Shown here piece after piece: positions 1 to 64,000 of a stretch of DNA of 64,000 nucleotides; the first letter of the stretch is position 1, and every line of letters starts with the position of its first letter. The notes under the pieces are model-generated. The model worked only from the letters and a program-made list of their open reading frames with translations. It searched no databases and was not told where the DNA came from. Position numbers and translations under genes: made by a program. Origin of the DNA: an uncultured Dehalococcoidia bacterium (lineage in GTDB: Bacteria; Chloroflexota; Dehalococcoidia; Bin125). The DNA is taken from the NCBI GenBank assembly GCA_964347635.1, contig CAYFZI010000002.1:8851-72850 (forward strand). Reading direction: 5' to 3'.

Positions 1-422
1 CTGTCAAGGCGGCGCTGCTCGACCAGCGCAGCGTGGCCGGGATCGGCAACATCTACGCCGATGAGGCGCTCTTTCTCGCGCGCCTGCATCCGGCGGCGCC
101 GGCCGGATCGCTGCGTCCAGCGGAGCGGGCCGCCCTGCACGCCGCGATTCGCCAGGTGCTCGAGGAGGGGATCGCCCGCGGCGGCGCCTCGTTCCGCGAT
201 TACGCCAACGTTGCGGGCGGCGAAGGCGAGCAGCAGCACTATGTGCGCGTCTTCCGCCGCACCGAGCAGCCCTGCGACGACTGCGGCGCGTTGATCCGCC
301 GCAGCATCGTCGGCGGGCGGGCCTCGCACTGGTGCCCGCGCTGCCAGCATCCGCGGCAGGCGGCGCGGCGAGTGCTAGCCTCGCGCGGGAGGCGCCGCCA
401 TGACCGCTCGGCGACCGACTGA
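1..422 (+). CDS. mutM: Formamidopyrimidine-DNA glycosylase (Fpg/MutM), C-terminal fragment; 5' end lies outside the window
   Basis: The translation contains the Fpg H2TH region (GNIYADEALF...HP) and the C-terminal zinc finger CDDCG...CPRCQ. The frame is open from position 1. Confidence 0.8.
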   Translation, partial: VKAALLDQRSVAGIGNIYADEALFLARLHPAAPAGSLRPAERAALHAAIRQVLEEGIARGGASFRDYANVAGGEGEQQHYVRVFRRTEQPCDDCGALIRRSIVGGRASHWCPRCQHPRQAARRVLASRGRRRHDRSATD

Positions 423-1287
423 GGCCCACCCGCGCACACCGTTCGCGCCGAACCGCGCCGACCGCGAGCGCCGCGTCGCGATCGCCAGCTGCGAGGACTG
501 CGGCGGCGAGTTTGACCTGGCCGCCGCCGATCCCCGCGCGCGCGTCTGCGCGCCCTGCTTCGAGCGCTCGCTGCATGCCGTCGAGGTGGCGTTTCTGGAG
601 AACTACGCGCGGTTCGGCGCGAAGGCGCACCGCACCGTGGCCGAGGCGCTGTTCCGCTCGCAGGCGCTGGCCGACCCGGACGACCGCAAAGTGATCGGGA
701 TGCGGATCGTCGAGGAATATCTCAACGCCGCGCAGGAGCTGATGGCGCTCTATCTGGCGATGCGCCGCCGCCGCGAGCAGCCGCTGCTCAGCACGTTCAT
801 GAACTTCGAGCTCACGCCGCCCTCGGTCGCCGCGTTCCGGGCGCTCACCCTGGGGCGGACCGCCGCAGAGCTGCTGCGCGACCTGCAGCTGCCCACGCTC
901 GGCGATGTTGAGGCGGCGCGCGGCGAGATTCCCAAACGGGACTACCGCGCCTTCGCCGCCGCGACCGCCGCTGTGGCGCACGGCATCGAGCGCGTCCAGC
1001 GCGTCGATCAAGGCGTGCTGCTCGAGCTGGCCGACGGGCTGCGCTCCTCCTCGACGCTGACGCACAAGCTCGATTGGCTGCCGGAGCGGGCCATGAACCG
1101 CGATCAGGTTGCGCTGGTGGTGGTCGAGCAGCGCCGCCGCGTGGTGCTCACGCACGCGCTGGCGATCCACGAGCCGCAGCTCGAAGTGTTCATCGACGCG
1201 ATCGACAAGATCACCGGGGCGGCCCGCGACTTGATCTGGCTCTACCTCCACGTGCGCGACACGATGGCGCTGGAGGAGCGCGCATGA
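400..1287 (+). CDS. Hypothetical protein with an N-terminal CxxC...CxxC zinc-ribbon-like motif
   Basis: ATG at 400 is preceded by GGGAGG at 8 nt. Its TGA stop overlaps the downstream SDR start codon (ATGA at 1284-1287), implying translational coupling. I recognise no family. Confidence 0.5.
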   Translation: MTARRPTEAHPRTPFAPNRADRERRVAIASCEDCGGEFDLAAADPRARVCAPCFERSLHAVEVAFLENYARFGAKAHRTVAEALFRSQALADPDDRKVIGMRIVEEYLNAAQELMALYLAMRRRREQPLLSTFMNFELTPPSVAAFRALTLGRTAAELLRDLQLPTLGDVEAARGEIPKRDYRAFAAATAAVAHGIERVQRVDQGVLLELADGLRSSSTLTHKLDWLPERAMNRDQVALVVVEQRRRVVLTHALAIHEPQLEVFIDAIDKITGAARDLIWLYLHVRDTMALEERA

Positions 1288-2078
1288 GCGCCTCGCCGTT
1301 CTCGCTCGAAGGCCAGGTGGTGCTCGTTTCAGGCGCCGGCCGTGGGATTGGCAAGGCCGCCGCGCAGCTGATCGCGCAGATCGGCGCGCGGGTCGCGCTG
1401 ACTGCGCGCACCGCCGCGCAGGTTGAGGAAGTCGCCGAGAGTATCCGCGGCCAGGGCGGCGAAGCCTGGGCGTTCCGCGCTGATCTGGCCGAGATCGATG
1501 ACCACGAAAGCCTGATCGACGATGTCGAACAGGCCTGCGGGCCGCTCACCGGCCTAGTCAACGTTGCCGGCATCAGCCCGATTCTGCAGCGCGCCGAGCG
1601 GGTCACAGCGGCCGAGTACGACCAGATCATGAACGTCAATCAGCGCGGCACCTTCTTTCTCACGCGCAGCGTCGCGGCGCGCTGGATCGAGGCGCAGCGC
1701 GGCGGCAGCGTGGTCACGATCTCCTCGGTCGGCGCTGCCTACGGGCTGCCGCGCCAGGCGCCCTACGCGATGACCCGCGCCGCGGTCGAAGCGATGACGC
1801 GCACCTTCGCAGCCGAATGGGCCCACGCCCTGGCGGCGCCGATTCGGGTCAACTGCGTCGCGCCGGCGTTCATCGATACACCGCTGACCGAACCGATGCC
1901 CGGCTGGTACCGCGAGCGGGTCACCGAGCACACCGCGATGCGCCGCCTGGGCGCCGATGACGAGGTGGCCGGGGCTGTCGCCTTCCTGCTCTCCGACGCC
2001 GCCAGCTACATCACCGGCACCGTTCTGCCTGTCACCGGCGGCTACGGCCTCTGGTCGCTCGACCCGCCTCCAGGCTGA
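1284..2078 (+). CDS. Short-chain dehydrogenase/reductase (SDR) family oxidoreductase, FabG-like
   Basis: VLVSGAGRGIGKA Rossmann motif, NVAGI motif and catalytic Y...K region. GGAGG SD sits upstream of ATG 1284. The ORF-track start at 1074 is too far upstream. Confidence 0.8.
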   Translation: MSASPFSLEGQVVLVSGAGRGIGKAAAQLIAQIGARVALTARTAAQVEEVAESIRGQGGEAWAFRADLAEIDDHESLIDDVEQACGPLTGLVNVAGISPILQRAERVTAAEYDQIMNVNQRGTFFLTRSVAARWIEAQRGGSVVTISSVGAAYGLPRQAPYAMTRAAVEAMTRTFAAEWAHALAAPIRVNCVAPAFIDTPLTEPMPGWYRERVTEHTAMRRLGADDEVAGAVAFLLSDAASYITGTVLPVTGGYGLWSLDPPPG

Positions 2079-2082
2079 CGCC

Positions 2083-3045
2083 GTGCCCGCGCCCTTCACC
2101 GCCGCCGCCGTGCAATGGGCCCCGGGGCTGACACTGCGCGGCAGCGTGGAGCGCGCGCGCGCCGCGATCGGCGAAGCGGCTGCGGCCGGCGCGGCGCTGA
2201 TCGTCTTCCCCGAGACCTGGATCCCGATGTATCCCTATTTCCACTCGCGGTCGGCCGACCGCGCCTCCTTCGCCCGCCTCTACGAGCACCATTTCGAGCA
2301 CAGCATGGTCATCGGCGGTCCGGAGTGGACAGCGCTGACAGAAGCCGCGCGCGAGGCGCAAGCCGCGGTGGTGATCGGGATCAATGAGCGCGAGGCCGCC
2401 GGCGGCACGCTCTACAACACGCTCGCCTACATCGGCGCCGACGGCGCGCTGCTCGGCAGGCACCGCAAGCTTGTTCCGACGCTGTCTGAGCGCCTCATCT
2501 GGGGCTACGGCGACGGCTCCGACCTCGATGTCTACGAGACGCCGCATGGACGCTTGGGCGGCTTGATTTGCTACGAACACCACATGGCCCCGGCCCGCTA
2601 CGCGCTGGCCGGGCTCGGCATCCAGGTTCATGCCTCGGTCTGGCCGGGCTGGGAGATGCTGCACGGCATCGTGGACGCCGCGACGCGCCAGCTCGCCTAT
2701 GAAAACGCCTGCTTCGTGATCGTCGCGCGCGAGGTGATGTCGGCCGAGCGCCTGCCGGCCGGCACGCCGCTGGCCGAGGAGCCGTTCTGGTCGGCCAGCG
2801 GCGGCAGCGCGATCATCGCGCCGGGCGGCAAGTACCTGGCCGGCCCGGCAATCGGCGAGGAGACGATCCTCTACGCGGAGATCGATCCCCGCGCCACGAT
2901 TGAGTCCAAGCGCTGGGTCGACAGCGTCGGCCACTACAGCCGCCCCGATGTGTTTCAGCTGCACTGGAACCGCAGCCCGCGCCGTCCGCTCGTGATCAGC
3001 GCCGAACCCCCGCCGCCGCTTGGCCTGCACCGCGATGCCGAGTGA
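2083..3045 (+). CDS. Carbon-nitrogen hydrolase (nitrilase / cyanide hydratase family)
   Basis: AAVQ...LIVFPETWIP N-terminus, catalytic Cys in GGLICYEHH, and E/K context. GTG 2083 is chosen immediately after the SDR stop at 2078; the track ORF starts inside the SDR. Confidence 0.7.
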   Translation: MPAPFTAAAVQWAPGLTLRGSVERARAAIGEAAAAGAALIVFPETWIPMYPYFHSRSADRASFARLYEHHFEHSMVIGGPEWTALTEAAREAQAAVVIGINEREAAGGTLYNTLAYIGADGALLGRHRKLVPTLSERLIWGYGDGSDLDVYETPHGRLGGLICYEHHMAPARYALAGLGIQVHASVWPGWEMLHGIVDAATRQLAYENACFVIVAREVMSAERLPAGTPLAEEPFWSASGGSAIIAPGGKYLAGPAIGEETILYAEIDPRATIESKRWVDSVGHYSRPDVFQLHWNRSPRRPLVISAEPPPPLGLHRDAE

Positions 3046-4102
3046 CGCACGCGCGCAGCGCGGCGACGCGATCACCGCGGTGCCCGGCATCAAAGTCGGC
3101 CACTACACCGATCGGCGCCGCGCCACCGGCTGCACGGTGATCCTCTGCGAGCAGGGCGCTGCACCCGGCTTTTTCAACCCCGGCGGCGCGCCCGGTACGA
3201 TCGAGACCGACCTCGCCCGACCCGAAAACGCCGTCCAGCAAGTCCACGCTGTGCTGCTCACCGGCGGCAGCGGTTTCGGACTCGAAGCCGCCACCGGCGT
3301 CCGCCGCCGCCTGCGCGAGCAGAACATCGGCCTCCGCCTGCGGTCCGGCCTCCCCGCCATCCCGCTCGTGCTCGGCGCCGTCGTCTTCGACCTCGGCATC
3401 GGCGAGCCGGCCAACCCCACCGCCGCCAACGGACGCAACGCCGTCGACCGAGCCCGCGCCGACACCGTCCTTCAAGGCTCCGTCGGTGTGGGGACCGGCT
3501 GCACCGTCGCCAAGCTCGGCCCGCCCGGCACCGCCGTCAAAGGCGGCTTCGGCACCGCCGCCGCGCACCATGAATCCTCCGGCCTGATCGTCGGCGCGGC
3601 CGTCGCCGCCAACGCCGTCGGCGGCATCGTCGACCCCGCCGACGGCCGGCTTGTCGCCGGCCCCCGCGCCGGCCCCAACGGCGAGATGCTGCGCAGCAGC
3701 GGGATCATGCGCGCCAAGCTCTACGCTGATTACGTCAGCGAGTTCGCCGCCCAAGCGGCCGCCCAGCCGACTGCCCGGCCGTCCGACCAGCCCGGCGCAA
3801 ACACCACGCTGGCCGTGGTCGCGACCAATGCGCGCCTGCACAAGGGCCAGACGCGCCGCCTCGCGATCATGGCTTCAGCTGGACTGGCGCGCACGATCGA
3901 GGCCGTCTTCAGCCCCGCCGACGGCGATTCGGTCTTCAGCCTCGCCACGGGCGAGATCGACATCTCCGCTGCGTCGCCGCTGCTGACGCTGCTCGGCGTC
4001 ATGGCCGCGGACGCGGCTGCGGAGGCCGCCCTCCGCAGCGTGCGCAGCGCTGCGCCGCTGCACGGCGTCCCCTCAGCAGCCGAGTGCGCACCCAGCGGTT
4101 GA
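3035..4102 (+). CDS. Peptidase S58 (DmpA / L-aminopeptidase D-Ala-esterase) family protein
   Basis: ITAVPGIKVGHYTD...TGCTVIL and LTGGSGFGLEAATGV motifs of the DmpA/ArgJ-like fold. ATG 3035 overlaps the nitrilase 3' end by 11 nt; an alternative TTG start lies at 3020. Confidence 0.65.
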   Translation: MPSDARAQRGDAITAVPGIKVGHYTDRRRATGCTVILCEQGAAPGFFNPGGAPGTIETDLARPENAVQQVHAVLLTGGSGFGLEAATGVRRRLREQNIGLRLRSGLPAIPLVLGAVVFDLGIGEPANPTAANGRNAVDRARADTVLQGSVGVGTGCTVAKLGPPGTAVKGGFGTAAAHHESSGLIVGAAVAANAVGGIVDPADGRLVAGPRAGPNGEMLRSSGIMRAKLYADYVSEFAAQAAAQPTARPSDQPGANTTLAVVATNARLHKGQTRRLAIMASAGLARTIEAVFSPADGDSVFSLATGEIDISAASPLLTLLGVMAADAAAEAALRSVRSAAPLHGVPSAAECAPSG

Positions 4103-4381
4103 TCGGACGCTTCCAACTGCCGCACCGCCTTTAGCGGTTCCGCTGCGGCACTTTGGGAGCACTGTGCACTTGGCTCCATGCCGCTGCCTGGCTGTACTTC
4201 GCCTGCGGCAGCGGCTGTTGGCTGCTGTCAGCTGCGTAACCGTCGGCCGGCTTGAAGGCTTGAAGTCAAGCTTCCATGCTGACCGCGGACTAGCCGCGGC
4301 CCCGCCTGCATCCGTCCCCGTATGCGCCCTACCTTGCCCTCCGCACACTGAGGATATTGAGGACACTGAGGAGAATGCCCC

Positions 4382-5152
4382 ATGACCCGCCCTCCCCTGA
4401 TTCTCGTCACCAACGACGACGGGATCGACGCCGACGGCCTCTGGCTGCTCGCGGAAGCGCTCCGGGAGCACGGCGATGTGATGGTGGCGGCGCCGGCCTT
4501 CAATCAGTCGGGGATGAGCGCGGCGTTCACGCTGCACCGCGACCTCGAATCGGAGCGGGCCCACTCGCGGCTGGCAGGTGTGAACGCCTGGCAGGTGAGC
4601 GGCACGCCGACGGATGCGGTCGTGCTCGGCCTGCGCCGCCATGCGGAGCGGCGCGTCTCGATGATCGTCTCCGGCGTCAACCCCGGTCCCAACGTGGGCC
4701 GCGACATTCTCCATTCGGGCACTGTGATGGCGGCGATGCAGGGATATCTGCGCGGGCTGCCCTCCGTCGCGGTCTCTTCGGCGAGCATCGACGGCGCGCA
4801 CCTCGATGCAGCGGCGCAGATCGGCGCCGATACCGCCGCCTGGCTGCTGCAGCGCGGCGCCGTGCAGCTGCTCAACGTCAACGTGCCCAACCGTCCGCGC
4901 AGCGAAATCGGCGGCCTCGAAATCACGCACACCGGTGATGTATCGCTCGACCGCGTCGTCGACTACACGGAGCCCGACGGCACGATTCGCCGCCAGCTGG
5001 TGCAGCGCGAAGGCGTCGAGCTGGCGGCCGGCAGCGATGTCGCCGCGCTCGTTCGCGGCCGCGTCTCGATCACGCCGCTGGACAACGACATCACCGCGCA
5101 CGCCGCGCTCGATGAGACCCGCGCCGCCGCCGCGGAGCTGAGGCTGCGCTGA
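4382..5152 (+). CDS. surE: 5'/3'-nucleotidase SurE
   Basis: ILVTNDDGIDADGL...VMVAAPAFNQSG signature. GAGGAG SD sits before the ATG. Confidence 0.85.
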   Translation: MTRPPLILVTNDDGIDADGLWLLAEALREHGDVMVAAPAFNQSGMSAAFTLHRDLESERAHSRLAGVNAWQVSGTPTDAVVLGLRRHAERRVSMIVSGVNPGPNVGRDILHSGTVMAAMQGYLRGLPSVAVSSASIDGAHLDAAAQIGADTAAWLLQRGAVQLLNVNVPNRPRSEIGGLEITHTGDVSLDRVVDYTEPDGTIRRQLVQREGVELAAGSDVAALVRGRVSITPLDNDITAHAALDETRAAAAELRLR

Positions 5153-5280
5153 ATTCGGCGCGCCCGCGCCGGTGATACTCTCGTTCATCGAACATTGAAT
5201 GAGCGCTGGCTGCATTTGCCTGCGCCGGCCGCGCCGATTGCGCTGACTGACTGCACTGATTGCATTGTGGAGACGCTGCG

Positions 5281-6027
5281 ATGGCGGGACACTCGAAATG
5301 GGCGCAGATCAAGCGCAAGAAGGGCGTGACCGATGCCAAGCGCGGCCAGCTCTTCACCAAACTCGGGCGCGAGTTGGCCGTGGCCGCCCGGCAGGGCGGC
5401 CCGAATCCCGATGAAAACCCGGCCCTGCGCCTGGCGATCGAACGGGCGCGCCAGAACAACATGCCGAAGGACAACATCCAGCGCGCGATCGATCGCGCGA
5501 CCAACGCCGCCGATGCCGCGCGGCTGGAGCAGATCCGCTACGAGGCCTACGGCCCCGGCGGCGCCGCGCTGCTGATCGACTCGCTGACCGATAACCGCAA
5601 CCGCACCGTCTCGGAGGTGCGCGCCGCGCTCACGCGGGCCGGCGCGAATATGGCCGAGTCCGGCGCGGTCGCCTGGATTTTCGAGCCGAAGGGCGTGATC
5701 GGCGTCGACATTGAGGCCGGGATCGACGCTGACGAAGTCGCGCTCGCCGCCATCGACGGCGGCGCCGAGGATGTCGATGTTGAAGCCGGCCTGATCGAAG
5801 TGATTACCGCGCCAAGCGGTCTGGAGCAGGCGCGCGGCTCGGTCGAGAGCGCCGGCGCGCCGATCGCTTCGGCGGAGGTCGTGATGCGCCCCACCAATAC
5901 GGTCGCAGTCGGGGGTGCGCAGGCCCGCGCGCTGCTGCGGCTGATCGAATCGCTCGAAGATCTCGATGATGTGCAGCGCGTCTTCACCAATGCAGACTTC
6001 CCCGATGCTGTGCTGGCGGAGGCCTGA
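5281..6027 (+). CDS. yebC: YebC/PmpR family DNA-binding transcriptional regulator
   Basis: MAGHSKWAQIKRKKG...NIQRAIDRA hallmark N-terminus. The start is placed at the second ATG, matching family N-termini. Confidence 0.9.
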   Translation: MAGHSKWAQIKRKKGVTDAKRGQLFTKLGRELAVAARQGGPNPDENPALRLAIERARQNNMPKDNIQRAIDRATNAADAARLEQIRYEAYGPGGAALLIDSLTDNRNRTVSEVRAALTRAGANMAESGAVAWIFEPKGVIGVDIEAGIDADEVALAAIDGGAEDVDVEAGLIEVITAPSGLEQARGSVESAGAPIASAEVVMRPTNTVAVGGAQARALLRLIESLEDLDDVQRVFTNADFPDAVLAEA

Positions 6028-6030
6028 TCG

Positions 6031-6546
6031 GTGAGCGGAGCGCCCGCGCACGCGGCGGGCGGCGTGCTGGGCGTGGACCCCGGTTTGCGCGCGACGGGCT
6101 GGGGCGTGCTCAAGATCGCCGCCGACGGCTCCGCCCAGCTCGCCTGGGGCGTCCTGCGGCCCTCCGCAGCGCCGCTCGCCGGGCGCTTGGCGGAGATCTA
6201 CGAAGGCGTCTCCGAGCTGATTGAACGCTACAGACCGGCCGCCGCCGCCGTCGAGCGCCCCTTCGTGCGGCATAACGTGCGCACAGCGGTCGCTCTGGGG
6301 CAGGCCGAAGCCGCAGCGATGATCGCCGCCAGCCGGGCCGGCCTGGAGATCGCCGAGTATGCGCCGCGCGCGATCCGCGAGGCCGTCGTCGGCGACGGCG
6401 GCGCCGATAAACGGGCGGTCGCCGCGGCGCTCGCCGCCCGCCTGCAGCTCGCCCGCCTCGATGCGTCCAACGACGCCGCCGACGCCCTCGCCGTCGCCTA
6501 CTGCCACGTCCTGACGGCGCAGGGCCTGCGCGCGGCAGCGCCGTGA
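6031..6546 (+). CDS. ruvC: Crossover junction endodeoxyribonuclease RuvC
   Basis: VLGVDPGLRATGWGV N-terminal motif and RNase H-like fold pattern. It sits in the conserved yebC-ruvC-ruvA order. Confidence 0.85.
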   Translation: MSGAPAHAAGGVLGVDPGLRATGWGVLKIAADGSAQLAWGVLRPSAAPLAGRLAEIYEGVSELIERYRPAAAAVERPFVRHNVRTAVALGQAEAAAMIAASRAGLEIAEYAPRAIREAVVGDGGADKRAVAAALAARLQLARLDASNDAADALAVAYCHVLTAQGLRAAAP

Positions 6547-7178
6547 TCTCCCGCCTGCGCGGCGAAGCGATCGCCTGGGACGATGAGTCGCAGAGCGTTG
6601 AAGTGGCCCTCGGCGGTCTCGTCTACGAGGTGCGCCTGCCCACGATCTGCTGGCGCGCGCTCGAGGCCAAGCGCCCCGAACAGCTCGAACTGTTCACCCA
6701 CTACCACGTCCCCGATCGCGCCCCGACCCCCGTCTTGATCGGCTTTCAGCGCCCCATCGAGCGCGATTTCTTTCGCAAGCTGATCACCGTCAACAGCATG
6801 GGCGTCACGAAGGCGCAGCGCGCGCTCGCCGCTTCGGTTTCGACGATCGCGCAGTGGATCGAGGCCGGCGACCGCCGCGCGCTCAGCGGCCTGCCGGGTA
6901 TTGGCACGCGCCAAGCGGACAAGATCATCGCCGAGCTGCGCGGCAAGCTGGTCGAGGAAGCGCTGCTGCGCGACGAAGGCTTCGACGGCGCCGCCGAGCC
7001 GCAGGCCCGCGCGCCCGACCAGGTCGCGGCTGACACCGTCGAGGCGCTGGTCGGGCTCGGCTATCAGCGCCGCGAGGCCGAGCGTTGGGTCGCCGAACTG
7101 GCGCCGTCCGCGGGCGCCGAGCAGACCACAGAGACAGTGCTGCGCGCCGTCCTCCAGCGCCTCGCCGGCGACGCCTGA
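6543..7178 (+). CDS. ruvA: Holliday junction branch migration protein RuvA
   Basis: MISRLRG...V.V..GGLVYEV OB-fold N-terminus and helix-hairpin-helix GLPGIGTRQADKII. It overlaps the ruvC stop by 4 nt. Confidence 0.85.
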   Translation: MISRLRGEAIAWDDESQSVEVALGGLVYEVRLPTICWRALEAKRPEQLELFTHYHVPDRAPTPVLIGFQRPIERDFFRKLITVNSMGVTKAQRALAASVSTIAQWIEAGDRRALSGLPGIGTRQADKIIAELRGKLVEEALLRDEGFDGAAEPQARAPDQVAADTVEALVGLGYQRREAERWVAELAPSAGAEQTTETVLRAVLQRLAGDA

Positions 7179-7231
7179 GGCCGCCGCGGCGGGCTACGAT
7201 GTGATCGATCCAGTCCTGCAGGGAGCGGTAC

Positions 7232-9349
7232 GTGCCTGACCGATTCGAACTCACCGCCGACTATCAGCCGACCGGCGACCAGCCGCATGCGATCCGCGAG
7301 CTGGTCAGCGGCCTGCAGACCGGCCAGCGGGCGCAGACGCTGCTGGGCGTGACGGGCTCCGGCAAGACGTTCACGATGGCCAACGTGATCGCCGAGCTGC
7401 ACCGCCCGACTCTGGTGCTCGCACACAACAAAACCCTCGCCGCCCAGCTCTGCACCGAATTCCGCGACTTCTTCCCCAACAACGCCGTCGAGTACTTCGT
7501 CTCCTACTACGACTACTACCAGCCCGAGGCCTACATCCCCCGCTCCGACACCTACATCGCCAAGGAATCCGACATCAACGACGAGATCGACAAGCTGCGC
7601 CACGCTGCGACGCGCGCGCTCTTCGAGCGCCGCGATGTGGTGATCGTCGCCTCAGTCTCCTGCATCTACGGCCTCGGCGAGCCGGAGGACTATCAGGGCA
7701 TGGTGCTGACGCTCGAAAAGGGTAAGCACGCGGCGCGCAACCTGGTCCTGCGGCGCTTGATCGACCAGCAGTATGAGCGCGACGAGCTGACGCTGCAGCG
7801 CGGCCGCTTCCGCATCCGCGGCGACACCCTGACAATCCAGCCCTCCTACGAAGACCTCGCCGTTCGGGTTGAGTTCTGGAACGATGAGGTTGAGCGGATC
7901 GTCGAGCTGGACCCGCTGACGGGCGAGATTCTCGCCGACCGCGAGCGCGTCGATGTCTATCCCGCCAAACACTTCGTGACCACCGATGAGCGCATGGCCG
8001 CGGCTGTCGCGGACATCGAGGCGGAGCTGCAGCAGCAGCTCGAGCTGCTGCGCGGCGAGGACCGTATCCTCGAAGCCGCGCGGCTCGAGGAACGGACCAA
8101 GTACGACCTCGAAACGCTGCGCGAGACTGGCTACTGCGCGGGCATCGAGAACTACTCGCGGCACCTCGCCCGCCGCGCCGCCGGCAGCACGCCTTGGACG
8201 CTGCTCGACTACTTCCCCGAAGACTGGCTGCTGTTCATCGACGAGAGCCACATGACGCTGCCGCAGGTGCGCGGCATGTACGGCGGCGACACGCGGCGCA
8301 AGCAAACCTTGGTCGACTTCGGCTTCCGCCTGCCCTCCGCGATCGACAACCGGCCGCTCAACATCGACGAGTTCGAGCGCCACATCAACCAAGTCGTCTT
8401 CGTCTCCGCCACCCCCGCCGATTACGAGCGCAACCACTCGGAGCAGATTGTCGAGCAGCTGATTCGACCCACCGGGCTGCTCGATCCTGAGGTTGAGGTG
8501 CGCGGCACCGACGGCCAGATCGACGACCTAGTCTCCGAAATTCGCGCCCGCGCCGAACGCGGCGAGCGCACCCTCGTGACCACCCTGACCAAGAAGATGT
8601 CCGAAGACCTCGCCGACTACCTGCGCGAAGTGGGGATTAAGACCTACTATCTGCACAGCGAGCAGGACGCGTTTCAGCGCGTCGAAGTGCTGCGCGACCT
8701 GCGCCTCGGCGTCTTCGACTGCGTCGTGGGCATCAATCTGCTCCGCGAGGGGCTCGATCTGCCGGAAGTGAGCTTGGTCGCCGTGCTCGACGCCGATAAG
8801 GAAGGCTTCCTGCGCAACGAGAGCACGATGGTGCAGACGATCGGCCGCGCCGCGCGCCACATCAACGCCCACGCGATCCTCTACGCCGATCGGATCACCG
8901 ATTCGATGCGCCTGGCGATCGACGAAACGCACCGCCGCCGCGCCGTGCAGGCCGAATACAACCAGCGCCATAACATCGCCCCGGCCTCGATCAGCAAGGA
9001 AATCCGCGATATCACCGACCAAATCATCACCGATCAGGCCAGCGACCTCCGCGAGGTCGCCGAAGACGCGCCCCACTATGCGGCGGCGGAAAGCGGCGCG
9101 CCGCTCCCGACCGACGCCAGCCCCGATCAGATCGCGCGTCTGATCAAAGAGCTCGAAGGGCGTATGAAGCAGGCTTCGCGCGATCTGGAATTCGAAAAGG
9201 CCGCCGTGCTGCGCGACCAGATCGTCGAGCTGCGCCGCGGCCTCGCCGGCGATCCCGAGCAGCTCGAGCCGTGGGTCGACCAGGCCTACGGACGGCGCCG
9301 GCGTCCGCGCCGCCGCCGCGAACCGGCCGGCACCGCGCGCGGCGGCTGA
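7232..9349 (+). CDS. uvrB: Excinuclease ABC subunit B (UvrB)
   Basis: GVTGSGKTF Walker A, helicase motifs, beta-hairpin region, and the C-terminal UVR domain ([30 protein letters not shown]). Confidence 0.95.
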
Positions 9350-9604
9350 TTCCAGCGCCGTTTTGACGCCCTCTCCATAATGTTGATACTGTCGCCTTGA
9401 CGCGCGCACGGGCGGTTGGGAGACCGCGCGGCAGGGCGAGGCACGCCCCCTGCAGATAAGCGGCGTGCAGGTGAGCAGAGCGTCCACTGTGCGCGTTGTG
9501 CGCGCTGAACCCGCTCACCCGCCGCATCTACTTGGCGGGTGAGCCCGCGCTGAGGCGGGTCCCGCCCGCAGGCCCCGCCGCTTGGGCGCCCGGGAGGTGC
9601 AACG

Positions 9605-10429
9605 GTGGTGTTGGAGCCCGTCCCCGAGCGCCGGCCGGCCAGCACGGCGCGATTGGCCGGCGACGCTCCCCCATCCTGGCTGGGCGGTGAGGCGCGGGGC
9701 GGCGACGGCCGCCGCTGCGCGTTCTGCGGCGAGCTGGCGCCGCCCGCCTCCTCCTTCTGCCCCAAGTGCGGCCGCGCTCTCACCGCCGCCCTGCTGCCCG
9801 CACACGGCGAAGCGCTCTCGGTGGTCTTCACCGATATCGAAGATTCAACCCAGCTGACCGAGCGCTTGGGCGACGCGACCTGGGAAGCGATTATCGATGA
9901 ACATAACGACATCGTCCGCGAGGAGCTGCACCGCCACCGCGGCTTCGAAGTGAAGCTGACCGGCGACGGCTTCCTGATCGTCTTCGCCGACGCGCTCAAC
10001 GCTGTGCGCTGCGCCTCCCGAATTCAGGCCCGCGTCACCCTGCGCGCCGCGCACCGCGGGGCCGGCTGGCCGGTCCGCGTGCGGATCGGCATCCACCGCG
10101 GCGATGTGATCCTCCGCCCTGGCGGCGACATTCTCGGCCGCACCGTGAACATGGCCAGCCGCATCCTGGCCAAGGGCGACGGCGGGATGATCCTCAGCTC
10201 CGCCGCCTTCGCTGCAGAGGTGGCAGCCGCGGTGCCGGACGAGTTCTGGATCGATATGGGCGCGCGCCGCATCCGCGGCATCGCGCGCCGCGAGCGGCTC
10301 TACCGGCTCAACTGGGCCGGCTACCTGCGCGCCCAGGCCAGCATCGAGGACCCCGGCCCCGAAGCGATGCGCTTCGACGGCGATGAAGCCTTCGATCCAT
10401 TTGACCCGCTCCTCAGCGCCGTTGGCTAG
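9605..10429 (+). CDS. Class III adenylate/guanylate cyclase with an N-terminal C4 zinc-ribbon
   Basis: CAFCG...CPKCG ribbon, then a CYTH-unrelated class III cyclase core (VVFTDIEDST...GDGFLIVF...RIGIHRGDV). GTG start is preceded by GGGAGG at 7 nt. Confidence 0.7.
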   Translation: MVLEPVPERRPASTARLAGDAPPSWLGGEARGGDGRRCAFCGELAPPASSFCPKCGRALTAALLPAHGEALSVVFTDIEDSTQLTERLGDATWEAIIDEHNDIVREELHRHRGFEVKLTGDGFLIVFADALNAVRCASRIQARVTLRAAHRGAGWPVRVRIGIHRGDVILRPGGDILGRTVNMASRILAKGDGGMILSSAAFAAEVAAAVPDEFWIDMGARRIRGIARRERLYRLNWAGYLRAQASIEDPGPEAMRFDGDEAFDPFDPLLSAVG

Positions 10430-10534
10430 CCGCCGCCCCGCTGTTCTCCCCGCGGGGCCAGGGGGGCAGAGGAACAGAACGAAGCGCTATGTCGCGCGCG
10501 CAAGGGCGCGGCCGGCGCTTCTAGACTTGGCGCT

Positions 10535-11185
10535 ATGGAGCTTGAGCAGCTGCTGACGCTGAATCGGCGGATCGCCGGCTGCACGGCCTGCACGCTGAGC
10601 GCGGGCCGAACCCAGACAGTGCCCGGCGACGGCGACCCCGACGCGGAGCTGATGTTCATCGGCGAGGGTCCGGGCTTCCACGAAGATCAGCAGGGCCGCC
10701 CCTTTGTGGGGCGGGCCGGCAAACTGCTCGATGAGCTGCTTGCCGGCATCGAGCTGACCCGCGCGGACGTGTTCGTGGCCAACGTGGTCAAATGCCGCCC
10801 GCCGCAGAACCGCGACCCGCAGCCGAACGAGATCGCCGCCTGCGAACCGTTTCTGCGCGAGCAGATCGAAAGCATTCGGCCAAAGTTGATCGTGCCGCTG
10901 GGCCGCTTTGCGACGCAGTACTTCATCCCGCGCGCCGTGATGGGGCGGTCGCGCGGCGTCCCCGCGCAGGCCGGACGGTGGCGCATCTACCCTGTCTACC
11001 ACCCCGCCGCCGCGCTGCGCCAAGCGTCGCTGCTGCAAGTCCTGCGCGGCGATTTCGCCCGCATCCCGCAGCTGCTTGCCGAATCGCAGCGGCCAAGCCC
11101 GCCGAGCCAGACAGCCGCGGCGCAGCCGGGCGGCGAGCAAGCGGAGGGCGAGCAGCCGGGCGGGACGCAGCTGGCGCTGCTCTAG
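10535..11185 (+). CDS. Uracil-DNA glycosylase, family 4
   Basis: CTAC...GEGPGFHEDQQGRPFVGRAGKLLDELL...ANVVKCRPP motifs typical of family 4 UDG. Confidence 0.8.
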   Translation: MELEQLLTLNRRIAGCTACTLSAGRTQTVPGDGDPDAELMFIGEGPGFHEDQQGRPFVGRAGKLLDELLAGIELTRADVFVANVVKCRPPQNRDPQPNEIAACEPFLREQIESIRPKLIVPLGRFATQYFIPRAVMGRSRGVPAQAGRWRIYPVYHPAAALRQASLLQVLRGDFARIPQLLAESQRPSPPSQTAAAQPGGEQAEGEQPGGTQLALL

Positions 11186-11253
11186 CCTGATGCCCGGTCC
11201 GCGCGGCCGACCGCCCGAACCTGCACGGCGGCCTGAACACTTGGAGGAAGCGC

Positions 11254-12921
11254 GTGAGCGATGTGCGGCGCGGCAGCTTGCGGGTAGTGCCGCTCGGCGG
11301 ACTCGGCGACATCGGCCGCAATCTGATGGTCTACGAAACCGACGACGACATGGTGGTCGTCGACGCCGGCCTGATGTTTCCCTCGGAGGAGATGCACGGC
11401 GTCGATTACATCATCCCCGATGTGAGCTATCTCGAGCAGCGGCGGCGCAAACTGCGCGGCTGGCTGATTACCCACGGCCACGAGGATCACATCGGCGCGC
11501 TGCGTTTTCTGCTGCCGCGCCTGCCCGCGCCGATCTACGCCGCGCGGCTCCCTCAGGGCCTGCTGCGGCTGAAGCTCGAGGAGGCCGGCCTGCTCGATGT
11601 CGACCAGGTCACGATCCGCGCCGGCTCGCAGATCAACTTCGGCCAGATCTCCGCTGAGTTCTTCCCCGTTGCGCACTCGATTCCGGACGCCTTCGGGCTG
11701 GCCCTGCGCACGCCGGCCGGGCTGGTCGTGCACACAGGCGACTTCAAAATCGACCACACGCCGGTGATGGGCGAACCGACCGATTTGAACGCACTGGCCC
11801 GCTACGGGCAAGAGGGCGTGCGGCTGCTCTGCAGCGATTCGACCTACGCCGATAGGCCCGGCCATACGGTCTCGGAGATGGTCGTGGGGGATGCGCTCGA
11901 GCAAATTCTGCTCACGGCGCCGGGGCGGGTGATCATCGCCACCTTCGCATCGCAGATCGCGCGCGTGCAGCAGATCATCGACGGCGCCGAAGCGGCGGGG
12001 CGCACCGTCTTCCCGACCGGCCGCTCGATGGAGAAGAACCTCGGTGTGGCGCTGGAGCTCAACTACCTCTCGGCCCCCGAGCGGCAAATCCGCAATATCA
12101 CTGAACACCGCCACGCCGCAGACGAAAACACCGTGATCATCTGCACCGGCGCGCAGGGCGAGCCGATGTCGGCGCTCTCGCGGATGGCCAGCGGCGACCA
12201 CCGCGATGTCGCGCTCAAGCCCGGCGACACGGTGGTGCTGTCGTCGACGCCGATTCCCGGCAACGAGGCTGCCGTCAACACCACGATCGATAACCTGTTC
12301 CGGCGCGGCGTCGATGTGATGTACTCGGGCGGCGGACACGAGCACGTGCACGTGCGCGGACACGCCGGGCAGGAAGAGCTCAAAACGGTGATCGGGCTGA
12401 CGCGGCCTAGCGCGTTCGTGCCGATCCACGGCGAATACCGCCATCTGGTGATGCACACACGGCTGGCGATCTCGATGGGCGTGCCGGAGGAGAACTGCCA
12501 CATCGTGCTCGACGGCGACGCGCTCGAACTGACCGAGGACCAGTCCGAGGTCGTTGACCGCGTCCCGGCTTCCTACGTCTATGTCGACGGCGTCAACGTC
12601 GGCGGCGTCGATCACACGGTGCTGCGCGACCGCCGGCGCTTGGCGCGCGACGGTGTGGTCGTTGTCGTCGTGCCGATCGACCATCAGACCGGGCAGCTCG
12701 CCGGCGAGATTGATCTCGTCGCGAAGGGCTTCGTGGAGCTGGACAACTCGCCCGAGCTGCGCGGCGGGGCGATCGCGCAGATCACCAAGACGCTGCGGCG
12801 CGACGCGCACCCTGTCGAGTGGAGCGCGCTCGAGAACGGCTTGAAGCGGCAAATCTCGGCATTTCTGTACCGCGAGGCGCGCCAGCGGCCTATGGTGATT
12901 CCTGTGGCGGTTGAGGTCTGA
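11254..12921 (+). CDS. rnj: Ribonuclease J (metallo-beta-lactamase / beta-CASP family)
   Basis: LRVVPLGGLGDIGRN...ITHGHEDHIGAL (HxHxDH) and beta-CASP motifs. GTG start has a GGAGGAAG SD. Confidence 0.9.
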   Translation: MSDVRRGSLRVVPLGGLGDIGRNLMVYETDDDMVVVDAGLMFPSEEMHGVDYIIPDVSYLEQRRRKLRGWLITHGHEDHIGALRFLLPRLPAPIYAARLPQGLLRLKLEEAGLLDVDQVTIRAGSQINFGQISAEFFPVAHSIPDAFGLALRTPAGLVVHTGDFKIDHTPVMGEPTDLNALARYGQEGVRLLCSDSTYADRPGHTVSEMVVGDALEQILLTAPGRVIIATFASQIARVQQIIDGAEAAGRTVFPTGRSMEKNLGVALELNYLSAPERQIRNITEHRHAADENTVIICTGAQGEPMSALSRMASGDHRDVALKPGDTVVLSSTPIPGNEAAVNTTIDNLFRRGVDVMYSGGGHEHVHVRGHAGQEELKTVIGLTRPSAFVPIHGEYRHLVMHTRLAISMGVPEENCHIVLDGDALELTEDQSEVVDRVPASYVYVDGVNVGGVDHTVLRDRRRLARDGVVVVVVPIDHQTGQLAGEIDLVAKGFVELDNSPELRGGAIAQITKTLRRDAHPVEWSALENGLKRQISAFLYREARQRPMVIPVAVEV

Positions 12922-12979
12922 GATCTGAATCTTGGGCGTGTAGCGGGGCGGCTGCGGCCGGTGGGCCGAGGGATTGGGC

Positions 12980-15622
12980 ATGGCCAAACGCGGTTCAAAG
13001 CGCCGTACGGCGCTTCCCGACCAGCTCGCGCTCTGGATGACGCAGCAGCGCACCCCATTGGCAGGGATCGCTGTGATCGCCGCCGCTTCCCTCTTCGCTG
13101 CCTGGGCGTCGCTGGCCGCTGCGCCGGCGGCGGGCGGGCGCGAAGCGCTGATCGCGGCGCTCGGCGGCGGCGTCTACCTGGCCGCGGCGGCGCCGGCTGC
13201 GTGCGGCGCAGCGCTGCTGCTGGGCATGCGGCGGCCCAAGCGGGTGCAGCGGCGGCAGCTGCGGCGCATCCTGGGCGCGGCCGCGCTGCTGCTGGCGGCG
13301 TGGGGGATCGCCGGCGCGTTTGGCCCCGCTCTGTCGTTGGGCGGCGTCTCGCTGGCTGAGCACTCGCTGGGCGGCGCTGTCGGAGCGGCATTCGCGAACG
13401 CGCGCGGCGCTGTGCTGATCGCGCTGCTGCTTCTGGGCGGCGGCGCGCTGCTCGCGCCGCCGCAGGCGCGCGCGCTGCTGGGCGGCGCGAAACGCGGGCT
13501 GCGTTGGTCGGTGCGGGCGTTGGCGGACCACGGCCCGGCCGCGGCGGCGGCGATCGGGCGGGCGATCTGGGCCGGGCTCAGCTGGTATGTGCGCCTGGTC
13601 TGGGGCGCGCTGCGGGAGATCGCGGGCGATCTGCGCGGCGCGGTTGAGCGGCGGCGGACGGCCGCGCAGGCGCCGCCGCCCCCGCCACCCGCGCAATGGA
13701 CGCTGCAGATACCCAATTCGCCGCCCCCTCCTCCGCTGGCGCAGGCGCCGCCGCCCAATCCCGCGCCGCCTGCACCGACGCCGCCCGCGCCGGCGGCGAA
13801 GCCGCCCAAGCGGACGCTCAAGCGCCAGGCCGCAGACGGCTGGCGGCTGCCGCCGTTGGACCTGCTCGATCCGGATCGGCCCGCGGTGTCGCAGGCCAGC
13901 GCCGATGAGAGCGCGCAGATCATTGTCGACACTTTGGCTTCGTTCGGAGTGGATGCGCGGGTCGCCGAAATCAACCGCGGCCCGAGCGTGACTCAGTTCG
14001 GGATCGAGCCGGGCTGGGAGATTAAGATGCGCCAGATCGCGCTGCGCAGCGCCGACGGCAAGGCGCTGCTCGACGGCGACGGACAACCGCAGACCCGCTC
14101 CGAAGAGGTGGCGCGCACGCGGGTGCGGGTCAACCGGATCACACGGCTGGCCAACGATCTGGCGCTCGCCCTCTCAGCCCCTTCGATTCGCGTCGAGGCG
14201 CCCGTTCCGGGGCGGCCCGTGATTGGCATCGAGGTGCCCAACGCCGAGTCCGGGATTGTCGCGCTGCGCGGGCTGCTCGAGTCGGATGAGTACCGCCGCG
14301 CGGTCGAGCGCGGCGGGCTGCCGATCGCGCTGGGCCGCGACGTGCGCGGGCGGCCGGTCGTCGCCGATTTGGCCAAGATGCCGCACGTGCTGATCGCCGG
14401 CGCGACCGGCTCCGGCAAGAGCGTCTGCATCAACACGATCATCACCTGCCTGCTGATGCACCAATCGCCGCTGCAGCTGCGTCTGGTGCTGGTCGATCCC
14501 AAGCGGGTCGAGCTGACCGGCTACGCCGGCGTCCCCCACCTGGCGCTCTCGCATGTGGTCACCGAGACCGACGAAGTCGTGCGCGTGTTGGGCATGGTGG
14601 TGGCCGAGATGGAGCGCCGCTATCGGCGCCTCGAAGCGTGCGGCGTGCGCAACATCGCGGCCTACAACGCGCGGCCGGATGTCGAGCAGCCGCTGCCCTA
14701 CTGGGTGGTGGTGCTCGATGAGCTGGCCGACATGATGATGGCCGCGCCGGTCGAGGTCGAGCAGCAGCTGGTACGCCTGGCGCAGCTGGCGCGCGCGACC
14801 GGTATTCACCTGGTGGTGGCGACGCAGCGCCCCTCCGTCGACGTCGTGACCGGGCTGATCAAGGCCAACTTCCCCACCCGCATCGCGTTCGCAACGACAT
14901 CCCAGACAGATGCGCGGGTGATCATGGATCGGGCCGGGGCAGAGAAGCTGCTGGGGCGCGGCGACATGCTGCTGATGAGCTCCGACAGCATCAAGCCGCG
15001 CCGCGTGCAGGGCGCGTTCGTATCCGACGACGAGATCGACCGAGTGATCGAGGCCTGGACGGCGCCCGCGCAGCCCGCAGCTCAGCGCTCGACTGTCGAA
15101 GATCTGATCGATGAGCTGCTGAACGACGCCGACGCTGCACCGCAGACGCGCGCAGCGATCCAGGCCGGCGCAGAGACCGACGCGCTGCGCAGCAAGCTGC
15201 GCACGGCGCTCGCAGCCGAGCCGCCGGACATCGCCGCCTCAGACGATCGCTCGGCCGCCCCCGAGGCAGCTGCGGCAGAGCGCCCGCCCCGCTTGCGGGA
15301 GCAGGATGCCGAAGTCCATCTGGATTCTCCGGCCGCACCCGCAAGCGGGATGGGGGAGGAGGATGCGGCGCCGCTGCGGCTCTCCTCTCCGGAGGCATCG
15401 GAGGCATCGAGTGATTCCCGCTTTGATGAGGCGGCGGCGCTGGCGTGCGAGCATCGGCGCGTCTCGGCTTCGCTGCTGCAGCGGCGCTTGCGGGTCGGCT
15501 TGCCCCGCGCCGAGCGCCTCATTGAGCAGCTCGAGCTGGCCGGCATCGTCGCGCCCGCTGAAGGCGGCAGCTCGCGTCGTGTGCTGCAGCGCGCCGAATC
15601 GGGCGTCCAGCCGCTCGACTAG
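12980..15622 (+). CDS. ftsK: DNA translocase FtsK/SpoIIIE
   Basis: N-terminal TM segments, a Pro/Ala-rich linker, a motor domain with GATGSGKS Walker A and VVVLDELADMM Walker B, and a C-terminal gamma (winged-helix) domain. ATG 12980 follows GAGGG; the track TTG start is at 12974. Confidence 0.9.
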   Translation: MAKRGSKRRTALPDQLALWMTQQRTPLAGIAVIAAASLFAAWASLAAAPAAGGREALIAALGGGVYLAAAAPAACGAALLLGMRRPKRVQRRQLRRILGAAALLLAAWGIAGAFGPALSLGGVSLAEHSLGGAVGAAFANARGAVLIALLLLGGGALLAPPQARALLGGAKRGLRWSVRALADHGPAAAAAIGRAIWAGLSWYVRLVWGALREIAGDLRGAVERRRTAAQAPPPPPPAQWTLQIPNSPPPPPLAQAPPPNPAPPAPTPPAPAAKPPKRTLKRQAADGWRLPPLDLLDPDRPAVSQASADESAQIIVDTLASFGVDARVAEINRGPSVTQFGIEPGWEIKMRQIALRSADGKALLDGDGQPQTRSEEVARTRVRVNRITRLANDLALALSAPSIRVEAPVPGRPVIGIEVPNAESGIVALRGLLESDEYRRAVERGGLPIALGRDVRGRPVVADLAKMPHVLIAGATGSGKSVCINTIITCLLMHQSPLQLRLVLVDPKRVELTGYAGVPHLALSHVVTETDEVVRVLGMVVAEMERRYRRLEACGVRNIAAYNARPDVEQPLPYWVVVLDELADMMMAAPVEVEQQLVRLAQLARATGIHLVVATQRPSVDVVTGLIKANFPTRIAFATTSQTDARVIMDRAGAEKLLGRGDMLLMSSDSIKPRRVQGAFVSDDEIDRVIEAWTAPAQPAAQRSTVEDLIDELLNDADAAPQTRAAIQAGAETDALRSKLRTALAAEPPDIAASDDRSAAPEAAAAERPPRLREQDAEVHLDSPAAPASGMGEEDAAPLRLSSPEASEASSDSRFDEAAALACEHRRVSASLLQRRLRVGLPRAERLIEQLELAGIVAPAEGGSSRRVLQRAESGVQPLD

Positions 15623-15671
15623 GGCCTATGGGGCACGTTCGGCGGATTGCTCTGGGGCGTCTCTCGGGCGC

Positions 15672-15700
15672 GCCAAGCGCGGCAGCGCTCCGCGCTTGGC
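15672..15700. terminator. Perfect 11-bp inverted repeat (gccaagcgcgg-cagcgct-ccgcgcttggc) between convergent ftsK and tatC
   Basis: Read directly: stem arms at 15672-15682 and 15690-15700 with a 7-nt loop. It is followed by a T-containing stretch (tagttggctaggtttgg). Confidence 0.4.
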
Positions 15701-15751
15701 TAGTTGGCTAGGTTTGGCTCAGCGGGTGCGCGGGCGGCGCTTCGGTCTTCG

Positions 15752-16594
15752 TCACTGCTCTGCTGCGGATTCGGCTTGTTCGGCATCGGCGGCGGGGATG
15801 ATCGCGTGCGGCTCGACAATCCGCACGAGCGCGACGCCGAGGATGTACAGCCCCAGCGTCGGCACGGCGACCACCGTTTGCGTGACGGGGTCGATCGAGG
15901 GCGTGATCAGCGCTGCGAGCAGGAATGCGCCGATGATCGCCCAGCGCCACATACCGAGCAGCCGTTTCGATGTGACCAGGCCGAACGCCCCCAGACCCAT
16001 CAGGAAGAGCGGCATTTCGAAGATGATCCCGGTCCAGAAGACGAAGCGGGTCAGCATGTCGACGTAGTTGTTGATCCGCACCTGCGGCTCGGCGATCTTG
16101 TCGCCGAAGTTGAGCAGGAAGTCGAGCGCGGGCGGCCAGCCGATGTAGAAGGCGAAGGCGCCCCCGCAGGCGAAGGCGATCGTGGCGACGAAGACGATTG
16201 GCAGAATCCAGCGCCGCTCGGTGCGCGTCAGCCCGGGGTGGATGAAGGCGTAGGCCTGGTAGACGAGCACCGGCATCGCGCCGGCGACCCCCAGCATCAG
16301 GCTGATCTTGATGTACGCGCCGATGTAGCCGAGCAGCTCGGTGTAGATCGGCCGAAAGTCGGGCAGCGCTGCGCGTCCGGGCTCGAGCAGGTAATCGAGG
16401 ATCGATTCGGCGAACACGAGCGTGACGACCGTGGTCAGCACCACGCTCAGCGTGGCGATCGTGAGCCGCTGGCGGATTTCGCTGAGATGCTCGCCGAGTG
16501 TCAGCTCGCGATCGCCGCTGCTCTCGGGCTCCTCGGCCAGCTCCAGATCGAGCGGCGTTTCCTCGGGCGGCTGGGCGGCCGGCTGCGATGCCAT
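15752..16594 (-). CDS. tatC: Twin-arginine translocase subunit TatC
   Basis: Six-TM protein with TatC motifs (LSEIRQRL..., AYIKISL, PGLT..ER, IFEMPL). Confidence 0.9.
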   Translation of the reverse strand: MASQPAAQPPEETPLDLELAEEPESSGDRELTLGEHLSEIRQRLTIATLSVVLTTVVTLVFAESILDYLLEPGRAALPDFRPIYTELLGYIGAYIKISLMLGVAGAMPVLVYQAYAFIHPGLTRTERRWILPIVFVATIAFACGGAFAFYIGWPPALDFLLNFGDKIAEPQVRINNYVDMLTRFVFWTGIIFEMPLFLMGLGAFGLVTSKRLLGMWRWAIIGAFLLAALITPSIDPVTQTVVAVPTLGLYILGVALVRIVEPHAIIPAADAEQAESAAEQ

Positions 16595-16614
16595 GCGTCA
16601 GTCTGTCCGCGCCG

Positions 16615-17142
16615 CTACGCGCCGCCGCGGCGGCGGTTCAGCGAAATCACGTTCGAGGGCCGCGCCGGCGCTTCGGCGGCGCGCGCGCTGCGCCGCCGCA
16701 CGATCGGGCGCCGCCGCGCTTGGCGCGCCTCCGCCTGCGGCTCGGCTTCGACGGCCGCTGCGATCGGCGTCGGTGACGGCGGTGTCTGATTCGCCGCATT
16801 GGGGGACGCCGGGGCGCCGCTGCGCGCCGCCGACACCGCTTCCTCGGTCGCAATTTCAGCGTCGCGCGCGGCCGCCCGAATGTCCGCCTCGGCATCGGCC
16901 AGATCGCGGCGCAGCTCTTCGTCCGTTTCCTCCAGCTGGTGGCGAACTTCGATGTACTCCTCGCGCATCTCTTCGAAGTCGGTCAAATACTCGTCTCGGA
17001 AGTCGCGCGCATACTCGCGCAGCTCGCGAATCGCGCGCCCAAACTGCCCGGCGAACTCTGGCAGGCGGGCGGGCCCGAAGATCACCGCGGCCAACAGCAG
17101 CACGACCAGAATTTCTGGGATTCCAACGCCGAAGATATTCAT
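16615..17142 (-). CDS. tatA: Sec-independent translocase TatA/TatB-family protein with a long C-terminal tail
   Basis: MNIFGVGIPEILVVLLLAAVIFGPARLPE N-terminal TM plus amphipathic helix. The extended acidic/Pro-rich tail suggests a TatB-like role. Confidence 0.85.
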   Translation of the reverse strand: MNIFGVGIPEILVVLLLAAVIFGPARLPEFAGQFGRAIRELREYARDFRDEYLTDFEEMREEYIEVRHQLEETDEELRRDLADAEADIRAAARDAEIATEEAVSAARSGAPASPNAANQTPPSPTPIAAAVEAEPQAEARQARRRPIVRRRSARAAEAPARPSNVISLNRRRGGA

Positions 17143-17354
17143 GCGCGCCCCACCGCGGCCTCAGGCCGCCTGGCGCTGCACGCGCCCGCTCCAGCGTGCA
17201 TACGCGCCGGCTTCAGCGTATCGGATTTGCGCTCGGCTGCCGCATTCCCGCCGCGGCCGGGCGGGGGAAGGCCTCGCATTCCCCGCCCGCTCTGCTGGCG
17301 GCGGGAGCGGAGCGGTTGGGCCATTGCCTGCGTCGGCGGCGGTTCAGCGCTCCG

Positions 17355-17612
17355 CTAGTTTTCCGGCACGCCCTTCTCGAGCAGAAAATTGACCGCATCG
17401 CGGACGGTCGCGATCTCCTCCGCGTCCTCATCGGAGATCTCCAGGTCGGGCACCTCATCGCGGAATTCTTCTTCGAACGACATAATCAGCTCGACCAGAT
17501 CGAGCGAGTCCGCGCCGAGGTCGTCGATGAATGAGGCGTCCAGCGTGACCTCGTCGGCCTCGACGCTGAGCTGCTCCACGATGATGCCCTGAATCCGTTC
17601 GAACAGTGCCAC
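17355..17612 (-). CDS. acpP: Acyl carrier protein
   Basis: IVEQLSV...[20 protein letters not shown] with the phosphopantetheine-attachment Ser in DSLD. An internal GTG at 17612-17610 is preceded by GGAGG at 8 nt. The same frame stays open upstream (see the NusB-like feature and finding). Confidence 0.8.
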
Positions 17613-17888
17613 TGCAGAAGCCTCCTGCACCGGCCCTTCGAGCCGGGTTCGTCTGATTGTGCCCAACACCCCGCTAACCAAGCGCCGGCTGCCGTCGCTG
17701 CCGTAGCGCTTGGCCAGCTCCACCGCTTCGTGCACGGCGGTCGAGGCGCGTACCGCTTCAGTATTGAAGAGCAGTTCGTACAGCGCAATTCGGAGCACCG
17801 TCAGGTCGACCAGCGCCATCTGCGCGAGCGGGCGTTCCCGCGCCGTCTCGCGGATGATCGCGTCGAGCTCCCCGCAGCGGGCCGCCAC
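17613..17888 (-). CDS. NusB-family (antitermination factor-like) reading frame
   Basis: [22 protein letters not shown]...[25 protein letters not shown] matches the C-terminal helices of NusB. The only in-frame canonical start is GTG 17888. Upstream, NusB-N-terminus-like sequence ([10 protein letters not shown]...) continues in frame to a CTG that overlaps the fabD stop, with no ATG/GTG/TTG. There is no stop before acpP. Confidence 0.35.
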
Positions 17889-18073
17889 ACCGGCGACGAG
17901 CCGCTCCGCATAGAGCCGCTCGGCATCTTCGAGCGGCTCCGCCGCCTGGGCCCGCGCCAGCGCCGCCGCCGCGCTGATCCGCTCAAACTCCGCCTCGAAC
18001 GAGGCGGCAAAGGCGCGCGTGCGCGCGTCTTTGCGGCGCGCCGCCCCCGCTGCCGCGGCGCGGCCGCCGCGGC

Positions 18074-19006
18074 TCAGGCTGCACCCTCCGCGATGCTGGC
18101 TCGATCGTTGAGGTTGATCAGCTTCGGCTTCTCCGGCCGCAGCGTCGTCCGCACCAACCCTGTCAGCACCGTGCCCGGCCCGATCTCTACGAACGTCTCC
18201 ACGCCCAGCGCGCGCATCGCGAGCACGGTGTCGCGCCAGCGCACCGGGCGCCGAATCTGCGCCTTGAGATCGGCGCGCACCGCTTCCGCGCTGGTCAGCG
18301 CCGATGCCTCCACGTTGCCAATCACGGTGATCTTTGGGGCCGCGATCGCCGCTGCGTCGAGCACTGGGCCCATCGCTTCGGCCGCCGGCGCCATCAGCGA
18401 GGTGTGAAAGGCGCCGCCGACGTTGAGCCGCACGACGCGCCGCGCGCCCCGCTGCTCGGCGAGCAGGGCGGCGCGCTCGACCGCTTCCGGTGTTCCGCCC
18501 ACCACGATCTGCCCTGTTGCGTTCAGATTGCAGAGCTCCGCGCCCGTATCCGCGCAGACCTGCTCGACCGCGTCCTCATCCATGCCCAGCACCGCCGCCA
18601 GCGTGCCCGGCCGCGCCTCGCCGGCCGCCTGCATCAGCTCTCCGCGCCGCTGCACGAGCCGCACCGCTTCGGCGACTGTCAGCGAACCGGCCGCCGCGAG
18701 CGCGCTGTACTCGCCTAGGCTGTGCCCCGCCGCACAGACGGGCTCGTCCGCCAGCGCGGCGTGCCCCGCAGCCCGCGCCGCCGCCCAAGCGGCCAGGCTG
18801 GCGACGAGGATCGCCGGCTGCGTGTTGACGGTCCGGCGCAGCTCCTCCTCGGGGCCTTCGAAGATGATCCGCGAGAGCGCCCGCCCGATCGCCGCATCGG
18901 CTGCTTCGAACACCGCCGCCGCCTCTGGGTACGCCTCATAGAGATCGCGCCCCATCCCGACCTGCTGCGCGCCTTGGCCGGGGAACAGCCAGGCGGTTGC
19001 CGCCAC
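18074..19006 (-). CDS. fabD: Malonyl-CoA:ACP transacylase FabD
   Basis: [10 protein letters not shown]...[14 protein letters not shown] active-site motif. GTG 19006 is preceded by GGAGGAG. Length is 309 aa. Confidence 0.9.
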
Positions 19007-19008
19007 CG

Positions 19009-19191
19009 CTACTCCTCCACCGCGATCACCGCATGCCCGCGGTAGGAGCCGCAGGCCCAGCAGATATGATGCGCCTGGTGCGTTGCGTTGCACTCTGGGC
19101 AGATCACCAGCTTGGGGCGGCGCACTTTGTGGTGCTGGCGGCGCAGGCGCTGGCGCGTCTTGGCGTACTTACGTTTGGGAAGCGGCGGCAT
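19009..19191 (-). CDS. rpmF: 50S ribosomal protein L32
   Basis: MPPLPKRKYAKTRQRLRRQHHKV...CPECN...CWACGSYRG, the L32 pattern. It lies downstream of yceD as in the conserved yceD-rpmF arrangement. Confidence 0.9.
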   Translation of the reverse strand: MPPLPKRKYAKTRQRLRRQHHKVRRPKLVICPECNATHQAHHICWACGSYRGHAVIAVEE

Positions 19192-19206
19192 CGCTCAGTT
19201 CTTTCT

Positions 19207-19752
19207 TCAGTGCGGCGGCTGCGGCAGCTGCTCGCGCAGCGCCCGCAGCGCGGCCCAGCGATCGTCGGTCTCTTGTTCGTCGTTGGCGTCGGGCAGCCCG
19301 GCGCCGGGGCAGGACGGCCCGCAGCGCGGGCTGATCGGCCTCGCCATCTCGACATATTGTCGCACGACTTCGGTCAGGTCGATCTGCCCATCGATCACTG
19401 CAAAGCCGTCGCGCTCCGGCGGCGGCTGGAGCGCCCGCCCGGTCAGCGCGTCGGTCGGCGGCCAGAACTCCTCATCGAATTGCAGATCCAATACGAGCGA
19501 GAGCGGTGCGAGGCAGGCGCCGCAGATGTCATCGACGCTCGTTTGCAGCTGTGCGCTGGCGAGCAGCGATTGGTCGGTGCGCAGCAGCCGCAGCGCGCCG
19601 TCAACCGCGCGGCGCCGCCCGGCGTAGCGAAACTCGGCCTGTGAGAGCTCGTAGTCGCGCAGCGCGCCGATCGGCTCCTGCAGCAGGGTCGAGGCGTTGA
19701 TCAGCAGCGAATAGAGCTGCCGCCGTGCGGCGGGGCGCGGTGTGCGGCTCAT
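19207..19752 (-). CDS. yceD: YceD/DUF177 family protein
   Basis: C-terminal CxxC...LPD motif and the conserved position directly upstream of rpmF. Confidence 0.75.
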   Translation of the reverse strand: MSRTPRPAARRQLYSLLINASTLLQEPIGALRDYELSQAEFRYAGRRRAVDGALRLLRTDQSLLASAQLQTSVDDICGACLAPLSLVLDLQFDEEFWPPTDALTGRALQPPPERDGFAVIDGQIDLTEVVRQYVEMARPISPRCGPSCPGAGLPDANDEQETDDRWAALRALREQLPQPPH

Positions 19753-19889
19753 GGCGGGGCCAGCCTATCAGCGCCGTACTCCGCTGTCCGCTGCGTTATT
19801 GCTGCTGCGCTCGTTGGCACTCACCGGCATCGCATAGACTGCGCGCAGAGACTGAGTACAGCGCCAGCGCCCGGACGGAAGCGAGCGCC

Positions 19890-20585
19890 ATGGATCTCGA
19901 GGGGATGCAGGAGCTGCAGAAGATCGATCTTCTGCGCGACGACGCCAAGCGCGTGCTGCAGACCGTTGCCGAGCAGATCGCTGACCCGCCCTTTGTCGAA
20001 GCGTTGGACCGCGAGCTTAAGGCTCAGGTTGATCTCGCCGCCCGGGCGGCGCGCGAGGCGCGCGAGGCGCAGGCGACGGTCGAGGTTGCCCAGCGGCGCA
20101 TCCAGGCGACCGATGAGCGGCTCTACGGCGGCGCGGTGACCGACCACCGCACGCTGGAGGAGCTGCAGCGCGATCTCTACTCGCAGCGCCAGAATCTCGG
20201 CGGCCTGCAGGACGCCGCGCTCAGCGCGGGCCTGCGCTCGGAAGAAGCAGCGGATGCGGAACGCTGGTTGAGCGGGCTGCGTGCGCAATCGCTGGAGCTC
20301 TGGAACCGCCGCCAGGCCGAGCTGGCCGAGCAGCGCAGCAGCGCACAGGTCCGAGTCGACGATCTCTCCGCGCTGGTTGCGCAGCGCCGCATGGGGCTCA
20401 GCGGCGCCGACCTGCGCACCTACGATGAATACCGTCGCCGCCGGCCGCGCGTCGTCGCGGGCGTCGTGGGCGGGGTCTGCGAGGAGTGCCGGCTGACGCT
20501 GCCGACAATGATCATCACCCGGGCGCGCCGCGCCGATCGCCCGATCGAGTGTCCGTCGTGCGGATGTTTGGTGAGAGTGGCCTAA
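19890..20585 (+). CDS. DUF164/COG1579 coiled-coil protein with a C-terminal C4 zinc ribbon
   Basis: Long heptad-rich coiled coil. C-terminal CEECRLTLP...CPSCGCLV is typical of the family that neighbours RNase H in high-GC Gram-positives. The start is placed at ATG 19890; the longer track ORF overlaps divergent yceD. Confidence 0.7.
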   Translation: MDLEGMQELQKIDLLRDDAKRVLQTVAEQIADPPFVEALDRELKAQVDLAARAAREAREAQATVEVAQRRIQATDERLYGGAVTDHRTLEELQRDLYSQRQNLGGLQDAALSAGLRSEEAADAERWLSGLRAQSLELWNRRQAELAEQRSSAQVRVDDLSALVAQRRMGLSGADLRTYDEYRRRRPRVVAGVVGGVCEECRLTLPTMIITRARRADRPIECPSCGCLVRVA

Positions 20586-20588
20586 TTC

Positions 20589-22007
20589 GTGCGTGCGATT
20601 GGCTATCTCAGCCGGTGCGAAGCACAGACCGGCGAGAGAGCGCCCGCACTGGCTGAACAGAACGCGGCATTTCTCGATTTCTGTAACGAGCACGGCTATG
20701 AACCGGCGGCGACATTTCTCGATGCTTCCAGCGAGGCGCAGCGGCCCGGCTTCGCGCAGCTGCTCCAGCACCTCTCTGAGCAGCCGGCGGGCTTCACCGT
20801 GGTCGTAGTGCCCGCCTTTTGCCGGCTCGGAGGCGACGCCAATCAGAGCGCGCGCGCGCTGCTGCAGATGCGCGTGCGCGGGGCGCAGGTGCTCTCGCTG
20901 GCTGAGGGCCCGCTCGATGAATCGGCCATGATCGAGCTTTGGGAGCGCCAGCAGCCGCGCGAGCGGGGCCGCCGGGTGCGCGACGCGATGCGCCGCCGCG
21001 CGGTCCGCGGGCAGGCTCTGGGCCGCCCGCCCTACGGTTACTGCGTCGGCCCCGAGGGCCGCTTTGAGGCGGTCGCCGAGGAGGCCGACGTGGTCAAATA
21101 CATCGTGCGGATGTATCTTGACGAGGGCCTCGGGATCCGCCGCATTGCCCAGCGGCTCAACGCCGAGGGCTACCGCACCCGCCGCAAGGGGAACTGGAGC
21201 ATGGTCACGATCCGTGATCTGCTGCGCAACCGCGTCTACATGGGCACCTACCAGCGCTTCGGCGTCAGCGTGCCCAACAACCATGAGGCGTTGATCACGC
21301 GGACAGAGTTCAACGCAGTGCAGGAGCGGATGGCCGCGCGGCGCACGGCGCCGGGCGCCTCGCAGGGCGGGCGCTTTCTGCTTTCCGGCCTGCTCTGGTG
21401 CGGGGAAAGCGGCAGCCGCATGGTCGGCGTGACGCGCCGCCAGCGCTGGCAGCGTCGCGGCGGCGAGACCTCCAGCGGCGTCTACCGCTATTACCAGAGC
21501 GGGGCGCGCACCAACCAGTCGGTCGGCGGTTACCACACGCGCCGCGCCGATGAGCTCGAACAGGAGGTGTTGGCGCATCTGCGCGGCGAGCACAGCCGCG
21601 AGCCGCTCCCGGCCCTGGCGCTGGCCGGGGACGCCAACGCGGTCGTCGCCGAGGCGACCGCCGCCCTCTCGCGGGCGAAATCGCGGCTGCGCGCGCTCGA
21701 TCGCCGCCTCGGCCAGGCGCTCGACGCCGTCAGCGTCGGCGGCGGCTCGATGCAGGGCTTGCGGGACACAGCGGCGGTGGTCGTTGAGGAGTATGAGCGC
21801 GCCGAAGCGGATGTCGAGCGGCTGCACGGCCGCCTCGCGGCGCACACCTCCGACGCTCAACGCCGGCGCCGCCGCGATCAGCTGCTCGCCCAGGTGCGGG
21901 AGGGCTGGGACGCGCTCAGCTTTGAGGCGCAGCGCGCGCTGCTCGCCGACCTGGTCGAGCGGGTGATCGTCCACGACCACGGCGTCCAGACCATCCTGCG
22001 CGCCTGA
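20589..22007 (+). CDS. Large serine recombinase family protein (resolvase-like N-terminus, Recombinase domain, coiled-coil C-terminus); catalytic motif atypical
   Basis: RPGFAQLL, VVVPAFCRLGGD (DRLxR-like) and the Recombinase domain (PPYGY...VVKYIVRMYLDEGLGIRRIAQRLNAEGYRTRRKGNWSMVTIRDLLRNRVYMG) are present. The N-terminus reads GYLSRCEAQ instead of the canonical Y-x-R-V-S-T-x-E-Q. GTG start is 3 nt after the DUF164 stop. Confidence 0.7.
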   Translation: MRAIGYLSRCEAQTGERAPALAEQNAAFLDFCNEHGYEPAATFLDASSEAQRPGFAQLLQHLSEQPAGFTVVVVPAFCRLGGDANQSARALLQMRVRGAQVLSLAEGPLDESAMIELWERQQPRERGRRVRDAMRRRAVRGQALGRPPYGYCVGPEGRFEAVAEEADVVKYIVRMYLDEGLGIRRIAQRLNAEGYRTRRKGNWSMVTIRDLLRNRVYMGTYQRFGVSVPNNHEALITRTEFNAVQERMAARRTAPGASQGGRFLLSGLLWCGESGSRMVGVTRRQRWQRRGGETSSGVYRYYQSGARTNQSVGGYHTRRADELEQEVLAHLRGEHSREPLPALALAGDANAVVAEATAALSRAKSRLRALDRRLGQALDAVSVGGGSMQGLRDTAAVVVEEYERAEADVERLHGRLAAHTSDAQRRRRRDQLLAQVREGWDALSFEAQRALLADLVERVIVHDHGVQTILRA

Positions 22008-22015
22008 GCTGCATC

Positions 22016-22444
22016 GTGCGTGTGATCGCCTGGGCCGACGGAGCTTCGCGCGGCAATCCCGGCCCGGCCGCCTACGGATACGTGCTGACCGATGAAGCCG
22101 GCGTAGAGCTGGAGAGCGGGGGCGCCGCGATCGGCCGCGCGACCAACAACGTCGCCGAATACCGCGGCGCGATCGCGGCGCTGCAGGCAGCGGCGCGCTG
22201 CGGCGCTGCAGCGGTCGAGCTGCGCCTCGACAGCGAGCTCGTTGTGCGCCAGGTCGAGGGCCGTTACCGCGTCCGCCACCCGTCGCTCAAGCCGCTCTAC
22301 CAGCGTATGCGCGACCTGATCGCAGAGTGCCCCGAGTTCAGCGTCCGCCACGTGCCCCGCGCGCAAAACAGCCGCGCCGACGCGGAGGCCAACGCCGCCC
22401 TCGATGCACCCCCGCTGAGCAGCGGCTGCGCCCGGGTCTGTTGA
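22016..22444 (+). CDS. rnhA: Ribonuclease HI
   Basis: IAWADGASRGNPGPAAYGYVL...AEYRGAIAAL...RADAEANAAL carries the RNase H catalytic DEDD pattern. GTG is 8 nt after the recombinase stop. Confidence 0.85.
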   Translation: MRVIAWADGASRGNPGPAAYGYVLTDEAGVELESGGAAIGRATNNVAEYRGAIAALQAAARCGAAAVELRLDSELVVRQVEGRYRVRHPSLKPLYQRMRDLIAECPEFSVRHVPRAQNSRADAEANAALDAPPLSSGCARVC

Positions 22445-22560
22445 GTCTGCTCGCCTTCAGCCCAGCTCCCTTTTCCCCTCTCCCCTCGCTGGCGAAGTGC
22501 CGGGGGGGTCGCGCCGAATCTGCCGCAGGTGAACAAAGCGGGCAGGCCGCGTTAGAGTGG

Positions 22561-22952
22561 GGCGGCCAGGCCGCCGGGCGGCCGCGCGCTGATCGCAAGA
22601 TCGGCTCGAGGAAAGTCCGGGCTCCTCGGGACAGGGCGCTGGGTAACTCCCAGGCAGGGCGACCTGACGGAAAGCGCCACAGAAACATACCGCCGCGTGC
22701 GCTGCGGCGCCGCGCGGTAAGGGTGAAATGGTGCGGTAAGAGCGCACCAGCGGCCGGGCGACCGGCCGGCTGGGCAAGCCCCGCCCGGAGCAAGACCAAA
22801 TAGCGAGATCGCGGTGCAGCCCGCTGCGCCGCAGGCGCGTCCCGCGCCGTCTCCGGGTAGGTCGCACGAAGCGGCGGGCAACCGCCGCTCTAGATGGATG
22901 GCCGCCGCCGCAGCGCGGTTACAGAACCCGGCTTACAGGCGGCCTGGCATTC
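22561..22952 (+). ncRNA. rnpB: RNase P RNA (bacterial type A)
   Basis: Universally conserved blocks are present: GGAAAGTCCGGGCTCC, ACAGGGCAGGGTAACTCC-like, GGAAAGTGCCACAGAAA-like, GTAAGGGTGAAATGGTGCGGTAAGAGCGCACCAG, CAAGACCAAATAG, ACAGAACCCGGCTTAC. P1 pairs gccaggccgcc (22565-75) with ggcggcctggc (22938-48). Confidence 0.85.
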
Positions 22953-23047
22953 GAACCGCATTCGGCCGCGGCGGCGGCCCTACAGTGCAGGACAGTGCAG
23001 GAAATCAGACGAGAAACGGGGCAAGGGAACTGGGCAGGAATGCATTG

Positions 23048-24589
23048 ATGGCCGCCAAACTGCTCGCCGACCTGCTGCGCCGTACCGCTCACCGACACGC
23101 CGCCGGCCCGCGGCCCGAGTCGCTCAGCGTGTCCGGCGTCGGCCAAGACTCGCGCACCGTCGGCGCCGGCGGCTGCTTCACGGCGATCCCCGGCTTCAGC
23201 GTCGACGGCCATCAGTATCTGGCCTCCGCGATCGCCGCCGGTGCAGCTGCGGTTGTTGTCCAGGCCGATCGCCGCGCTGTCTGGGAGCCGCTGCTCGAGC
23301 ACGCTGCTGAGGTTGCAGTGATCGAGGTCGAGGACAGCCGCACCGCGCTGGCCGACCTGAGCGCGGCCTGGCACGATTTCCCGGCGCGCAAACTCACTGT
23401 CGTCGGCGTCACCGGCACCGACGGCAAAACCACCACCGCCCACCTCTCCCACGCGCTGCTGAGCGCCGCCGGCCACCGCACGGGGTTGATCAGCGGGGTT
23501 GAATTCAACGTCGGCGGCGAGTGGTCGACGAACGAGAGCGGCGAGACCACGCCCGAAGCCGACGTGATCCAGGCGCGGCTCGCCGAAATGGCTGCGGCGG
23601 GGCAGACGCACGCGGTGATCGAGGCCAGCTCGCACGGCCTCGAGCTGCAGCGCGTGCGCGGCTGCGAGTTTGATCTGGCTGTCTTCACCGGGCTCTCCGA
23701 CGATCATCTCGATTTCCACGGCACGCGCGAGCGTTACCTCGAGGCCAAGCTGCGCCTGTTCCGCGCGCTCGACGACGCGCAGCCGGTCGCCCGGCCGCGC
23801 CCGCGCTTCGCCGTGGTGCGTGCTGAGGATCCGCTGCGCGGCACGATCGCCGCCGCGCATCGGCAGCCTACGATCAGCGCCGCCAGCACGGCGGGCGGTG
23901 GCGGCGATGTATCCGTCCAGCCGCTTTCGCAGGATGCGGCCGGGGCGGAGCTGCGCGTCGTCACTCCGGCCGGCGCGCTCGCTGCACGGCTGCCGCTGCC
24001 GGGCGATTACAACCTCGGCAATGCAGCGCTGGCCGTTGGTGCGGCCTGGGCGCTGGGAGCGGGCCCCGCCGCGCTGCAGCGCGGCTTCGCCGAGGCCCGC
24101 CCGGTGCCCGGCCGGATGCAGAGCATCGACGCGGGTCAGCCGTTCGGCGTGATCGTCGATGCGGCCGCCACCGGCCCCGCGCTGCGCGCCGCTCTCGATG
24201 CCCTACGCCCCCACGTTGGCGGCCGCTTGCTGCTCGTCTTCGGCGCTGCCGGCGATCGCGATCCGGCGCGGCGCACGGCGATGGGGGCAGCGGCGGCCGC
24301 ACTCGCCGACCTTAGCTTCATCACCAGCGAGAATCCCCGCTCGGAGGATCCCGCTGCGATCGTCGCGGAGATTGCCGCCGCGATGCGCGGCGCCGGCGCG
24401 GGAGATCGCTTCGTTGAGCAGCCCGACCGCCGCGCGGCGATTCGGCTCGCCTTCGCCGAGGCGCGGCCCGACGACCTCGTGCTCATTGCCGGCAAGGGCG
24501 CCGAGCGGAGCCTGATCTTCGCCGACCGCAGCGAGCCCTGGGACGACCGCGCCGCCGCCCGCGAGGAACTGCAGCGTCTGCTCGGCTGA
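23048..24589 (+). CDS. murE: UDP-N-acetylmuramoyl-L-alanyl-D-glutamate--2,6-diaminopimelate ligase (MurE)
   Basis: GVTGTDGKTTT P-loop and the ENPRSEDP (DNPR) MurE motif. The start is ATG 23048, downstream of rnpB; the longer track ORF runs through rnpB. Confidence 0.9.
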   Translation: MAAKLLADLLRRTAHRHAAGPRPESLSVSGVGQDSRTVGAGGCFTAIPGFSVDGHQYLASAIAAGAAAVVVQADRRAVWEPLLEHAAEVAVIEVEDSRTALADLSAAWHDFPARKLTVVGVTGTDGKTTTAHLSHALLSAAGHRTGLISGVEFNVGGEWSTNESGETTPEADVIQARLAEMAAAGQTHAVIEASSHGLELQRVRGCEFDLAVFTGLSDDHLDFHGTRERYLEAKLRLFRALDDAQPVARPRPRFAVVRAEDPLRGTIAAAHRQPTISAASTAGGGGDVSVQPLSQDAAGAELRVVTPAGALAARLPLPGDYNLGNAALAVGAAWALGAGPAALQRGFAEARPVPGRMQSIDAGQPFGVIVDAAATGPALRAALDALRPHVGGRLLLVFGAAGDRDPARRTAMGAAAAALADLSFITSENPRSEDPAAIVAEIAAAMRGAGAGDRFVEQPDRRAAIRLAFAEARPDDLVLIAGKGAERSLIFADRSEPWDDRAAAREELQRLLG

Positions 24590-24652
24590 GCGCTACCGCC
24601 AGATCGGCCTTGCTCATAGCATTCCTGCATTGGCGCCAGCGAGGAGGCCAGC

Positions 24653-26002
24653 ATGGACGACGCGCGCTACCAATCGCTTGTGGAGGACGACCTCCAACAC
24701 TGGGTGCACCCGCTCTACCACCCGAGCGGCCATCGGGAGCCGCTGTTGATCGAGCGGGGCGAGGGCATCTACCTCTACGGCGCCGACGGGCGGCAGTACA
24801 TCGACGGGTTGTCGGCGCTCTGGAATGTGGCCGCGGGCCACGGCCGGCGCGAGCTGGCCGAGGCCGCCGCCGAGCAGATGTCGACGCTCGGCTTCAGCAA
24901 CTCCTACGAGGGCTACACCAACGAGCCGGCCATCCGCCTGGCGGCCAAAGTGGTCGAGCTCGCCTACTCCAATATGCAGGCGCTCTATTTCACGAACTCC
25001 GGCTCGGAATCGAACGAGACCAACTTCAAGGCCGCGAGGTTTTACTGGAGCCGCCTCGGGCGGCCCGAGAAGCACAAGGTGATCACGCGCGTCGAGGCGT
25101 TCCACGGCAACACGATCGCGATGACCTCCGCGACCGGCATGAAAGTGTTCCACGGCAACTTCGGGCCCAGAGTGCCGAACATCATCAACGCCGATACGCC
25201 CGATGCGGTTGCCTCCGGCGGCGGGCGGATCGATGCCGGCAACGTGATGATCGACAACATCGTCGCGGCGATTGAGCGCGAGGGCCCGGACACGGTCGCG
25301 GCGGTGATCGCGGAGCCGGTGCAGGGCGCCGGCGGCGTCTACCCGCCGCCGGCGGATTACTTCGCGCAGCTGCGCGATGTCTGCGACCGCTACGAAGTGC
25401 TGCTGATCGCCGACGAGGTGATCACCGGCTTCGGGCGCACAGGCAAGTGGTTCGCGCTCGAGCATTTCGATGTGCAGCCGGACATGATGTCGGTCGCCAA
25501 GGCGATCACCAGCGGCTACGTGCCGATGGGCGCGGCGGTTTTCTCGCGGCAGGTCCACGAGGTGATCACCGGCGACCCGGACGGCCAGAAATTCATGCAT
25601 GCCTACACCAACTCCGGGCACGCCAGCGCCGCCGCCGTGGGCCTGCGCAACCTGCAGATCTTCGAGGACGAGCGGCTGGTCGAAAATGCCGCGGCGCGCG
25701 GCGCGCAGCTGTTGAGCGGCCTGCAGCGTCTCTCCGAGCATCGGCACGTCGGCAATGTGCGCGGCCTCGGTTTCATGTGCGGCTTCGACCTGCTGGAAGA
25801 TCCGGACAGCGACGCGCCGTTCGAGCTCGGGGCCGGGATGGGGCTGAAGCTGCTCCAGGCCTGCCAAGCGCGCGGGCTGATTTCGCGCGTCCGCGGCGAC
25901 GCCTACCTGCTCGCCCCGCCGCTGATCGCCAGCGCGGCGCAGGTCGACGACATTCTGACGATCGTCGAAGACGCCGTTCGCGAGGTCACCGCATCGGCGT
26001 AG
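24653..26002 (+). CDS. Class III pyridoxal-phosphate aminotransferase (BioA-like / omega-transaminase family)
   Basis: YFTNSGSESNETNFKAAR, AFHGNT, LLIADEVITGFGRTGKWFA and the SVAKAITSGY (Schiff-base Lys) motifs. GAGGAGG SD. Adjacency to birA suggests a biotin-pathway role, but specificity cannot be told from sequence alone. Confidence 0.85.
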   Translation: MDDARYQSLVEDDLQHWVHPLYHPSGHREPLLIERGEGIYLYGADGRQYIDGLSALWNVAAGHGRRELAEAAAEQMSTLGFSNSYEGYTNEPAIRLAAKVVELAYSNMQALYFTNSGSESNETNFKAARFYWSRLGRPEKHKVITRVEAFHGNTIAMTSATGMKVFHGNFGPRVPNIINADTPDAVASGGGRIDAGNVMIDNIVAAIEREGPDTVAAVIAEPVQGAGGVYPPPADYFAQLRDVCDRYEVLLIADEVITGFGRTGKWFALEHFDVQPDMMSVAKAITSGYVPMGAAVFSRQVHEVITGDPDGQKFMHAYTNSGHASAAAVGLRNLQIFEDERLVENAAARGAQLLSGLQRLSEHRHVGNVRGLGFMCGFDLLEDPDSDAPFELGAGMGLKLLQACQARGLISRVRGDAYLLAPPLIASAAQVDDILTIVEDAVREVTASA

Positions 26003-26039
26003 CCCCGCGCCGCCTCCAATGCTGCTAGACTGCGGGGCA

Positions 26040-26195
26040 AGAAAGGAGGTGATGCACGTTGGGACATAGTCAACTTTCGCCCAGCGGTAGGTTCCGAAGC
26101 GTAGTGGGGGTGGGCGCCTCCTAACCGCAGCATTCGCCCTATCGACTGGGCAGAAGTACAGCAACCCCAAGGCGCCCACCTTGGGGTTGTTCAAT
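26040..26195 (+). promoter_or_regulatory. Structured leader in the bioA-birA spacer: extended anti-SD complement, 21-codon TTG ORF, mutually exclusive hairpins and a terminator-like stem
   Basis: AGAAAGGAGGTGAT (26040-26053) is complementary to the 16S 3' tail over about 12 nt. A TTG-started ORF runs 26059-26124 (peptide MGHSQLSPSGRFRSVVGVGAS). GGTGGGCGCC (26109-18) can pair with GGCGCCCACC (26171-80), which overlaps the hairpin aaccccaagg/ccttggggtt (26163-26189) and is followed by GTTGTTCAATT. Confidence 0.35.
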
Positions 26196-26239
26196 TCCGG
26201 CGGCATGGACGCCCGCCGGCATTGAGAGATCGAAGGCCG

Positions 26240-27049
26240 ATGGCCGACGTCGACCCGTTGCCGCCCGCCAAGCGTCTCCAGACTGCGCAGGTCAGCGAGG
26301 CTCTGCGGACCCGCGCCGTGGGGCGCGATCTGCACTATCTGCGCGTCACCGACTCCACGATGGCGGATGCCCGCCGCCTCGCAGAGGAGGGCTGTCCGCA
26401 CGGTGCGGTCGTCGCCGCCGACGAGCAGACTGCCGGCCGCGGCACCAAAGGCCGCTCGTGGGTCTCGCCGGCGGGCCAGAGCATCCACACGACGCTGGTC
26501 GTGCGGCCCGACGCAGAACAGATGAAGCGCCTCAGCATCGTCACGCCTGCGGCAGCGGCGCGCGCTGTCGAAGAGGCGGCGGGCATCGTTCCCGCGATCA
26601 AGTGGCCGAACGATCTAGAGATCGGCCGGCGCAAGTTCGGCGGCATCCTGATCGAGGGTGAATGGCGCGCCTCCGGCCCCGCCTATGCCCTGATCGGCAT
26701 CGGCATCAACGTGAACTTCGACCCCGCGCCGCACGCCGCCCAGATCGACCGTCCGGCGACCAGCCTGATGATCGAGCTAGGCCGCAAGCTCTCCCGCGAA
26801 GCCGTCCTGGCCGCGCTGCTCAACGCCTTTGAGGCGGCCTATGATCGCGCCGACTCCGACGAGGTCTTCGAGGCCTGGCGCTCGCGCCTCGACACGCTCG
26901 GCCGCTCAGTCCAGATCATTGCCGGCGGCGTTGTCCAAGTTGAGGGCGTCGCCGAGGACGTCACCCGCAGCGGCGCGCTCCAAGTCCGTGATGCCGGCGG
27001 CGCCGTCCACACCATCGTCGCCGGCGAAGTCTCGGTGCGCGACGCCTAA
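26240..27049 (+). CDS. birA: Biotin--[acetyl-CoA-carboxylase] ligase (BirA, catalytic plus C-terminal domains, no N-terminal HTH)
   Basis: ADEQTAGRGTKGRSW (GRGRxGR biotin-binding loop), KWPNDL and GILIE motifs. ATG 26240 follows GAAGG. Its stop overlaps the convergent stop of the giant gene. Confidence 0.8.
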   Translation: MADVDPLPPAKRLQTAQVSEALRTRAVGRDLHYLRVTDSTMADARRLAEEGCPHGAVVAADEQTAGRGTKGRSWVSPAGQSIHTTLVVRPDAEQMKRLSIVTPAAAARAVEEAAGIVPAIKWPNDLEIGRRKFGGILIEGEWRASGPAYALIGIGINVNFDPAPHAAQIDRPATSLMIELGRKLSREAVLAALLNAFEAAYDRADSDEVFEAWRSRLDTLGRSVQIIAGGVVQVEGVAEDVTRSGALQVRDAGGAVHTIVAGEVSVRDA

Positions 27050-30000
27050 CCTGTCTCATCCAACGTCATCTCCCCCAGCGCCATCGGCAGCTCGACCTTG
27101 AGTGGCGGCGCCCCCATACCGCGAACGATCAGCACGCGCTCCGCGTGCTGCAGTTCGTACGGGCCGCCCCATGAATCGCGGGCGGCGACATAACGCCACC
27201 GCTTCACGCTTGCTGTGGGCACGCCGATTCCCATCACCGAGGGATCGATCGACAGCGCCAGCTCGCGGGCCGGCAGGCCGCTCTCGCCTTGAAACACGAT
27301 CGGCGTGACCCCGCGGCGGAGCGTGAGGCCGTAGGTCGGCATCTCGGCGATCGCGATCATGCTGGGCGCGCGGACCCGCAGCGCGATTCCACCGTCGATC
27401 TGCTCGACCTCCACCTGCCGCCAGGTTGCGCTGGCGAGGTCGAACACGATGAACGCCAGCGGTGCGCTCTGCGGCGCCAACGGCAGGCGCACGCTGAGAT
27501 CGGCCGATCCATCGAGCGGTGTGCCGCGCTCGTCGGTGAGCGCGATTCGCCAGGCGCTGAGGATTGATGCCTGCTCCCCATCCGGATCCCATGTCAGCGC
27601 TGCAATGTCGTCGAAGATTTCATCGAGCAGCACGCGGCGTGTGAGCGGCCGCACCTCGATCTGCACCGCGGCGGCGCCCGCCGGCGGGGCGGCGGCGTGC
27701 AGCGTGAAGGCTGGGAGGCCGTCGTCGTGCTGCGCTGCAAACCCCTCGTGCGCATCCCCCCGGCCCGTCTGGACCGTCGCGTAGACGCCGCCGCGCCAGG
27801 CGAACTCATGCACCAGCTCGCGCCGCAGCGCGATTGCCATGGGTTGGGTGGTGTCGCCGCGGGCGCGGATATGCGCGGCCGCAATGCGGCCCTCGGGGGT
27901 GGGCGCGACGAGCATTTCGTTTGCGGCCGGCAGCGTGAATCCTGCAAGGCGCCGACCAGTTGCGTCGTGCACGCCGTTGGGCAGGCGCGGTTCATAGCTC
28001 AATGTGACCGCGTCGCGCGCCGTGACTGGGGTTTGCAGCGTCAGCGTTGCGCGCGTCTCACGCCACTCCACGCCGATCACGCGGATCGTGCGCCGCCCTG
28101 CTGTCACTGTGAACCATTCGGGCTCCGCGCCGCCGGCCGCCACGGCTTCGCTGAACTGCACTTCGAGTATGGTCTCGGCCGCGCTCGCCGCTACGGCGAC
28201 GGGGCCGAGCTGAGTGTAGTTGGGGGCCAAGACGGAGGCGGCGTCGACGCGGTGGCCGGCCGCGCCGCGCAACGCTCCGGTCTCGCGGTGGCGGGCGAGG
28301 TAGGCAACGATCACGTCGCTGCTTTCGGGCAGCCCCGGCTCTTCGAGCAGCAGGGTCACGCTGCCCGCGCGCGAGACGAATACCGCTTCGACAGCGGCGC
28401 TCGATTCGGCGGCGGCGATCCACCACGAGCGCGGCGGTACGTGATCGGGATCGAGCGGGCGATCGAAATGGATCAGTACGACTCGGCCGACGGCGACAGC
28501 GCGCTCCATGATCGGAGCGCGGCCGCGGTCTGTTAGGGCGATCGTGAACGCTGCTGTCGAGTTCCCGTGACGGTCGAGGATGGGGCGGGAGCTGTTTGGG
28601 GAATAGGTCAGACGGATTCTGCTGTCGGGCCCGGCGCCTGGTTCGTGCAGCCGCAGGCGCAGCTCAGTGCCGCTGATGCCCAACACTTCGAGTACCGCAG
28701 GCGCGCGGCTGAGCGTAAAGTCGGCGGCCGCCGGCAGGCGGCTCGGGTCCAGCGGTTCATCGAACGTTATTACTAGCTCCGTAAGCCAAGACTCCGCGCT
28801 GACCGCCTGCGGCGGCCGCGCCGTTGTGTTTTCTGCTGCAACCGCGAAGGCTTCGACAACATTGCCGGTTGGGTCCGCGAGCCCGCCTGCGTCCTTTGGC
28901 GCATACTCCACGCGAACTGCAGAGCCCTCAAGCAGGCTGCGTACGAGCGTCAGCACCAACTCTGCACCCGATATCTGGGCGCCGATCACTGCGGCGCGGC
29001 CCTGTCTGTCGCTAACCGTGAAGTGCTCAAAATCTGCTGCGCCGGACAATTCCTGGTCGAATCTCAGTGTGATAGTGCTTCGATCGGCCGCGGCCGCCGT
29101 GATCTGCGGCGCGGTATCGGTCGTGTTCTGTACATCGATCTCGAATGCGCGCACGGGCCGTCCTGCGGCGTCGAGCAGCGCAGCTTCTTCGGGCGGTTCA
29201 TATGCAGCACGCACAGCGGCGCCTTCAACGGCCGCCGCGGCCAACTCAAGCGCGACAGCCGCGCCCGCTGCCTCCGCTGATACCGTGTGCAACCGCTCCG
29301 CACCGGTCCAGACTGCGAACGCGTCCGCCGTCAGCGGTGCGTCGCTCAATAACGCATCGAACTCAATCTCCAGCGAGACGCCGTCAACCTGCGCTGAGAC
29401 GGGGGCGGCGGGCGTTGCATTGCTCACCTCGATCGGATCGAACGAGGCGGCCAGGTTCGCAGGCACGGATGTATCTCGAAGCGGCGAGATCGTCTGCATC
29501 TGATACTGCAGCTGTACCAGGTCGCTGACCGCAACACTCTGCAGCAGCTCAATCCGAACCGCGCGTTCCTCGACCTCTGAATCGCGGAACGGCCGCGCCG
29601 CTCCGTTCACCCACACCCGAAACGCGTTGAGCGGCTCGCCGAAGTCGTTGAGATACGGCGGCCCCGGCCCGGCCGCGAGCGGTTGGTCGAACAGCAGCGT
29701 GATGACGTCCTCCTCGACGGCTGCGCTTTTCATCACCGGCGCCGTATCGGTATGGTTCGCAACCGTAATTTCGAAACCGGCGACAGGCAGCTCTCCCTGA
29801 TCGGCGTCCAGCAGCCGGCCGGCTGCTTCGGGCGGCGCGTAGTGCAGCACGACCTGATCAAGCTCATGCGCGGTCGGCCCGCCGAGGTTCAGCGAAACCG
29901 TTGCGCCTGCGGTCGTGATTGACTCGATCTGCGCCTCGCTGCCGTCGAGCGTGAACCCTCCTGGAGCGGCCATTGCGGAAGGGCCGATCTGTACAGCCTC

Positions 30001-33000
30001 GCTCATCTGCAGGGTGAGCGAGGCTCCGGTCACGTCGATCTCGGCCGACTGCGCTGTGGGAGCGGTGTCCGTCGTATTTTGTACGTCTATCGCGAACGCA
30101 GCGGCGTCGTTGCCTGTCAGATCGCGTATACGATTGCCTGGCCCGATCGAATACGAAAGCCGAACAGCGGCGCCGTCCGCTATCGATGCTGAAAGAGCGA
30201 TGTGTACCTGGCTGCCGTCGAGCGTTACTGTCTGTGCAGCGGGGCCGTCATCGAGCGAGAATGAGGCGGCCGCGGGCACCGAGGTTGGATCGAGCTGTTG
30301 ATCGAACACGATCGTCAGCGACTGGCTGTCGACGGCAGCGCTCACGGCCCGCGGCGGAGTGTCGGTGAGGTTCGCCAGCGCAAGATCGGTGATCGATGCT
30401 GGGTTGCCCTGCTGATCGCGCAAGTACTGCAAACCGGGCTGCACGGCGATCTCCTCCGCTGTCGGCGCTGAGTAGTTGAGTGTAACCAGTTCTCCTTCCG
30501 CAACCGCCGGATCCAGTGTCAGCGCCAGCACGCCTGCGCCCGATGCTGCGTCGTTGCGAACCTGAACGCTCTGAACCGCTGCGGCCGTGCCCGACACTGT
30601 GAAGTCGGCGGCGGGCGGGACATGTTCCGTATCAAGCGGTTGATCGAATGCAACGGCCGCAGCATCTGCGTCCACGCTGCCGCTCACCGCGCTCGGCGCT
30701 GTATCCGTTCTGTTCTCGGCCGCCGCTGCGAACGCCTCGACGGCGTTGCCTTCGGGATCTCGAAGCGCGGAGTCGCTCTCTCCTGGGTCGTACTCGATCG
30801 TGATCGCTGCCCCTTCCTGCACGTTGGCGCTGAAGGACAGGGCGACCACACCAAGCCCGCTTACAGGATCATTCCGAACCGCCGCGGCTGTTACTGCGGC
30901 GGCGCTGCCCTGAAGCGCAAACGATGCTGGATCTGGGTTGGCTGCTGTGTCTAGATCCTGGTCGAACGTGATTGCGGCGTGGTTCAGATTCACTTCCACC
31001 GCTGCGACCACCGGTATGGTGTCGGTCACATTTTCGATCATGAATCCGGGAATTGCCTCAACCGGCGCGCCGTTGACGCCCTGGAGGCGCGGCAGCTCAG
31101 CGGTCGGCGGGTCATAGAACAGCATGAGCGGAGCGCCTTCTCGCACCGGGGCTGCGAGACTCAGCGTCACCTCGCGCTCGTTCACTGCCGCACCTGAAAC
31201 TGTTGCGAAATTCACCGTGAACGCAGTGACCGGAGGTGCAGCCTGCGGTTCAAGAGCCGCATCGAAAGTGAGCACAATGGTGCTGAGATCTGCGCTGGCC
31301 GAAAGCAGCGACGGCGGGGTGCGGTTCTCTGCGTCGATCGGACCGAACGACGCTGTCGGCAAATCGGACAAGTCGCGCAGCCCGCCGCTCTTCGGCGCCG
31401 TATACGAGACCGCCGCATCGTCGGCAGCGGTCGCTGCTCGTTGGAGATTCAGGGCGACCAGTTCAGAATCAACCGCAGCCGCCGTTACGGTCACGACTTT
31501 GTTGGCAATCGAAACAGTGAACATGTTTCCGGTCAGCGGCGAGGCGGAGTCAAGCGGTTGATCGAATGTGATCGTTAGCACTTCGCCGTCAACCACGGCG
31601 CGGATCGGCAGCGCTGCGTAATCGACTGGATTGTCCGCGTTGATCGAGAACGCTGCAACCGGCAGCCGACCCTGGTCGGCGTCGCGCAAGGCGTTCGCCG
31701 CACCGGCAGTGTACGCGAGCGTGACGGCCTCGCCTTCCTGCGCCGAGGGTGCCAGCGACAGGGTGATCGTCTGGCCGCTAACAACAACGCTGCTAACTAG
31801 CGCATCCGTGCCGCCAAGCGTGAATTGGGCGGGCGGCGGCATGTCGGCAGGTTCTTCGCTCAGCGCTTCGCTGAAGGAAAGCTGGAGTGATGCTCCGTCG
31901 GCAGCGATGCCGGCGCTGACCGCGGACGGCGCGCTGTCAGTCTGGTTCACCAGCTCTTGGGTGAAAGAGGTGACTGCGTTGCCGCTGGTGTCTCTTAACC
32001 CGCCGCTGTCCGGCGCCGAATACTGCACACTGATCAAAACGCCGTCGGCGGCAGCCGGCATCAGTGCGAGCGTCACGGTTTGCCCCTCGACCGCCACGCT
32101 CTCGATACTCCTGCCTGTAACGGCAAAGTGCGCCGTGTCGGGCACCGCGGCCGCATCAAGCTGCTCATCGAACGTCAGCGTTAGTGCTGCCCCGTCTACA
32201 ACCGCCTGGGCCAACATGGGCGGGGTATCGGTCTGATTGTCTACGTCGGCGCTGAACGCTGCGGCCATGTTGCCGGTGGCGTCCTGCAGGGGCTCCTCGC
32301 TCGGCGGGGTGTACGCCAGTGTGACCGCTGCGCCTTCGAGTACTGCCTGTGCGAGCGTTAGCACCAATGCGCTGCTTGCAATCTGTATGCTCTCAATTGC
32401 GATCGCGTCCGGGCCGATGGTGAATGCCGTACCCGCCGGCACCTGCGCGGCGTCCAACGGCTGGTCAAACGTGACTTGCAGCTGTTTGAGGTTGACTGTT
32501 GCGGCGGTTACTACTGGTGCTGTATCAGTCTGATTGTCAACCATTCGGCCGCTGACCGCTCCGAATCGAACGCTGTTGCTGCCTGCGATGCCGCGCTCTT
32601 CATCCTCTGAAGGTTCGTAACTGATCTGGACAACCGCGGCTTCCACCGCGGCTGTATCCAGCGTGAGTTGAACCGTACGGCCGCTCACAAGTACAGTCGC
32701 CACAGCCGCGTTGGTGACGGTGAAATCGAGGGGCTCTGGCGTCACTGCTTCGTTCAGAGCCGTGTCAAACTCGAGCGTCAGTGCGGCGCCTTTCACGCTC
32801 GCGGCCGACAGCAGAGGCGGGCTGTTGTTTTCGACCGCCTGCTCGGAAATTGGCGCAACCACCGCACCTGCAGGTGTGCTCAGCGGCTTTGCTGTCGGCA
32901 GTCGATAGGAAATGGTCACCGCCTGATCACCTGGGATCGATGAAGCCAATTGCAATACAAGTACACCGTTTGCAACGGCGACGCTGTTTACAGCGGCTGT

Positions 33001-36000
33001 TGCGTCGCCGACGGCGATCGTGAACACATCCGATGCCGGCACGGAGTCTGCCGCTAGCGCTGCGTCGAACGTGATACGGAGCTCAGCGCCGTTGACGGCT
33101 GCTGACTGGAGCGACGGTCCTTGCTGCGCCCGATTGAGTACGCCGGTCGTGAAGCTCGGCGCTGCATTGCCCGTTGGATCCCTGAGCGGCTTGCTGCTGT
33201 CCGGCGAGTAGGTTAGTTGGAGCGCTGGGCCGGGCAGGACGCAGCAGGTGATTGTGAGCGTGACGATGTTCTCGGCCATCGCCACACCAGTGATGCTGGG
33301 CGCCGCCGCGCCTAGGCTGAACGCCGAGGCTGGAGGCGTTGAGGCTGTATCGAGATCCTGATCGAACACCACCTGCACAGATTGCTCGGCAGCCGCCGCG
33401 CTGACGACCGTCGGCGCAGTATCGGTATTGTTCGCTGCGCTGGCTGAGAATGCGGCAATGGCGAGGCCGTATTCGTCGAGCAACGGCCCTGTTGCCGGCG
33501 GTGTGTAGACGACCGATACTTCATCGCCTTCTTCAATCGCCGGTACTGCGGTGAGCAGTACGTTCGCGTGGCTGATTGCTGCGCTGGCCGGCTCCTGGCC
33601 GTTGATGCCAAATGCGCTCGTCGCGATGCCGGGCGCGGCGAACAGCGGTCGATTGAAGAGAAGAGTGACAGTGCTGCCGTCCGCGGCTGCGGAGCTCAGC
33701 GTTGCTGCATCCGGTGTGGCATTGGCGGCAGCGAGCGAAAAGGCAGCAAGCGGGCGCCCGTTCGCATCCTGCAGCGCATTTTCCTCGGGCACAGTGTAAG
33801 CAATCTGAACCGCTGCGGTTTGACGCACCGCTTGGGCCAACCGCAGGCTGAGCGTCGACCCCTTCACGCTGACGCTGGAGAGCGTTAGCGTGGCCTCGCC
33901 GCTGGTGACAGAAAATGCCGATACGCCGGGCGGCGAGCTGGCCTGCAGCGGGCTGTTGAACGCGATCTCAAGCGTCCAGCCGACTACCTCTGCGCTCATA
34001 GCCTGCGTAGCTGTTTCGTTGCGCAGTGTCAGAGGGTCGAACGACGGTGCGAGATTCGGCGGCTGCGATGTGTCCTGCAACGGTGAGTTCGTTTGCAGCT
34101 GGTACTGCACTTGGACGACTGCGGTTGGAGCTACTGCTGTAAGCAGCGTAATGATGATGCTGCGTCCATCGACCTCAATGGTTTGAAAGCCGACGCGGAG
34201 TTCGGCGACAGTGACTCGAAACGCGCTGAGCGAGCTGAGGCCTTGATCGAGCACCGGCGGTACAGCCGATGAGTCAAGCACCTGATCGAACGTCAGGGTA
34301 ATCGTGCTGCCGTCCACGGCACCGTCGACAACCGCGGGGGCGGTGTCTGTCTGGTTCTCTATCTGCAGCGCAGAGAAGGCCGGAACCACCGTTCCATTCG
34401 CGCCGCGCAGCGGTTCGGCGCCGGCTAGGACAGGCGAGTAAGAGACGCTGAGTGATACACCTTCCGAGGCTGGCGGCGTGATGGTCAAGACGACGGTTCG
34501 TTTCTGCACCGCGGCCTCAGCGGCGCTGCGGCCGTTGATCTGAAAAGCCGCTGCAGCCGGCGCAGAAGTCGTATCGAGGTCTGCGTCGAAGCTGATCGTC
34601 AGGGTGCTTCCATCGACTACTGCGGCGCTGGCGGCAGGCGCTGCGAGATTGTCGGCGCTGAGCGGACCGAATGACTCGACCGCGTTGCCTGTAGCGTCCA
34701 CCAGTAGCTTGTCCGTGTCTGGGCGGGTGTAGGAGACAGTCACAGCGGCATCGGCGCCAACGGCGTCCGCGAGGGTGAGCTCCGCCAGCTCAGCGGATAG
34801 CGCGACCGAGTCGATCGCGATCGTCTGGCCGTCGGCCGATACCGAGAAACTTGAGGGTAGGGGCTCCGAGCCGGCGTCCAGCTCTTGGTCGAATGTGATC
34901 GATACTTGGCGGCCGGTGACGGCCGCCGACAAGGGTTGAGGTGCGGTGTCAGTGATGTTGCTTGCCGTCGTCGTAAAGCCTGCTACAGCTGCGCCGTTGG
35001 CCCCCTGTAGTTTGGTCGTTTCGCCGGGTCTGTATTGAACGGCGACCGCGGCTCCTTCTGTGACCGGCTGCGCGGGCGTGAGCGTAACTTCAGCACCGCT
35101 GATCGTGAGCCCGACTGCCTGCTCATCATTGACGAGGAATGCGCTGGCAGGCGGTGCAGCAACGGAGTCCAGCGTGCTATCGAAGGTCAGCGTGACTGTC
35201 GAGCCGTTAGCAACACCGGACAGCAGGATCGGGGCTGCCGCCGCGGGCACCTGGAACGGATGGGCAGCGATCATCCCGACCAAAGGTCGAGAACCGCTTC
35301 GCCCGCGCAGCCGAGTTCCGCTGTAACGCAGCCACACCGTCTCGCTGCCTGGCAGCGCCGCGACCGGGAATGAGAGGGTTACGACCTGGCCGTCGATGCT
35401 CACATCCGCCGCTGCGGTGCAGTCTGAGTCGTCTGAATCCTCGGCCGGGCAGACTGTGAAATTATCGGCCGGCGGCTGGCGGCTTTCATCGAGTTCGACG
35501 CGGAAGGTGAGTTGAACGTCGGCGCCTTCGACAGCGAGTTCTGCAACGACCAGTTTGCTGTTGTTGTTGTTGAGCGACGATCGGCTGAATGCGGCGACGC
35601 GGGCGGACGGCTTCGTTTTGGTTTCGAGGCCGTTCGCGGCCGGCGGTGTATAGGCCAGGCCGGGGTCGTAGGAATGCCTCCAGGGCGGCATCGGCGGGAG
35701 GACGTGGAGCACGACCTGTCTTCCGTTGATCGTGATCTTGCGTACGGTGGTGCTGAAACCGGTGATATCGAACGCAGAGCCGTCCGGCACTACATTGGCA
35801 TCCAGCTCCAAGTCGAAGTCCAGCGTGATCGTGTACGCGTCGACCAATATTCCACTGACTTCAGGCGGCGGGCCGGGGGTCGTGATCGGTGTGAGCATGC
35901 CGTAGGCGGTGAAGGTGCGGGAACCGTCGCGCGATTGGATCGGGTCACCGCAGCCTGTACCGCTGCTGCAGTACTCGATAGTCGCTTCATCGCCCTGTGA

Positions 36001-36279
36001 TACGAATACCCCGAGCGTGAGCAGTATGCTGCTGCCCGCCACCTCGACTGCGTTCACTCTTCGCATGCGCGAGGAGCCGCCGGTGAAGACCTGGAAGGCG
36101 GAAGTCGGTGGTGTGGAGCTGGGATTCAGCTCCTCGCTGAACGTAAGTGTTGCGGTGTCTTCGACTATCGTTCCGCGCACAAAGGAGAGTGAATCGGACT
36201 GTGCAAGGAGCGCGCGGCCGGCGAGCAGCGCGAAGATCAGCAAGGCCAGCGCAACACCGAGCCGCTGCAGCGTTTGCAT
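27046..36279 (-). CDS. Giant secreted protein (3077 aa) made of 25 or more tandem, roughly 95-aa bacterial Ig-like repeats plus a distinct C-terminal region of about 600 aa
   Basis: N-terminal signal peptide MQTLQRLGVALALLIFALLAGRALLAQ. A recurring unit TLTFDxxLDxxSxPxxSAFxVxxxGxxxxVxSVxVxGxxVTLTLxxxVxxGxxVxVSYxxPxxxxLxDxxGNxxxxFxxxxxNxT is repeated along the chain. It is a single uninterrupted 9.2-kb ORF. Confidence 0.85.
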   Translation of the reverse strand: MQTLQRLGVALALLIFALLAGRALLAQSDSLSFVRGTIVEDTATLTFSEELNPSSTPPTSAFQVFTGGSSRMRRVNAVEVAGSSILLTLGVFVSQGDEATIEYCSSGTGCGDPIQSRDGSRTFTAYGMLTPITTPGPPPEVSGILVDAYTITLDFDLELDANVVPDGSAFDITGFSTTVRKITINGRQVVLHVLPPMPPWRHSYDPGLAYTPPAANGLETKTKPSARVAAFSRSSLNNNNSKLVVAELAVEGADVQLTFRVELDESRQPPADNFTVCPAEDSDDSDCTAAADVSIDGQVVTLSFPVAALPGSETVWLRYSGTRLRGRSGSRPLVGMIAAHPFQVPAAAAPILLSGVANGSTVTLTFDSTLDSVAAPPASAFLVNDEQAVGLTISGAEVTLTPAQPVTEGAAVAVQYRPGETTKLQGANGAAVAGFTTTASNITDTAPQPLSAAVTGRQVSITFDQELDAGSEPLPSSFSVSADGQTIAIDSVALSAELAELTLADAVGADAAVTVSYTRPDTDKLLVDATGNAVESFGPLSADNLAAPAASAAVVDGSTLTISFDADLDTTSAPAAAAFQINGRSAAEAAVQKRTVVLTITPPASEGVSLSVSYSPVLAGAEPLRGANGTVVPAFSALQIENQTDTAPAVVDGAVDGSTITLTFDQVLDSSAVPPVLDQGLSSLSAFRVTVAELRVGFQTIEVDGRSIIITLLTAVAPTAVVQVQYQLQTNSPLQDTSQPPNLAPSFDPLTLRNETATQAMSAEVVGWTLEIAFNSPLQASSPPGVSAFSVTSGEATLTLSSVSVKGSTLSLRLAQAVRQTAAVQIAYTVPEENALQDANGRPLAAFSLAAANATPDAATLSSAAADGSTVTLLFNRPLFAAPGIATSAFGINGQEPASAAISHANVLLTAVPAIEEGDEVSVVYTPPATGPLLDEYGLAIAAFSASAANNTDTAPTVVSAAAAEQSVQVVFDQDLDTASTPPASAFSLGAAAPSITGVAMAENIVTLTITCCVLPGPALQLTYSPDSSKPLRDPTGNAAPSFTTGVLNRAQQGPSLQSAAVNGAELRITFDAALAADSVPASDVFTIAVGDATAAVNSVAVANGVLVLQLASSIPGDQAVTISYRLPTAKPLSTPAGAVVAPISEQAVENNSPPLLSAASVKGAALTLEFDTALNEAVTPEPLDFTVTNAAVATVLVSGRTVQLTLDTAAVEAAVVQISYEPSEDEERGIAGSNSVRFGAVSGRMVDNQTDTAPVVTAATVNLKQLQVTFDQPLDAAQVPAGTAFTIGPDAIAIESIQIASSALVLTLAQAVLEGAAVTLAYTPPSEEPLQDATGNMAAAFSADVDNQTDTPPMLAQAVVDGAALTLTFDEQLDAAAVPDTAHFAVTGRSIESVAVEGQTVTLALMPAAADGVLISVQYSAPDSGGLRDTSGNAVTSFTQELVNQTDSAPSAVSAGIAADGASLQLSFSEALSEEPADMPPPAQFTLGGTDALVSSVVVSGQTITLSLAPSAQEGEAVTLAYTAGAANALRDADQGRLPVAAFSINADNPVDYAALPIRAVVDGEVLTITFDQPLDSASPLTGNMFTVSIANKVVTVTAAAVDSELVALNLQRAATAADDAAVSYTAPKSGGLRDLSDLPTASFGPIDAENRTPPSLLSASADLSTIVLTFDAALEPQAAPPVTAFTVNFATVSGAAVNEREVTLSLAAPVREGAPLMLFYDPPTAELPRLQGVNGAPVEAIPGFMIENVTDTIPVVAAVEVNLNHAAITFDQDLDTAANPDPASFALQGSAAAVTAAAVRNDPVSGLGVVALSFSANVQEGAAITIEYDPGESDSALRDPEGNAVEAFAAAAENRTDTAPSAVSGSVDADAAAVAFDQPLDTEHVPPAADFTVSGTAAAVQSVQVRNDAASGAGVLALTLDPAVAEGELVTLNYSAPTAEEIAVQPGLQYLRDQQGNPASITDLALANLTDTPPRAVSAAVDSQSLTIVFDQQLDPTSVPAAASFSLDDGPAAQTVTLDGSQVHIALSASIADGAAVRLSYSIGPGNRIRDLTGNDAAAFAIDVQNTTDTAPTAQSAEIDVTGASLTLQMSEAVQIGPSAMAAPGGFTLDGSEAQIESITTAGATVSLNLGGPTAHELDQVVLHYAPPEAAGRLLDADQGELPVAGFEITVANHTDTAPVMKSAAVEEDVITLLFDQPLAAGPGPPYLNDFGEPLNAFRVWVNGAARPFRDSEVEERAVRIELLQSVAVSDLVQLQYQMQTISPLRDTSVPANLAASFDPIEVSNATPAAPVSAQVDGVSLEIEFDALLSDAPLTADAFAVWTGAERLHTVSAEAAGAAVALELAAAAVEGAAVRAAYEPPEEAALLDAAGRPVRAFEIDVQNTTDTAPQITAAAADRSTITLRFDQELSGAADFEHFTVSDRQGRAAVIGAQISGAELVLTLVRSLLEGSAVRVEYAPKDAGGLADPTGNVVEAFAVAAENTTARPPQAVSAESWLTELVITFDEPLDPSRLPAAADFTLSRAPAVLEVLGISGTELRLRLHEPGAGPDSRIRLTYSPNSSRPILDRHGNSTAAFTIALTDRGRAPIMERAVAVGRVVLIHFDRPLDPDHVPPRSWWIAAAESSAAVEAVFVSRAGSVTLLLEEPGLPESSDVIVAYLARHRETGALRGAAGHRVDAASVLAPNYTQLGPVAVAASAAETILEVQFSEAVAAGGAEPEWFTVTAGRRTIRVIGVEWRETRATLTLQTPVTARDAVTLSYEPRLPNGVHDATGRRLAGFTLPAANEMLVAPTPEGRIAAAHIRARGDTTQPMAIALRRELVHEFAWRGGVYATVQTGRGDAHEGFAAQHDDGLPAFTLHAAAPPAGAAAVQIEVRPLTRRVLLDEIFDDIAALTWDPDGEQASILSAWRIALTDERGTPLDGSADLSVRLPLAPQSAPLAFIVFDLASATWRQVEVEQIDGGIALRVRAPSMIAIAEMPTYGLTLRRGVTPIVFQGESGLPARELALSIDPSVMGIGVPTASVKRWRYVAARDSWGGPYELQHAERVLIVRGMGAPPLKVELPMALGEMTLDETG

Positions 36280-36338
36280 CCGGGGCCTGCGGACTGCCTG
36301 TATTCGTCAGGCTTGGTTCGGCGTCCTGTCCGGTTCGG

Positions 36339-37124
36339 CTATAGATCCGCGATTTCGCTGCGCAGCTCGCGGTCGTCGACGATGTGGCCGGTGTAGCTGG
36401 GCGGCTGGCTGGCGATCCAGGCGGTCGCCCGCGCCATCCAGGTTGCCTCCTCAAACTCGGTCTGCGGATTGTCCGGTGTGGTCAGCGCGTACCAGTGGCC
36501 GGGTGTTTTGATCAGGTAGCGTAGCGTCAAGACGTTACAGGCGATCTGGTACTGCTGCAGTTCCATCGCCATGCCTTGCGTGATCCGCTCGAGGCCGGCT
36601 TTGACCATCCCGTAGAACTGGCCGCCTTCACGCGGGTCGTCGTACGGCCCTGGCCCGGGCGGATCGGCCGCACCGGAAGAGATGTTGATGATGTCGCCGC
36701 CGTGCTCCTTCATGTGCGGGAGCGCTGCCTTGCAGAGCAGCACCGGCCCGCGCAGGTCGAGCTGCCAGATCAGGTCGATATGGCGCTCCTGCACCGATTC
36801 GAGGCTGCCGGGCACCAACACGGCGGCGTTGTTGATCAGGATGTCGATACCGCCAAGTTCCGCGACCGTACGTTCTACTGCGTGAGTGATCGACTCGGGG
36901 TTGCGCACGTCGAGCGGGACGGGCGCCGCGGTGCCGCCGGCGCTGCGGATTTCCTCCGCGACGGTGCGGATCGTGCCCGGCAAGCGGGGGTCGGGGGATG
37001 CTTCGTCCGATCGCGCGGCGACGGCCACCGCCGCCCCGTGCGCCGCCAGCCCGCGCGCGATGTCCGCGCCAATTCCGCGGCTCGCGCCCGTCACCAGCGC
37101 CTTGCGTCCATCGAGCAGTGCCAT
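36339..37124 (-). CDS. SDR family oxidoreductase
   Basis: ALVTGASRGIGADIA Rossmann motif, NNAAV motif and Y/K catalytic pair region. Confidence 0.8.
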   Translation of the reverse strand: MALLDGRKALVTGASRGIGADIARGLAAHGAAVAVAARSDEASPDPRLPGTIRTVAEEIRSAGGTAAPVPLDVRNPESITHAVERTVAELGGIDILINNAAVLVPGSLESVQERHIDLIWQLDLRGPVLLCKAALPHMKEHGGDIINISSGAADPPGPGPYDDPREGGQFYGMVKAGLERITQGMAMELQQYQIACNVLTLRYLIKTPGHWYALTTPDNPQTEFEEATWMARATAWIASQPPSYTGHIVDDRELRSEIADL

Positions 37125-37569
37125 TTGCGCCTCCTTCTGCTGCAGATTGTCTCGCGGTACACACGCAAAGTGTATTCGCCGAGTCTAACTGTGGCGGCCA
37201 GGGCCTGTGCGGCTATCTGGAGGGCGTCTTGGATGATGTCGAGGCGGATGAAGGCGAGGAATGCGCTGCCCAGCTTGCGGCAGCGCTCGATCGAGGGCGA
37301 AACAGTCGACGCGGCGGCCCAGCCGCAGCACCTCAGCTGCGGCCCGCTGCCCGCCCGCTGCCTGAAGGGCCGACCCCGATGAGGGACCGCCGAGCCGGCC
37401 AACCAAGACGTTCTCGGCCTCCGTCAGCGGCGCCCTTGGCGCCGGCCATGACTCGCCGCGGCATGAACACTCGGGCGGCAGCATGCGGGGATCTGGCCGC
37501 GCGCTACTGCGCTGGCGCAGATGCCGCCCTGCGGTGAACAAGCTCAAGCCCTCGCGGTAGCATTCGGGC

Positions 37570-38280
37570 ATGGATGCCGCCGATTTCGAGCTGGTTCACC
37601 TGCCCGGCGGGCGCTTCGTGATGGGCTCAGATCGTGATCGCCGCGACGAAGCGCCTGCGCACGCGGTTTCGCTCGCTGCGTTCCGCGCGGCGCGCCGCCC
37701 AGTTACGAATGAACAGTACGCGCGTTACATCGAGAGCAGCGCCGCTGTGCCGCCGCCGTTCTGGGCGCTGGACGGCTTTTGTGCCCCCGATCTGCCTGTT
37801 GTCGGTGTGTCCTGGTACGACGCTGCGGCGTTCTGCGACTGGCTTAGTGATCGCCTCGGCGCGCGCATTCGGCTGCCGACCGAGGCGGAGCGCGAGTACG
37901 CTGCGCGCGGCGGGATCGACGGCGCGCGCTGGCCTGAACCCGGCGAGGGCTGGCCGAACGCGGACGTCCGCCGCAGCGTCGCCGCAGCTGCTGCGCCGCA
38001 CATTCCGCATTCCGCATGCCGCAACCGATTCGGTCTGTACTGCATGGCTGACAACGTGCACGAATGGTGCAGCGATTGGTACGACCGCTCATGGTATGAA
38101 CAGTCGCCGCGGGACGCTCCGAGCGGCCCGCAGCGGGGCCGCCGCCGCACCAGCCGGGGCGGTTCATGGCGGCATCGGATCAAGTTCACGCGCGTATCGG
38201 CGCGCTCCAGCCTGCCGCCGAGCTATCGGTATAACGACTACGGCTTCCGCGTCTACGCCGACGCCGATGAGGAGGGCTGA
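37570..38280 (+). CDS. FGE-sulfatase (SUMF1/EgtB C-terminal) domain protein lacking the FGE catalytic Cys pair
   Basis: FVMGSD...PAH.V.L..F...R.PVTN.QY, GVSWYDAAAFCDWL, RLPTEAEREYAARGG and DNVHEWCSDWY motifs. No CxxxxC follows the RGGSW segment. Confidence 0.7.
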   Translation: MDAADFELVHLPGGRFVMGSDRDRRDEAPAHAVSLAAFRAARRPVTNEQYARYIESSAAVPPPFWALDGFCAPDLPVVGVSWYDAAAFCDWLSDRLGARIRLPTEAEREYAARGGIDGARWPEPGEGWPNADVRRSVAAAAAPHIPHSACRNRFGLYCMADNVHEWCSDWYDRSWYEQSPRDAPSGPQRGRRRTSRGGSWRHRIKFTRVSARSSLPPSYRYNDYGFRVYADADEEG

Positions 38281-38281
38281 G

Positions 38282-39280
38282 ATGCCAATTCGCACTACGG
38301 CGGTCGGATCTTGGCCGATTCCATTTGGCCAGCGCCTCGAGCTCAAGCGTTATTACGCCGGTGAGTACTCCGATGAAGAGGCGTACGGCGTGCTGCAGGC
38401 CGCCGCACGGATCGCGATGGACGAGCAGATCGCCTGCGGCCTCGATCAGATTATGGGCGGCGAGGTTTTTGCGCCCGATTTTCTGCATCACATCCCGCCG
38501 CGCCTGGACGGCCTCAACACGCTGAAGCCGCGCCTGGCATCGGCCGGCCAGCAGGGCGTCGGCGTGTACGAAGTGGTTGGGAAAGTCAGCGCGCCGCGGG
38601 GCACCGGGCATGCCAAAGCGTACCGGCGCGAGCTTGCGATCGAGCCGACGCTGGACAAAGCTTCGGTGCCTTCGCCGCTCACGATTGGCGGAGGCTTTCG
38701 CGCAGCTGAAGGTTCTCAGCACCTCGCGGATCTGGTCGAAATCGTGCAGGACGAGGTCGCCGATATGGCCGCCGCCGGGCTCGCGGAGCTGCAGCTCGAT
38801 GCCCCCGCCGAGGCGATCGGGCTGGTCTCCGGCAGCCGTACCGTCGAGGACTTACTGCCGCTGATCGCCGAGCCGCTCGCGCCGGCCGCCGGGCTGCGCC
38901 GCACCGTCCACTTCTGCCTCGGCGATATCGCCCGCAAGCCGTCGATCGAGGTGCAGAATCTGCGCGCCCTGCTGCCGCTGCTGCAGGCGCTCGAGGGCCG
39001 CGTCGAGCGCGTTCACGTTGAGTGCTCCTACAGCGGGCAGTGGGAGGATCGCGCCCTGCTCGCCGAGCTGCCCGAATCGATCGAGGTGATCGCCGGTATC
39101 GCCGACGTCAAATCCAAGCCGGCCAGTGTCACTGAGCTGCGCGGGAAGATCGACGCCCTGCGCGCGGTGATCCCCGATCAGCGGCTGCTCGTCTCCTCTT
39201 CCTGCGGCTGCGGGCGGGTCCCGCACGATGAGGCGATTCGGCTGATGCGCAACCTGGTCAAGGCGGCGCAGAGCGTCTAG
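38282..39280 (+). CDS. Cobalamin-independent methionine synthase (MetE C-terminal / UROD-like) family protein
   Basis: TTAVGSWP...QIMGGEVF...HFCLGD...VECSYSG pattern of the MetE C-terminal-domain family. ATG is 1 nt after the FGE-like stop. Confidence 0.65.
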   Translation: MPIRTTAVGSWPIPFGQRLELKRYYAGEYSDEEAYGVLQAAARIAMDEQIACGLDQIMGGEVFAPDFLHHIPPRLDGLNTLKPRLASAGQQGVGVYEVVGKVSAPRGTGHAKAYRRELAIEPTLDKASVPSPLTIGGGFRAAEGSQHLADLVEIVQDEVADMAAAGLAELQLDAPAEAIGLVSGSRTVEDLLPLIAEPLAPAAGLRRTVHFCLGDIARKPSIEVQNLRALLPLLQALEGRVERVHVECSYSGQWEDRALLAELPESIEVIAGIADVKSKPASVTELRGKIDALRAVIPDQRLLVSSSCGCGRVPHDEAIRLMRNLVKAAQSV

Positions 39281-39313
39281 CAGTAACGCGCCGGCAGCAG
39301 CTGCCAGCAGCAG

Positions 39314-40114
39314 CTAGTAGTAAATCCCGCGCCCGACGCCGCCGCCGGCGGCGATCGTGTCGCCGTTGATTGCGATCGACTTCGGCGAGGCCAGGAAGGC
39401 GGCGATCGCGGCGATATCTTCGGACTCGATGATCTGCCGAACCGAGTTGCCCGCGGCCATGCGGGCTTCGGCCTCCGCTTCCGTAACGGCGGCCGCATGG
39501 GCCAGCTCCGCGATCCGCTCGGGCGTGGCCTCGGTGCGGGTCAGGCCGGGGTGCACCACGGTCACGTTGATGCCGTCGGGGCCCAGCTCATCGGCGAGGT
39601 TTTTGGTCATCGCGGCGACGGAGACGTTGCGAATGCTGCCGACCGTGTTGCCGCTGCCGCGCGCCGCCAGCCCCGAAATGTTGATGATCCGCCCCCAGCC
39701 GGCGCGCTGCATATACGGCGCGGCCTCGCGCGCGCAGCGCAGGTAGCCGATCACCTTCACGTTGATATCGGCCAGCACGATCTCGTCGGTGAGCTCGGCC
39801 AGCGGCTTCGGTCCGTAGACGCTGCCGGGCGAGGCGGCGTTGTTGACCAGGATATCGAGCCCGCCCAGCGCCGCAGCGGCGCCGGCAACCATCGCCCGCA
39901 CCGAAGCGTCGTCCGACATTTCGACGCTGAACGTGTGCACGGTGCGCCCTATGGTGGCGCCGATCTGCGCGGCCGCGGCCGCCAGCCGCTCTGGGTCGCG
40001 CGCGGCGATCGCCAGCTCGCAGCCCTCGCGCGCCAGCTCCAGCGCGATCGCCTTGCCGATCCCTCGGCTGCCGCCCGTAACCAACGCCCGCTTGCCTGCG
40101 AGTTCCAGGTCCAT
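39314..40114 (-). CDS. SDR family oxidoreductase
   Basis: ALVTGGSRGIGKAIA, NNAAS and Y/K motifs. Confidence 0.8.
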   Translation of the reverse strand: MDLELAGKRALVTGGSRGIGKAIALELAREGCELAIAARDPERLAAAAAQIGATIGRTVHTFSVEMSDDASVRAMVAGAAAALGGLDILVNNAASPGSVYGPKPLAELTDEIVLADINVKVIGYLRCAREAAPYMQRAGWGRIINISGLAARGSGNTVGSIRNVSVAAMTKNLADELGPDGINVTVVHPGLTRTEATPERIAELAHAAAVTEAEAEARMAAGNSVRQIIESEDIAAIAAFLASPKSIAINGDTIAAGGGVGRGIYY

Positions 40115-40152
40115 GCGCTGCCTCTTTCCCGCGGCCGGCCGGCCTCCCGCTG

Positions 40153-40809
40153 TCAGCCGGCGCCGTTTGTGATCGTTCGCTCCGCGGGTGGCTTGAGAAA
40201 CTCCGCTTCGCTCAGCGGCGCGCCGCTGAGCGCCGCCTCGACCACACGGCCCTGCTCCAGCACCACCCGCTGCGCGCGGCCCGGGTTGCGCCGTCCGGGC
40301 GTGGGCCCCAGCGCGAAAATCTCGGCCTCAACGCGGCCGGCGCCGATCGTCAGGCGGCCGAGCGTGCCGAGCCGCGTCGAGAGATGATGGGGCAGCGAGG
40401 GGCTGCCGGGGTTGATCAGCAGCACGCCGTCGCGGTACTCGAGCCGCTCCACGTGCGTGTCGCCGCCGATCAGCACGTCCACAGGCTCGCCGCCCAGCGC
40501 GGTGCGCCGAATCTCTGCGATCGGGCGCGACTCGGGGCGCAGCTCGTGCGCCATGCCGATGCGCAGGCCGTCGACATCGACGAACTGCCGCTCGCGCAGC
40601 CGCGCGTCATCGAAGATGTCGTTGTTGCCGCGCGCGGCCAGCACCGGCGCGAACTGCTCGCACCAGTCGAGCACGCCCGCCACCGTCACATCGCCGCCGT
40701 GCAGGATGAGGTCCACGCCGGCCAGCGCCTCGCCGGCCTGAGGGCCCAGCTGATCGAGCGAGTGCAGCAGCTGCGGCAGGTGGGTGTCCGAGATCAGGCC
40801 GATCTGCAT
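40153..40809 (-). CDS. Metallophosphoesterase (YfcE-like phosphodiesterase)
   Basis: GLISDTH, GD, GNND, GDTH and GS calcineurin-like metal-binding motifs. Confidence 0.75.
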   Translation of the reverse strand: MQIGLISDTHLPQLLHSLDQLGPQAGEALAGVDLILHGGDVTVAGVLDWCEQFAPVLAARGNNDIFDDARLRERQFVDVDGLRIGMAHELRPESRPIAEIRRTALGGEPVDVLIGGDTHVERLEYRDGVLLINPGSPSLPHHLSTRLGTLGRLTIGAGRVEAEIFALGPTPGRRNPGRAQRVVLEQGRVVEAALSGAPLSEAEFLKPPAERTITNGAG

Positions 40810-40932
40810 CGGCGCAGGTTAGGGCCGCCGCCGATCAGCGCGCAATCACGTGCGGCGCGCCATAGGCCGACGGCGCTCTAACCTGTGCGGCAACCGCAAC
40901 ACAGGCAAACTACACAGGCAGGGAGGTCGAAG

Positions 40933-42117
40933 ATGGCACAGGAGCGCGTCGCCGCGATCGCTGGAATTCACGAGTACCCGCTGCGCGTCGCGCCGGGCGT
41001 CTCGTCGATGCAGATCAAAGCCGAATCGATGAAGCAAGCGCTCGACGACGCGGGGCTGAGCTGGGGCGATGTGGACGGCCTCTACGACGCGCTGGACGGC
41101 GAGGGCGGCGGCGGTCTCGGCCTCGCCGCCTACCTGGGGATTCAGCCGCGCATGATCGATACCACGCAGGTCGGCGGCTCGTCCTACGAGTTCCATGCCT
41201 CGCACGCGCTGCGCGATATCGCGGCCGGGCGCTGCGACGTGGCGGTCACGACCTATGGCTCGACCGCCGCCTCGATGCGCGTCCCGATCGGCACCGGCGG
41301 CCTCGGCCGCGGCGGCGCGTCTTGGCAGCAGAACATGGAGTCGCCCTACGGTTCGACGCTGATCGCGAACTACGCGATGGTCGCGCACCGCCACATGCAC
41401 GACTACGGCACGACCACCGAGCAGCTCGCCCAGATCTCCGTCGCCACGCGCAAGCACGCGATGCGCAACCCCGAGGCGGTCCAGGCGATGACCGATCTGC
41501 AGTTCGTCAAGGTCGACGAGATCAGCGTTGAGGACGTGCTTGAATCGCGGATCGTGGCCGACCCGCTGCATCTGCTCGAGTGCTGCATGATTTCGGACGG
41601 CGGCGGCGCGGCGGTCTTCGTCTCCGCCGATGTCGCGCGCGACATCAAGAAGAAGCCGGTCTGGATCATCGGCTCCGGCGAGGCGACCAAGTACCGCGAG
41701 AACGGCGGCGACATCACGATCAGCGCCGGCGCGCAGAGCGGCCCGGCCGCCTTCGCTCAGGCCGGCGTCAGCCCGGACGAGATCGATATCGCGATGATCT
41801 ACGACTCGTTCAGCATCACCGTCGCAGTCTGCCTGGAGGACCTCGGCTTCTGCGCCAAGGGCGAGATCGGCCCCTGGATGGCGGACGGCCACCTGGCCTT
41901 CGACCAGCCGGGCCTCACACTCAACACCGACGGCGGCGGCCTCTCCTCCAACCACCCAGGGATGCGCGGGCTGTTCCTGCTGCTCGAATCGGTGCGGCAG
42001 CTGCGCGGCGAATCGACCGCGCAGGTCGAGGGCGCGAAGCTGGCCGTAGCGCACGGCAACGGCGGCCTGCTCGGCGGCACCCACACCGGCGGCACGGTGA
42101 TCCTCGCCGCCGACTAA
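40933..42117 (+). CDS. Thiolase-like protein (SCP-x / nonspecific lipid-transfer-protein type thiolase)
   Basis: Thiolase-fold sequence with no classical CoA-binding thiolase signature. It is paired with a downstream DUF35 OB-fold protein, as in steroid/branched-lipid side-chain degradation. GGGAGG SD precedes ATG 40933. Confidence 0.75.
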   Translation: MAQERVAAIAGIHEYPLRVAPGVSSMQIKAESMKQALDDAGLSWGDVDGLYDALDGEGGGGLGLAAYLGIQPRMIDTTQVGGSSYEFHASHALRDIAAGRCDVAVTTYGSTAASMRVPIGTGGLGRGGASWQQNMESPYGSTLIANYAMVAHRHMHDYGTTTEQLAQISVATRKHAMRNPEAVQAMTDLQFVKVDEISVEDVLESRIVADPLHLLECCMISDGGGAAVFVSADVARDIKKKPVWIIGSGEATKYRENGGDITISAGAQSGPAAFAQAGVSPDEIDIAMIYDSFSITVAVCLEDLGFCAKGEIGPWMADGHLAFDQPGLTLNTDGGGLSSNHPGMRGLFLLLESVRQLRGESTAQVEGAKLAVAHGNGGLLGGTHTGGTVILAAD

Positions 42118-42210
42118 CGCCGCCGCTCCAGCCTGCACTCCCGTGCAGCTGAACACCGACTGGCCCCCGACCATAGAGTTGTTGAGTCGAATTGTTGAAA
42201 GGCGCCCAGC

Positions 42211-42624
42211 ATGGCCAACCGACCACAGCCCAGCTTCCCCGAGCCGGACACGCAGCACTTCTGGGACGGCTGCAAAGCGGGCGAACTGCGCTACCAGCGC
42301 GACGCCCAGGACAACGTCGTCTTCTACCCCCGCGCACACTCCACCGTCAACGGCGAGAGCGGGCTCAGTTGGCACGTCTCCGCCGGCCGCGGCACGATCT
42401 ACACCTACTCGGTGGTGCGCCAGAACCGGATGCCGGGCTTTCAGGAGCTCGGCGCCTACGCGGTGGCCTACGTCGACCTCGATGAGGGCTTTCGGATGCT
42501 CAGCACGATCGTCGGCGTCGCCGACCCGACCACCGACATCCAGATCGGTCAGCGCGTGCAAGTCGAGTTCGAGGAGCAGGCGGGCGACGACTCCTACCCG
42601 ATCCCCGTCTTCCGCCCGATCTAA
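42211..42624 (+). CDS. DUF35 (rubredoxin-like zinc-ribbon plus OB-fold) protein, thiolase partner
   Basis: Typical DUF35 length (137 aa) and architecture, located immediately after an SCP2-type thiolase. Confidence 0.7.
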   Translation: MANRPQPSFPEPDTQHFWDGCKAGELRYQRDAQDNVVFYPRAHSTVNGESGLSWHVSAGRGTIYTYSVVRQNRMPGFQELGAYAVAYVDLDEGFRMLSTIVGVADPTTDIQIGQRVQVEFEEQAGDDSYPIPVFRPI

Positions 42625-42870
42625 CCCCGTTCGGCGGCGGCGGCGGTTCTCCCCCGCGCGCGGGCGCCCGCCCCGCCCACTCGTGCAGATGCACAGCCTG
42701 AACACTTGTGCTATGTTGGCCGCGAATATGGCCGACCGCACGAACCGATCCCCAGCAGCGCTGACCGCCCCGCGGATCTGCCCGGCCGCCGTCGCTGCGT
42801 ACCCGCTTCGAGTGTCGCTGGGGAGACATGCGCGCCGCCGCCGCCCGCAGGCGCCGTTAGGATTGCGCCG

Positions 42871-43926
42871 ATGGCGTTGAATCCCAACCTTGCTCCCGGC
42901 ATCCCGACGGCGCTGGTCCGCGCGGCCGGCCAGCACGCCGCTGAGCCGGAACTCGCGATCCGCGCCGACAACCTGACCAAGCACTTCGGCGAAATTCACG
43001 CTGTCAACGGCATCCGTCTGCGCGTGCCCGTCGGGCAGGTCTTCGGCTTTCTCGGCCAGAACGGCTCCGGCAAGTCGACCACCGTGCGGATGCTGACGAC
43101 GCTGCTGAAGCCGACAGCCGGGGACGCGCTGGTCGCCGGCCTCGATGTCCGCCGCGAGCCGCGCCAGGTGCGCCAGGCGATCGGCGTCGCGCTGCAGGAA
43201 GCGGGGCTCGACCTGCTCCAGACTGGCCGCGAGCTGCTGCGCCTCTCGGCGCGGCTCTACAACGTGCCCCGCGCCGACATCGAAGCGCGGATCGCCTACC
43301 TGCTCGATGTCGTGGACCTCGCCGGCGACGCCGAGCGCCGCATCGGCGAATACTCTGGCGGGATGCAGCGCCGCCTCGACCTCGCCGCCGCGCTGGTCCA
43401 CAGCCCCCGCCTGATCTTCCTCGACGAACCTACCACCGGCCTGGACCCGGTCAGCCGCCAAAACCTCTGGGAATACATCGAGCGGCTCAACCGCGAGGAC
43501 GGCGTGACCTTCTTCCTGACCACGCAGTACCTCGAAGAGGCCGACCAGCTCTGCGACGAGATCGCGATCCTCGACGCCGGTCTGATCGTCGCTCAGGGCT
43601 CGCCCAAGGCGCTCAAGGACACGGTCTCCGATGATGTGATCTCGTTCGAGGTGAACGGCCGCGGCGAGGGGCGGCGGGCGATCGACGCCGTCGCCGGGCT
43701 GCCGATGGTCGACAATGTCCGCAGCGACGGCGAGATCGGCGTCGCCATCTACACCAAGAGCGGGACCGCTGTCTTTCCAACCGTCGTGCGGGCGTTGGAC
43801 AACGCCGGCCTGGCCTTCGACAACCTGCGGCTCGCGCACGCGACGCTCGACGACGTCTTCTTCCAGGCGACCGGCCACCGTATGGAGCCGCCGAGCACGG
43901 CCGACGGCGCGGAAGGCGGGTCCTGA
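42871..43926 (+). CDS. ABC transporter ATP-binding protein (ABC-2 exporter type)
   Basis: GFLGQNGSGKSTT Walker A, LSGGMQRRLDLAAAL signature, LIFLDEPTTGLD Walker B and a C-terminal extension. The start is ATG 42871; the longer track ORF is not credible. Confidence 0.85.
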   Translation: MALNPNLAPGIPTALVRAAGQHAAEPELAIRADNLTKHFGEIHAVNGIRLRVPVGQVFGFLGQNGSGKSTTVRMLTTLLKPTAGDALVAGLDVRREPRQVRQAIGVALQEAGLDLLQTGRELLRLSARLYNVPRADIEARIAYLLDVVDLAGDAERRIGEYSGGMQRRLDLAAALVHSPRLIFLDEPTTGLDPVSRQNLWEYIERLNREDGVTFFLTTQYLEEADQLCDEIAILDAGLIVAQGSPKALKDTVSDDVISFEVNGRGEGRRAIDAVAGLPMVDNVRSDGEIGVAIYTKSGTAVFPTVVRALDNAGLAFDNLRLAHATLDDVFFQATGHRMEPPSTADGAEGGS

Positions 43927-44831
43927 TGGCGGCCGCCCCCGCGGTCGGCGAGCGCGGCGCAGCCGCCGGCGCCGCGGCGCGCAGCGGGGCCTTCCATGTC
44001 CTCTCCCACTCCCGATTTCTGGCCGCGCGCACGATTCGTGAGTCGCTGCGCCAGCCCGGCGTCGAAATCACCAACGTCTTTATCCCGCTCTTCTTCCTCG
44101 CCGTCTCCACCGCCGCGATCGGCGAGGTCGCCGGGATCGCCTTCAGCGTCGATAACTACCTCGGCTTCCAGCTCCCCGTCGCCGTGCTACAGGCGGTCGC
44201 CGGCTCCTCCAGCGCCTCCGGGATCGCGATCGTCACCGATATGGAACGCGGCTACTTCGACAAGCTGCTGCTCACGCCGGCCTCGCGTTGGTCGCTGATT
44301 ATCGGGCGCGTCGCCGCCGATGCCGTGCGCGCCGTCTTCTTCAGCGCGATCATGCTGATCGCCGCATTGATCTTCGGCTCCGGCATGGTCGCCGGCGTCG
44401 GCGGGGTGCTTGTGATCCTGATCATGGCCGGCATGTTCGGCGCCGCCTACTCCGGGATCGGCATCTTCGTCGCCATGCGCACCGGCAACGCCCAGGCCGC
44501 GCAGGCCAGCTTCCTGCTCTTCTTCCCCTTGCTCTTCATGGCCCCGGCCTTTGCCCCCAAAGAGATCTTCGCCGATTGGCTGCAATGGATCGCCACGATC
44601 AATCCAGTGACCTACATGATGGAGGGCATCCGCGAGCTGGTCCTCGGCAATTACGGCGCTGCGGCCATGGTGGAAGCCGGCGGCGGAAGCCAGCAGGCCG
44701 TCGCCGCCGCGCTCGGCAACGGCTGGGATGCGGAGCGGCTGCTCTGGGCGTTTGTCTCGCTGGCCGGCTTCGGGGCCGTGACGCTCACGATGGCTGTCTT
44801 CGCCCTGCGCCGCCGCGCCGGCTCCGGCTGA
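43926..44831 (+). CDS. ABC-2 type transporter permease
   Basis: Six predicted TM segments. ATG overlaps the ATPase stop (ATGA). Confidence 0.8.
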   Translation: MAAAPAVGERGAAAGAAARSGAFHVLSHSRFLAARTIRESLRQPGVEITNVFIPLFFLAVSTAAIGEVAGIAFSVDNYLGFQLPVAVLQAVAGSSSASGIAIVTDMERGYFDKLLLTPASRWSLIIGRVAADAVRAVFFSAIMLIAALIFGSGMVAGVGGVLVILIMAGMFGAAYSGIGIFVAMRTGNAQAAQASFLLFFPLLFMAPAFAPKEIFADWLQWIATINPVTYMMEGIRELVLGNYGAAAMVEAGGGSQQAVAAALGNGWDAERLLWAFVSLAGFGAVTLTMAVFALRRRAGSG

Positions 44832-44910
44832 GCCGCCCGATCAGCGCGCTGCAGGTTGGTTGCCCCAGCGCGGGCGCACCGCTACGCTCAAACCGCTGCC
44901 CACTCCCCTG

Positions 44911-45345
44911 ATGCTAATGAGGAGCACGCCCGTGAGCTGGTTTGAGCCCCACAAGTCCGTCTCTGCGCACTGCGACCTGCCCTGCGGTGTTTACGACCCT
45001 GCGCAAGCCAAGATCGAAGCGATGTCGGTGCTGAAGGCGATGGAGAAGTACCGCGACTCCAGCGACCACGACTTCAAAGCGCGTTGCCTGCAGATCAAGG
45101 AAGAGCGCGCCGACGAGGTCAAACATCACCTCTGGGTGCTCTGGACCGACTTCTTCAAGCCCCATCACCTCGAGGCCGACGCCGGCATCCACGAGCTGAT
45201 CTGGAACGCCACCAAGGCCGCCGGCGAAGCGAAGAAGACCACCGACCCGGCCAAAGGCCAGGAGCTGATCGACCTCATCGACCAAATCAGCGAAAAGTTC
45301 TGGGCCACCACCGAAGGCCCCGGCGCCGGCGTCTACGCCCCTTAG
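44911..45345 (+). CDS. sodN: Nickel-containing superoxide dismutase (NiSOD) precursor
   Basis: Propeptide ...SVSA followed by the nickel-hook HCDLPCGVYDPAQA that starts the mature protein. An alternative GTG start at 44935 has a GAGGAG SD. Confidence 0.85.
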   Translation: MLMRSTPVSWFEPHKSVSAHCDLPCGVYDPAQAKIEAMSVLKAMEKYRDSSDHDFKARCLQIKEERADEVKHHLWVLWTDFFKPHHLEADAGIHELIWNATKAAGEAKKTTDPAKGQELIDLIDQISEKFWATTEGPGAGVYAP

Positions 45346-45366
45346 CAGGCCTTTCGCGCACCCCTG

Positions 45367-45395
45367 CCCTCTCTCCCTACTTAGGGGGAGAGGGG
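45367..45395. terminator. Hairpin ccctctctccc-tactta-gggggagaggg between sodN (+) and tRNA-Arg (-)
   Basis: Read directly from sequence: an 11-bp stem with one G-T pair. No clear U-tract follows. Confidence 0.3.
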
Positions 45396-45456
45396 TACGT
45401 GCACATGCCCCCTCTGTCTGCACCAAGTATGCCTAGATTGCAGCCGATCGTAAGAG

Positions 45457-45533
45457 TGGCGCCCCTGGGAGGACTCGAACCTCCAGCCTGCGGATTAGAA
45501 GTCCGCTGCTCTGTCCGGTTGAGCTACAGGGGC
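45457..45533 (-). tRNA. tRNA-Arg (anticodon TCT), CCA encoded
   Basis: The reverse complement is GCCCCTGTAGCTCAACCGGACAGAGCAGCGGACTTCTAATCCGCAGGCTGGAGGTTCGAGTCCTCCCAGGGGCGCCA. It forms a cloverleaf with 7-bp acceptor stem, anticodon loop CTTCTAA and T-loop GGTTCGAGTCC. Confidence 0.85.
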
Positions 45534-45536
45534 TGA

Positions 45537-46916
45537 TCAGCTTTGCGGTGTGCCGGCGCGGTAGAACGCCGCGCCGAGCTTGTTCAGGAAGACGGTAACA
45601 GTCCGTTCGCTGGTTGCGCCGCTGGGCAGCGTGACCTCGAGCCGCAGCTCGCCGATGTGCTCGCCTTCGGGAACGCCGGCGGCCGCGGTGCGCAGCAGGA
45701 GGGTCGATGCCGCGCCCGTTGCGGTCGCAAACGTACTGCCTGCACCGACCGCCACGCCGGCCGAGATCTCGACCTCCAGCCACGAGGGGGCGCTGGCGAC
45801 GCGCCAGGGCAGCAGCCCGCTGCCGCGGTTGTCGATCAGCAGCGTTACGGCCGCGCCCGGCTCCGTGGACGACGCCAGCTCGAGTTCTTCTGCGTCCAGT
45901 TCGAGCTGCGGTGCGCCCAGGATTAGCGCACGCCGCTCCGATGCCGCTGCCGCGCTAAGGCCCGGCGCTGCGTAGGCCTCAGCGGCGAGCGCTGTTGCGG
46001 GGAGATCCATGCTCCGAAACGGCGATGCCCCGTCTTCGACGGCGTAGTCGATGCTTCGCAGCGTGTTCCAGCCCTCGTAGAACAGCGCCGGGTCGAGCGG
46101 ACTGCCGGGTGCGGCCAGCTCAGCCAGATCGGGCAGCTGCACCTCGACCGCCTCCCAGAGCGGCCGCCCGTCGATCTGCGGCGGATGCGCGATGCAGCCC
46201 AGCACCAGTTCCTGATAGGGGTAGCCGCTGCGGCGGCCGTCGCAGCGGTAGGCGCTGCGGGACGGATCGGCGTCCGGCCCGAGCGGATGGTTGGAGGCGG
46301 CCCAGCCGTTATAGGCCCACAGCGCGTAGTACCAGGACTCAATGCTGGACGGATCGTTGCCGCCGACGACAGGGTAGAACTCATCGTTCCACTTTTCGGC
46401 CAGTATCCGAGCGCCGGCGGCGATGTTGTACGCGAAGTGCGACCCGACCAGCGCCTCGTAGCGGGTCGGCAGCCCGCCCTCGTTGACGATCGTGCTGGTC
46501 ACCTGCATGATTCCGTAGCCGCAGTCGAAGGACAGCAGGGTTGGGCCGATTGAGCCGTAGGGCACGTCGAGCGCGGTCTGGTTGGTCGAGCTCTCGACCC
46601 AGGCGATTGCGTAGAGGATCGGCGCGGGGATCACCGCGCGCGGATCTTCGCGGCGCTCCCCGCCGACGCCGCGCTCCAGCGCCGGCAGCGCGAACTCTTC
46701 GTCGTGCGGGAGCAGCTCGTTCTGCGCGGCCAGCTGCAGCGCATCGAGATAGCGCGCACGGTCGCGCTCGGCCTCCCAGGACCAGAAGCGGTAAGGCGGC
46801 CCGCCGCCGGAGTACGGGCACGATGCGGGCGCCGCCGCGGCGCTGAGTGTGCTCAGCGTGATCAGCGCGAGCGCGGCGATCAGCGGCAGCGCGAGCGCCG
46901 AGCAGACGTGTTTCAC
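45537..46916 (-). CDS. Secreted protein with a lytic-transglycosylase (SLT/lysozyme-like)-type motif
   Basis: Signal peptide MKHVCSALALPLIAALALITLSTLSAAAAP. AIAWVESSTNQ plus SFDCGYGIMQV resembles the SLT catalytic Glu-Ser and GxMQ motifs. The stop abuts the tRNA-Arg 5' end. Confidence 0.5.
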   Translation of the reverse strand: MKHVCSALALPLIAALALITLSTLSAAAAPASCPYSGGGPPYRFWSWEAERDRARYLDALQLAAQNELLPHDEEFALPALERGVGGERREDPRAVIPAPILYAIAWVESSTNQTALDVPYGSIGPTLLSFDCGYGIMQVTSTIVNEGGLPTRYEALVGSHFAYNIAAGARILAEKWNDEFYPVVGGNDPSSIESWYYALWAYNGWAASNHPLGPDADPSRSAYRCDGRRSGYPYQELVLGCIAHPPQIDGRPLWEAVEVQLPDLAELAAPGSPLDPALFYEGWNTLRSIDYAVEDGASPFRSMDLPATALAAEAYAAPGLSAAAASERRALILGAPQLELDAEELELASSTEPGAAVTLLIDNRGSGLLPWRVASAPSWLEVEISAGVAVGAGSTFATATGAASTLLLRTAAAGVPEGEHIGELRLEVTLPSGATSERTVTVFLNKLGAAFYRAGTPQS

Positions 46917-47090
46917 TGCGGCGCCGGCGCAGGATGCCGACGCGGCGCGTAGGATCGCTGCATATCTGAGCAGAGCCGTCCGCCAACCGCCCCGGCGGCG
47001 ACCACTGTAACACGGGGATGCAGCGCGGGGATGCGCCGCTTCCCGCTGCTAATCTGGCTGCAGCGCGCGCTGTCCAGCTCGGAGAATCAC

Positions 47091-48107
47091 GTGGCCCGCA
47101 TTGCCATCCTCGGCCTCGGCTACATCGGCGGATCGATCGGCCTCGGGCTGAAGCAAGCCAAGCTCAAGAACACCGAGATCATCGGCTACGACGATTGGCG
47201 GCGCGCGCGGCGCGAGGCCGAGAAGCGGGACGCGGTGGACTCCGCCGTCGGCAGCGTCCGCGACGCGGTCGACGGCGCCGGCCTGGTGGTCGTCGCGACG
47301 CCGCCGTCGGCGGCCGAGGATATGTTCGAGCAGATGGCGCCGCAGCTCGGCCGCGGTGCGGCGGTCACCGACGTTTCCGCCTCCAAGCGTGTGATCCACG
47401 CCGCCGCCGCCGCGCATCTGCCCAGCGGCGTTTCGTTCGTCGGCGGCCATCCGATGGCCGGCGATGCGGCCACGTTCGGGATCGAGAACGCGAAGGCGGA
47501 TCTGTTCCAGAGCGCGCGCTGGTTCGTCTGCACCACGCCCAGCGCGACGGATGCCTCGGTCCGCTCGGTGCTGGGGATGATTCGCGAGCTCGGCGCGGAG
47601 CCGCATTTTCTCAACCCCGATGAGCACGATTATCTGATGGCCGCCGTCAGTCACCTGCCGCTGGTTGTCTCGGCGGCGCTGTTCACGATGCTGCGCGGCA
47701 GCGAGGGCTGGATCGATTTCGGACGCGGCGCCGGCGACACCTTCAAGACCATGACCGGCTACAACTCCGGCGACCCCAGCCTCACGACTGAGATCCTGGT
47801 CACCAACCGCACGCAGGTGCAGCACTGGATCGACCGCCTGGTGCTCGAACTGCACCGCCTCCGCGACGTGCTGGACGGCGAGGAAGAGGCCGTCTTTCAG
47901 GAGTTCGCCAACGCGCAGATGAACTACGCGCGCTTTCTGCACGGCGACGATCTGGAGCGCGACGAGCACCAGCCAGAGATCCCGGACGCCCGCTCCCAGA
48001 TGGCCGCGCTGCTCGTCTCGCAGCGCCTCTACGACCGCGTCCGCGAGATGACCAAACGCCAGGAGGAGCGCGAACGCAGCTTCCGCGGCCGCCCTTCGCG
48101 GCGATGA
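47091..48107 (+). CDS. tyrA: Prephenate dehydrogenase (TyrA)
   Basis: IAILGLGYIGGSIG NAD-binding motif and a PDH core with GGHPMAG. GTG 47091 is the most likely start. Confidence 0.85.
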   Translation: MARIAILGLGYIGGSIGLGLKQAKLKNTEIIGYDDWRRARREAEKRDAVDSAVGSVRDAVDGAGLVVVATPPSAAEDMFEQMAPQLGRGAAVTDVSASKRVIHAAAAAHLPSGVSFVGGHPMAGDAATFGIENAKADLFQSARWFVCTTPSATDASVRSVLGMIRELGAEPHFLNPDEHDYLMAAVSHLPLVVSAALFTMLRGSEGWIDFGRGAGDTFKTMTGYNSGDPSLTTEILVTNRTQVQHWIDRLVLELHRLRDVLDGEEEAVFQEFANAQMNYARFLHGDDLERDEHQPEIPDARSQMAALLVSQRLYDRVREMTKRQEERERSFRGRPSRR

Positions 48108-49432
48108 CGGCGCTCCGCCCGGCATCGATTCGCCTCGCGCCGCTGGCGGCGCTGCGCGGCGAGCTGCGTGTGCCCGGCGATAAATCGATCTCGCACCGCG
48201 CGTTGATCTGCAACGCTCTGGCGCGCGGCGAGGCGCGGATCGTGAACCTGCTTGAAAGCGCAGACTGCCTGAGCACGATGGCCTGCCTAGAGCGCTGGGG
48301 CGTGCGCTTTGCGCGGGAGGCCGACGCGCTGATCGTGCGCAGCCCCGGCCGTGATCGCTTCCAGGCCCCGGCCGAGACGCTCGATTGCGGCAACAGCGGC
48401 ACAACGATGCGGCTGCTGGCCGGGATCGCCGCGACGCTGCCCTTCACCTCGACGCTCGACGGCGACGACTCGCTGCGCAGCCGCCCGATGGAGCGCGTGC
48501 TGCAGCCGCTCGCCCGCATGGGCGCCGCGGCGGCCGGGGCCGACGGCGGCCGGCGCGCGCCGCTCTCGATCGCTGGGCCGCCCGAGGGCCTGCAGCCGTT
48601 CCGCGGCCGCCTCTCCGTGGCCAGCGGCCAGCTGAAGAGCGCCCTGATCTTCGCCGCGCTCTGGGCGGCGGGGGAAAGCGAGCTGGAGGAGATCGGACCG
48701 AGCCGCGACCACACCGAGCGGATGCTGCGCGCGATGGGCGCGGAGATCGAAGCGAGCGGAGCCAAGCTGAGGGTGCAGCCAGTGCGGCCGGGCGCCGCGC
48801 TGCAGCCGCGCGGCGTGCAGGTGCCCGGCGATATCAGCGCCGCCGCCTTCTGGCTCACAGCCGCCGCGATCGTCCCAGGCTCCGACCTCACACTGCCCGC
48901 TGTAGGCGTCAACCCCACGCGCGCCGGCGTGATCGATGCCCTGCGCGCGATGGGCGCCGAGATCACGCTCAGCCGCGAGCGCGAGCTGTCCGGCGAGCCG
49001 CTGGCCGATCTCAGGGTGCGCGCTGCGCCGCTGCACGGCTTTACCGCTTCGGGCGATCTCGTCGTGCGGGCGCTGGACGAATGGCCGGTGATCGCCGCGG
49101 CTGCAGCGCTCGCCGACGGCCCGACAATCATCCGCGGCGCCGAGGAGCTGCGCGTCAAAGAATCCGACCGCATCGCCGGCACCGCCGCGATGCTCAGAGC
49201 GCTCGGCGCGCGGGTCGAGGAACGCCCCGACGGCATGCTGATCGAAGGCAGCGCGCGGCTGCGCGGCGGCGTCGTTGAATCGCGCGGCGACCATCGGATC
49301 GCGATGGCCGCCGCCGTCGCCGCAATGGCCGCGGAAGGCGAAACCGAGCTGCGCGGCAGCGAATCGGTCGCTGTCTCCTATCCCGAGTTCTGGCGCGACC
49401 TAGATCGGTTCCGCGGTGGCGCCGCCGTCTGA
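48104..49432 (+). CDS. aroA: 3-phosphoshikimate 1-carboxyvinyltransferase (EPSP synthase)
   Basis: LRVPGDKSISHRALI, LDCGNSGTTMRLLAG and RPMERV motifs. It overlaps the tyrA stop (ATGA). Confidence 0.9.
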   Translation: MTALRPASIRLAPLAALRGELRVPGDKSISHRALICNALARGEARIVNLLESADCLSTMACLERWGVRFAREADALIVRSPGRDRFQAPAETLDCGNSGTTMRLLAGIAATLPFTSTLDGDDSLRSRPMERVLQPLARMGAAAAGADGGRRAPLSIAGPPEGLQPFRGRLSVASGQLKSALIFAALWAAGESELEEIGPSRDHTERMLRAMGAEIEASGAKLRVQPVRPGAALQPRGVQVPGDISAAAFWLTAAAIVPGSDLTLPAVGVNPTRAGVIDALRAMGAEITLSRERELSGEPLADLRVRAAPLHGFTASGDLVVRALDEWPVIAAAAALADGPTIIRGAEELRVKESDRIAGTAAMLRALGARVEERPDGMLIEGSARLRGGVVESRGDHRIAMAAAVAAMAAEGETELRGSESVAVSYPEFWRDLDRFRGGAAV

Positions 49433-50018
49433 ATCCGCCCAGGCGCCGATCGTCGCGGTGCTCTCGGGCCCCTCGGGAGTGGGCAAAGACACGGTGCTGC
49501 AGCTTGCGCTGGCGCTCGACGACTCGCTGGCGACCGTCGCGACGGCCAAGACGCGCCCGCCCCGGCGCGGCGAACGGCACGGCGTGCACCACGTGTTTCT
49601 GAGCGAGGAGGAGTTTGACCGCTGGCTCGCGGCGGACGCTTTTCTAGAGCACGCGACGGTCTACGGACACCGCAGCGGCGTGCCGCGGCGGGCCGTCGAG
49701 GACTGCCTGCGGCAGGGCAAATCGGTGATCATTCGGACCGATGTGCAGGGCGCGCGGACGCTGCGCGAGCGGCTGCCGGATTCGCTGCTGATTTTCCTCA
49801 CCGTCGCCGAGCGGGGCGCGCTGCGGGCGCGTATGGAGCAGCGCGGCTCGGACACGGCCGGCGAGATGGCGCGCCGGATCGGCGAGGCCGAGGGCGAGAT
49901 CGCCGAGGCCGACTGGTTCGATCACGTGGTGATCAATCCCGACGGCGGTGCGGAGCAGGCAGCGCGCGCCGTGCTCGAGCACATCCGCGCCGCGCGCCGC
50001 CGCGCCGGCAGCCGCTAG
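49416..50018 (+). CDS. gmk: Guanylate kinase
   Basis: VLSGPSGVGKDT P-loop, TKTRPPRRGE...GVHHVF, and lid/GMP-binding pattern; the length fits Gmk rather than Cmk. The 5' end overlaps aroA by 17 nt, so a later start is possible. Confidence 0.75.
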   Translation: MAPPSESAQAPIVAVLSGPSGVGKDTVLQLALALDDSLATVATAKTRPPRRGERHGVHHVFLSEEEFDRWLAADAFLEHATVYGHRSGVPRRAVEDCLRQGKSVIIRTDVQGARTLRERLPDSLLIFLTVAERGALRARMEQRGSDTAGEMARRIGEAEGEIAEADWFDHVVINPDGGAEQAARAVLEHIRAARRRAGSR

Positions 50019-50128
50019 CGCCGCCGCGCCCAGCGGCCCGCATTCCTTGCGCGCCCGCCCCCTACCTGACTGTTGCGGAGGAGATGCCCGCGTTCTCTCC
50101 CTCCCGCACGTCCCGTATCCTCCACCGC

Positions 50129-51148
50129 ATGCCCGACGACCTGCGCCCCCCGCTCGACGGCGTGCTGGTGATCAACGCGGGGCAAATCCTCGCCGCGCCG
50201 TTTTGCGCCACCTTGCTCGCTGAGTTCGGCGCGGATGTGATCAAGCTCGAGCGGCCCGGCACGGGCGAGCCCAACCACGGCTCGCTCTCCTACGTGCAGG
50301 ACAACCGCTCGCAGCGCGGCGTCACCTGCAATCTGCACGACCCGCGCGGCCAGGAACTTTTCCGCAGCCTCTGCGCGCACGCCGACGTGCTGATTGAGAA
50401 CTTTCGCCCCGGCACGCCCGACGGCCCGCCGGTCCGGCCCGGCTACATGATCGCCGACTATTCGACCGGCGTCTTCGCCGCCTTCGGCGCGCTGACCGCG
50501 CTGCGCGCCCGCGAGCTCAACGGCGGCCTCGGCCAGGATGTCGACATCGGCCTCTATGAATCGATCTGGAAGCAGAGCGGCACGATCGCAGCCGGCTACC
50601 AACGCAGCGGCGAAATCCGCGAGCGCAGCGGCAACTATTTTCCCGGCGTCGCGCCGGGCGAGCAGTTCGCCACCGCCGATGGACACTTTCTGATTATCAG
50701 CGGGGCGACGCAGGGCACCTTCGAGCGGCTCTGCGAGGCGATGGGGCAGCCGCAGATCACGAGCGACCCGCGCTTTGCCGAGCGCAGCGAGCGGCGCCGC
50801 AATGTTGAGGCGCTGCACGCGCTGATCGGCGAGTGGGTGCAGGCGCGGACGCTGGAAGAGGCGCTGGCGCTGCTGGCGCGCCACGGCGTACCGGCGGCGA
50901 AGGTCTACGCGGCCAGCGATATCGCGGCCGACCCGCACTATGCGGCGCGGGAACAGATCATCGAGGTGCCGAGCGAACAGCACGGGCTGCTCGCCCAGCC
51001 GGGGATCGTGCCCAAGCTCTCGCGTACGCCCGGCCGCGTGCGCCGCCGCGCACCGACGTTGGGCGAACATAACCGCGAAGTCTACGGGAGCCTGCTCGGC
51101 CTCTCCGCCGAAACCCTCGCCGAGCTCGAAGCCGAAGGCGTGATCTGA
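50129..51148 (+). CDS. CoA-transferase family III (CaiB/BaiF) protein
   Basis: LDGVLVINAGQILAAPFCATLLAEFGADVIKLERP N-terminus typical of family III CoA-transferases. At about 340 aa it is shorter than usual. Confidence 0.7.
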   Translation: MPDDLRPPLDGVLVINAGQILAAPFCATLLAEFGADVIKLERPGTGEPNHGSLSYVQDNRSQRGVTCNLHDPRGQELFRSLCAHADVLIENFRPGTPDGPPVRPGYMIADYSTGVFAAFGALTALRARELNGGLGQDVDIGLYESIWKQSGTIAAGYQRSGEIRERSGNYFPGVAPGEQFATADGHFLIISGATQGTFERLCEAMGQPQITSDPRFAERSERRRNVEALHALIGEWVQARTLEEALALLARHGVPAAKVYAASDIAADPHYAAREQIIEVPSEQHGLLAQPGIVPKLSRTPGRVRRRAPTLGEHNREVYGSLLGLSAETLAELEAEGVI

Positions 51149-51182
51149 ACGCCGCCAGACCGGGAGACGGAGTCCACCACCC

Positions 51183-52007
51183 ATGACCGCTGCACAGATC
51201 GCCGAGCGCCGAATCACCGCCTTCCTCGACGGCGAGGACTCGCTGGCAATCGACAACATCATCCACTCCACCGCCGGCGCGGCGCAGTTCGGCTACTCCG
51301 GGCCGCTGGTCGGCGGGGTGACCGTCTACGCCTGGGCCGCCCCCGCGATCATTGAAGCGCTCGGCGAGAGCTGGCTCGACCACGGCTGGGCTGACTTCCG
51401 CCTGCGCCGCCCCGTCTACCCCGGCGATCAGATCACCACCCGCGTCAGCCGCAGCGATGCGGGCGCCTATGAGTTCACGATGGCCAAAGCGGCGGGCGAA
51501 GTCTGCATCGCCGGCAGCCTCGGACTCGGCGACGCTGACTGGCTCGGCGATCTGGCCATGCCGCAGCGCCGCGATCCGGTTCCCGCCGCCGACCCAACCA
51601 CGCTGCTGACGCCGCAGAACCTGCCGCTCGGCGAGGACCTGCCGCCGATGGCCGTGCCGGTCTCGAGCGCCGAGGCCGGCGCCTACGCGGACGAGTTCGC
51701 GCGCGACCCCGACCCGCGCTGGCGCGGTCCTGAGGCGCGCCTGCACAGCGGCTGGATCGCCGGCCGCCCGACGCGGCTGCTGCGCCACACCTACCACTAC
51801 GACGCGGGCATCCACGCGGCCAGCCGAATTCAGCAGCTTGCCCCGGCCCGCGCCGATCAGACGCTGACCATTGCCGGCCGCATCTCCGCCGCCTACCAGC
51901 GCAAAGGCCACGAATACGCGCTCCACGATGTCGCCGTGTTCGCAGAGTCCGGCCAGCCGCTCACCCGCATCCGCCAATCCAGCATCTACCAAGTCGCCAA
52001 ACGCTAG
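51183..52007 (+). CDS. MaoC-like / hotdog-fold dehydratase (double hotdog)
   Basis: Two hotdog-like halves. The position next to a CoA-transferase is consistent with acyl-CoA hydratase/dehydratase function. Confidence 0.6.
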   Translation: MTAAQIAERRITAFLDGEDSLAIDNIIHSTAGAAQFGYSGPLVGGVTVYAWAAPAIIEALGESWLDHGWADFRLRRPVYPGDQITTRVSRSDAGAYEFTMAKAAGEVCIAGSLGLGDADWLGDLAMPQRRDPVPAADPTTLLTPQNLPLGEDLPPMAVPVSSAEAGAYADEFARDPDPRWRGPEARLHSGWIAGRPTRLLRHTYHYDAGIHAASRIQQLAPARADQTLTIAGRISAAYQRKGHEYALHDVAVFAESGQPLTRIRQSSIYQVAKR

Positions 52008-52050
52008 GAGCTAGGCGGACGTAGGCTGGCGGCAGTGGGGGGACCCTGCC

Positions 52051-53271
52051 ATGCGCCTGTCGTCGCTGCGGATCAAGAACTACGGCTGCCTCGCCGATTT
52101 CGAGCTGAAAGACATCCCGCCCCTCGCCGTCTTCATAGGCGCCAACGGTAGCGGCAAGAGCACGCTGTTCGATGTGTTCGCCTTTCTGCGCGATTGTCTG
52201 CGGAATGATGTCACTAGCGCCGTTGACCGCCGCGGCGGGTACGAGGAGCTGCACACGCGCGAGACGGAAGGCCCGATCGAGCTCGATCTGACCGCCCAAA
52301 CCGACCATTTCGACGATCTGCGGATCCTGCGGTATCAGCTGGCGATTACTGCACAGAACGGCCGCCCGGTGATCCAGGCAGAGCGGCTCGAAGAGCAGAT
52401 TGGCGCTAACGGACAACCCGTCGCCAGGCTCGATCCCGATGACGAACTGGGCGCGAACTCCGATGCGCAGAGTGGCGATGATGAAGCGGGCGGCCTTTGG
52501 CAACAAGTTGTTCAGGAAGAGCGCCGCCGCGGCCGACTAGCACTTTCGTCGCCGTTCGCGCTGCGCCCTGCAGCGGGAGACGGCGCACCGACCTTCGAAT
52601 CCTACTTCGCCGCACGGCTGTTTCATGACATGTTCACCGAACTACATCTTTCCAATGTGCATATCGACGCAGCGCGCCAGCCGCCCCAGTTCGGGCGCGC
52701 GGCCCATCTGGCCGACGACGGCGCAAACGTCGCACTGGTGACGAAATACATGAGCGAAGAACATGATCAGGTGTTTACCGAAGTGATCGCGCGCATGCAG
52801 CGGGCCGTCCCCGGTCTGGACCGGATCGACGTGAAGCGGACCGACGATGCGCGCATCGTGCTGCGCTTCTCCGACCGCTCCTTCCAAGACCCGTTCTTAG
52901 CGCGCTCCGTCTCCGACGGCACCGTGAAATTACTTGCGTATCTGCTCTTGCTGTACGACCCGGATCCGCCTCCGCTGCTCTGCATCGAGGAGCCCGAGAA
53001 TCAGCTGTATCCGTTGCTGCTGGAAGAGCTGACGGAAGAGCTGCGGATGTTCGCACACCGCAGTGGCGGTCAGGCGCTGGTGTCGACTCACTCTCCGAAT
53101 TTGCTCAATACCGCCGAACCGCAGGAAGTGTTTTGGCTATTGAAAGAGGCCGGGCGCACGTTCGTGCGGCGAGTGAGCGACGACGAACAGCTCGTCGCCC
53201 AGCACGACTTCGGCGACCACCTGGGGCGCATGTGGCAATCCAACGCATTTGCGGGCGCGCACCCCGAGTGA
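52051..53271 (+). CDS. AAA_21-type ABC/SMC-like ATPase (OLD/AbiEii-like ATPase family)
   Basis: MRLSSLRIKNYGCLADFELKD...VFIGANGSGKSTLFDVFAFL (Walker A), SDGTVKLLAYLLLL (signature-like), LLCIEEPENQLYP (Walker B/D-loop) and VSTHSP (H-loop). GC content is visibly lower than in the flanking genes. Confidence 0.8.
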   Translation: MRLSSLRIKNYGCLADFELKDIPPLAVFIGANGSGKSTLFDVFAFLRDCLRNDVTSAVDRRGGYEELHTRETEGPIELDLTAQTDHFDDLRILRYQLAITAQNGRPVIQAERLEEQIGANGQPVARLDPDDELGANSDAQSGDDEAGGLWQQVVQEERRRGRLALSSPFALRPAAGDGAPTFESYFAARLFHDMFTELHLSNVHIDAARQPPQFGRAAHLADDGANVALVTKYMSEEHDQVFTEVIARMQRAVPGLDRIDVKRTDDARIVLRFSDRSFQDPFLARSVSDGTVKLLAYLLLLYDPDPPPLLCIEEPENQLYPLLLEELTEELRMFAHRSGGQALVSTHSPNLLNTAEPQEVFWLLKEAGRTFVRRVSDDEQLVAQHDFGDHLGRMWQSNAFAGAHPE

Positions 53272-53837
53272 ACTCGACGCTTGTCATTGTGGTTGAAGAG
53301 CGCTCGAAACAGCATTTCCTGGAAGCGTTTCTGCGCACCTGGCGGTTAGACCCTGCGCCCGACATCAAGTTTTTCGTCGCCAATGGGCATTCCGATTTGA
53401 CACGTCAGCTTTACACCTTGATGCGTGCGTGGCGGAAACCGCGTACGCGGTTTCTCGTGCTGTGTGATCAAGACAGTGCAGACTGCGTTGAGAGGAAGCA
53501 GGAGCTGATCGCACAAGTTCCCTGTTCACGCCGCAACGATGTCACCGTCCGCATCGTATGCACCGAACTCGAAGGTTGGTACCTTGCCGACAGAACGGCG
53601 CTCAGGGAAGCGTTGCCCCAATTTCCCCAACGCGCGCCGCCTCCGCCGGAGTTACGCGGCCCGCCTGACAGCATTCAGCGTCCAGCCAGCCGGATTAGGC
53701 GCTATGCGCCGTTCAGCAAGCGCGACCTCGCGCGCGAAATGGGGCGACGAATGTTGCCCAATCGTGGCAGCGCGTCATCGAGCTTCAATCTCTTCATCCG
53801 CACGCTTGACGAACTCTTTCAGCGCAGCGCGGATTGA
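53268..53837 (+). CDS. DUF4276-like small protein with a Toprim-like acidic motif set; partner of the upstream ATPase
   Basis: GTG overlaps the ATPase stop (GTGA). LVIVVEERSKQHF (conserved Glu), FLVLCDQDSADC (DxD) and CTELEGWYLAD. It is 189 aa long, with the lowest local GC in the window. Confidence 0.55.
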   Translation: MNSTLVIVVEERSKQHFLEAFLRTWRLDPAPDIKFFVANGHSDLTRQLYTLMRAWRKPRTRFLVLCDQDSADCVERKQELIAQVPCSRRNDVTVRIVCTELEGWYLADRTALREALPQFPQRAPPPPELRGPPDSIQRPASRIRRYAPFSKRDLAREMGRRMLPNRGSASSSFNLFIRTLDELFQRSAD

Positions 53838-53865
53838 CCCGTCCCCGCGGCGCCGTTAGCCTACT

Positions 53866-54045
53866 CGCAGAATCAGAGTGGGGCGCACGACGGGGAACCC
53901 GGTGCGAATCCGGGGCTGTCGCGCAACGGTGATCCGCAGCTCGCTGCGGTCAGCCCGAATACCGTCGGGGCGCCCACGCCAGCACACCGACTTCGCGTCA
54001 GGGTCGGGGCGTCCCCAAACGGCCCATCGAGGCCGTTTTCGCTGC
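53866..54045 (+). promoter_or_regulatory. Cobalamin (AdoCbl) riboswitch with a terminator-like expression platform
   Basis: AGAATCAGAGTGGG...GGGAACCCGGTGCGAATCCGGGGCTGTCGCGCAACGGTGA matches the conserved cobalamin-riboswitch core (GGGAA..GGTG.AA.TCC...CTG.C.CGCAAC.GT). A B12-box-like GTCAGGGTCGGGG and a hairpin aacggcc-catcga-ggccgtttt (54019-54045) lie upstream of a btuF-like gene. Confidence 0.7.
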
Positions 54046-54083
54046 TCCCGCCCGGCGCGAAGCGGTCCGCGAAAGGCCGCAGC

Positions 54084-55403
54084 GTGCACCTCAAGCTCAT
54101 ACTCCCGCTGGTCGCCGCCGCCCTCCTGCTCCTCGCCGCCTGCACAGATCAGTCCCAGCAGTCTCCCCCGCCCGCCGCCGAGCCTGAGGCGCAAGCGGAG
54201 TCGGCCCAGCCCCAGCAGGCGTCGGCGCCCGTTGAGGAGTCTGAGGCGCAGGCAGAGTCAGCTCAGCCCCAGCAGGCGTCGGCGCCCGCTGAGGAGTCTG
54301 AGGCGCAGGCGGAGTTGGCCAGGATCTCGATCCGCGACGCCGTTAACTTCAGCGTCGGTTACCAGGGCGCGGCGAAAATCGTCCACGTCGTCGAGGCTGC
54401 GCCCGGCGCCGGCGGCGCGGTCTACATCCTTGTGCAGCGCGGCGCCGCCGAGCCGTCCGGCGGCTGGGCCGGCCTGGCCGCCGAGCTGCTCGCCGCGCAC
54501 GATCTCGGCGAGCCCACGGTGATCGAAGTGCCGCTGCAGTCGATCTTCGCCTCATCGACCACGCAGCTGCCCGCGCTCGAAATCCTCGGCGTGCTTGACC
54601 GCCTCACAGGCGTCGCCCAGTCCGGCCTCGTGAGCAGCGAAGCGGTGCGCGCCCTGATCGACGCCGGCGGGCTTGTCGAGTTTGCCCCGATGTTCAGCGT
54701 CGACGCCGAAATCGTGCTCGCCGCCCGGCCCGATGTGCTGATGACCTCAGGCTTCTGGGACGACGCCTATGAAGTCATCCAGGGCGCCGATACGGCGATT
54801 GTCCACAACAGCGACTGGGTTGAGAGCAGCCCGCTCGGCCGCGCCGAATGGGTCAAGTTCATCAGCCTCTTCTTCAACCGCGAGGCGCAGGCGGAAGCCT
54901 GGTACGAACAGATGCGTGCCGACTACCTCGCTGTCCGCGATCTGGCCGCCGCCGCCGCGCCGCGGCCGAGCGTCCACACCGGCCTGGTCTGGGGCGATGT
55001 CTGGCTGGCGGCCGGCGGCGGCTCCTATGTGGCGCGGCTGCTCGCCGACGCGGGCGCCGACTATGTCTGGGCGGACGATGCATCCGTCGGATCGCTCGAG
55101 CACGATATCGAGACGCAGCTCGCCCAAGCCGGCGGGGCCGACTTCTGGCTGCACTCGGCGCAGTGGTGGACGAGCGCCGCCGACGCGATCGCCGAAGATG
55201 CGCGCTACGGCGAGTTCGCCGCGCTGGACCGCGGCAACCTCTGGAATCCGAGCCGCCGGATCAACGCTTCGGGCGCCAACGATTTCTATGAACAGGGCGC
55301 GCTGCGCCCCGATCTGGTGCTGGCCGACCTGGTCGCGATCTTCCATCCCCAGCTCATGCCCGATCATCAGTTTGTCTTCTATCGGCGCGTCGGCGGCGAG
55401 TGA
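54084..55403 (+). CDS. ABC transporter substrate-binding lipoprotein, cobalamin/siderophore (BtuF/FecB, PF01497-like) type
   Basis: Lipoprotein signal LAACTDQ, a low-complexity repeat linker, then a periplasmic-binding-protein class III pattern. A B12 riboswitch sits upstream and a FecCD permease downstream. GTG start follows GAAAGG. Confidence 0.8.
   Translation: MHLKLILPLVAAALLLLAACTDQSQQSPPPAAEPEAQAESAQPQQASAPVEESEAQAESAQPQQASAPAEESEAQAELARISIRDAVNFSVGYQGAAKIVHVVEAAPGAGGAVYILVQRGAAEPSGGWAGLAAELLAAHDLGEPTVIEVPLQSIFASSTTQLPALEILGVLDRLTGVAQSGLVSSEAVRALIDAGGLVEFAPMFSVDAEIVLAARPDVLMTSGFWDDAYEVIQGADTAIVHNSDWVESSPLGRAEWVKFISLFFNREAQAEAWYEQMRADYLAVRDLAAAAAPRPSVHTGLVWGDVWLAAGGGSYVARLLADAGADYVWADDASVGSLEHDIETQLAQAGGADFWLHSAQWWTSAADAIAEDARYGEFAALDRGNLWNPSRRINASGANDFYEQGALRPDLVLADLVAIFHPQLMPDHQFVFYRRVGGE
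54178..54318 (+). repeat. Tandem 63-bp repeat (about 2.2 copies) encoding AQAESAQPQQASAP(V/A)EESE within the SBP linker
   Basis: The period is seen directly, 54181 to 54244 to 54307, with a few substitutions. Confidence 0.6.
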
Positions 55404-56527
55404 GCGCGCTTGAGGGCCTACAGGCAGCCGCTCCAGAGCGGTCCGCCGAGCTGGACGCGCTGGGCGCTGTGCGCGCCCGCACGATCGCCGTTTTTGCCGC
55501 TCTGATCCTCGCCGCGCTCGTGCTCGCGCTGCTCGGCGTGGCCGTCGGCTCGATCTCGATCCCATTCCCCGCCGCGCTCGACGCGCTGGGCGCAGTCTTC
55601 AGCGGCTCGGCCGGCGCGGCCTCGGGCGACGAGGCCGTTTGGGCCGCGATCGTGCAGCAGATTCGCATCCCGCGCACGCTCACGGCGCTGCTGGCCGGCG
55701 CTGCGCTGGGCATCGCCGGCCTGCAAATGCAGACGCTCTTCCGCAATCCGCTCGCCGACCCCTTCGTGCTCGGCATCAGCGCCGGCGCCTCGTTCGGCGT
55801 GGCCGCCGTGGTGCTGGTCGCGGGCACCGGCGTGACCGTCTTCACCGCTGGGCTCGGCTGGCTCGGCGATCTCGGCCTGGCCGGCGCCGCGGTGGCCGGC
55901 GCGGCCGCCGTGATGGCCTTGGTGCTCGCGCTCTCGCTGCGCGTGCGCAGCATCGTCACCGTGCTGATCGTCGGGCTGCTTGTCGGCCAGCTGGTCGGAG
56001 CGCTGATCACGATCCTGATCTCCGCCGCCCAAGAGCAATACGTGGACCAATTCGTGCGCTGGGGTTTCGGTTCGTTCCGCGGCGTGACCTGGTCCGAGCT
56101 GCGCATCCTCGCCCCCGCCGTCGCCGCGGGGATCGCCGTCGCGCTGCTCAGCGTCAAACAGCTCAACGTGCTGCTGTTGGGCGAGTCCTACGCGCGCAGC
56201 CTCGGCGTCCACGTGCGCCGCGCGCAGCTGGCCGCAATGCTTGGTGCGGCCCTGCTGGCCGGCGCGGTCACCGCCTTCGCCGGGCCGATCGCATTCCTCG
56301 GCGTGGCCGTCCCGCACCTCGCCCGCGGACTCTTCCGCACCTCCGACCACCGCATCCTCGCCCCCGCGGTGATCCTCTGCGGCGCCGTGATCGCGCTCGC
56401 CGCCGAAATCGCCGCCCAGCTGCCCGGCCTCAGCAGCGTGCTGCCGCTGAACGCCGTCACCGCCCTGATCGGCGCACCCGTCGTGCTTAGCGTGCTGCTC
56501 CGCCGCCGCCGCCTCAGCGCCGTATGA
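55400..56527 (+). CDS. FecCD-family ABC permease (BtuC-like)
   Basis: Ten-TM hydrophobic protein with FecCD motifs (IRIPRTLTALLAGAALG..., GPIAFLGVAVPHLAR). It overlaps the SBP stop. Confidence 0.85.
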   Translation: MSALEGLQAAAPERSAELDALGAVRARTIAVFAALILAALVLALLGVAVGSISIPFPAALDALGAVFSGSAGAASGDEAVWAAIVQQIRIPRTLTALLAGAALGIAGLQMQTLFRNPLADPFVLGISAGASFGVAAVVLVAGTGVTVFTAGLGWLGDLGLAGAAVAGAAAVMALVLALSLRVRSIVTVLIVGLLVGQLVGALITILISAAQEQYVDQFVRWGFGSFRGVTWSELRILAPAVAAGIAVALLSVKQLNVLLLGESYARSLGVHVRRAQLAAMLGAALLAGAVTAFAGPIAFLGVAVPHLARGLFRTSDHRILAPAVILCGAVIALAAEIAAQLPGLSSVLPLNAVTALIGAPVVLSVLLRRRRLSAV

Positions 56528-56643
56528 TCGCGCCCCCGACGGAGCCGCGCTGACGACGGCCGGCACACGGCCGGCACCAGACCAAGGCCGCGCAGCCAAC
56601 GCCCAGCTGAAGGTAGTTGCACAAATCTCTAGGGCGGCAGCGG

Positions 56644-58179
56644 CTACCCGCTCGTTGGCCCCGACCGCGGTGCGATCGCGCGCAGGAACAGCACCGCGCT
56701 GATGAGCAAGATCGCCCCGGCGGCGGCGACCACCGCATACTCCCAGGGGAAGCTGCGCGGCGAAGCGAAGCTGGGGGCTGCGCGTCGCGTCGATTGCCGC
56801 TGCTCGATCTCTGCTGTGCGCGCCGCGATCTCGCCGCTGCTGCGCGTGTCCAGCGCCGCTGCTTGCCCGCCCTCCGGTTCGGCCTGCGGTTCGATCTCGC
56901 CCGCGTCCTCGGCACGCTCGGCTTCGCGCTCGGCCTGCTCTCTGCTGGGCGTCTGCTCCGCCGCTTCTTGCTCCTGCTCCGCCTCGGCCGCCGGTTCCTC
57001 CTGCTCGGCGACCTCCGGCCCCGCGATCACCTCGTCCTCGATCACCGTCGAGCGGTCTGCGCCGCGTTCGCGCGGCGGCAGGCCGACCGACGCCCGCCAG
57101 GCGTTGTCGAGGCCGTCGCGGTCGAAGCCGTAGACCGTCGTCAGCGCGTTATCGACAGTCGAGCCCGCCTTGAAGGTGGCAAAGAGCGCAGCGAACTGCT
57201 GCGGTCCGTAGGTGCCGATCAGGTAGGTGACGATCGACGCCGCCTGGCCGTAGAACACGTCGACCTGGCCGGCGATGTTGGTGTTCGAGGCCATTCCGCG
57301 CACGGGCAGCACCGTGTCGCGCTCGATCGCGCGCTGCAGCGCGCCGCCGCGCCGCGCCAGCCAGTCGCCCTCGGCCAGCGTTGCGACGCCTTCATCGAGC
57401 CAGGCCGGCAACGTGCCGAACGCGCCCTCGCCGGCGATCTTGGTCAGCACGTGAGTCAGCTCGTGGCGAATCACCCAGCGGCTGGGGTCGTAGATGTGGA
57501 CCAAATCCGCGAGCACGCGCACCCCGCCGGTGATGACCTGCTCATCGAAGCCCTCGCTGCGAATCCGCTGTACGCCGGACGCATCCGACTCGCTGCGCCA
57601 GACATAGACCTTGAGCGGAAAGTCGACCTCGATGCCCAGCAGCGCCGCCATCGCGGCCACCGCGTCCGCCCCCTCTTCGGCCATCGCGATCGCTGCTCCC
57701 TCGTCGTGGTAATACCGCACCATGATCCGGCCGCGCTCGATCTCAATCCACTCGTAGCGCGGGTCTTCGTAGCGCCAGATCCGCGCCGCGGTCTTCGTCA
57801 CGCTGCCGTCGGTTGCCGTCAGCTGCCAATACCAGCGGATATCCGCCCCGACCGGGATGTAGAAATCGGCTCCTCGAGTGGCCAGGTCGGCGGAGATGCG
57901 CGCCACACCGCCGCTCTGGAGCTCCGCCGGCTGCCGCGTCAACGCGCCTTCCGGCAGCACCGTGTAGAAGAACACCGCCTCGGCGAGCTGCGCCCCGTCT
58001 GAGACCAGCGCGGTGAACGAGACGGAGTCCGGAAACTGCTCCATCCGGATCGACGTGTCCTGCACCTGCGGGGTCGATTGCCCGCGCACTGCGCCGAGGC
58101 CGGCAAACAGCGCGGTCAACAACAGCAGCGCGGCCAACAGCAGCGCGGCAAACCCGCTGTGCGCCTGCACGGCCTTCAT
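56644..58179 (-). CDS. Secreted/membrane-anchored zinc metallopeptidase-like protein (HExxH)
   Basis: N-terminal signal/TM, IRHELTHVL HExxH motif, acidic Glu/Ala-rich linker and a C-terminal TM anchor. The stop overlaps the prfB start region (ATGA-type overlap at 58176-58179). Confidence 0.55.
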   Translation of the reverse strand: MKAVQAHSGFAALLLAALLLLTALFAGLGAVRGQSTPQVQDTSIRMEQFPDSVSFTALVSDGAQLAEAVFFYTVLPEGALTRQPAELQSGGVARISADLATRGADFYIPVGADIRWYWQLTATDGSVTKTAARIWRYEDPRYEWIEIERGRIMVRYYHDEGAAIAMAEEGADAVAAMAALLGIEVDFPLKVYVWRSESDASGVQRIRSEGFDEQVITGGVRVLADLVHIYDPSRWVIRHELTHVLTKIAGEGAFGTLPAWLDEGVATLAEGDWLARRGGALQRAIERDTVLPVRGMASNTNIAGQVDVFYGQAASIVTYLIGTYGPQQFAALFATFKAGSTVDNALTTVYGFDRDGLDNAWRASVGLPPRERGADRSTVIEDEVIAGPEVAEQEEPAAEAEQEQEAAEQTPSREQAEREAERAEDAGEIEPQAEPEGGQAAALDTRSSGEIAARTAEIEQRQSTRRAAPSFASPRSFPWEYAVVAAAGAILLISAVLFLRAIAPRSGPTSG

Positions 58180-59310
58180 GCGCTCCCATCCTGCCCATCC
58201 AGATCGCCGCGATCGACGCCGATCTGCGTCTGCAGCCAGGCGCGCAGCAGCGGCTCGATCGAGCCGTCCAGCACGCCCTCAGCGTCCGACGTTTCGTAGC
58301 CGCTGCGCAGGTCCTTGACCATTCGGTAGGGCTGCAGCACGTAGCTGCGAATCTGATTGCCCCAGCCGGCCTCGATGTGCTCCCCGCGAATCTTGAGCCG
58401 CTCCTCCTCGCGGCGCTGCAGCTCGCGCTGCAGCAGCCGAGATTCGAGCACCATCATCGCGCTCTCGCGGTTGCGCCGCAGCGAGCGCTCGTTCTGGCAG
58501 GAGACGACGATGTTCGTGGGCAGATGCGTGATGCGCACCGCCGTCGCGTTCTTCTGCACGTTCTGCCCGCCGTGCCCCGATGCCCGGTAGACATCGATTT
58601 TGAGCTCATCCGCGTCGACCTCGATCTCCGCCAGGCTCTCCACCTCCGGCATCACCTCGACCATCGCAAACGATGTATGCCGCGCGTGCTGCTGGTCGAA
58701 CGGCGAGATCCGCACCAATCGGTGCACCCCATGCTCCGAGCGCAGCCAGCCGTAGGCCGACTCGCCCTTCACCTCGAGCGTCGCCGACTTGATCCCCGCC
58801 TCCTCGCCCTCGACCAGCTCGACCAGCTCGACATCGAATTCCGAGCGCTCCGCCCAGCGCAGATACATCCGCTGCAGCATCTCCGCCCAATCCTGCGATT
58901 CCGTGCCGCCGGCGCCGGCGTAGATCGCCACGATCGCGTTGCGCTCATCGTAGGGGCCGGAGAATGCCAGTTCGAAGGAGTGCTCCTCCAGCTGCGCCGC
59001 GATCGCCGCCGCTTCCCGCTCCAGCTCGGCGGCCAATGCTTGGTCTTCGTCCGCCGCGGCCAGCTCGAAAAGCTCGACAGCCTCGTCGAGCCGCTGCTCG
59101 AGCCCGCGCCAGACCTGCACGGTGCGCTGCCGCGCGGCCAGCCGCCGCATCACCCCGCGCGCCTGCTCCGGGTCGTCCCAGAAATCGGGCCGCGCCGACT
59201 CCCGCTCCAGCCCCGCCGCTTCCCGCTCCAGCCGTGGCAGGTCAAAGGCGCTCCAGCGTGTCGCTCAGACGCTCGCGCAGGCCTGTCAGCTCGCTCTGCA
59301 GGTCATCCAT
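58176..59310 (-). CDS. prfB: Peptide chain release factor 2, made via programmed +1 frameshift: frame 0 covers 59310-59245 and the shifted frame covers 59243-58176
   Basis: ATG at 59310 gives MDDLQSELTGLRERLSDTLERL, ending at the classic slippery site CGC CTT TGA C with GGAG 6 nt upstream. The +1 frame continues DLPRLE...SGHGGQ... (GGQ motif) to the stop at 58176. Confidence 0.85.
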
Positions 59311-59357
59311 CGCCGGAGGCCTCTCCCCAACACGCTCGGCAGGTCCGATTCACGGTA

Positions 59358-60260
59358 TCAGCGGGCTGCGATCTGCGTCATGCGCGCAGCCCGCGTGACA
59401 TTGTTCAGCAGCATCGCGACCGTCATCGGCCCCACGCCGCCGGGGACCGGCGTGATCGAAGAGGCGACCCCGCGCACGCCCGCGAAGTCCACATCGCCCA
59501 CCAATCGGTAGCCGCGCTTGCGCGATCGATCGTCCACGCGGTTGACGCCCACGTCGATCACCACCGCGCCCGGGCGCACCATCTCCGCCGTGATCGTGTT
59601 GGGGCGGCCCGTGGCCGCGACCAGAATGTCGGCGCTGCGCGTGTGCGCGGCCAGGTCGACCGTCGCAGTGTGGCAGAGCGTCACCGTCGCGTTGGCGCCC
59701 GTGCGTTTCTGCGCCAGCATCGCCGCGAGCGGCATCCCGACCAGCCGCGAGCGGCCCACGATCACGACGTGCTTGCGGGCCGGATCGTTGCCGCTGCGCA
59801 CGAGCAGCTGCTGCACCCCGTGCGGCGTGGCCGGCAGAAAGCGTTCGCGGCCCTGCAGAATGCGCCCCTGATTGGCCGGATGCAGCGCGTCGACATCCTT
59901 CAGCGGGTCAATCCGCTCCAGCAGACCGTCCGCATGCACACCCTCCGGCAGCGGCAGCTGGAGGATGATTCCGTGCATATCGGGGTTGGCGTTGAGCGCC
60001 GCGATCGCATCCGCGACGCGCGCTTCGACCGAAGCGGCACCGCCGTCGGCGGTAATGCGAATCACACGCACACCGATGCCGGTCTCGGCGCCCGCGCGCT
60101 CCTTGCCGCGCACGTAGGATGCTGAGGCCGGGTTCTCCCCCACCAGCAGCACGCCCAGCTGCGGCATCAGCCCGTCTTGCAGCATCCGCCGCGTCTGCTT
60201 CGCCAGCGAAGCGCGAATCCCGGCCGCCACCGCCGCCCCGTCGATCAGCTCTGCAACCAT
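59358..60260 (-). CDS. folD: Bifunctional methylenetetrahydrofolate dehydrogenase/cyclohydrolase FolD
   Basis: LVGENPASASYVRGKE, GIILQLPLP and VIVGRSRLVGMP motifs. Confidence 0.9.
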   Translation of the reverse strand: MVAELIDGAAVAAGIRASLAKQTRRMLQDGLMPQLGVLLVGENPASASYVRGKERAGAETGIGVRVIRITADGGAASVEARVADAIAALNANPDMHGIILQLPLPEGVHADGLLERIDPLKDVDALHPANQGRILQGRERFLPATPHGVQQLLVRSGNDPARKHVVIVGRSRLVGMPLAAMLAQKRTGANATVTLCHTATVDLAAHTRSADILVAATGRPNTITAEMVRPGAVVIDVGVNRVDDRSRKRGYRLVGDVDFAGVRGVASSITPVPGGVGPMTVAMLLNNVTRAARMTQIAAR

Positions 60261-60395
60261 GCCGCATCCATACCAAGAGCGTACGCGCGGGCCGTCCTGT
60301 GCGCAGCCGCAGCGCCGCCTTCAGCTCTGATCCGCTCGACTGCCCGGCTGTGTGCGGGCAGCCTCTACCCAGCCCCGCTGCTACGATTTGCAGCG

Positions 60396-60776
60396 ATGCT
60401 TCCCGAGCTCACCTGCGGCGTCGATCTGCTGCTCCTGCAGCGCTTCCAGCGCGTGCTCGAGCGCCACCGCGAGCGCTTTCTCGCCCGCATCTACACCGAG
60501 CGCGAGATCGACTACTGCCGCGGGCGCACTCCCGAGCTGGCCGCGCGCTTCGCCGGCAAGGAGGCGGTGATGAAAGCGCTGGGCACCGGCGTCCGCGGGC
60601 TGCGCTGGCGCGAAATCGAAATCCTCGCCAACGCCCGCGGCAAGCCTGTCGTGATCCTGCACGGCGCCGCGCAGCGCCGCTCGCACGACATCGGCCTGGA
60701 ACGAATCGAGATCAGCCTGACCCACGAACGCACCATCGTCTGCGCCTTCGCCGTCGGACAGCCGGCAGCCGCATGA
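60396..60776 (+). CDS. acpS: Holo-[acyl-carrier-protein] synthase (4'-phosphopantetheinyl transferase)
   Basis: GVDLL...FAGKEAVMKALGTG...LTHE pattern. The stop overlaps the nnr ATG (ATGA). Confidence 0.85.
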   Translation: MLPELTCGVDLLLLQRFQRVLERHRERFLARIYTEREIDYCRGRTPELAARFAGKEAVMKALGTGVRGLRWREIEILANARGKPVVILHGAAQRRSHDIGLERIEISLTHERTIVCAFAVGQPAAA

Positions 60777-62452
60777 AGCTGCTGACGGCGGCGGAGATGC
60801 GCGGCCTCGAAGAGCGCGCCGCAGCGGCCGGCGCGCCGGCCGACGCGCTGATGGAGCAGGCCGGCCTGGCCGTCGCACAGGAAGCTTGGATGCAGCTCGG
60901 CTCGCTCGAAGACCGCCGCATCGTTGTCCTCGTCGGCCCCGGCAACAACGGCGGCGATGCGCTCGTGGCCGCCCGCCACCTTGCCGAGTGGGGCGCGCAG
61001 GTGCGCTGCTATGCGCTGCGCCCGCGCAGCGGCGCGCACTGGCGCGCCGCAATCGAGGCCGGCGCGGCCTGCGGAGCGGTGGAGGAGGATGAGGATTTCG
61101 CGGCCCTGGACGCGCTCTTCGCGGGTGCGGAGATGGTGATCGACGGGCTGCTCGGCACCGGCAGCTCGCGTTCGATTGACGGCGATCTCGCCGAGATCAT
61201 GCGGCGGCTGGGCGCGGCGCGCGCACGCACCGTACCGCCCAAGCTGATCGCGGTCGACCTGCCCACAGGGGTCGACGCCGACTCCGGCCGCGTCGACCCG
61301 CTTGCCGCCGCCGCCGATGAAACGGTCACCTTCCACGCGCCCAAGGTGGGCCTCTATCTGCAGCCCGGCGCGTCGCTCGCGGGTTCCGTGCAGGCTGTCG
61401 AAATCGGGATCCCCGCCGGGCTCGATGAGCAGCTCGGCACCGAGCTGCTGGAGCGGCGCGCGGCGCGCGCGCTGCTGCCCGCCCGCGCGCCCGACGCCCA
61501 CAAAGGTACGCACGGCACACTGCTCATCGTCGCCGGCTCGCTGCGCTACCCCGGCGCGGCGATCCTCGCCGCCAACGCCGCCTACCGTGCCGGCGCCGGC
61601 TTGGTGACCGTCGCCGCGCCTGCGTCGCTGGTCGGCTCGATGGTGGCCGCCGCTCCAGAGGCGACCTGGCTGCCGCTGCCCGAAGGTGGGCATCCCGGCG
61701 CTGTCGGGCCGGCGGCGCTGCCGCTGCTGCGCGAAGCGCTCGAATCCGCCTCCGCTCTGGCTGTCGGGTGCGGCCTCGGCCTGCACCCGGCCAGCGCTGA
61801 ACTCGTGCATCGGCTGCTCGCCGACCCCGCCCTGGCCGACTTGCCCGGCGTCGTCGTCGACGCAGACGCGCTCAACCACCTCGCGGCCGGCCCTGGCTGG
61901 AGCGCCGCCGCGCCGCTCGTGCTCACCCCGCACCCCGGCGAGATGGCCCGCCTGACCGGCCGCTCAAGCGGCGAGGTGCAGGCCGCAAGGCTCGATCTCG
62001 CGCGCCGCTCGGCCGCCGAGTGGGGCGCGACCGTCGTGCTCAAGGGCGCAAACACCGTGATCGCCGCGGCCGACGGGCGCGCCCGCGTTTCCGAGGTCGC
62101 CCAGCCCGCCCTCGCGACCGCCGGTACCGGCGACGTGCTGACCGGCGCCGTCGGCGCGCTGCTCGCGCAGGGGCTGGCGCCCTTCGACGCGGCCGCGCTG
62201 GGGGTTTACTTGCACGCCGAAGCCGGCAACCGCGCCATGCGCAGCCACGGCACGATCGGCGCCACCGCCGGCGATGTCGCCGCGCAGCTCGCCTTGGCCT
62301 CCCGCTCGCTGGCCGGCGAAGAGCCGATCGAGGCGCCCGCGCTGGGCGGCGGTCTGGGCTTCGGCGGCGGCGGGATGGAGCAGGGCCTCGGCGGGGGCGG
62401 CGGCCTGGAATCGCTCTTCGGCGCGCCCGACAGTCCAACCGCGCAGCAATAA
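60773..62452 (+). CDS. nnr: Bifunctional NAD(P)H-hydrate epimerase/dehydratase (Nnr; YjeF N- plus C-terminal domains) with a Gly-rich C-terminal tail
   Basis: VVLVGPGNNGGDALV (YjeF-N), GTGDVLTGAVGALLAQG (YjeF-C). The tail ...GGGLGFGGGGMEQGLGGGGGLESLFGAP is not typical of the family. Confidence 0.85.
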   Translation: MKLLTAAEMRGLEERAAAAGAPADALMEQAGLAVAQEAWMQLGSLEDRRIVVLVGPGNNGGDALVAARHLAEWGAQVRCYALRPRSGAHWRAAIEAGAACGAVEEDEDFAALDALFAGAEMVIDGLLGTGSSRSIDGDLAEIMRRLGAARARTVPPKLIAVDLPTGVDADSGRVDPLAAAADETVTFHAPKVGLYLQPGASLAGSVQAVEIGIPAGLDEQLGTELLERRAARALLPARAPDAHKGTHGTLLIVAGSLRYPGAAILAANAAYRAGAGLVTVAAPASLVGSMVAAAPEATWLPLPEGGHPGAVGPAALPLLREALESASALAVGCGLGLHPASAELVHRLLADPALADLPGVVVDADALNHLAAGPGWSAAAPLVLTPHPGEMARLTGRSSGEVQAARLDLARRSAAEWGATVVLKGANTVIAAADGRARVSEVAQPALATAGTGDVLTGAVGALLAQGLAPFDAAALGVYLHAEAGNRAMRSHGTIGATAGDVAAQLALASRSLAGEEPIEAPALGGGLGFGGGGMEQGLGGGGGLESLFGAPDSPTAQQ

Positions 62453-62540
62453 CGACAGCCCCCGCGCTGCACAGGGCTAGACTGCATTTGGCAGACGGCC
62501 AGCACGGGCAGCAAGCCGGCCAGGACGCGCGGAGGCGGCA

Positions 62541-63785
62541 GTGGACGACGAACAGCGCATCGTGGTGACCGGCATGGGCGTCGTCTCCGCGCTCGGGCAC
62601 AACCTCGCCGACACCTGGGAGGGCCTCAGCGCCGGACGCTCCGGGGTCGAGGCGATCCATCTCTTCGATCCCGGCCGCCTCGGCGTCCGCATCGCCGCAC
62701 AGGTGTCCGATTGGGAGCCGGCGCAGCACATGCCGAAGAAGGAAGCGCGGCGGATGGACCGCTACAGCCAGTTCGCCGTCGCCGCCGCCCATGAGGCCGT
62801 GCAGCATGCCGGGCTGAGCCACTTCGAGGGCTCCGACCGCGCCGGCGTCATGGTGGGCACCGGGATCGGCGGGATCATCACCACCGAAGCGCAGTTCCGC
62901 GTGCTCGACCGCCGCGGCCCCGATCGCGTATCGCCCTTCGTCGTCCCGATGATGCTGCCCAATATGGCCAGCGGACAGGTCAGCATCGCGCTCGGCGCGC
63001 GCGGGCCCAACCTCGCGCCGATCTCCGCCTGCTCCAGCGCCGCTGACGCGCTCGGGCTGGCCGCCGAGACGATCCGCCGCGGCGATGCCGATGTCATGCT
63101 CGCCGGCGGCGCAGAAGCGCCGATCTGCGAGATGGCCGTCGCCGGTTTCGCCGCCGCGCGTGCGCTCTCCGCGCGCAACGATCCGCCCCAGTCCGCCTCG
63201 CGCCCCTTCGATGCAGAGCGCGACGGCTTCGTGATGGGCGAAGGCGCGGCGATCCTCGTGCTCGAACGCGCCGATCGCGCGCAGCAGCGCGGTGCCGAGA
63301 TCCTCGCCGAGCTCTGCGGCTACGCGACCTTCGGCGACGCCTACCACATCACCCAGCCGGCCGAGGGCGGCGACGGCGGCGTGCGCGCGATGAACGCCGC
63401 GCTCGACAACGCCGGGATTGACCCCGCAGAGGTCGACTACATCAACGCCCATGGCACCTCGACGCCGCTCAACGACCGCTTTGAGACGATGGCGATCAAG
63501 ACCGTCTTCGGCGAGGCCGCCTGGACACTCTCGATCTCTTCGACCAAATCGATGACCGCGCATCTGCTCGGCGCGGCCGGCGCGATCGAGGCGGTGGCCA
63601 GCATCCAGGCGATCCGCGAGGGGCTGATCCCGCCCACGATCAACCTCGAACACCCCGACCCGGAGTGCGACCTCGACTACACGCCCAACGAAGCGCGCGA
63701 GCGCGATGTGCGCGTGGCGCTCTCCAACTCGATGGGTTTCGGCGGCCACAACGCCTGCCTGGTCTTCCGCCGCTGGGAAGGCTAG
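62541..63785 (+). CDS. fabF: 3-oxoacyl-[ACP] synthase II
   Basis: RIVVTGMGVVSALG, the ISACSSAADALG active-site Cys, HGTSTPLND and NSMGFGGHNA motifs. Confidence 0.9.
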   Translation: MDDEQRIVVTGMGVVSALGHNLADTWEGLSAGRSGVEAIHLFDPGRLGVRIAAQVSDWEPAQHMPKKEARRMDRYSQFAVAAAHEAVQHAGLSHFEGSDRAGVMVGTGIGGIITTEAQFRVLDRRGPDRVSPFVVPMMLPNMASGQVSIALGARGPNLAPISACSSAADALGLAAETIRRGDADVMLAGGAEAPICEMAVAGFAAARALSARNDPPQSASRPFDAERDGFVMGEGAAILVLERADRAQQRGAEILAELCGYATFGDAYHITQPAEGGDGGVRAMNAALDNAGIDPAEVDYINAHGTSTPLNDRFETMAIKTVFGEAAWTLSISSTKSMTAHLLGAAGAIEAVASIQAIREGLIPPTINLEHPDPECDLDYTPNEARERDVRVALSNSMGFGGHNACLVFRRWEG

Positions 63786-63787
63786 GC

Positions 63788-64000
63788 GTGGCCCTGCGCG
63801 AGCGGCGCGACGGCTTCGGCGGGCGCGTCTGGCGCGTCGCTGCGCCCGAAGACGCGCCCGCCATCCCAGACCTCGATGCGCCGCCGTTCGTCGGTCGGCT
63901 GCTGCGCCGCCGCGGCCTCGCCAACGCTGCCCAGGCTGAGGCCTTCCTCGATCCCGGCAGGCACCATCCCAACGCGCCCAACGCGGCCCTGCGCGGCCTC
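63788..64000 (+). CDS. Possible RecJ-like single-stranded-DNA exonuclease, N-terminal fragment running out of the window
   Basis: GTG start right after fabF. ...RLLRRRGLANAAQAEAFLDPG... resembles RecJ N-termini (LL..RG....A..FL.P). The fragment is short, so the call is weak. Confidence 0.35.
   Translation, partial: MALRERRDGFGGRVWRVAAPEDAPAIPDLDAPPFVGRLLRRRGLANAAQAEAFLDPGRHHPNAPNAALRGL

Follow-up and report, generated by a model that had tools for sequence, protein, structure and literature searches.

The 3077-codon gene at positions 27046-36279 of the window (the whole 64-kb stretch of DNA analysed here) encodes a strongly acidic protein built from 27 tandem Ig-like repeats and a single non-repetitive C-terminal module. 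It is conserved at the same housekeeping locus among relatives and lacks the usual anchors of bacterial surface proteins. The giant protein is probably exported by the Sec pathway and displayed as a non-enzymatic, acidic fibre on the surface of a monoderm Dehalococcoidia bacterium, where it would act as a coat, a spacer or a fibre for adhesion. Most likely it belongs to an ordinary class of giant surface proteins of bacteria, with some unusual details of its own.

An intact gene encoding 27 tandem Ig-like repeats

The features of the locus are as follows.

27046..36279, minus strand: giant gene, complete including its TAG stop (3077 aa)
36202..36279, minus strand: signal-peptide-like N-terminus, aa 1-26 (heuristic assignment)
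27985..36201, minus strand: array of 27 tandem SWM_repeat/Big_5 domains, aa 27-2765, predicted Ig-like beta-sandwiches (HMM and model)
27337..27903, minus strand: C-terminal module, subdomain A, aa about 2793-2981
27049..27336, minus strand: C-terminal module, subdomain B, aa about 2982-3077
26222..27049, plus strand: birA (biotin protein ligase), convergent neighbour, with BPL_LplA_LipB and BPL_C matches
36339..37124, minus strand: short-chain dehydrogenase gene, upstream, on the same strand as the giant gene

An earlier note on this DNA had described a single 9.2-kb ORF whose stop codon overlaps that of birA. Both points hold: the frame is open over all 3077 codons, from ATG to TAG, an identical 3077-aa protein is present on an independent ENA contig, and the sequence CTAA at 27046-27049 combines the birA TAA (27047-27049, plus strand) with the giant-gene TAG (27046-27048, minus strand). 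The overlap is real here but is not a fixed feature, as the two genes lie about 35 nt apart in relative L002 and overlap by 32-50 nt in other relatives, and birA is not a neighbour of the giant gene in L003, L005 and L007. The most constant neighbour among relatives is the short-chain dehydrogenase gene, located 59 nt from the giant-gene ATG in the window. A Mur ligase gene also adjoins the locus; the surroundings are housekeeping genes, with no neighbours found that indicate a function, and a scan for promoters and terminators near both ends of the giant gene gave nothing above shuffle expectation. A 1010-aa ORF at 40846-43878 (minus strand) was considered as a second surface protein but dismissed as a shadow ORF, genuine genes lying on the opposite strand. 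The giant protein itself is unannotated, as had been anticipated, and carries no name in any source examined.

A self-built HMM identified 27 tandem repeats between residues ~26 and 2765, each with an E-value of 1e-17 to 1e-30 and with a period of 97-114 aa. These repeats belong to the known family SWM_repeat/Big_5/TIGR02059, with scores far above the curated cut-offs: Pfam SWM_repeat (PF13753) matched 24 stretches with 626.1 bits (E=6e-193; cut-off 27 bits) and TIGR02059 (swm_rep_I) matched 18 stretches with 358.6 bits (cut-off 40.1 bits), while Big_5 matched with E=1.6e-32. The earlier claim of at least 25 tandem Ig-like repeats is thus borne out, and the motif then proposed is matched by the consensus of our two-repeat profile, A2. 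All of the repeats are diverged, with a mean protein identity of 35% and a maximum of 56% between repeats. Long identical DNA repeats are absent, again as stated before: the longest direct-repeat family in the gene is 38 nt with 60-82% identity, and TRF reported nothing relevant. Collapse of the array during assembly is also unlikely, since each of the 27 repeats has its one-to-one counterpart in orthologues from other genomes.

Two parts of the earlier description needed revision. The non-repetitive C-terminal module, put at ~600 aa, is really ~310 aa long (residues 2766-3077), and the ~300 aa preceding it are the diverged repeats 25-27. The assignment of the repeats as Ig-like and Big-type stood, but membership of the SbsA_Ig, cadherin or SLH families was not borne out by Pfam.

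An AlphaFold2 model of repeats 13-14 (pLDDT 96.3, pTM 0.82) is all-beta and predicts that the repeat unit is an Ig-like beta-sandwich. When this repeat pair was compared with the PDB using Foldseek, the best match was the FMG1B coat glycoprotein (PDB 9gos; E=1.8e-6, 19% identity over the aligned part), followed by the S-layer proteins SbsC and SbsB (PDB 2ra1, 4uj6 and 4aq1; E=2.5e-4 to 5e-3); the Bap C-region was matched as well. The S-layer architecture suggested previously therefore stands as a likeness of fold to SbsC and SbsB, which does not amount to membership of that group.

Conservation and selection at the locus

All seven genome matches to the giant gene were complete Dehalococcoidia MAG chromosomes, and the frame is intact in every one of them, as it is in P0008, P0015 and P0018. 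Intact orthologues occupy the same housekeeping locus in at least ten relatives, where the gene is core and single-copy and the number of repeats ranges between 23 and at least 33. The correspondence of repeats is one-to-one, 27 out of 27, with L004, L005 and L007. In a comparison with a copy of 95% identity, dN/dS came to 0.16-0.22 and dN to 4-7 times that of the neighbouring genes; the giant gene is under purifying selection yet evolves faster than its neighbours. A literature search for giant or surface proteins of Dehalococcoidia and SAR202 found nothing specific. A sponge-associated habitat, hinted at by the naming style of the MAGs, had no support in the results and is not claimed.

The GC3 of the giant gene is 0.73, compared with 0.81-0.91 in most genes of the window. 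Recent horizontal transfer was considered as the cause of this dip and rejected, the gene being syntenic in all relatives. The low GC3 argues against very high expression.

Putative export, C-terminal module and candidate roles

The N-terminus reads MQTLQR / LGVALALLIFALLA / GRALLA|QS, in which an n-region containing Arg6 precedes a hydrophobic core of 14 residues, with a putative cleavage site at L-L-A|Q. It is the only strongly hydrophobic stretch of the protein, and orthologues keep the same layout. On this heuristic reading Sec-type export is plausible, in agreement with the signal peptide proposed before. The mature protein would be about 313 kDa, with a pI of 4.2 and a net charge of -203; it is Cys-poor, and Lys makes up just 0.6% of its residues.

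No SLH or other cell-wall-binding Pfam family was detected at E<=1 in the whole protein, or at E<=10 in the C-terminal module. The LPXTG sorting signal is absent, the lone LP.[TSA]G being internal at residue 2164, and the C-terminus, ...LPMALGEMTLDETG, is not hydrophobic and so offers no sortase-type tail. Neither a lipobox, a GG.G.D motif nor a HemolysinCabind match was found in the protein. With none of these recognised anchors (LPXTG and tail, SLH, lipobox, RTX), we can only assume that the protein is retained on the cell.

The C-terminal module (~310 aa, residues 2766-3077) is the sole non-repeat part of the mature protein. It is bipartite and clade-restricted, is always located after SWM arrays, and was seen in just 15 clusters of 1.84 billion, which makes it very rare. 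Subdomain A comprises two helices followed by a beta-sandwich and also terminates other SWM-repeat giants. Subdomain B, a small alpha/beta domain, shows the pattern L..G..P..F.G. The far orthologues P0015 and P0018 lack it; P0012 and P0019, which are distant relatives, carry two copies in tandem. Neither the module, searched at E<=10, nor its relatives in P0012 and P0019 matched a family of Pfam or NCBIfam, and profiles A1 and A3 found no relative among PDB sequences, just chance ribosomal-protein matches. A low-confidence AlphaFold model (pLDDT 58.7, from a 5-sequence alignment) weakly resembles ZU5/GAIN/FIIND folds in subdomain A, with the NLRP1 FIIND as its top Foldseek match. At the position of the cleavage motif, however, the giant protein reads A-P-S, and (A/G)-P-x is found throughout the SWM giants, so that self-cleavage is not expected; H-L-S or H-L-T occurs at the matching strand solely in P0012 and P0019. 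The model being poor, any role given to the module is a guess.

Dehalococcoidia have been described as monoderms with S-layers, and peptidoglycan as ancestral in the class (PMC10284905). In such an envelope, cleavage of the signal peptide would leave 27 distinct Ig-like domains joined by short conserved linkers, which may form a semi-rigid chain. At a presumed 3.5-4.5 nm per domain this chain would be roughly 100 nm long, sufficient to cross the wall and S-layer and to project past both. Outside the repeats there is only the C-terminal module, the single candidate for attaching the chain, whether to the envelope of the cell itself or to a ligand. The giant protein would then be a constitutive, vertically inherited component of the envelope in this clade.

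The linkers bear on a variant of this role. Most read N-x-T-D-T-A-P, with N-x-T conserved in about 80%, and every orthologue has N-x-S/T at 15-26 of its 18-31 linkers, with a hypervariable middle residue and a strong preference for Thr. The giant protein contains 26 sequons in all, compared with 13.4 +/- 3.3 in shuffled sequences, whereas the SWM proteins of Azospirillum and Paenibacillus, a tiny outgroup sample, keep D-T-x-A-P and mostly lack N-x-T. (The wider SWM family was sampled solely through plasmid tblastn; a protein search with the A2 profile gave two weak matches, owing to a word-index limit.) Such a pattern, together with the top structural match to an N-glycosylated Ig-like chain, is what would be seen if the protein were an FMG1B-like glycocalyx, that is, a non-adhesive protective coat with a glycan at nearly every linker that shields the cell against grazers, phages and unwanted sticking. 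We nevertheless regard this as unlikely. The organism has no known gene for an oligosaccharyltransferase or N-glycosyltransferase, none lies within the window, and a literature search for oligosaccharyltransferases in Chloroflexi returned nothing relevant; moreover, in the two-repeat model N-x-T sits in or beside a beta-strand, and its conservation may be purely structural.

A bolder proposal adds the C-terminal module. Here N-x-T at the linkers would act as a genuine N-glycosylation sequon, so that the protein would correspond, in bacteria, to mucin-like coats of Ig chains of the FMG1B kind, and the module would be a degenerate prokaryotic relative of the self-cleaving ZU5/GAIN fold whose cleavage-competent H-L-S/T versions survive in other bacteria (P0012 and P0019). 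We hold this combination to be unlikely too. A genuine sequon would imply an undescribed N-glycosylation system in Chloroflexota, based on an oligosaccharyltransferase or else on a cytoplasmic enzyme of the HMW1C type.

That the giant protein itself forms an S-layer lattice is improbable. S-layers do occur in the class, the repeats share their fold with the Ig-like domains of SbsC and SbsB, the protein is acidic and poor in Cys and Lys, and its gene is core and single-copy. Typical S-layer subunits, however, are far smaller than a 313-kDa protein of 27 uniform domains. The absence of SLH or any other wall-binding family, and a GC3 below that of the neighbours, which would be unusual for a highly expressed gene of a high-GC genome, also speak against a lattice, and the spread in repeat number among relatives, 23 to at least 33, sits uneasily with a fixed one.

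A part in a non-flagellar motility apparatus is suggested by the name of the repeat family, which derives from SwmB of Synechococcus WH8102. SwmB is a giant exported surface protein required for swimming (cited in PMC4949707). We give this reading very little credence, as the repeat type is all that the two have in common: SwmB has 10,791 residues, belongs to a diderm cyanobacterium and acts with SwmA, no motility or transporter genes lie near the giant gene, and the SWM-repeat proteins of Azospirillum and Paenibacillus are annotated simply as Ig-like.

An assembly artefact or pseudogene, suggested by the splitting of the locus into several ORFs in two metagenome assemblies (L002 and L013), is largely refuted by the open frames here, on the independent contig, in the seven chromosomes and in P0008, P0015 and P0018, by the low dN/dS and by the lack of long DNA repeats able to collapse, and in L013 the essential birA is split too and the differences are mostly 1-nt indels, which points to read errors.

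An acidic surface fibre remains the preferred reading. The Dehalococcoidia are an abundant class with hardly any cultured members, and little is known of their envelopes; a 313-kDa protein that is clade-wide and syntenic is a candidate for the outermost structure facing hosts, particles, grazers and phages. The one-to-one maintenance of 27 repeats, the linker N-x-T and the very rare C-terminal module may be of interest for the evolution of repeat proteins and for bacterial glycosylation. The general picture is unchanged, giant Ig-repeat surface proteins being common and usually of unknown function.

Comparison with known systems

SwmB is the prototype of the giants with SWM_repeat/swm_rep_I domains, which NCBI names 'SwmB domain-containing protein'. 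The giant protein shares with it the repeat family and the general type of a giant, acidic, repeat-dominated and presumably exported surface protein, a likeness read here at the level of the repeat family. It differs in coming from a monoderm member of the Chloroflexota, in being about 3.5 times shorter, in its strictly tandem, individually distinct repeats and its own C-terminal module, and in its lack of a motility context.

FMG1B is an N-glycosylated coat glycoprotein of Chlamydomonas flagella (cilia), and its loss makes cilia more adhesive. Both proteins are giant chains of low-identity Ig-like repeats, and FMG1B forms a surface coat. The likeness is one of fold and architecture, at 19% identity, to a eukaryotic protein; glycosylation has been seen for FMG1B, whereas here sequons alone are read. 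For the C-terminal module, the top fold match of the low-confidence model is the NLRP1 FIIND, with no sequence match in Pfam or the PDB, and the H-[LF]-[ST] cleavage motif of the ZU5/GAIN/FIIND domains is replaced by A-P-S.

The Geobacillus S-layer proteins SbsC and SbsB likewise consist of Ig-like beta-sandwich domains in series and lie on the surface of a monoderm, where the giant protein is also presumed to reside. No sequence similarity to them was found, and the giant protein has 27 domains against their 6-7 and no SLH or wall-binding domain.

A long stalk of tandem Ig-like domains is also shared with Bap, with RTX adhesins of the MpIBP/LapA type and with Gram-positive MSCRAMMs, and the conserved D/N/T-rich linkers of the acidic giant protein are reminiscent of Ca2+-stiffened linkers. 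It lacks the RTX repeats, T1SS signal, LPXTG motif and separate adhesive head of such adhesins. Unlike the type-1-secreted RTX adhesins (LapA, MpIBP and BapA), it has an N-terminal signal-peptide-like segment. Its repeats are ancient and each is conserved in its own right; they are not the near-identical copies that a recent amplification would give.

The giant gene and its repeat array

The giant gene is a single 9.2-kb open reading frame (ORF) with an ATG start on the minus strand (window 27046-36279), encoding 3077 residues as the earlier note had described. An independent contig among the ENA metagenomes (L001) codes for exactly the same protein, whose entry in the protein collection, with NCBI and ENA as sources, is nameless. 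The convergent plus-strand gene is biotin protein ligase (birA), with matches to BPL_LplA_LipB and BPL_C, and the proposed overlap of the two stop codons was confirmed, CTAA at 27046-27049 being read as TAA for birA and TAG for the giant gene. Readings of the gene as an artefact or pseudogene are excluded for practical purposes.

A self-built profile detected 27 tandem units between residues 26 and 2765, with a period of 97-114 residues and E=1e-17 to 1e-30 for each. Their consensus, ..F.....N.TDTAP...SA.VDG...TL.FD..LD....P....F.V...........V.G..V.L.L.....EG..V...Y.P.....L.D..G..V.AF, agrees with the unit motif proposed in the earlier note, which had counted 25 or more repeats. Identity between units averages 35% (maximum 56%) at the protein level. 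The expected lack of long identical DNA repeats was also found, nothing exceeding a 38-nt family of 60-82% identity.

Searches of Pfam matched SWM_repeat (PF13753, E=6.1e-193, 24 stretches) and, overlapping it, Big_5 (E=1.6e-32), while NCBIfam placed them in TIGR02059 (358.6 bits), named 'cyanobacterial long protein repeat'. Neither SLH, cadherin or RTX nor any further family was matched; among the suggested Big, SbsA_Ig, cadherin-like and SLH domains it was Big that was recovered, and SLH and cadherin that were not. An AlphaFold2 model of repeats 13-14, built from an alignment of the protein's own 26 overlapping repeat pairs, comprises two beta-sandwiches (pLDDT 96.3, pTM 0.82); together with the family matches it bears out the bacterial Ig-like architecture. 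From the high pTM, the two modelled domains probably keep a fixed orientation to each other, which would imply a fairly stiff linker. The closest PDB structure to the repeat-pair model in Foldseek was FMG1B, a flagellar membrane glycoprotein of Chlamydomonas (E=1.8e-6), with the S-layer proteins SbsC and SbsB next and then a cyanophage tailspike and the C region of Bap; a sequence search of the PDB found no solved structure related to the repeats.

Orthologues, locus and selection

A genome scan with the C-terminal alignment as query, taking one genome per species, returned seven loci, all from entries named 'MAG: Dehalococcoidia bacterium' (3.0-3.4 Mb chromosomes or a 1.3-Mb contig). The orthologous ORF is intact in these seven genomes.

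Repeats per orthologue (L, loci in other assemblies; P0015 and P0018, far orthologues)
L004, L005 and L007: 27 each
L006: 28
L010: 30
L008: at least 33 (locus cut)
L009: at least 20 (locus cut)
P0015: 23 (2725 aa)
P0018: 24 (2828 aa)

P0015 and P0018, which are much more distant, lie in the gene order of the window: dehydrogenase, enoyl-CoA hydratase, giant gene, convergent birA, aminotransferase, Mur ligase, RNase H-like, serine recombinase, YceD and L32. Because the orthologues are intact and the far ones lie in the same gene order, the giant gene is old and vertically inherited at its locus. Recent transfer is therefore rejected as the cause of its local GC dip (0.63 versus about 0.70) and low GC3 (0.73, against 0.81-0.91 in most window genes). 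The downstream neighbour varies, being birA in the window and in L002, L006, L008 and L010-L012, and a MetE-like gene in L003, L005 and L007. The 3' ends of the giant gene and birA are about 35 nt apart in L002, share stop codons in the window and overlap by 32-50 nt in other relatives. The overlap with birA follows from how tightly the convergent genes are packed and is no conserved device.

By gene content the window is ordinary core chromosome, with genes for UvrB, RNase J, FtsK, RNase P RNA, Mur ligase, class III aminotransferase, BirA, short-chain dehydrogenases, a thiolase-like protein, prephenate dehydrogenase and EPSP synthase; no secretion or anchoring gene was found around the giant gene. 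Further features are as follows.

20589-22444, plus strand: large serine recombinase (Resolvase, Recombinase, Zn_ribbon_recom), then an RNase H-like gene
22566-22951, plus strand: RNase P RNA, bacterial class A (278.7 bits), overlapping the 5' extension of a long Mur-ligase ORF (22814-24589)
40846-43878, minus strand: 1010-aa ORF, rejected as a shadow ORF (no family; Arg/Ala/Gly/Asp-rich; opposite a thiolase-like gene at 40885-42117 and other plus-strand genes)
45457-45533, minus strand: the window's sole tRNA gene, tRNA-Arg (anticodon TCT)
52051-53271, plus strand: AAA_21/AbiEii-like ATPase gene in a GC dip (0.62), with GC3 (0.75) unlike its neighbours
53893-53988, plus strand: cobalamin riboswitch
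54084-55403, plus strand: Peripla_BP_2 substrate-binding protein gene, directly downstream of the riboswitch

Every relative examined (L001, L002, L006-L008, L010-L013) has the recombinase and RNase H-like pair beside its Mur ligase; such a constant position is unusual for a mobile-element gene. The RNase P RNA overlap places the true Mur ligase start downstream, giving about 513 residues as called in L001. The riboswitch and Peripla_BP_2 gene probably form a B12-regulated uptake system, and the ATPase gene may be of a defence type and of horizontal origin.

All 27 repeats have as best partner the same-numbered repeat in L004, L005 and L007 (27/27 in each), at 38-72% identity versus 35% among repeats within the protein, which indicates that the array predates these species, has escaped homogenisation and has kept its length. 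The middle and N-terminal parts of the array are rearranged and expanded in L006, L008 and L010, and it is repeats 25-27 and the C-terminal module that are best conserved with these loci (58-70%). With repeats 1-24 collinear with L004, L005 and L007, the giant protein thus looks mosaic, which recombination between lineages or unequal rates of change could explain. The boundary separates window 27049-28851 (minus strand) from the remainder of the gene. No positional correspondence with the repeats of P0015 and P0018 is left.

The orthologue is split into 4-6 ORFs in two metagenome assemblies, L002 (1641-10916) and L013 (ENA ERZ25070760 contig_23, 3186-12420; a second contig of the same sample). 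The L013 copy is 95.3% identical to the giant gene and is broken by a handful of indels; since these are mostly of 1 nt and the essential birA is split there too, the breaks point to errors of assembly and not to decay. Against L013, dN/dS is 0.16-0.22 in the repeats of the giant gene and 0.05-0.18 in four neighbouring genes, with dN about 0.02-0.03 versus 0.004-0.006 and dS about 0.12 versus 0.03-0.08. These values show that purifying selection acts on the giant gene, the fastest-evolving at the locus. Fast evolution under constraint is the expectation for an exposed protein.

The C-terminal module

The non-repetitive C-terminal module, put at ~600 residues in the earlier note, is about 310 residues long (2766-3077); the first 300 residues of that earlier module are diverged repeats 25-27. 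Analysed separately, as had been proposed, it comprises two subdomains, and neither a Pfam or NCBIfam family, up to E<=10, nor a PDB sequence relative was found for it. Only 15 of 1.84 billion representative proteins matched its profile at E<=1e-3 in an exhaustive search. Subdomain A, about 190 residues, also ends the SWM-repeat giants P0015, P0016, P0017, P0018 and P0020, in every case immediately behind the final repeat. Subdomain B, which spans about 95 residues with the pattern L..G..P..F.G...a..a......G.gv......W.y........L...e....v.......lP, is absent from these giants and occurs as two tandem copies in P0012 and P0019, unrelated-looking proteins with no Pfam or NCBIfam family.

The low-confidence AlphaFold model of the module weakly resembles the FIIND of NLRP1 (the top Foldseek match, non-significant) and CARD8, and the GAIN domains of the adhesion GPCRs CD97, BAI3, CELSR1, GPR126 and latrophilin. 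The strand ending subdomain A reads RHLSLVAVVELP in P0012 and DHLTLFSILRLP in P0019, both carrying H-L-S/T, which resembles the self-cleavage motif of the ZU5/GAIN/FIIND class. The same strand is RAPSMIAIAEMP in the giant protein, and in all SWM giants that position reads (A/G)-P-x. Subdomain A is read, with low confidence, as a possible relative of a ZU5/GAIN-like sandwich that does not cleave itself. The only two RGD tripeptides of the giant protein (residues 2807 and 2840; window 27810-27818 and the 27759-27761 region) both lie in the module, and the first is partly kept across orthologues as RGD, AGD or EGD; the pair is probably due to chance.

Export, linkers and putative function

The N-terminus, MQTLQR-LGVALALLIFALLA-GRALLA|QS, contains the sole strongly hydrophobic stretch of the protein and is arranged like a Sec signal peptide, as is every complete orthologue N-terminus (seven genomes). 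The signal peptide claimed earlier thus fits as a prediction from sequence layout. At about 313 kDa, the mature protein is strongly acidic (pI 4.2, net charge -203) and contains 0.6% Lys and 6 Cys. A motif scan found neither an LPXTG sorting signal nor a lipobox, an RTX motif or a hydrophobic C-terminal tail.

N-x-S/T occurs 26 times, versus 13.4 +/- 3.3 in shuffled sequences, and is present in 21 of the 26 linkers (~80%). All ten orthologues examined, including L004-L010, P0015 and P0018, carry it in about 65-90% of linkers; the middle residue is hypervariable and Thr is far above Ser. Among the few outgroup SWM proteins compared, an Azospirillum 'SwmB domain-containing protein' and a Paenibacillus ORF keep the linker D-T-x-A-P and mostly lack N-x-T. 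The pattern fits a possible N-glycosylation sequon or, equally, a lineage-specific structural motif; no glycosylation gene lies near the giant gene within the 64-kb window.

Dehalococcoidia are described as monoderms with S-layers, peptidoglycan being ancestral in the class (PMC10284905). A Mur ligase gene adjoins the giant-gene locus. The giant protein is best read as a putative constitutive surface fibre or coat protein because of its predicted Sec export, its acidity, its chain of 27 Ig-like domains, the lack of a catalytic domain or separate head, and its conservation in every relative. Once exported by the Sec pathway, the acidic, non-enzymatic chain of 27 stiffly linked Ig-like domains would, from typical domain size, reach roughly 100 nm if extended, with the C-terminal module as sole candidate for attachment. 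The earlier S-layer or adhesin reading is partly supported, the Ig-like architecture being borne out; a subunit of an S-layer lattice is less likely, given the size, the variable repeat number, the low GC3 and the lack of a wall-binding domain. A SwmB-like motility component has no support beyond the shared repeat.

The giant protein belongs to a known group, the giant SWM/Big_5 Ig-repeat surface proteins, and the details worth recording are the positional conservation of 27 distinct repeats, the clade-wide linker N-x-T and the extremely rare C-terminal module with its tentative ZU5/GAIN-like fold. The protein may promote adhesion, hold other things off the cell or protect it. Loss of FMG1B makes cilia stickier (PMC12021028), and SwmB is tied to grazing defence as well as motility (PMC4949707). 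In these coat and defence roles, FMG1B and SwmB are analogues for a protective reading of the giant protein.

Follow-up and report, generated by a model that had tools for sequence, protein, structure and literature searches.

The described system that comes closest to the gene pair analysed here is HEC-01 (Hma-embedded candidate 01; PADLOC-DB). In the original report (Payne et al., bioRxiv 10.1101/2024.01.29.577857), the one HEC-01 tested gave no protection in E. coli, the authors assigned ABC rather than AAA+ folds to the system, and HEC-01B was stated to share the metal site of BpOLD. A HEC-01 from a cold seep, however, was reported to protect E. coli B against one or more of the phages T4, T5 and T7 (bioRxiv 10.1101/2024.09.26.614923). 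This positive report gives little detail, annotates the AAA_21 domain alone and comes without mutants. HEC-01 is at present an ABC-ATPase and Toprim candidate with contradictory experimental evidence. The statement in a preliminary description of our locus that the pairing of such proteins has no experimentally defined function could not be maintained, since HEC-01 has already been tested against phage, once with a negative and once with a positive outcome.

Other systems combine similar parts. In PARIS, an ATPase sensor is described to release a Toprim tRNase, and the surfaces facing the trigger are reported to be poorly conserved. P2 OLD is reported to be a tRNase that is opened by destabilisation of its tetramer. 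In the methylation-associated defence system (MADS), Mad4 is described as a DUF4276 homologue and Mad3 as an AAA_21-type ATPase. DUF4276 itself has been placed in the Toprim superfamily (PMC12065111).

The pair studied here lies in a window, by which we mean the whole stretch of 64,000 nucleotides of DNA that was analysed, and consists of the following elements:

52051–53271, plus strand: gene A, open reading frame with an ATG start, 406 aa; OLD/SMC-type ABC ATPase, ATPase component of HEC-01
53268–53837, plus strand: gene B, 189 aa; predicted stand-alone DUF4276/OLD-type Toprim nuclease, HEC-01 partner
53268–53271, plus strand: GTGA overlap of the start codon of B and the stop codon of A, read in the sequence; probable translational coupling

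Both open reading frames were present where the preliminary description had placed them, and so were all the motifs that it quoted. The frame of gene B ends at 53837 and its GTG at 53268 shares 4 nt with the TGA of A. This start codon, proposed before, was supported by an identical 189-aa database protein (P0001), by homologue alignments that begin at residue 1, and by an RTGA or TGATG overlap of the two genes in 8/8 syntenic loci examined. The gene calls for A and B overlap or abut in loci L030–L034 as well. From this arrangement, B is probably translated by coupling to A. Besides the identical B protein, a fragment whose identity with A extends over 79% of its length was recovered, both from other metagenome assemblies; the identity of A to its nearest database relative was 49–50%.

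The placement of the pair between a MaoC dehydratase gene and a B12 riboswitch with its transporter held as well, on a weak match for the former (MaoC_dehydratas, 22.3 bits, below the Pfam cutoff of 27) and a match above the cutoff for the latter (cobalamin riboswitch at 53893–53988, Rfam 35.5 bits, cutoff 31.5). A CoA-transferase gene in operon with the MaoC-like gene is also among the neighbours, and Peripla_BP_2 (btuF) and then FecCD follow 3' of the riboswitch. The surroundings are metabolic and transport genes, neither a defence island nor a mobile element. Beside the pair, neither a repeat nor an integrase nor a tRNA boundary was detected; the nearest tRNA lies at a distance of 6.5 kb.

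Gene A was recognised as AAA_21 (PF13304) with 122.4 bits (Pfam cutoff 27), as had been proposed, and as AAA_15 with 71 bits. It matched two PADLOC HEC-01 models, PDLC04144 with E 1.2e-119 (residues 1–406 on profile positions 1–395 of 395) and PDLC04182 with E 1.8e-109. The AF2 model of A reached a pLDDT of 85.8. Its top Foldseek matches were PtuA, an SMC head, Rad50 and Thermus OLD, with E values from 1e-11 to 1e-13, and weak profile matches of the RecF/Rad50/SMC type were found in addition. The ABC_tran profile gave 19.8 bits (cutoff 25) and covered the P-loop alone, whereas a true exporter ATPase in the window, serving as positive control, scored 94 bits. NCBIfam BtuD gave 13.2 bits (cutoff 281), and a motif scan found no LSGGQ-type signature in A. 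The product of gene A is hence an ABC ATPase of the OLD/SMC-like type rather than the subunit of a transporter, the alternative that the preliminary description had envisaged. The following elements were located in it:

52138–52164, plus strand: Walker A/P-loop G30-A-N-G-S-G-K36-S-T, with invariant G30, N32, G33, G35 and K36
52276–52635, plus strand: hypervariable insert of A, residues 76–195; proposed sensor/oligomerisation region
52912–52998, plus strand: ABC signature-like VSDGT (287–291; S288, D289, G290) up to Walker B LLCIE313 with the catalytic E314-P-E; invariant in an 87-sequence alignment
53089–53091, plus strand: H-loop histidine H347 (STHSP), invariant in the alignments of syntenic alleles and of 87 sequences

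The Walker A residues, too, were invariant in the 87-sequence family alignment and in the syntenic alleles, and the Walker B region LLCIEEPE corresponds to residues 309–316. One allele (L005) carries a natural E-to-Q change in Walker B. In the model, the insert is made up of an extension of the beta-sheet, a loop of low confidence and two helices, with pLDDT values below 50 for residues 125–143.

Gene B was assigned to DUF4276 (PF14103, 37.4 bits, cutoff 30.2) and matched no other Pfam family. The PADLOC HEC-01 models PDLC04143 (E 9.1e-33, residues 4–186 on profile positions 3–186 of 190) and PDLC04202 (E 1e-21) recognised it. When PDB sequences were searched with a profile of B, nothing meaningful emerged (best E 0.66) and a fold search was needed; there, OLD nuclease regions came out best, followed by AriB and GajA. 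The AF2 model shows strands at residues 4–9, 32–37, 60–67 and 92–97 with helices between them, which fits the Toprim topology beta1-alpha1-beta2-alpha2-beta3-alpha3-beta4, with the glutamate after beta1 and the DxD after beta3. The predicted catalytic residues are:

53295–53300, plus strand: Toprim glutamates E10-E11, directly after beta1 (VVEERS, 8–13)
53466–53474, plus strand: Toprim DxD D67-Q-D69, directly after beta3 (LCDQDSAD, 65–72)
53565–53573, plus strand: second acidic cluster E100-L-E102 after beta4; candidate second-metal site

Among 137 family representatives, E10 was found in 125, and 10 of the 12 exceptions are alignment gaps. D67 was conserved in 137/137, D69 in 134/137, E100 in 123/137 and E102 in 137/137. 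The earlier assignment of B as a DUF4276/Toprim protein with conserved Glu and DxD is in line with these data. Judging from the model, B belongs to the Toprim superfamily and adopts an OLD-type fold with Glu, DxD and further acidic residues. A scan of viral contigs returned no relatives of B.

The composition of the pair differs from that of its surroundings. The GC content of 52051–53837 was 0.613, below all 623 sliding windows of the 64-kb sequence (1.8-kb windows, 100-nt steps; mean 0.691, sd 0.029), and GC3 was 0.75 (A) and 0.67 (B) vs 0.86–0.90 in eight neighbouring genes. The GC contrast noted before was thereby substantiated, and lower GC than in the flanks was observed in every genome carrying the pair. 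The borders of this cassette are formed by two elements:

52008–52050, plus strand: intergenic spacer between the MaoC-like gene and A, with a TAGGCT motif at 52022–52027 and a G-rich ribosome-binding stretch at 52037–52043; 5' boundary
53834–53862, plus strand: conserved element that resembles a promoter, ahead of the riboswitch/btuF operon, TTGACC-17 nt-TAGCCT, including the TGA stop of B

In a 12-locus alignment that comprised locus L002, which lacks A and B, TTGA (53834–53837) and TAG..T (53857–53862) were invariant. This promoter-like element forms the 3' boundary of the variable cassette. A consensus promoter scan returned 0 promoters and skipped the TTGACC element, the −10 box of which matches only 3/6 positions. 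The terminator scan reported one terminator-like hairpin, located inside B (53422–53449); it was dismissed as a chance hit, since 2.2 are expected in shuffled sequence. The spacer in front of A varied from about 10 to about 75 nt across a 13-locus alignment, with a TAnnCT motif in most loci that may act as a promoter. In L025, L029 and L034 the spacer is nearly absent, which implies co-transcription of A with the MaoC-like gene there.

In 10 related Dehalococcoidia genomes, the pair is found at one and the same position, flanked by the MaoC-like gene and the cobalamin riboswitch/btuF. In three further loci it lies 3' of the MaoC-like gene with other genes downstream. The MaoC-like proteins of relatives with the conserved position are 66–84% identical to that of the window. 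A recent single insertion is ruled out by this distribution. As to the empty site that had been suggested as a check in relatives, L002 is without the pair, the riboswitch, btuF and btuC being kept. L002 less likely represents a never-occupied site than a deletion: its three closest relatives, with flanking DNA about 91–96% identical, all carry the pair. The sequence GCGGATTGACC in L002 could be taken for a remnant of B but is better explained by the −35 box, conserved as part of the btuF promoter, so that the L002 sequence alone is not proof of deletion. In L029, B is truncated and A retained. Loss in L002 and truncation in L029 mean that the pair is dispensable. Distant homologue pairs carry a DUF4276 partner, too; next to the pair of Cyclonatronum lie genes for a second AAA_15 ATPase and for a member of the cytidine-deaminase family, together with a nucleotidyltransferase gene pair.

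The horizontal acquisition put forward in the preliminary description has to be reformulated on these grounds. As a recent one-off event it did not stand, given the synteny in 10 relatives. Even so, the composition is atypical in every genome and alleles are exchanged among genomes. A fixed site, an atypical composition and exchanged alleles, taken together, mean that horizontal exchange takes the form of allele replacement at a fixed locus. Syntenic presence as observed comes close to the pattern, a pair shared by all relatives, which that description had named as speaking against acquisition.

The alleles at this locus were strongly divergent. In eight genome pairs with flanking genes 95–98% identical, A was 50–62% and B 41–85% identical. 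The closest allele groups included A of L006 and L032 (73%) and B of L017 and L024 (85%). Nucleotide identity dropped from about 97% to 40–60% inside A and recovered around the end of B or slightly beyond, while L017 and L024 shared an internal block of 97–100% nucleotide identity. The alleles are mosaic, with sharp breakpoints, and have been exchanged among genomes. Divergence of A and of B was uncorrelated (Mantel r 0.05, p 0.34). A complete independence of cassette and flank identity had to be toned down, since weak positive correlations were found (Mantel r 0.33 and 0.27). Variation peaked in the insert of A: among 11 syntenic alleles, mean pairwise identity was 0.09–0.32 in residues 76–195, compared to 0.66–0.91 in residues 1–60 and 0.68–0.74 in residues 286–315, and large indels among syntenic alleles fell into the insert. 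For the broad family, identity in the equivalent region was 0.32–0.69. The catalytic motifs of the window's pair are all intact. Divergence in place by point mutation is disfavoured by the 40–60% nucleotide divergence, the large indels and the sharp breakpoints. A diversity-generating retroelement is disfavoured by the same pattern of indels and breakpoints, and no reverse-transcriptase family was present among the Pfam-annotated genes of the loci with gene calls.

We consider it rather probable that the pair is a 'split OLD' sensor-effector antiphage pair of the HEC-01 type, residing in a fixed slot into which divergent alleles are swapped by recombination. The preliminary description had seen a split OLD/PARIS-like defence pair here; the defence part of this proposal gained from the PADLOC HEC-01 match, the pairing had already been catalogued, and an antiphage function in this organism is suggested by analogy. 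The nearest solved folds for A are PtuA and SMC, not AriA, and a PARIS-like architecture is therefore not established. By analogy to PARIS and P2 OLD, A would oligomerise via its inserted domain and hold B inactive in an A-B complex. The hypervariable insert might recognise a phage-derived protein or nucleic-acid structure, and B would then be freed or opened as ATP is bound or hydrolysed at the conserved head of A. B could cut nucleic acid, either DNA or tRNA as AriB and P2 OLD do, via a metal site made of E10, D67xD69 and E100xE102. Cleavage would stop the infection, probably at the expense of the cell. On the evolutionary side, the pair is in this reading a long-term resident of one slot, reaching from the MaoC-like gene to the promoter of the cobalamin riboswitch. 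Divergent alleles overwrite it repeatedly through homologous recombination, and A reassorts independently of B. Such independent reassortment is expected under diversifying or frequency-dependent selection by viruses.

Metabolic and transport neighbours, the viral contigs devoid of B relatives and the negative result for HEC-01 in E. coli count against a role in defence. A cellular function other than defence could likewise explain the long conservation beside a metabolic operon.

A further-reaching proposal, which we advance tentatively, is that the site is a polymorphic immune-receptor slot with an allelic series like those of plant or animal NLRs. The series of HEC-01 alleles would be open-ended there and exchanged by homologous recombination, for which the conserved 5' end of A and the btuF promoter, at the stop codon of B, would serve as anchors. 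The insert would constitute the virus-recognition surface, and A and B would reassort freely. If this is true, the allele series from near-isogenic genomes, such as those of L005 and L006 or of L001, L017 and L024, would be a ready-made map of trigger specificity.

The most serious competitor of the antiphage reading, though an unlikely one, is selfish addiction of the toxin-antitoxin kind. B would be a toxic nuclease curbed by A, loss of the pair would kill the cell, and defence would be absent or incidental. The two translationally coupled genes for a nuclease and a regulator, the name 'AriA antitoxin' given to AriA by PDB depositors, and the lower GC in every genome of a pair sitting among housekeeping genes fit this explanation. 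However, the clean loss of both genes in L002 and of B alone in L029 was tolerated, neither the insert-focused hypervariability nor the independent reassortment of A and B is predicted by addiction, and most known pairs of ABC ATPase and Toprim protein are defence systems.

We find it improbable that the pair is an OLD/RecF-type factor for DNA maintenance or the cell cycle, with a housekeeping role in this lineage. A precedent for a non-defence member of the OLD family exists in the archaeal ATPase Cran1, which is described to take part in the progression of the cell cycle and apparently has no role in defence against viruses. The conserved position next to a MaoC-like gene of 66–84% protein identity, the probable co-transcription with the CoA-transferase/MaoC operon where the spacer is about 10 nt, and the weak RecF/Rad50/SMC-type matches of A would agree with such a role. 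Housekeeping genes, however, do not differ by 40–60% between genomes with 95–98% identical flanks. Moreover, L002, L003 and loci in the range L007–L018 lack the pair, B is truncated in L029, and the composition is atypical in every genome.

Still less credit is due to an inactive relic, i.e. a decaying, once-mobile defence pair devoid of function in this genome. Decay does occur in relatives, as shown by the deletion in L002, the truncated B of L029 and the Walker B change of L005. In the window, however, both reading frames are full length, catalytic and nucleotide-binding motifs are intact and the coupling overlap is kept, and the identical B and the A fragment were recovered in other metagenome assemblies. 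That A might be the missing BtuD-like ATPase of the adjacent btuF-btuC cobalamin transporter, an idea nourished by the facts that no ATPase gene adjoins btuF-btuC, FecCD (55400–56527) directly preceding a convergent peptidase gene, and that no window open reading frame of at least 180 codons has an LSGGQ-type signature, is effectively refuted by the ABC_tran and BtuD scores when compared to the in-window control, by folds nearest PtuA, SMC, Rad50 and OLD, by the position of A upstream of the riboswitch and its promoter and hence outside the btuF transcription unit, and by L002, which keeps riboswitch-btuF-btuC without A.

The antiphage reading can finally be set against the known systems one by one. 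Menshen also couples a DUF4276 Toprim effector to an ABC ATPase, NsnB, which A matches with E 2.6e-16. It comprises three genes, however, with DUF4276 as the C-terminal domain of NsnC, whereas B is free-standing, and the window holds neither NsnA- nor NsnC-like genes. To the Mad3-Mad4 pair of MADS, A is linked by matches to MAD3 (NCBIfam 132.6 bits; PADLOC mad3 E 1e-17), but the NF047739 score of 132.6 bits lies far from the cutoff of 420, B reaches mad4 only with E 0.013, and no methyltransferase or other mad gene was found in the neighbourhood of the pair. PARIS, attributed to OLD class 4, combines the ABC ATPase AriA with the DUF4435 Toprim tRNase AriB. B differs by its DUF4276 domain and its length (189 aa vs about 300 aa for DUF4435) and matched no PADLOC AriB model at E <= 0.1; A has 406 aa vs 464 aa in AriA chains and a fold nearer to PtuA and SMC heads. 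The PADLOC AriA models did recognise A with E 1.1e-33 and 3.1e-21, far more weakly than HEC-01 and with match coordinates nearly equal to those of Pfam AAA_21/AAA_15 (304 and about 373 profile positions), and phmmer against AriA chains gave E 2e-3 over residues 266–353 only. In OLD classes 1 (P2 Old, Thermus OLD), 2 (GajA, Burkholderia OLD) and 3, both domains reside on one polypeptide. Here they are split into two open reading frames with a stop codon and a frame shift between them, although B shares the OLD-type Toprim fold with conserved Glu, DxD and further acidic residues. A GajB-like helicase, a reverse transcriptase or an ncRNA was not found near the pair, nor did a Gabija-defining gene lie beside it in the window or any syntenic locus.

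With HEC-01, by comparison, the pair shares a layout of two genes, ABC ATPase and DUF4276/TOPRIM, both proteins matching the HEC-01 HMMs over their full length, and the genes are adjacent on the same strand with a 4-nt overlap. It differs in lying outside Hma or any other defence system, embedding in Hma having been a criterion of discovery and not part of the HMM definition. By its sequence the pair thus qualifies as a member of the already catalogued HEC-01 candidate type; the pairing is not new, and the two genes alone are an ordinary match to a catalogued candidate defence type. A hypervariable allele series at a fixed locus is not mentioned in the parts of the HEC-01 literature available to us. 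What our locus adds to HEC-01 is that such a pair can persist for long at a single housekeeping site instead of residing in mobile islands, that near-identical genomes carry deeply different, mosaic alleles of it, and that the variation is concentrated in the insert of the ATPase while catalytic residues are fixed. The variability of the insert indicates which part of the protein probably reads the virus, and the alleles provide natural chimeras with which this idea can be examined, from a lineage that is uncultivated, widespread in the environment and little known with regard to its virus-host biology.

The two genes overlap and lie between a CoA-transferase III gene with a weakly MaoC-like gene (22.3 bits, under the Pfam cutoff) upstream and a cobalamin riboswitch downstream, beyond which Peripla_BP_2 and FecCD genes follow:

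52051-53271, + strand: gene A, open reading frame with ATG start, 406-aa ABC ATPase
53268-53837, + strand: gene B, GTG start at 53268 within the open frame ending at 53837, 189-aa DUF4276/Toprim partner
53893-53988, downstream of B: cobalamin riboswitch (Rfam, 35.5 bits)
56644-58179, - strand: Peptidase_MA_2 gene, convergent, after FecCD

The GTG start of B overlaps the TGA of A as GTGA, as the preliminary description had stated. An identical 189-aa protein on record (P0001), homologue alignments that begin at residue 1 and an RTGA or TGATG overlap in 8/8 syntenic loci examined support this start, and A and B form a coupled two-gene unit. All motifs quoted in that description were found in the proteins, and its domain and architecture calls were correct: in Pfam, A matched AAA_21 with 122.4 bits (and AAA_15 with 71 bits) and B matched DUF4276 with 37.4 bits (cutoff 30.2). 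Both proteins also matched HEC-01 models of PADLOC, the ATPase models spanning the full length of A (E 1.2e-119 and 1.8e-109) and the partner models matching B (E 9.1e-33 and 1e-21). Other named systems in PADLOC-DB were far weaker for A (AriA 1e-33, AbiLi 8e-23, mad3 1e-17, GajA 2e-16, NsnB 3e-16). The pair is a new member of HEC-01, a candidate family already known although poorly understood, rather than a new kind of system. The best ATPase model, PDLC04144, is labelled HEC-01B and the best DUF4276 model, PDLC04143, HEC-01A; as the other HEC-01 models are labelled the opposite way round, the A/B naming in PADLOC output can mislead for this subtype.

A is an ABC ATPase of the OLD/SMC type whose motifs for ATP binding and hydrolysis are intact. 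Its top NCBIfam match, MAD3, reached 132.6 bits, well below the 420-bit cutoff. The AlphaFold2 model, obtained from an input alignment with 87 homologues, was confident (pLDDT 85.8, pTM 0.86) save for residues about 120-180, and the closest solved folds were PtuA (Septu, retron-associated), SMC heads, Rad50 and Thermus OLD (E 1e-11 to 1e-13). Among 5.8 billion protein clusters, window A had no relative above 49-50% identity, with the exception of a 319-aa fragment identical to window A across 79% of its length; its nearest known relative was the allele of locus L029, at 49-50%. The natural pool of A alleles is far from fully sampled. For B, relatives at 65-67% identity were found.

B is a Toprim protein of the OLD type, and both clusters of its acidic site are intact. 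A sequence search detected no solved-structure relative of B; its model showed the alternating strand-helix order of Toprim, with E10/E11 after strand 1, D67-Q-D69 after strand 3 and E100-L-E102 after strand 4, and fold comparison placed it closest to OLD enzymes. When 1.84 billion cluster representatives were searched with a profile, 1,076 relatives scored E <= 1e-3, 584 of them E <= 1e-10; of the 150 best, most were 170-215 aa long and hence free-standing proteins. Conservation across 137 DUF4276 family representatives was 91% for E10, 100% for D67, 98% for D69, 90% for E100, 100% for E102, 97% for K77 and 96% for D134, and window B carries this whole set as well as a conserved cysteine pair (C73 99%, C98 97%):

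53484-53486 and 53559-53561: cysteines C73 and C98 of B

These cysteines lie outside the canonical Toprim motifs, so a role in a structural disulfide or a metal site is possible. The clade of window B has a conserved C66 as well.

Relatives of the locus were retrieved via the MaoC-like protein; the lineage is an uncultivated Dehalococcoidia group. In 10 loci (L001, L004, L005, L006, L017, L024, L025, L030, L031 and L032) the CoA-transferase gene is followed in turn by the MaoC-like gene, A, B, the riboswitch, btuF and FecCD. In L029 and L033/L034, from a sub-lineage whose MaoC is 66% identical to that of the window, A-B also follows the MaoC-like gene, with different genes downstream. The system decays in relatives: in L029, A is intact and B is cut off directly after the DxD, and L002 has kept MaoC, riboswitch, btuF and FecCD while A and B are missing. 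The B truncation (L029 3773-4036) sits at a rearrangement inverting btuF/FecCD; in L002 only about 40 nt (8814-8855) lead from the MaoC stop to the putative btuF promoter. Horizontal acquisition had been proposed from composition, and the GC contrast with the flanks was borne out: the pair has a GC of 0.613, below 623/623 sliding windows of the 64-kb sequence (1.8 kb, 100-nt steps; mean 0.691, sd 0.029), and GC3 is 0.75 in A and 0.67 in B against 0.86-0.90 in neighbouring genes. The pair is lower in GC than its flanks in every genome. A recent insertion, however, did not hold. Sites without the pair do occur, in L002, L003 and more distant loci among L007-L018, but the shared site in the syntenic relatives and behind the MaoC-like gene in L029 and L033/L034, together with the losses, indicates a long-resident, dispensable locus.

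Several relatives carry Uma2 genes (PF05685, restriction-endonuclease-like, 208-213 aa) after FecCD, in 2-4 evenly spaced tandem copies about 50 nt apart:

L025 9176-10481
L030 8346-10573
L031 8178-9483
L032 8180-10164
L033/L034 about 2578-3231

The window has no such copies, and FecCD there abuts the peptidase gene. Behind a distant HEC-01 pair in Cyclonatronum proteinivorum (CP027806.1; L026 8001-13156), whose A shows 46% identity, lie a second AAA_15 ATPase together with a gene for 168 aa, then a deaminase of the dCMP/MafB19 type and a pair of NTase_sub_bind / NTP_transf_2 genes. These surroundings look like a defence island, unlike those in the window.

The alleles of the pair differ strongly between genomes. 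In 8 genome pairs whose four flanking proteins were 95-98% identical, A was 50-62% and B 41-85% identical; nucleotide identity, at first about 97%, fell to 40-60% some 200 nt into A and was regained near the end of B or just beyond its stop codon. L017 and L024 share a 97-100% identical block that takes in the end of A plus the initial 400 nt of B, whereas the remainder of A is 40-60% and the end of B about 70% identical, a pattern that indicates a recombination mosaic. Over 55 locus pairs, divergence correlated weakly with that of the flanks for A (Mantel r 0.33, p 0.015) and B (r 0.27, p 0.03), and A and B were uncorrelated with each other (r 0.05, p 0.34). Ten syntenic A alleles were mutual nearest relatives; window A was roughly as close (45-50%) to them as to generic members of the family found in other phyla.

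Within A, variation was concentrated in one region (mean pairwise identity, 11 syntenic alleles):

A residues 1-60, P-loop included: 0.66-0.91
A residues 76-195, insert: 0.09-0.32
A residues 286-315, signature and Walker B: 0.68-0.74

Residues 76-195 reached 0.32-0.69 in the broad family (86 other members of the 87-sequence alignment). Large indels fall within this insert, the length of A varying between 382 and 429 aa, and the insert matches the part modelled with low confidence, which consists of a beta-sheet extension, a loop and two helices. B was variable throughout save around its catalytic motifs, and its catalytic residues were invariant across all aligned alleles; those of A were conserved save in L005 (8851-10044), where Walker B reads 'LLCLDQPE' versus 'LLCIEEPE', the catalytic glutamate being replaced by glutamine. 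This is the classic change that leaves such an enzyme ATP-binding but hydrolysis-deficient. The L004 allele reads 'LLLLDEPG'. The pair is dispensable, its alleles are replaced and hypervariability is focused on the A insert. Thermus OLD dimerises through a domain inserted into its ABC ATPase; the poorly conserved parts of AriA in PARIS are the pores that face the trigger (PMC11464382).

An addiction module would suit the architecture, but we consider it unlikely given the tolerated losses and the variation pattern. Still less probable is a housekeeping OLD-like role, as described for Cran1: synteny suits it, but 40-60% divergence between near-identical genomes does not. That the pair is an inactive relic is very improbable and contradicted by intact ORFs and motifs.

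In a 12-locus alignment across the 3' boundary (A5), the stop codon of B lies inside an invariant TTGA(C) (window TTGACC, 53834-53839), followed 17 nt later by an invariant TAG..T (window TAGCCT, 53857-53862) and then the riboswitch start; 12/12 loci have this arrangement, the A/B-less L002 included. TTGACC and TAGCCT are putative -35 and -10 boxes of a riboswitch/btuF promoter, which would account for the constant 3' boundary of the cassette. At the other end, the spacer from the MaoC stop to A is variable (about 10 to about 75 nt) and carries a purine-rich ribosome-binding stretch and, in most loci, a TAnnCT motif; at spacer lengths near 10 nt, A is in all probability transcribed together with the MaoC-like gene. 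No ATPase (btuD) gene adjoins btuF (Peripla_BP_2) and btuC (FecCD) at 54084-56527, which are under riboswitch control, and no LSGGQ-type signature was found in window ORFs of at least 180 codons. The N-terminal linker of the BtuF-like lipoprotein contains a 57-nt tandem repeat (54169-54320, 2.7 copies, 85% matches; peptide ...AESAQPQQASAP.EESEAQ...), and L005 and L006 differ at the corresponding position by an indel of about 200 nt, which suggests a variable copy number. As internal control for transporter-ATPase scores in this genome we used:

42706-44831: ABC-2 exporter, ABC_tran ATPase (42706-43926, 94 bits), then ABC2_membrane permease

A matched ABC_tran only over the P-loop, with 19.8 bits, and is no transporter subunit. 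A role as BtuD surrogate, rejected on scores, fold, transcription-unit position and L002, is barely conceivable.

We lean towards a defence system of ATPase-sensor/Toprim-effector logic, by analogy with PARIS and P2 OLD. A would oligomerise and restrain B, its insert may recognise a viral cue, ATP turnover would release or open B, and freed B would cleave nucleic acid and abort infection. The PARIS ATPase frees the tRNase AriB upon sensing Ocr (PMC11464382); in P2 OLD, tetramer destabilisation opens the Toprim site, which cleaves tRNA. OLD enzymes were first described as DNA exo- and endonucleases, AriB and P2 OLD are both now reported as tRNases, and any specific substrate or stoichiometry is doubtful.

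HEC-01 was published as a candidate, an 'ABC ATPase associated with a TOPRIM protein' found embedded in Hma systems, with ABC folds and an OLD-like metal site according to its authors, who saw no protection in E. coli (bioRxiv 10.1101/2024.01.29.577857). In a later study, one cold-seep HEC-01 reportedly gave E. coli B protection from one or more of T4, T5 and T7 (bioRxiv 10.1101/2024.09.26.614923); in other surveys HEC-01 is still an unvalidated candidate. The earlier statement that the AAA_21 plus DUF4276 pairing has no defined function thus stands for the mechanism only, as the pairing has been catalogued and tested twice. What we add comes from comparison beyond the window: the alleles at this fixed site form a mosaic, hypervariable series that varies above all in the ATPase insert, which offers a concrete, testable handle on trigger recognition by HEC-01. 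DUF4276 has been assigned to the Toprim superfamily and linked to Mad4 of MADS and Menshen NsnC (PMC12065111), and MADS3-4 and AbiL have been placed with ABC-ATPase plus Toprim systems alongside PARIS (PMC11464382).
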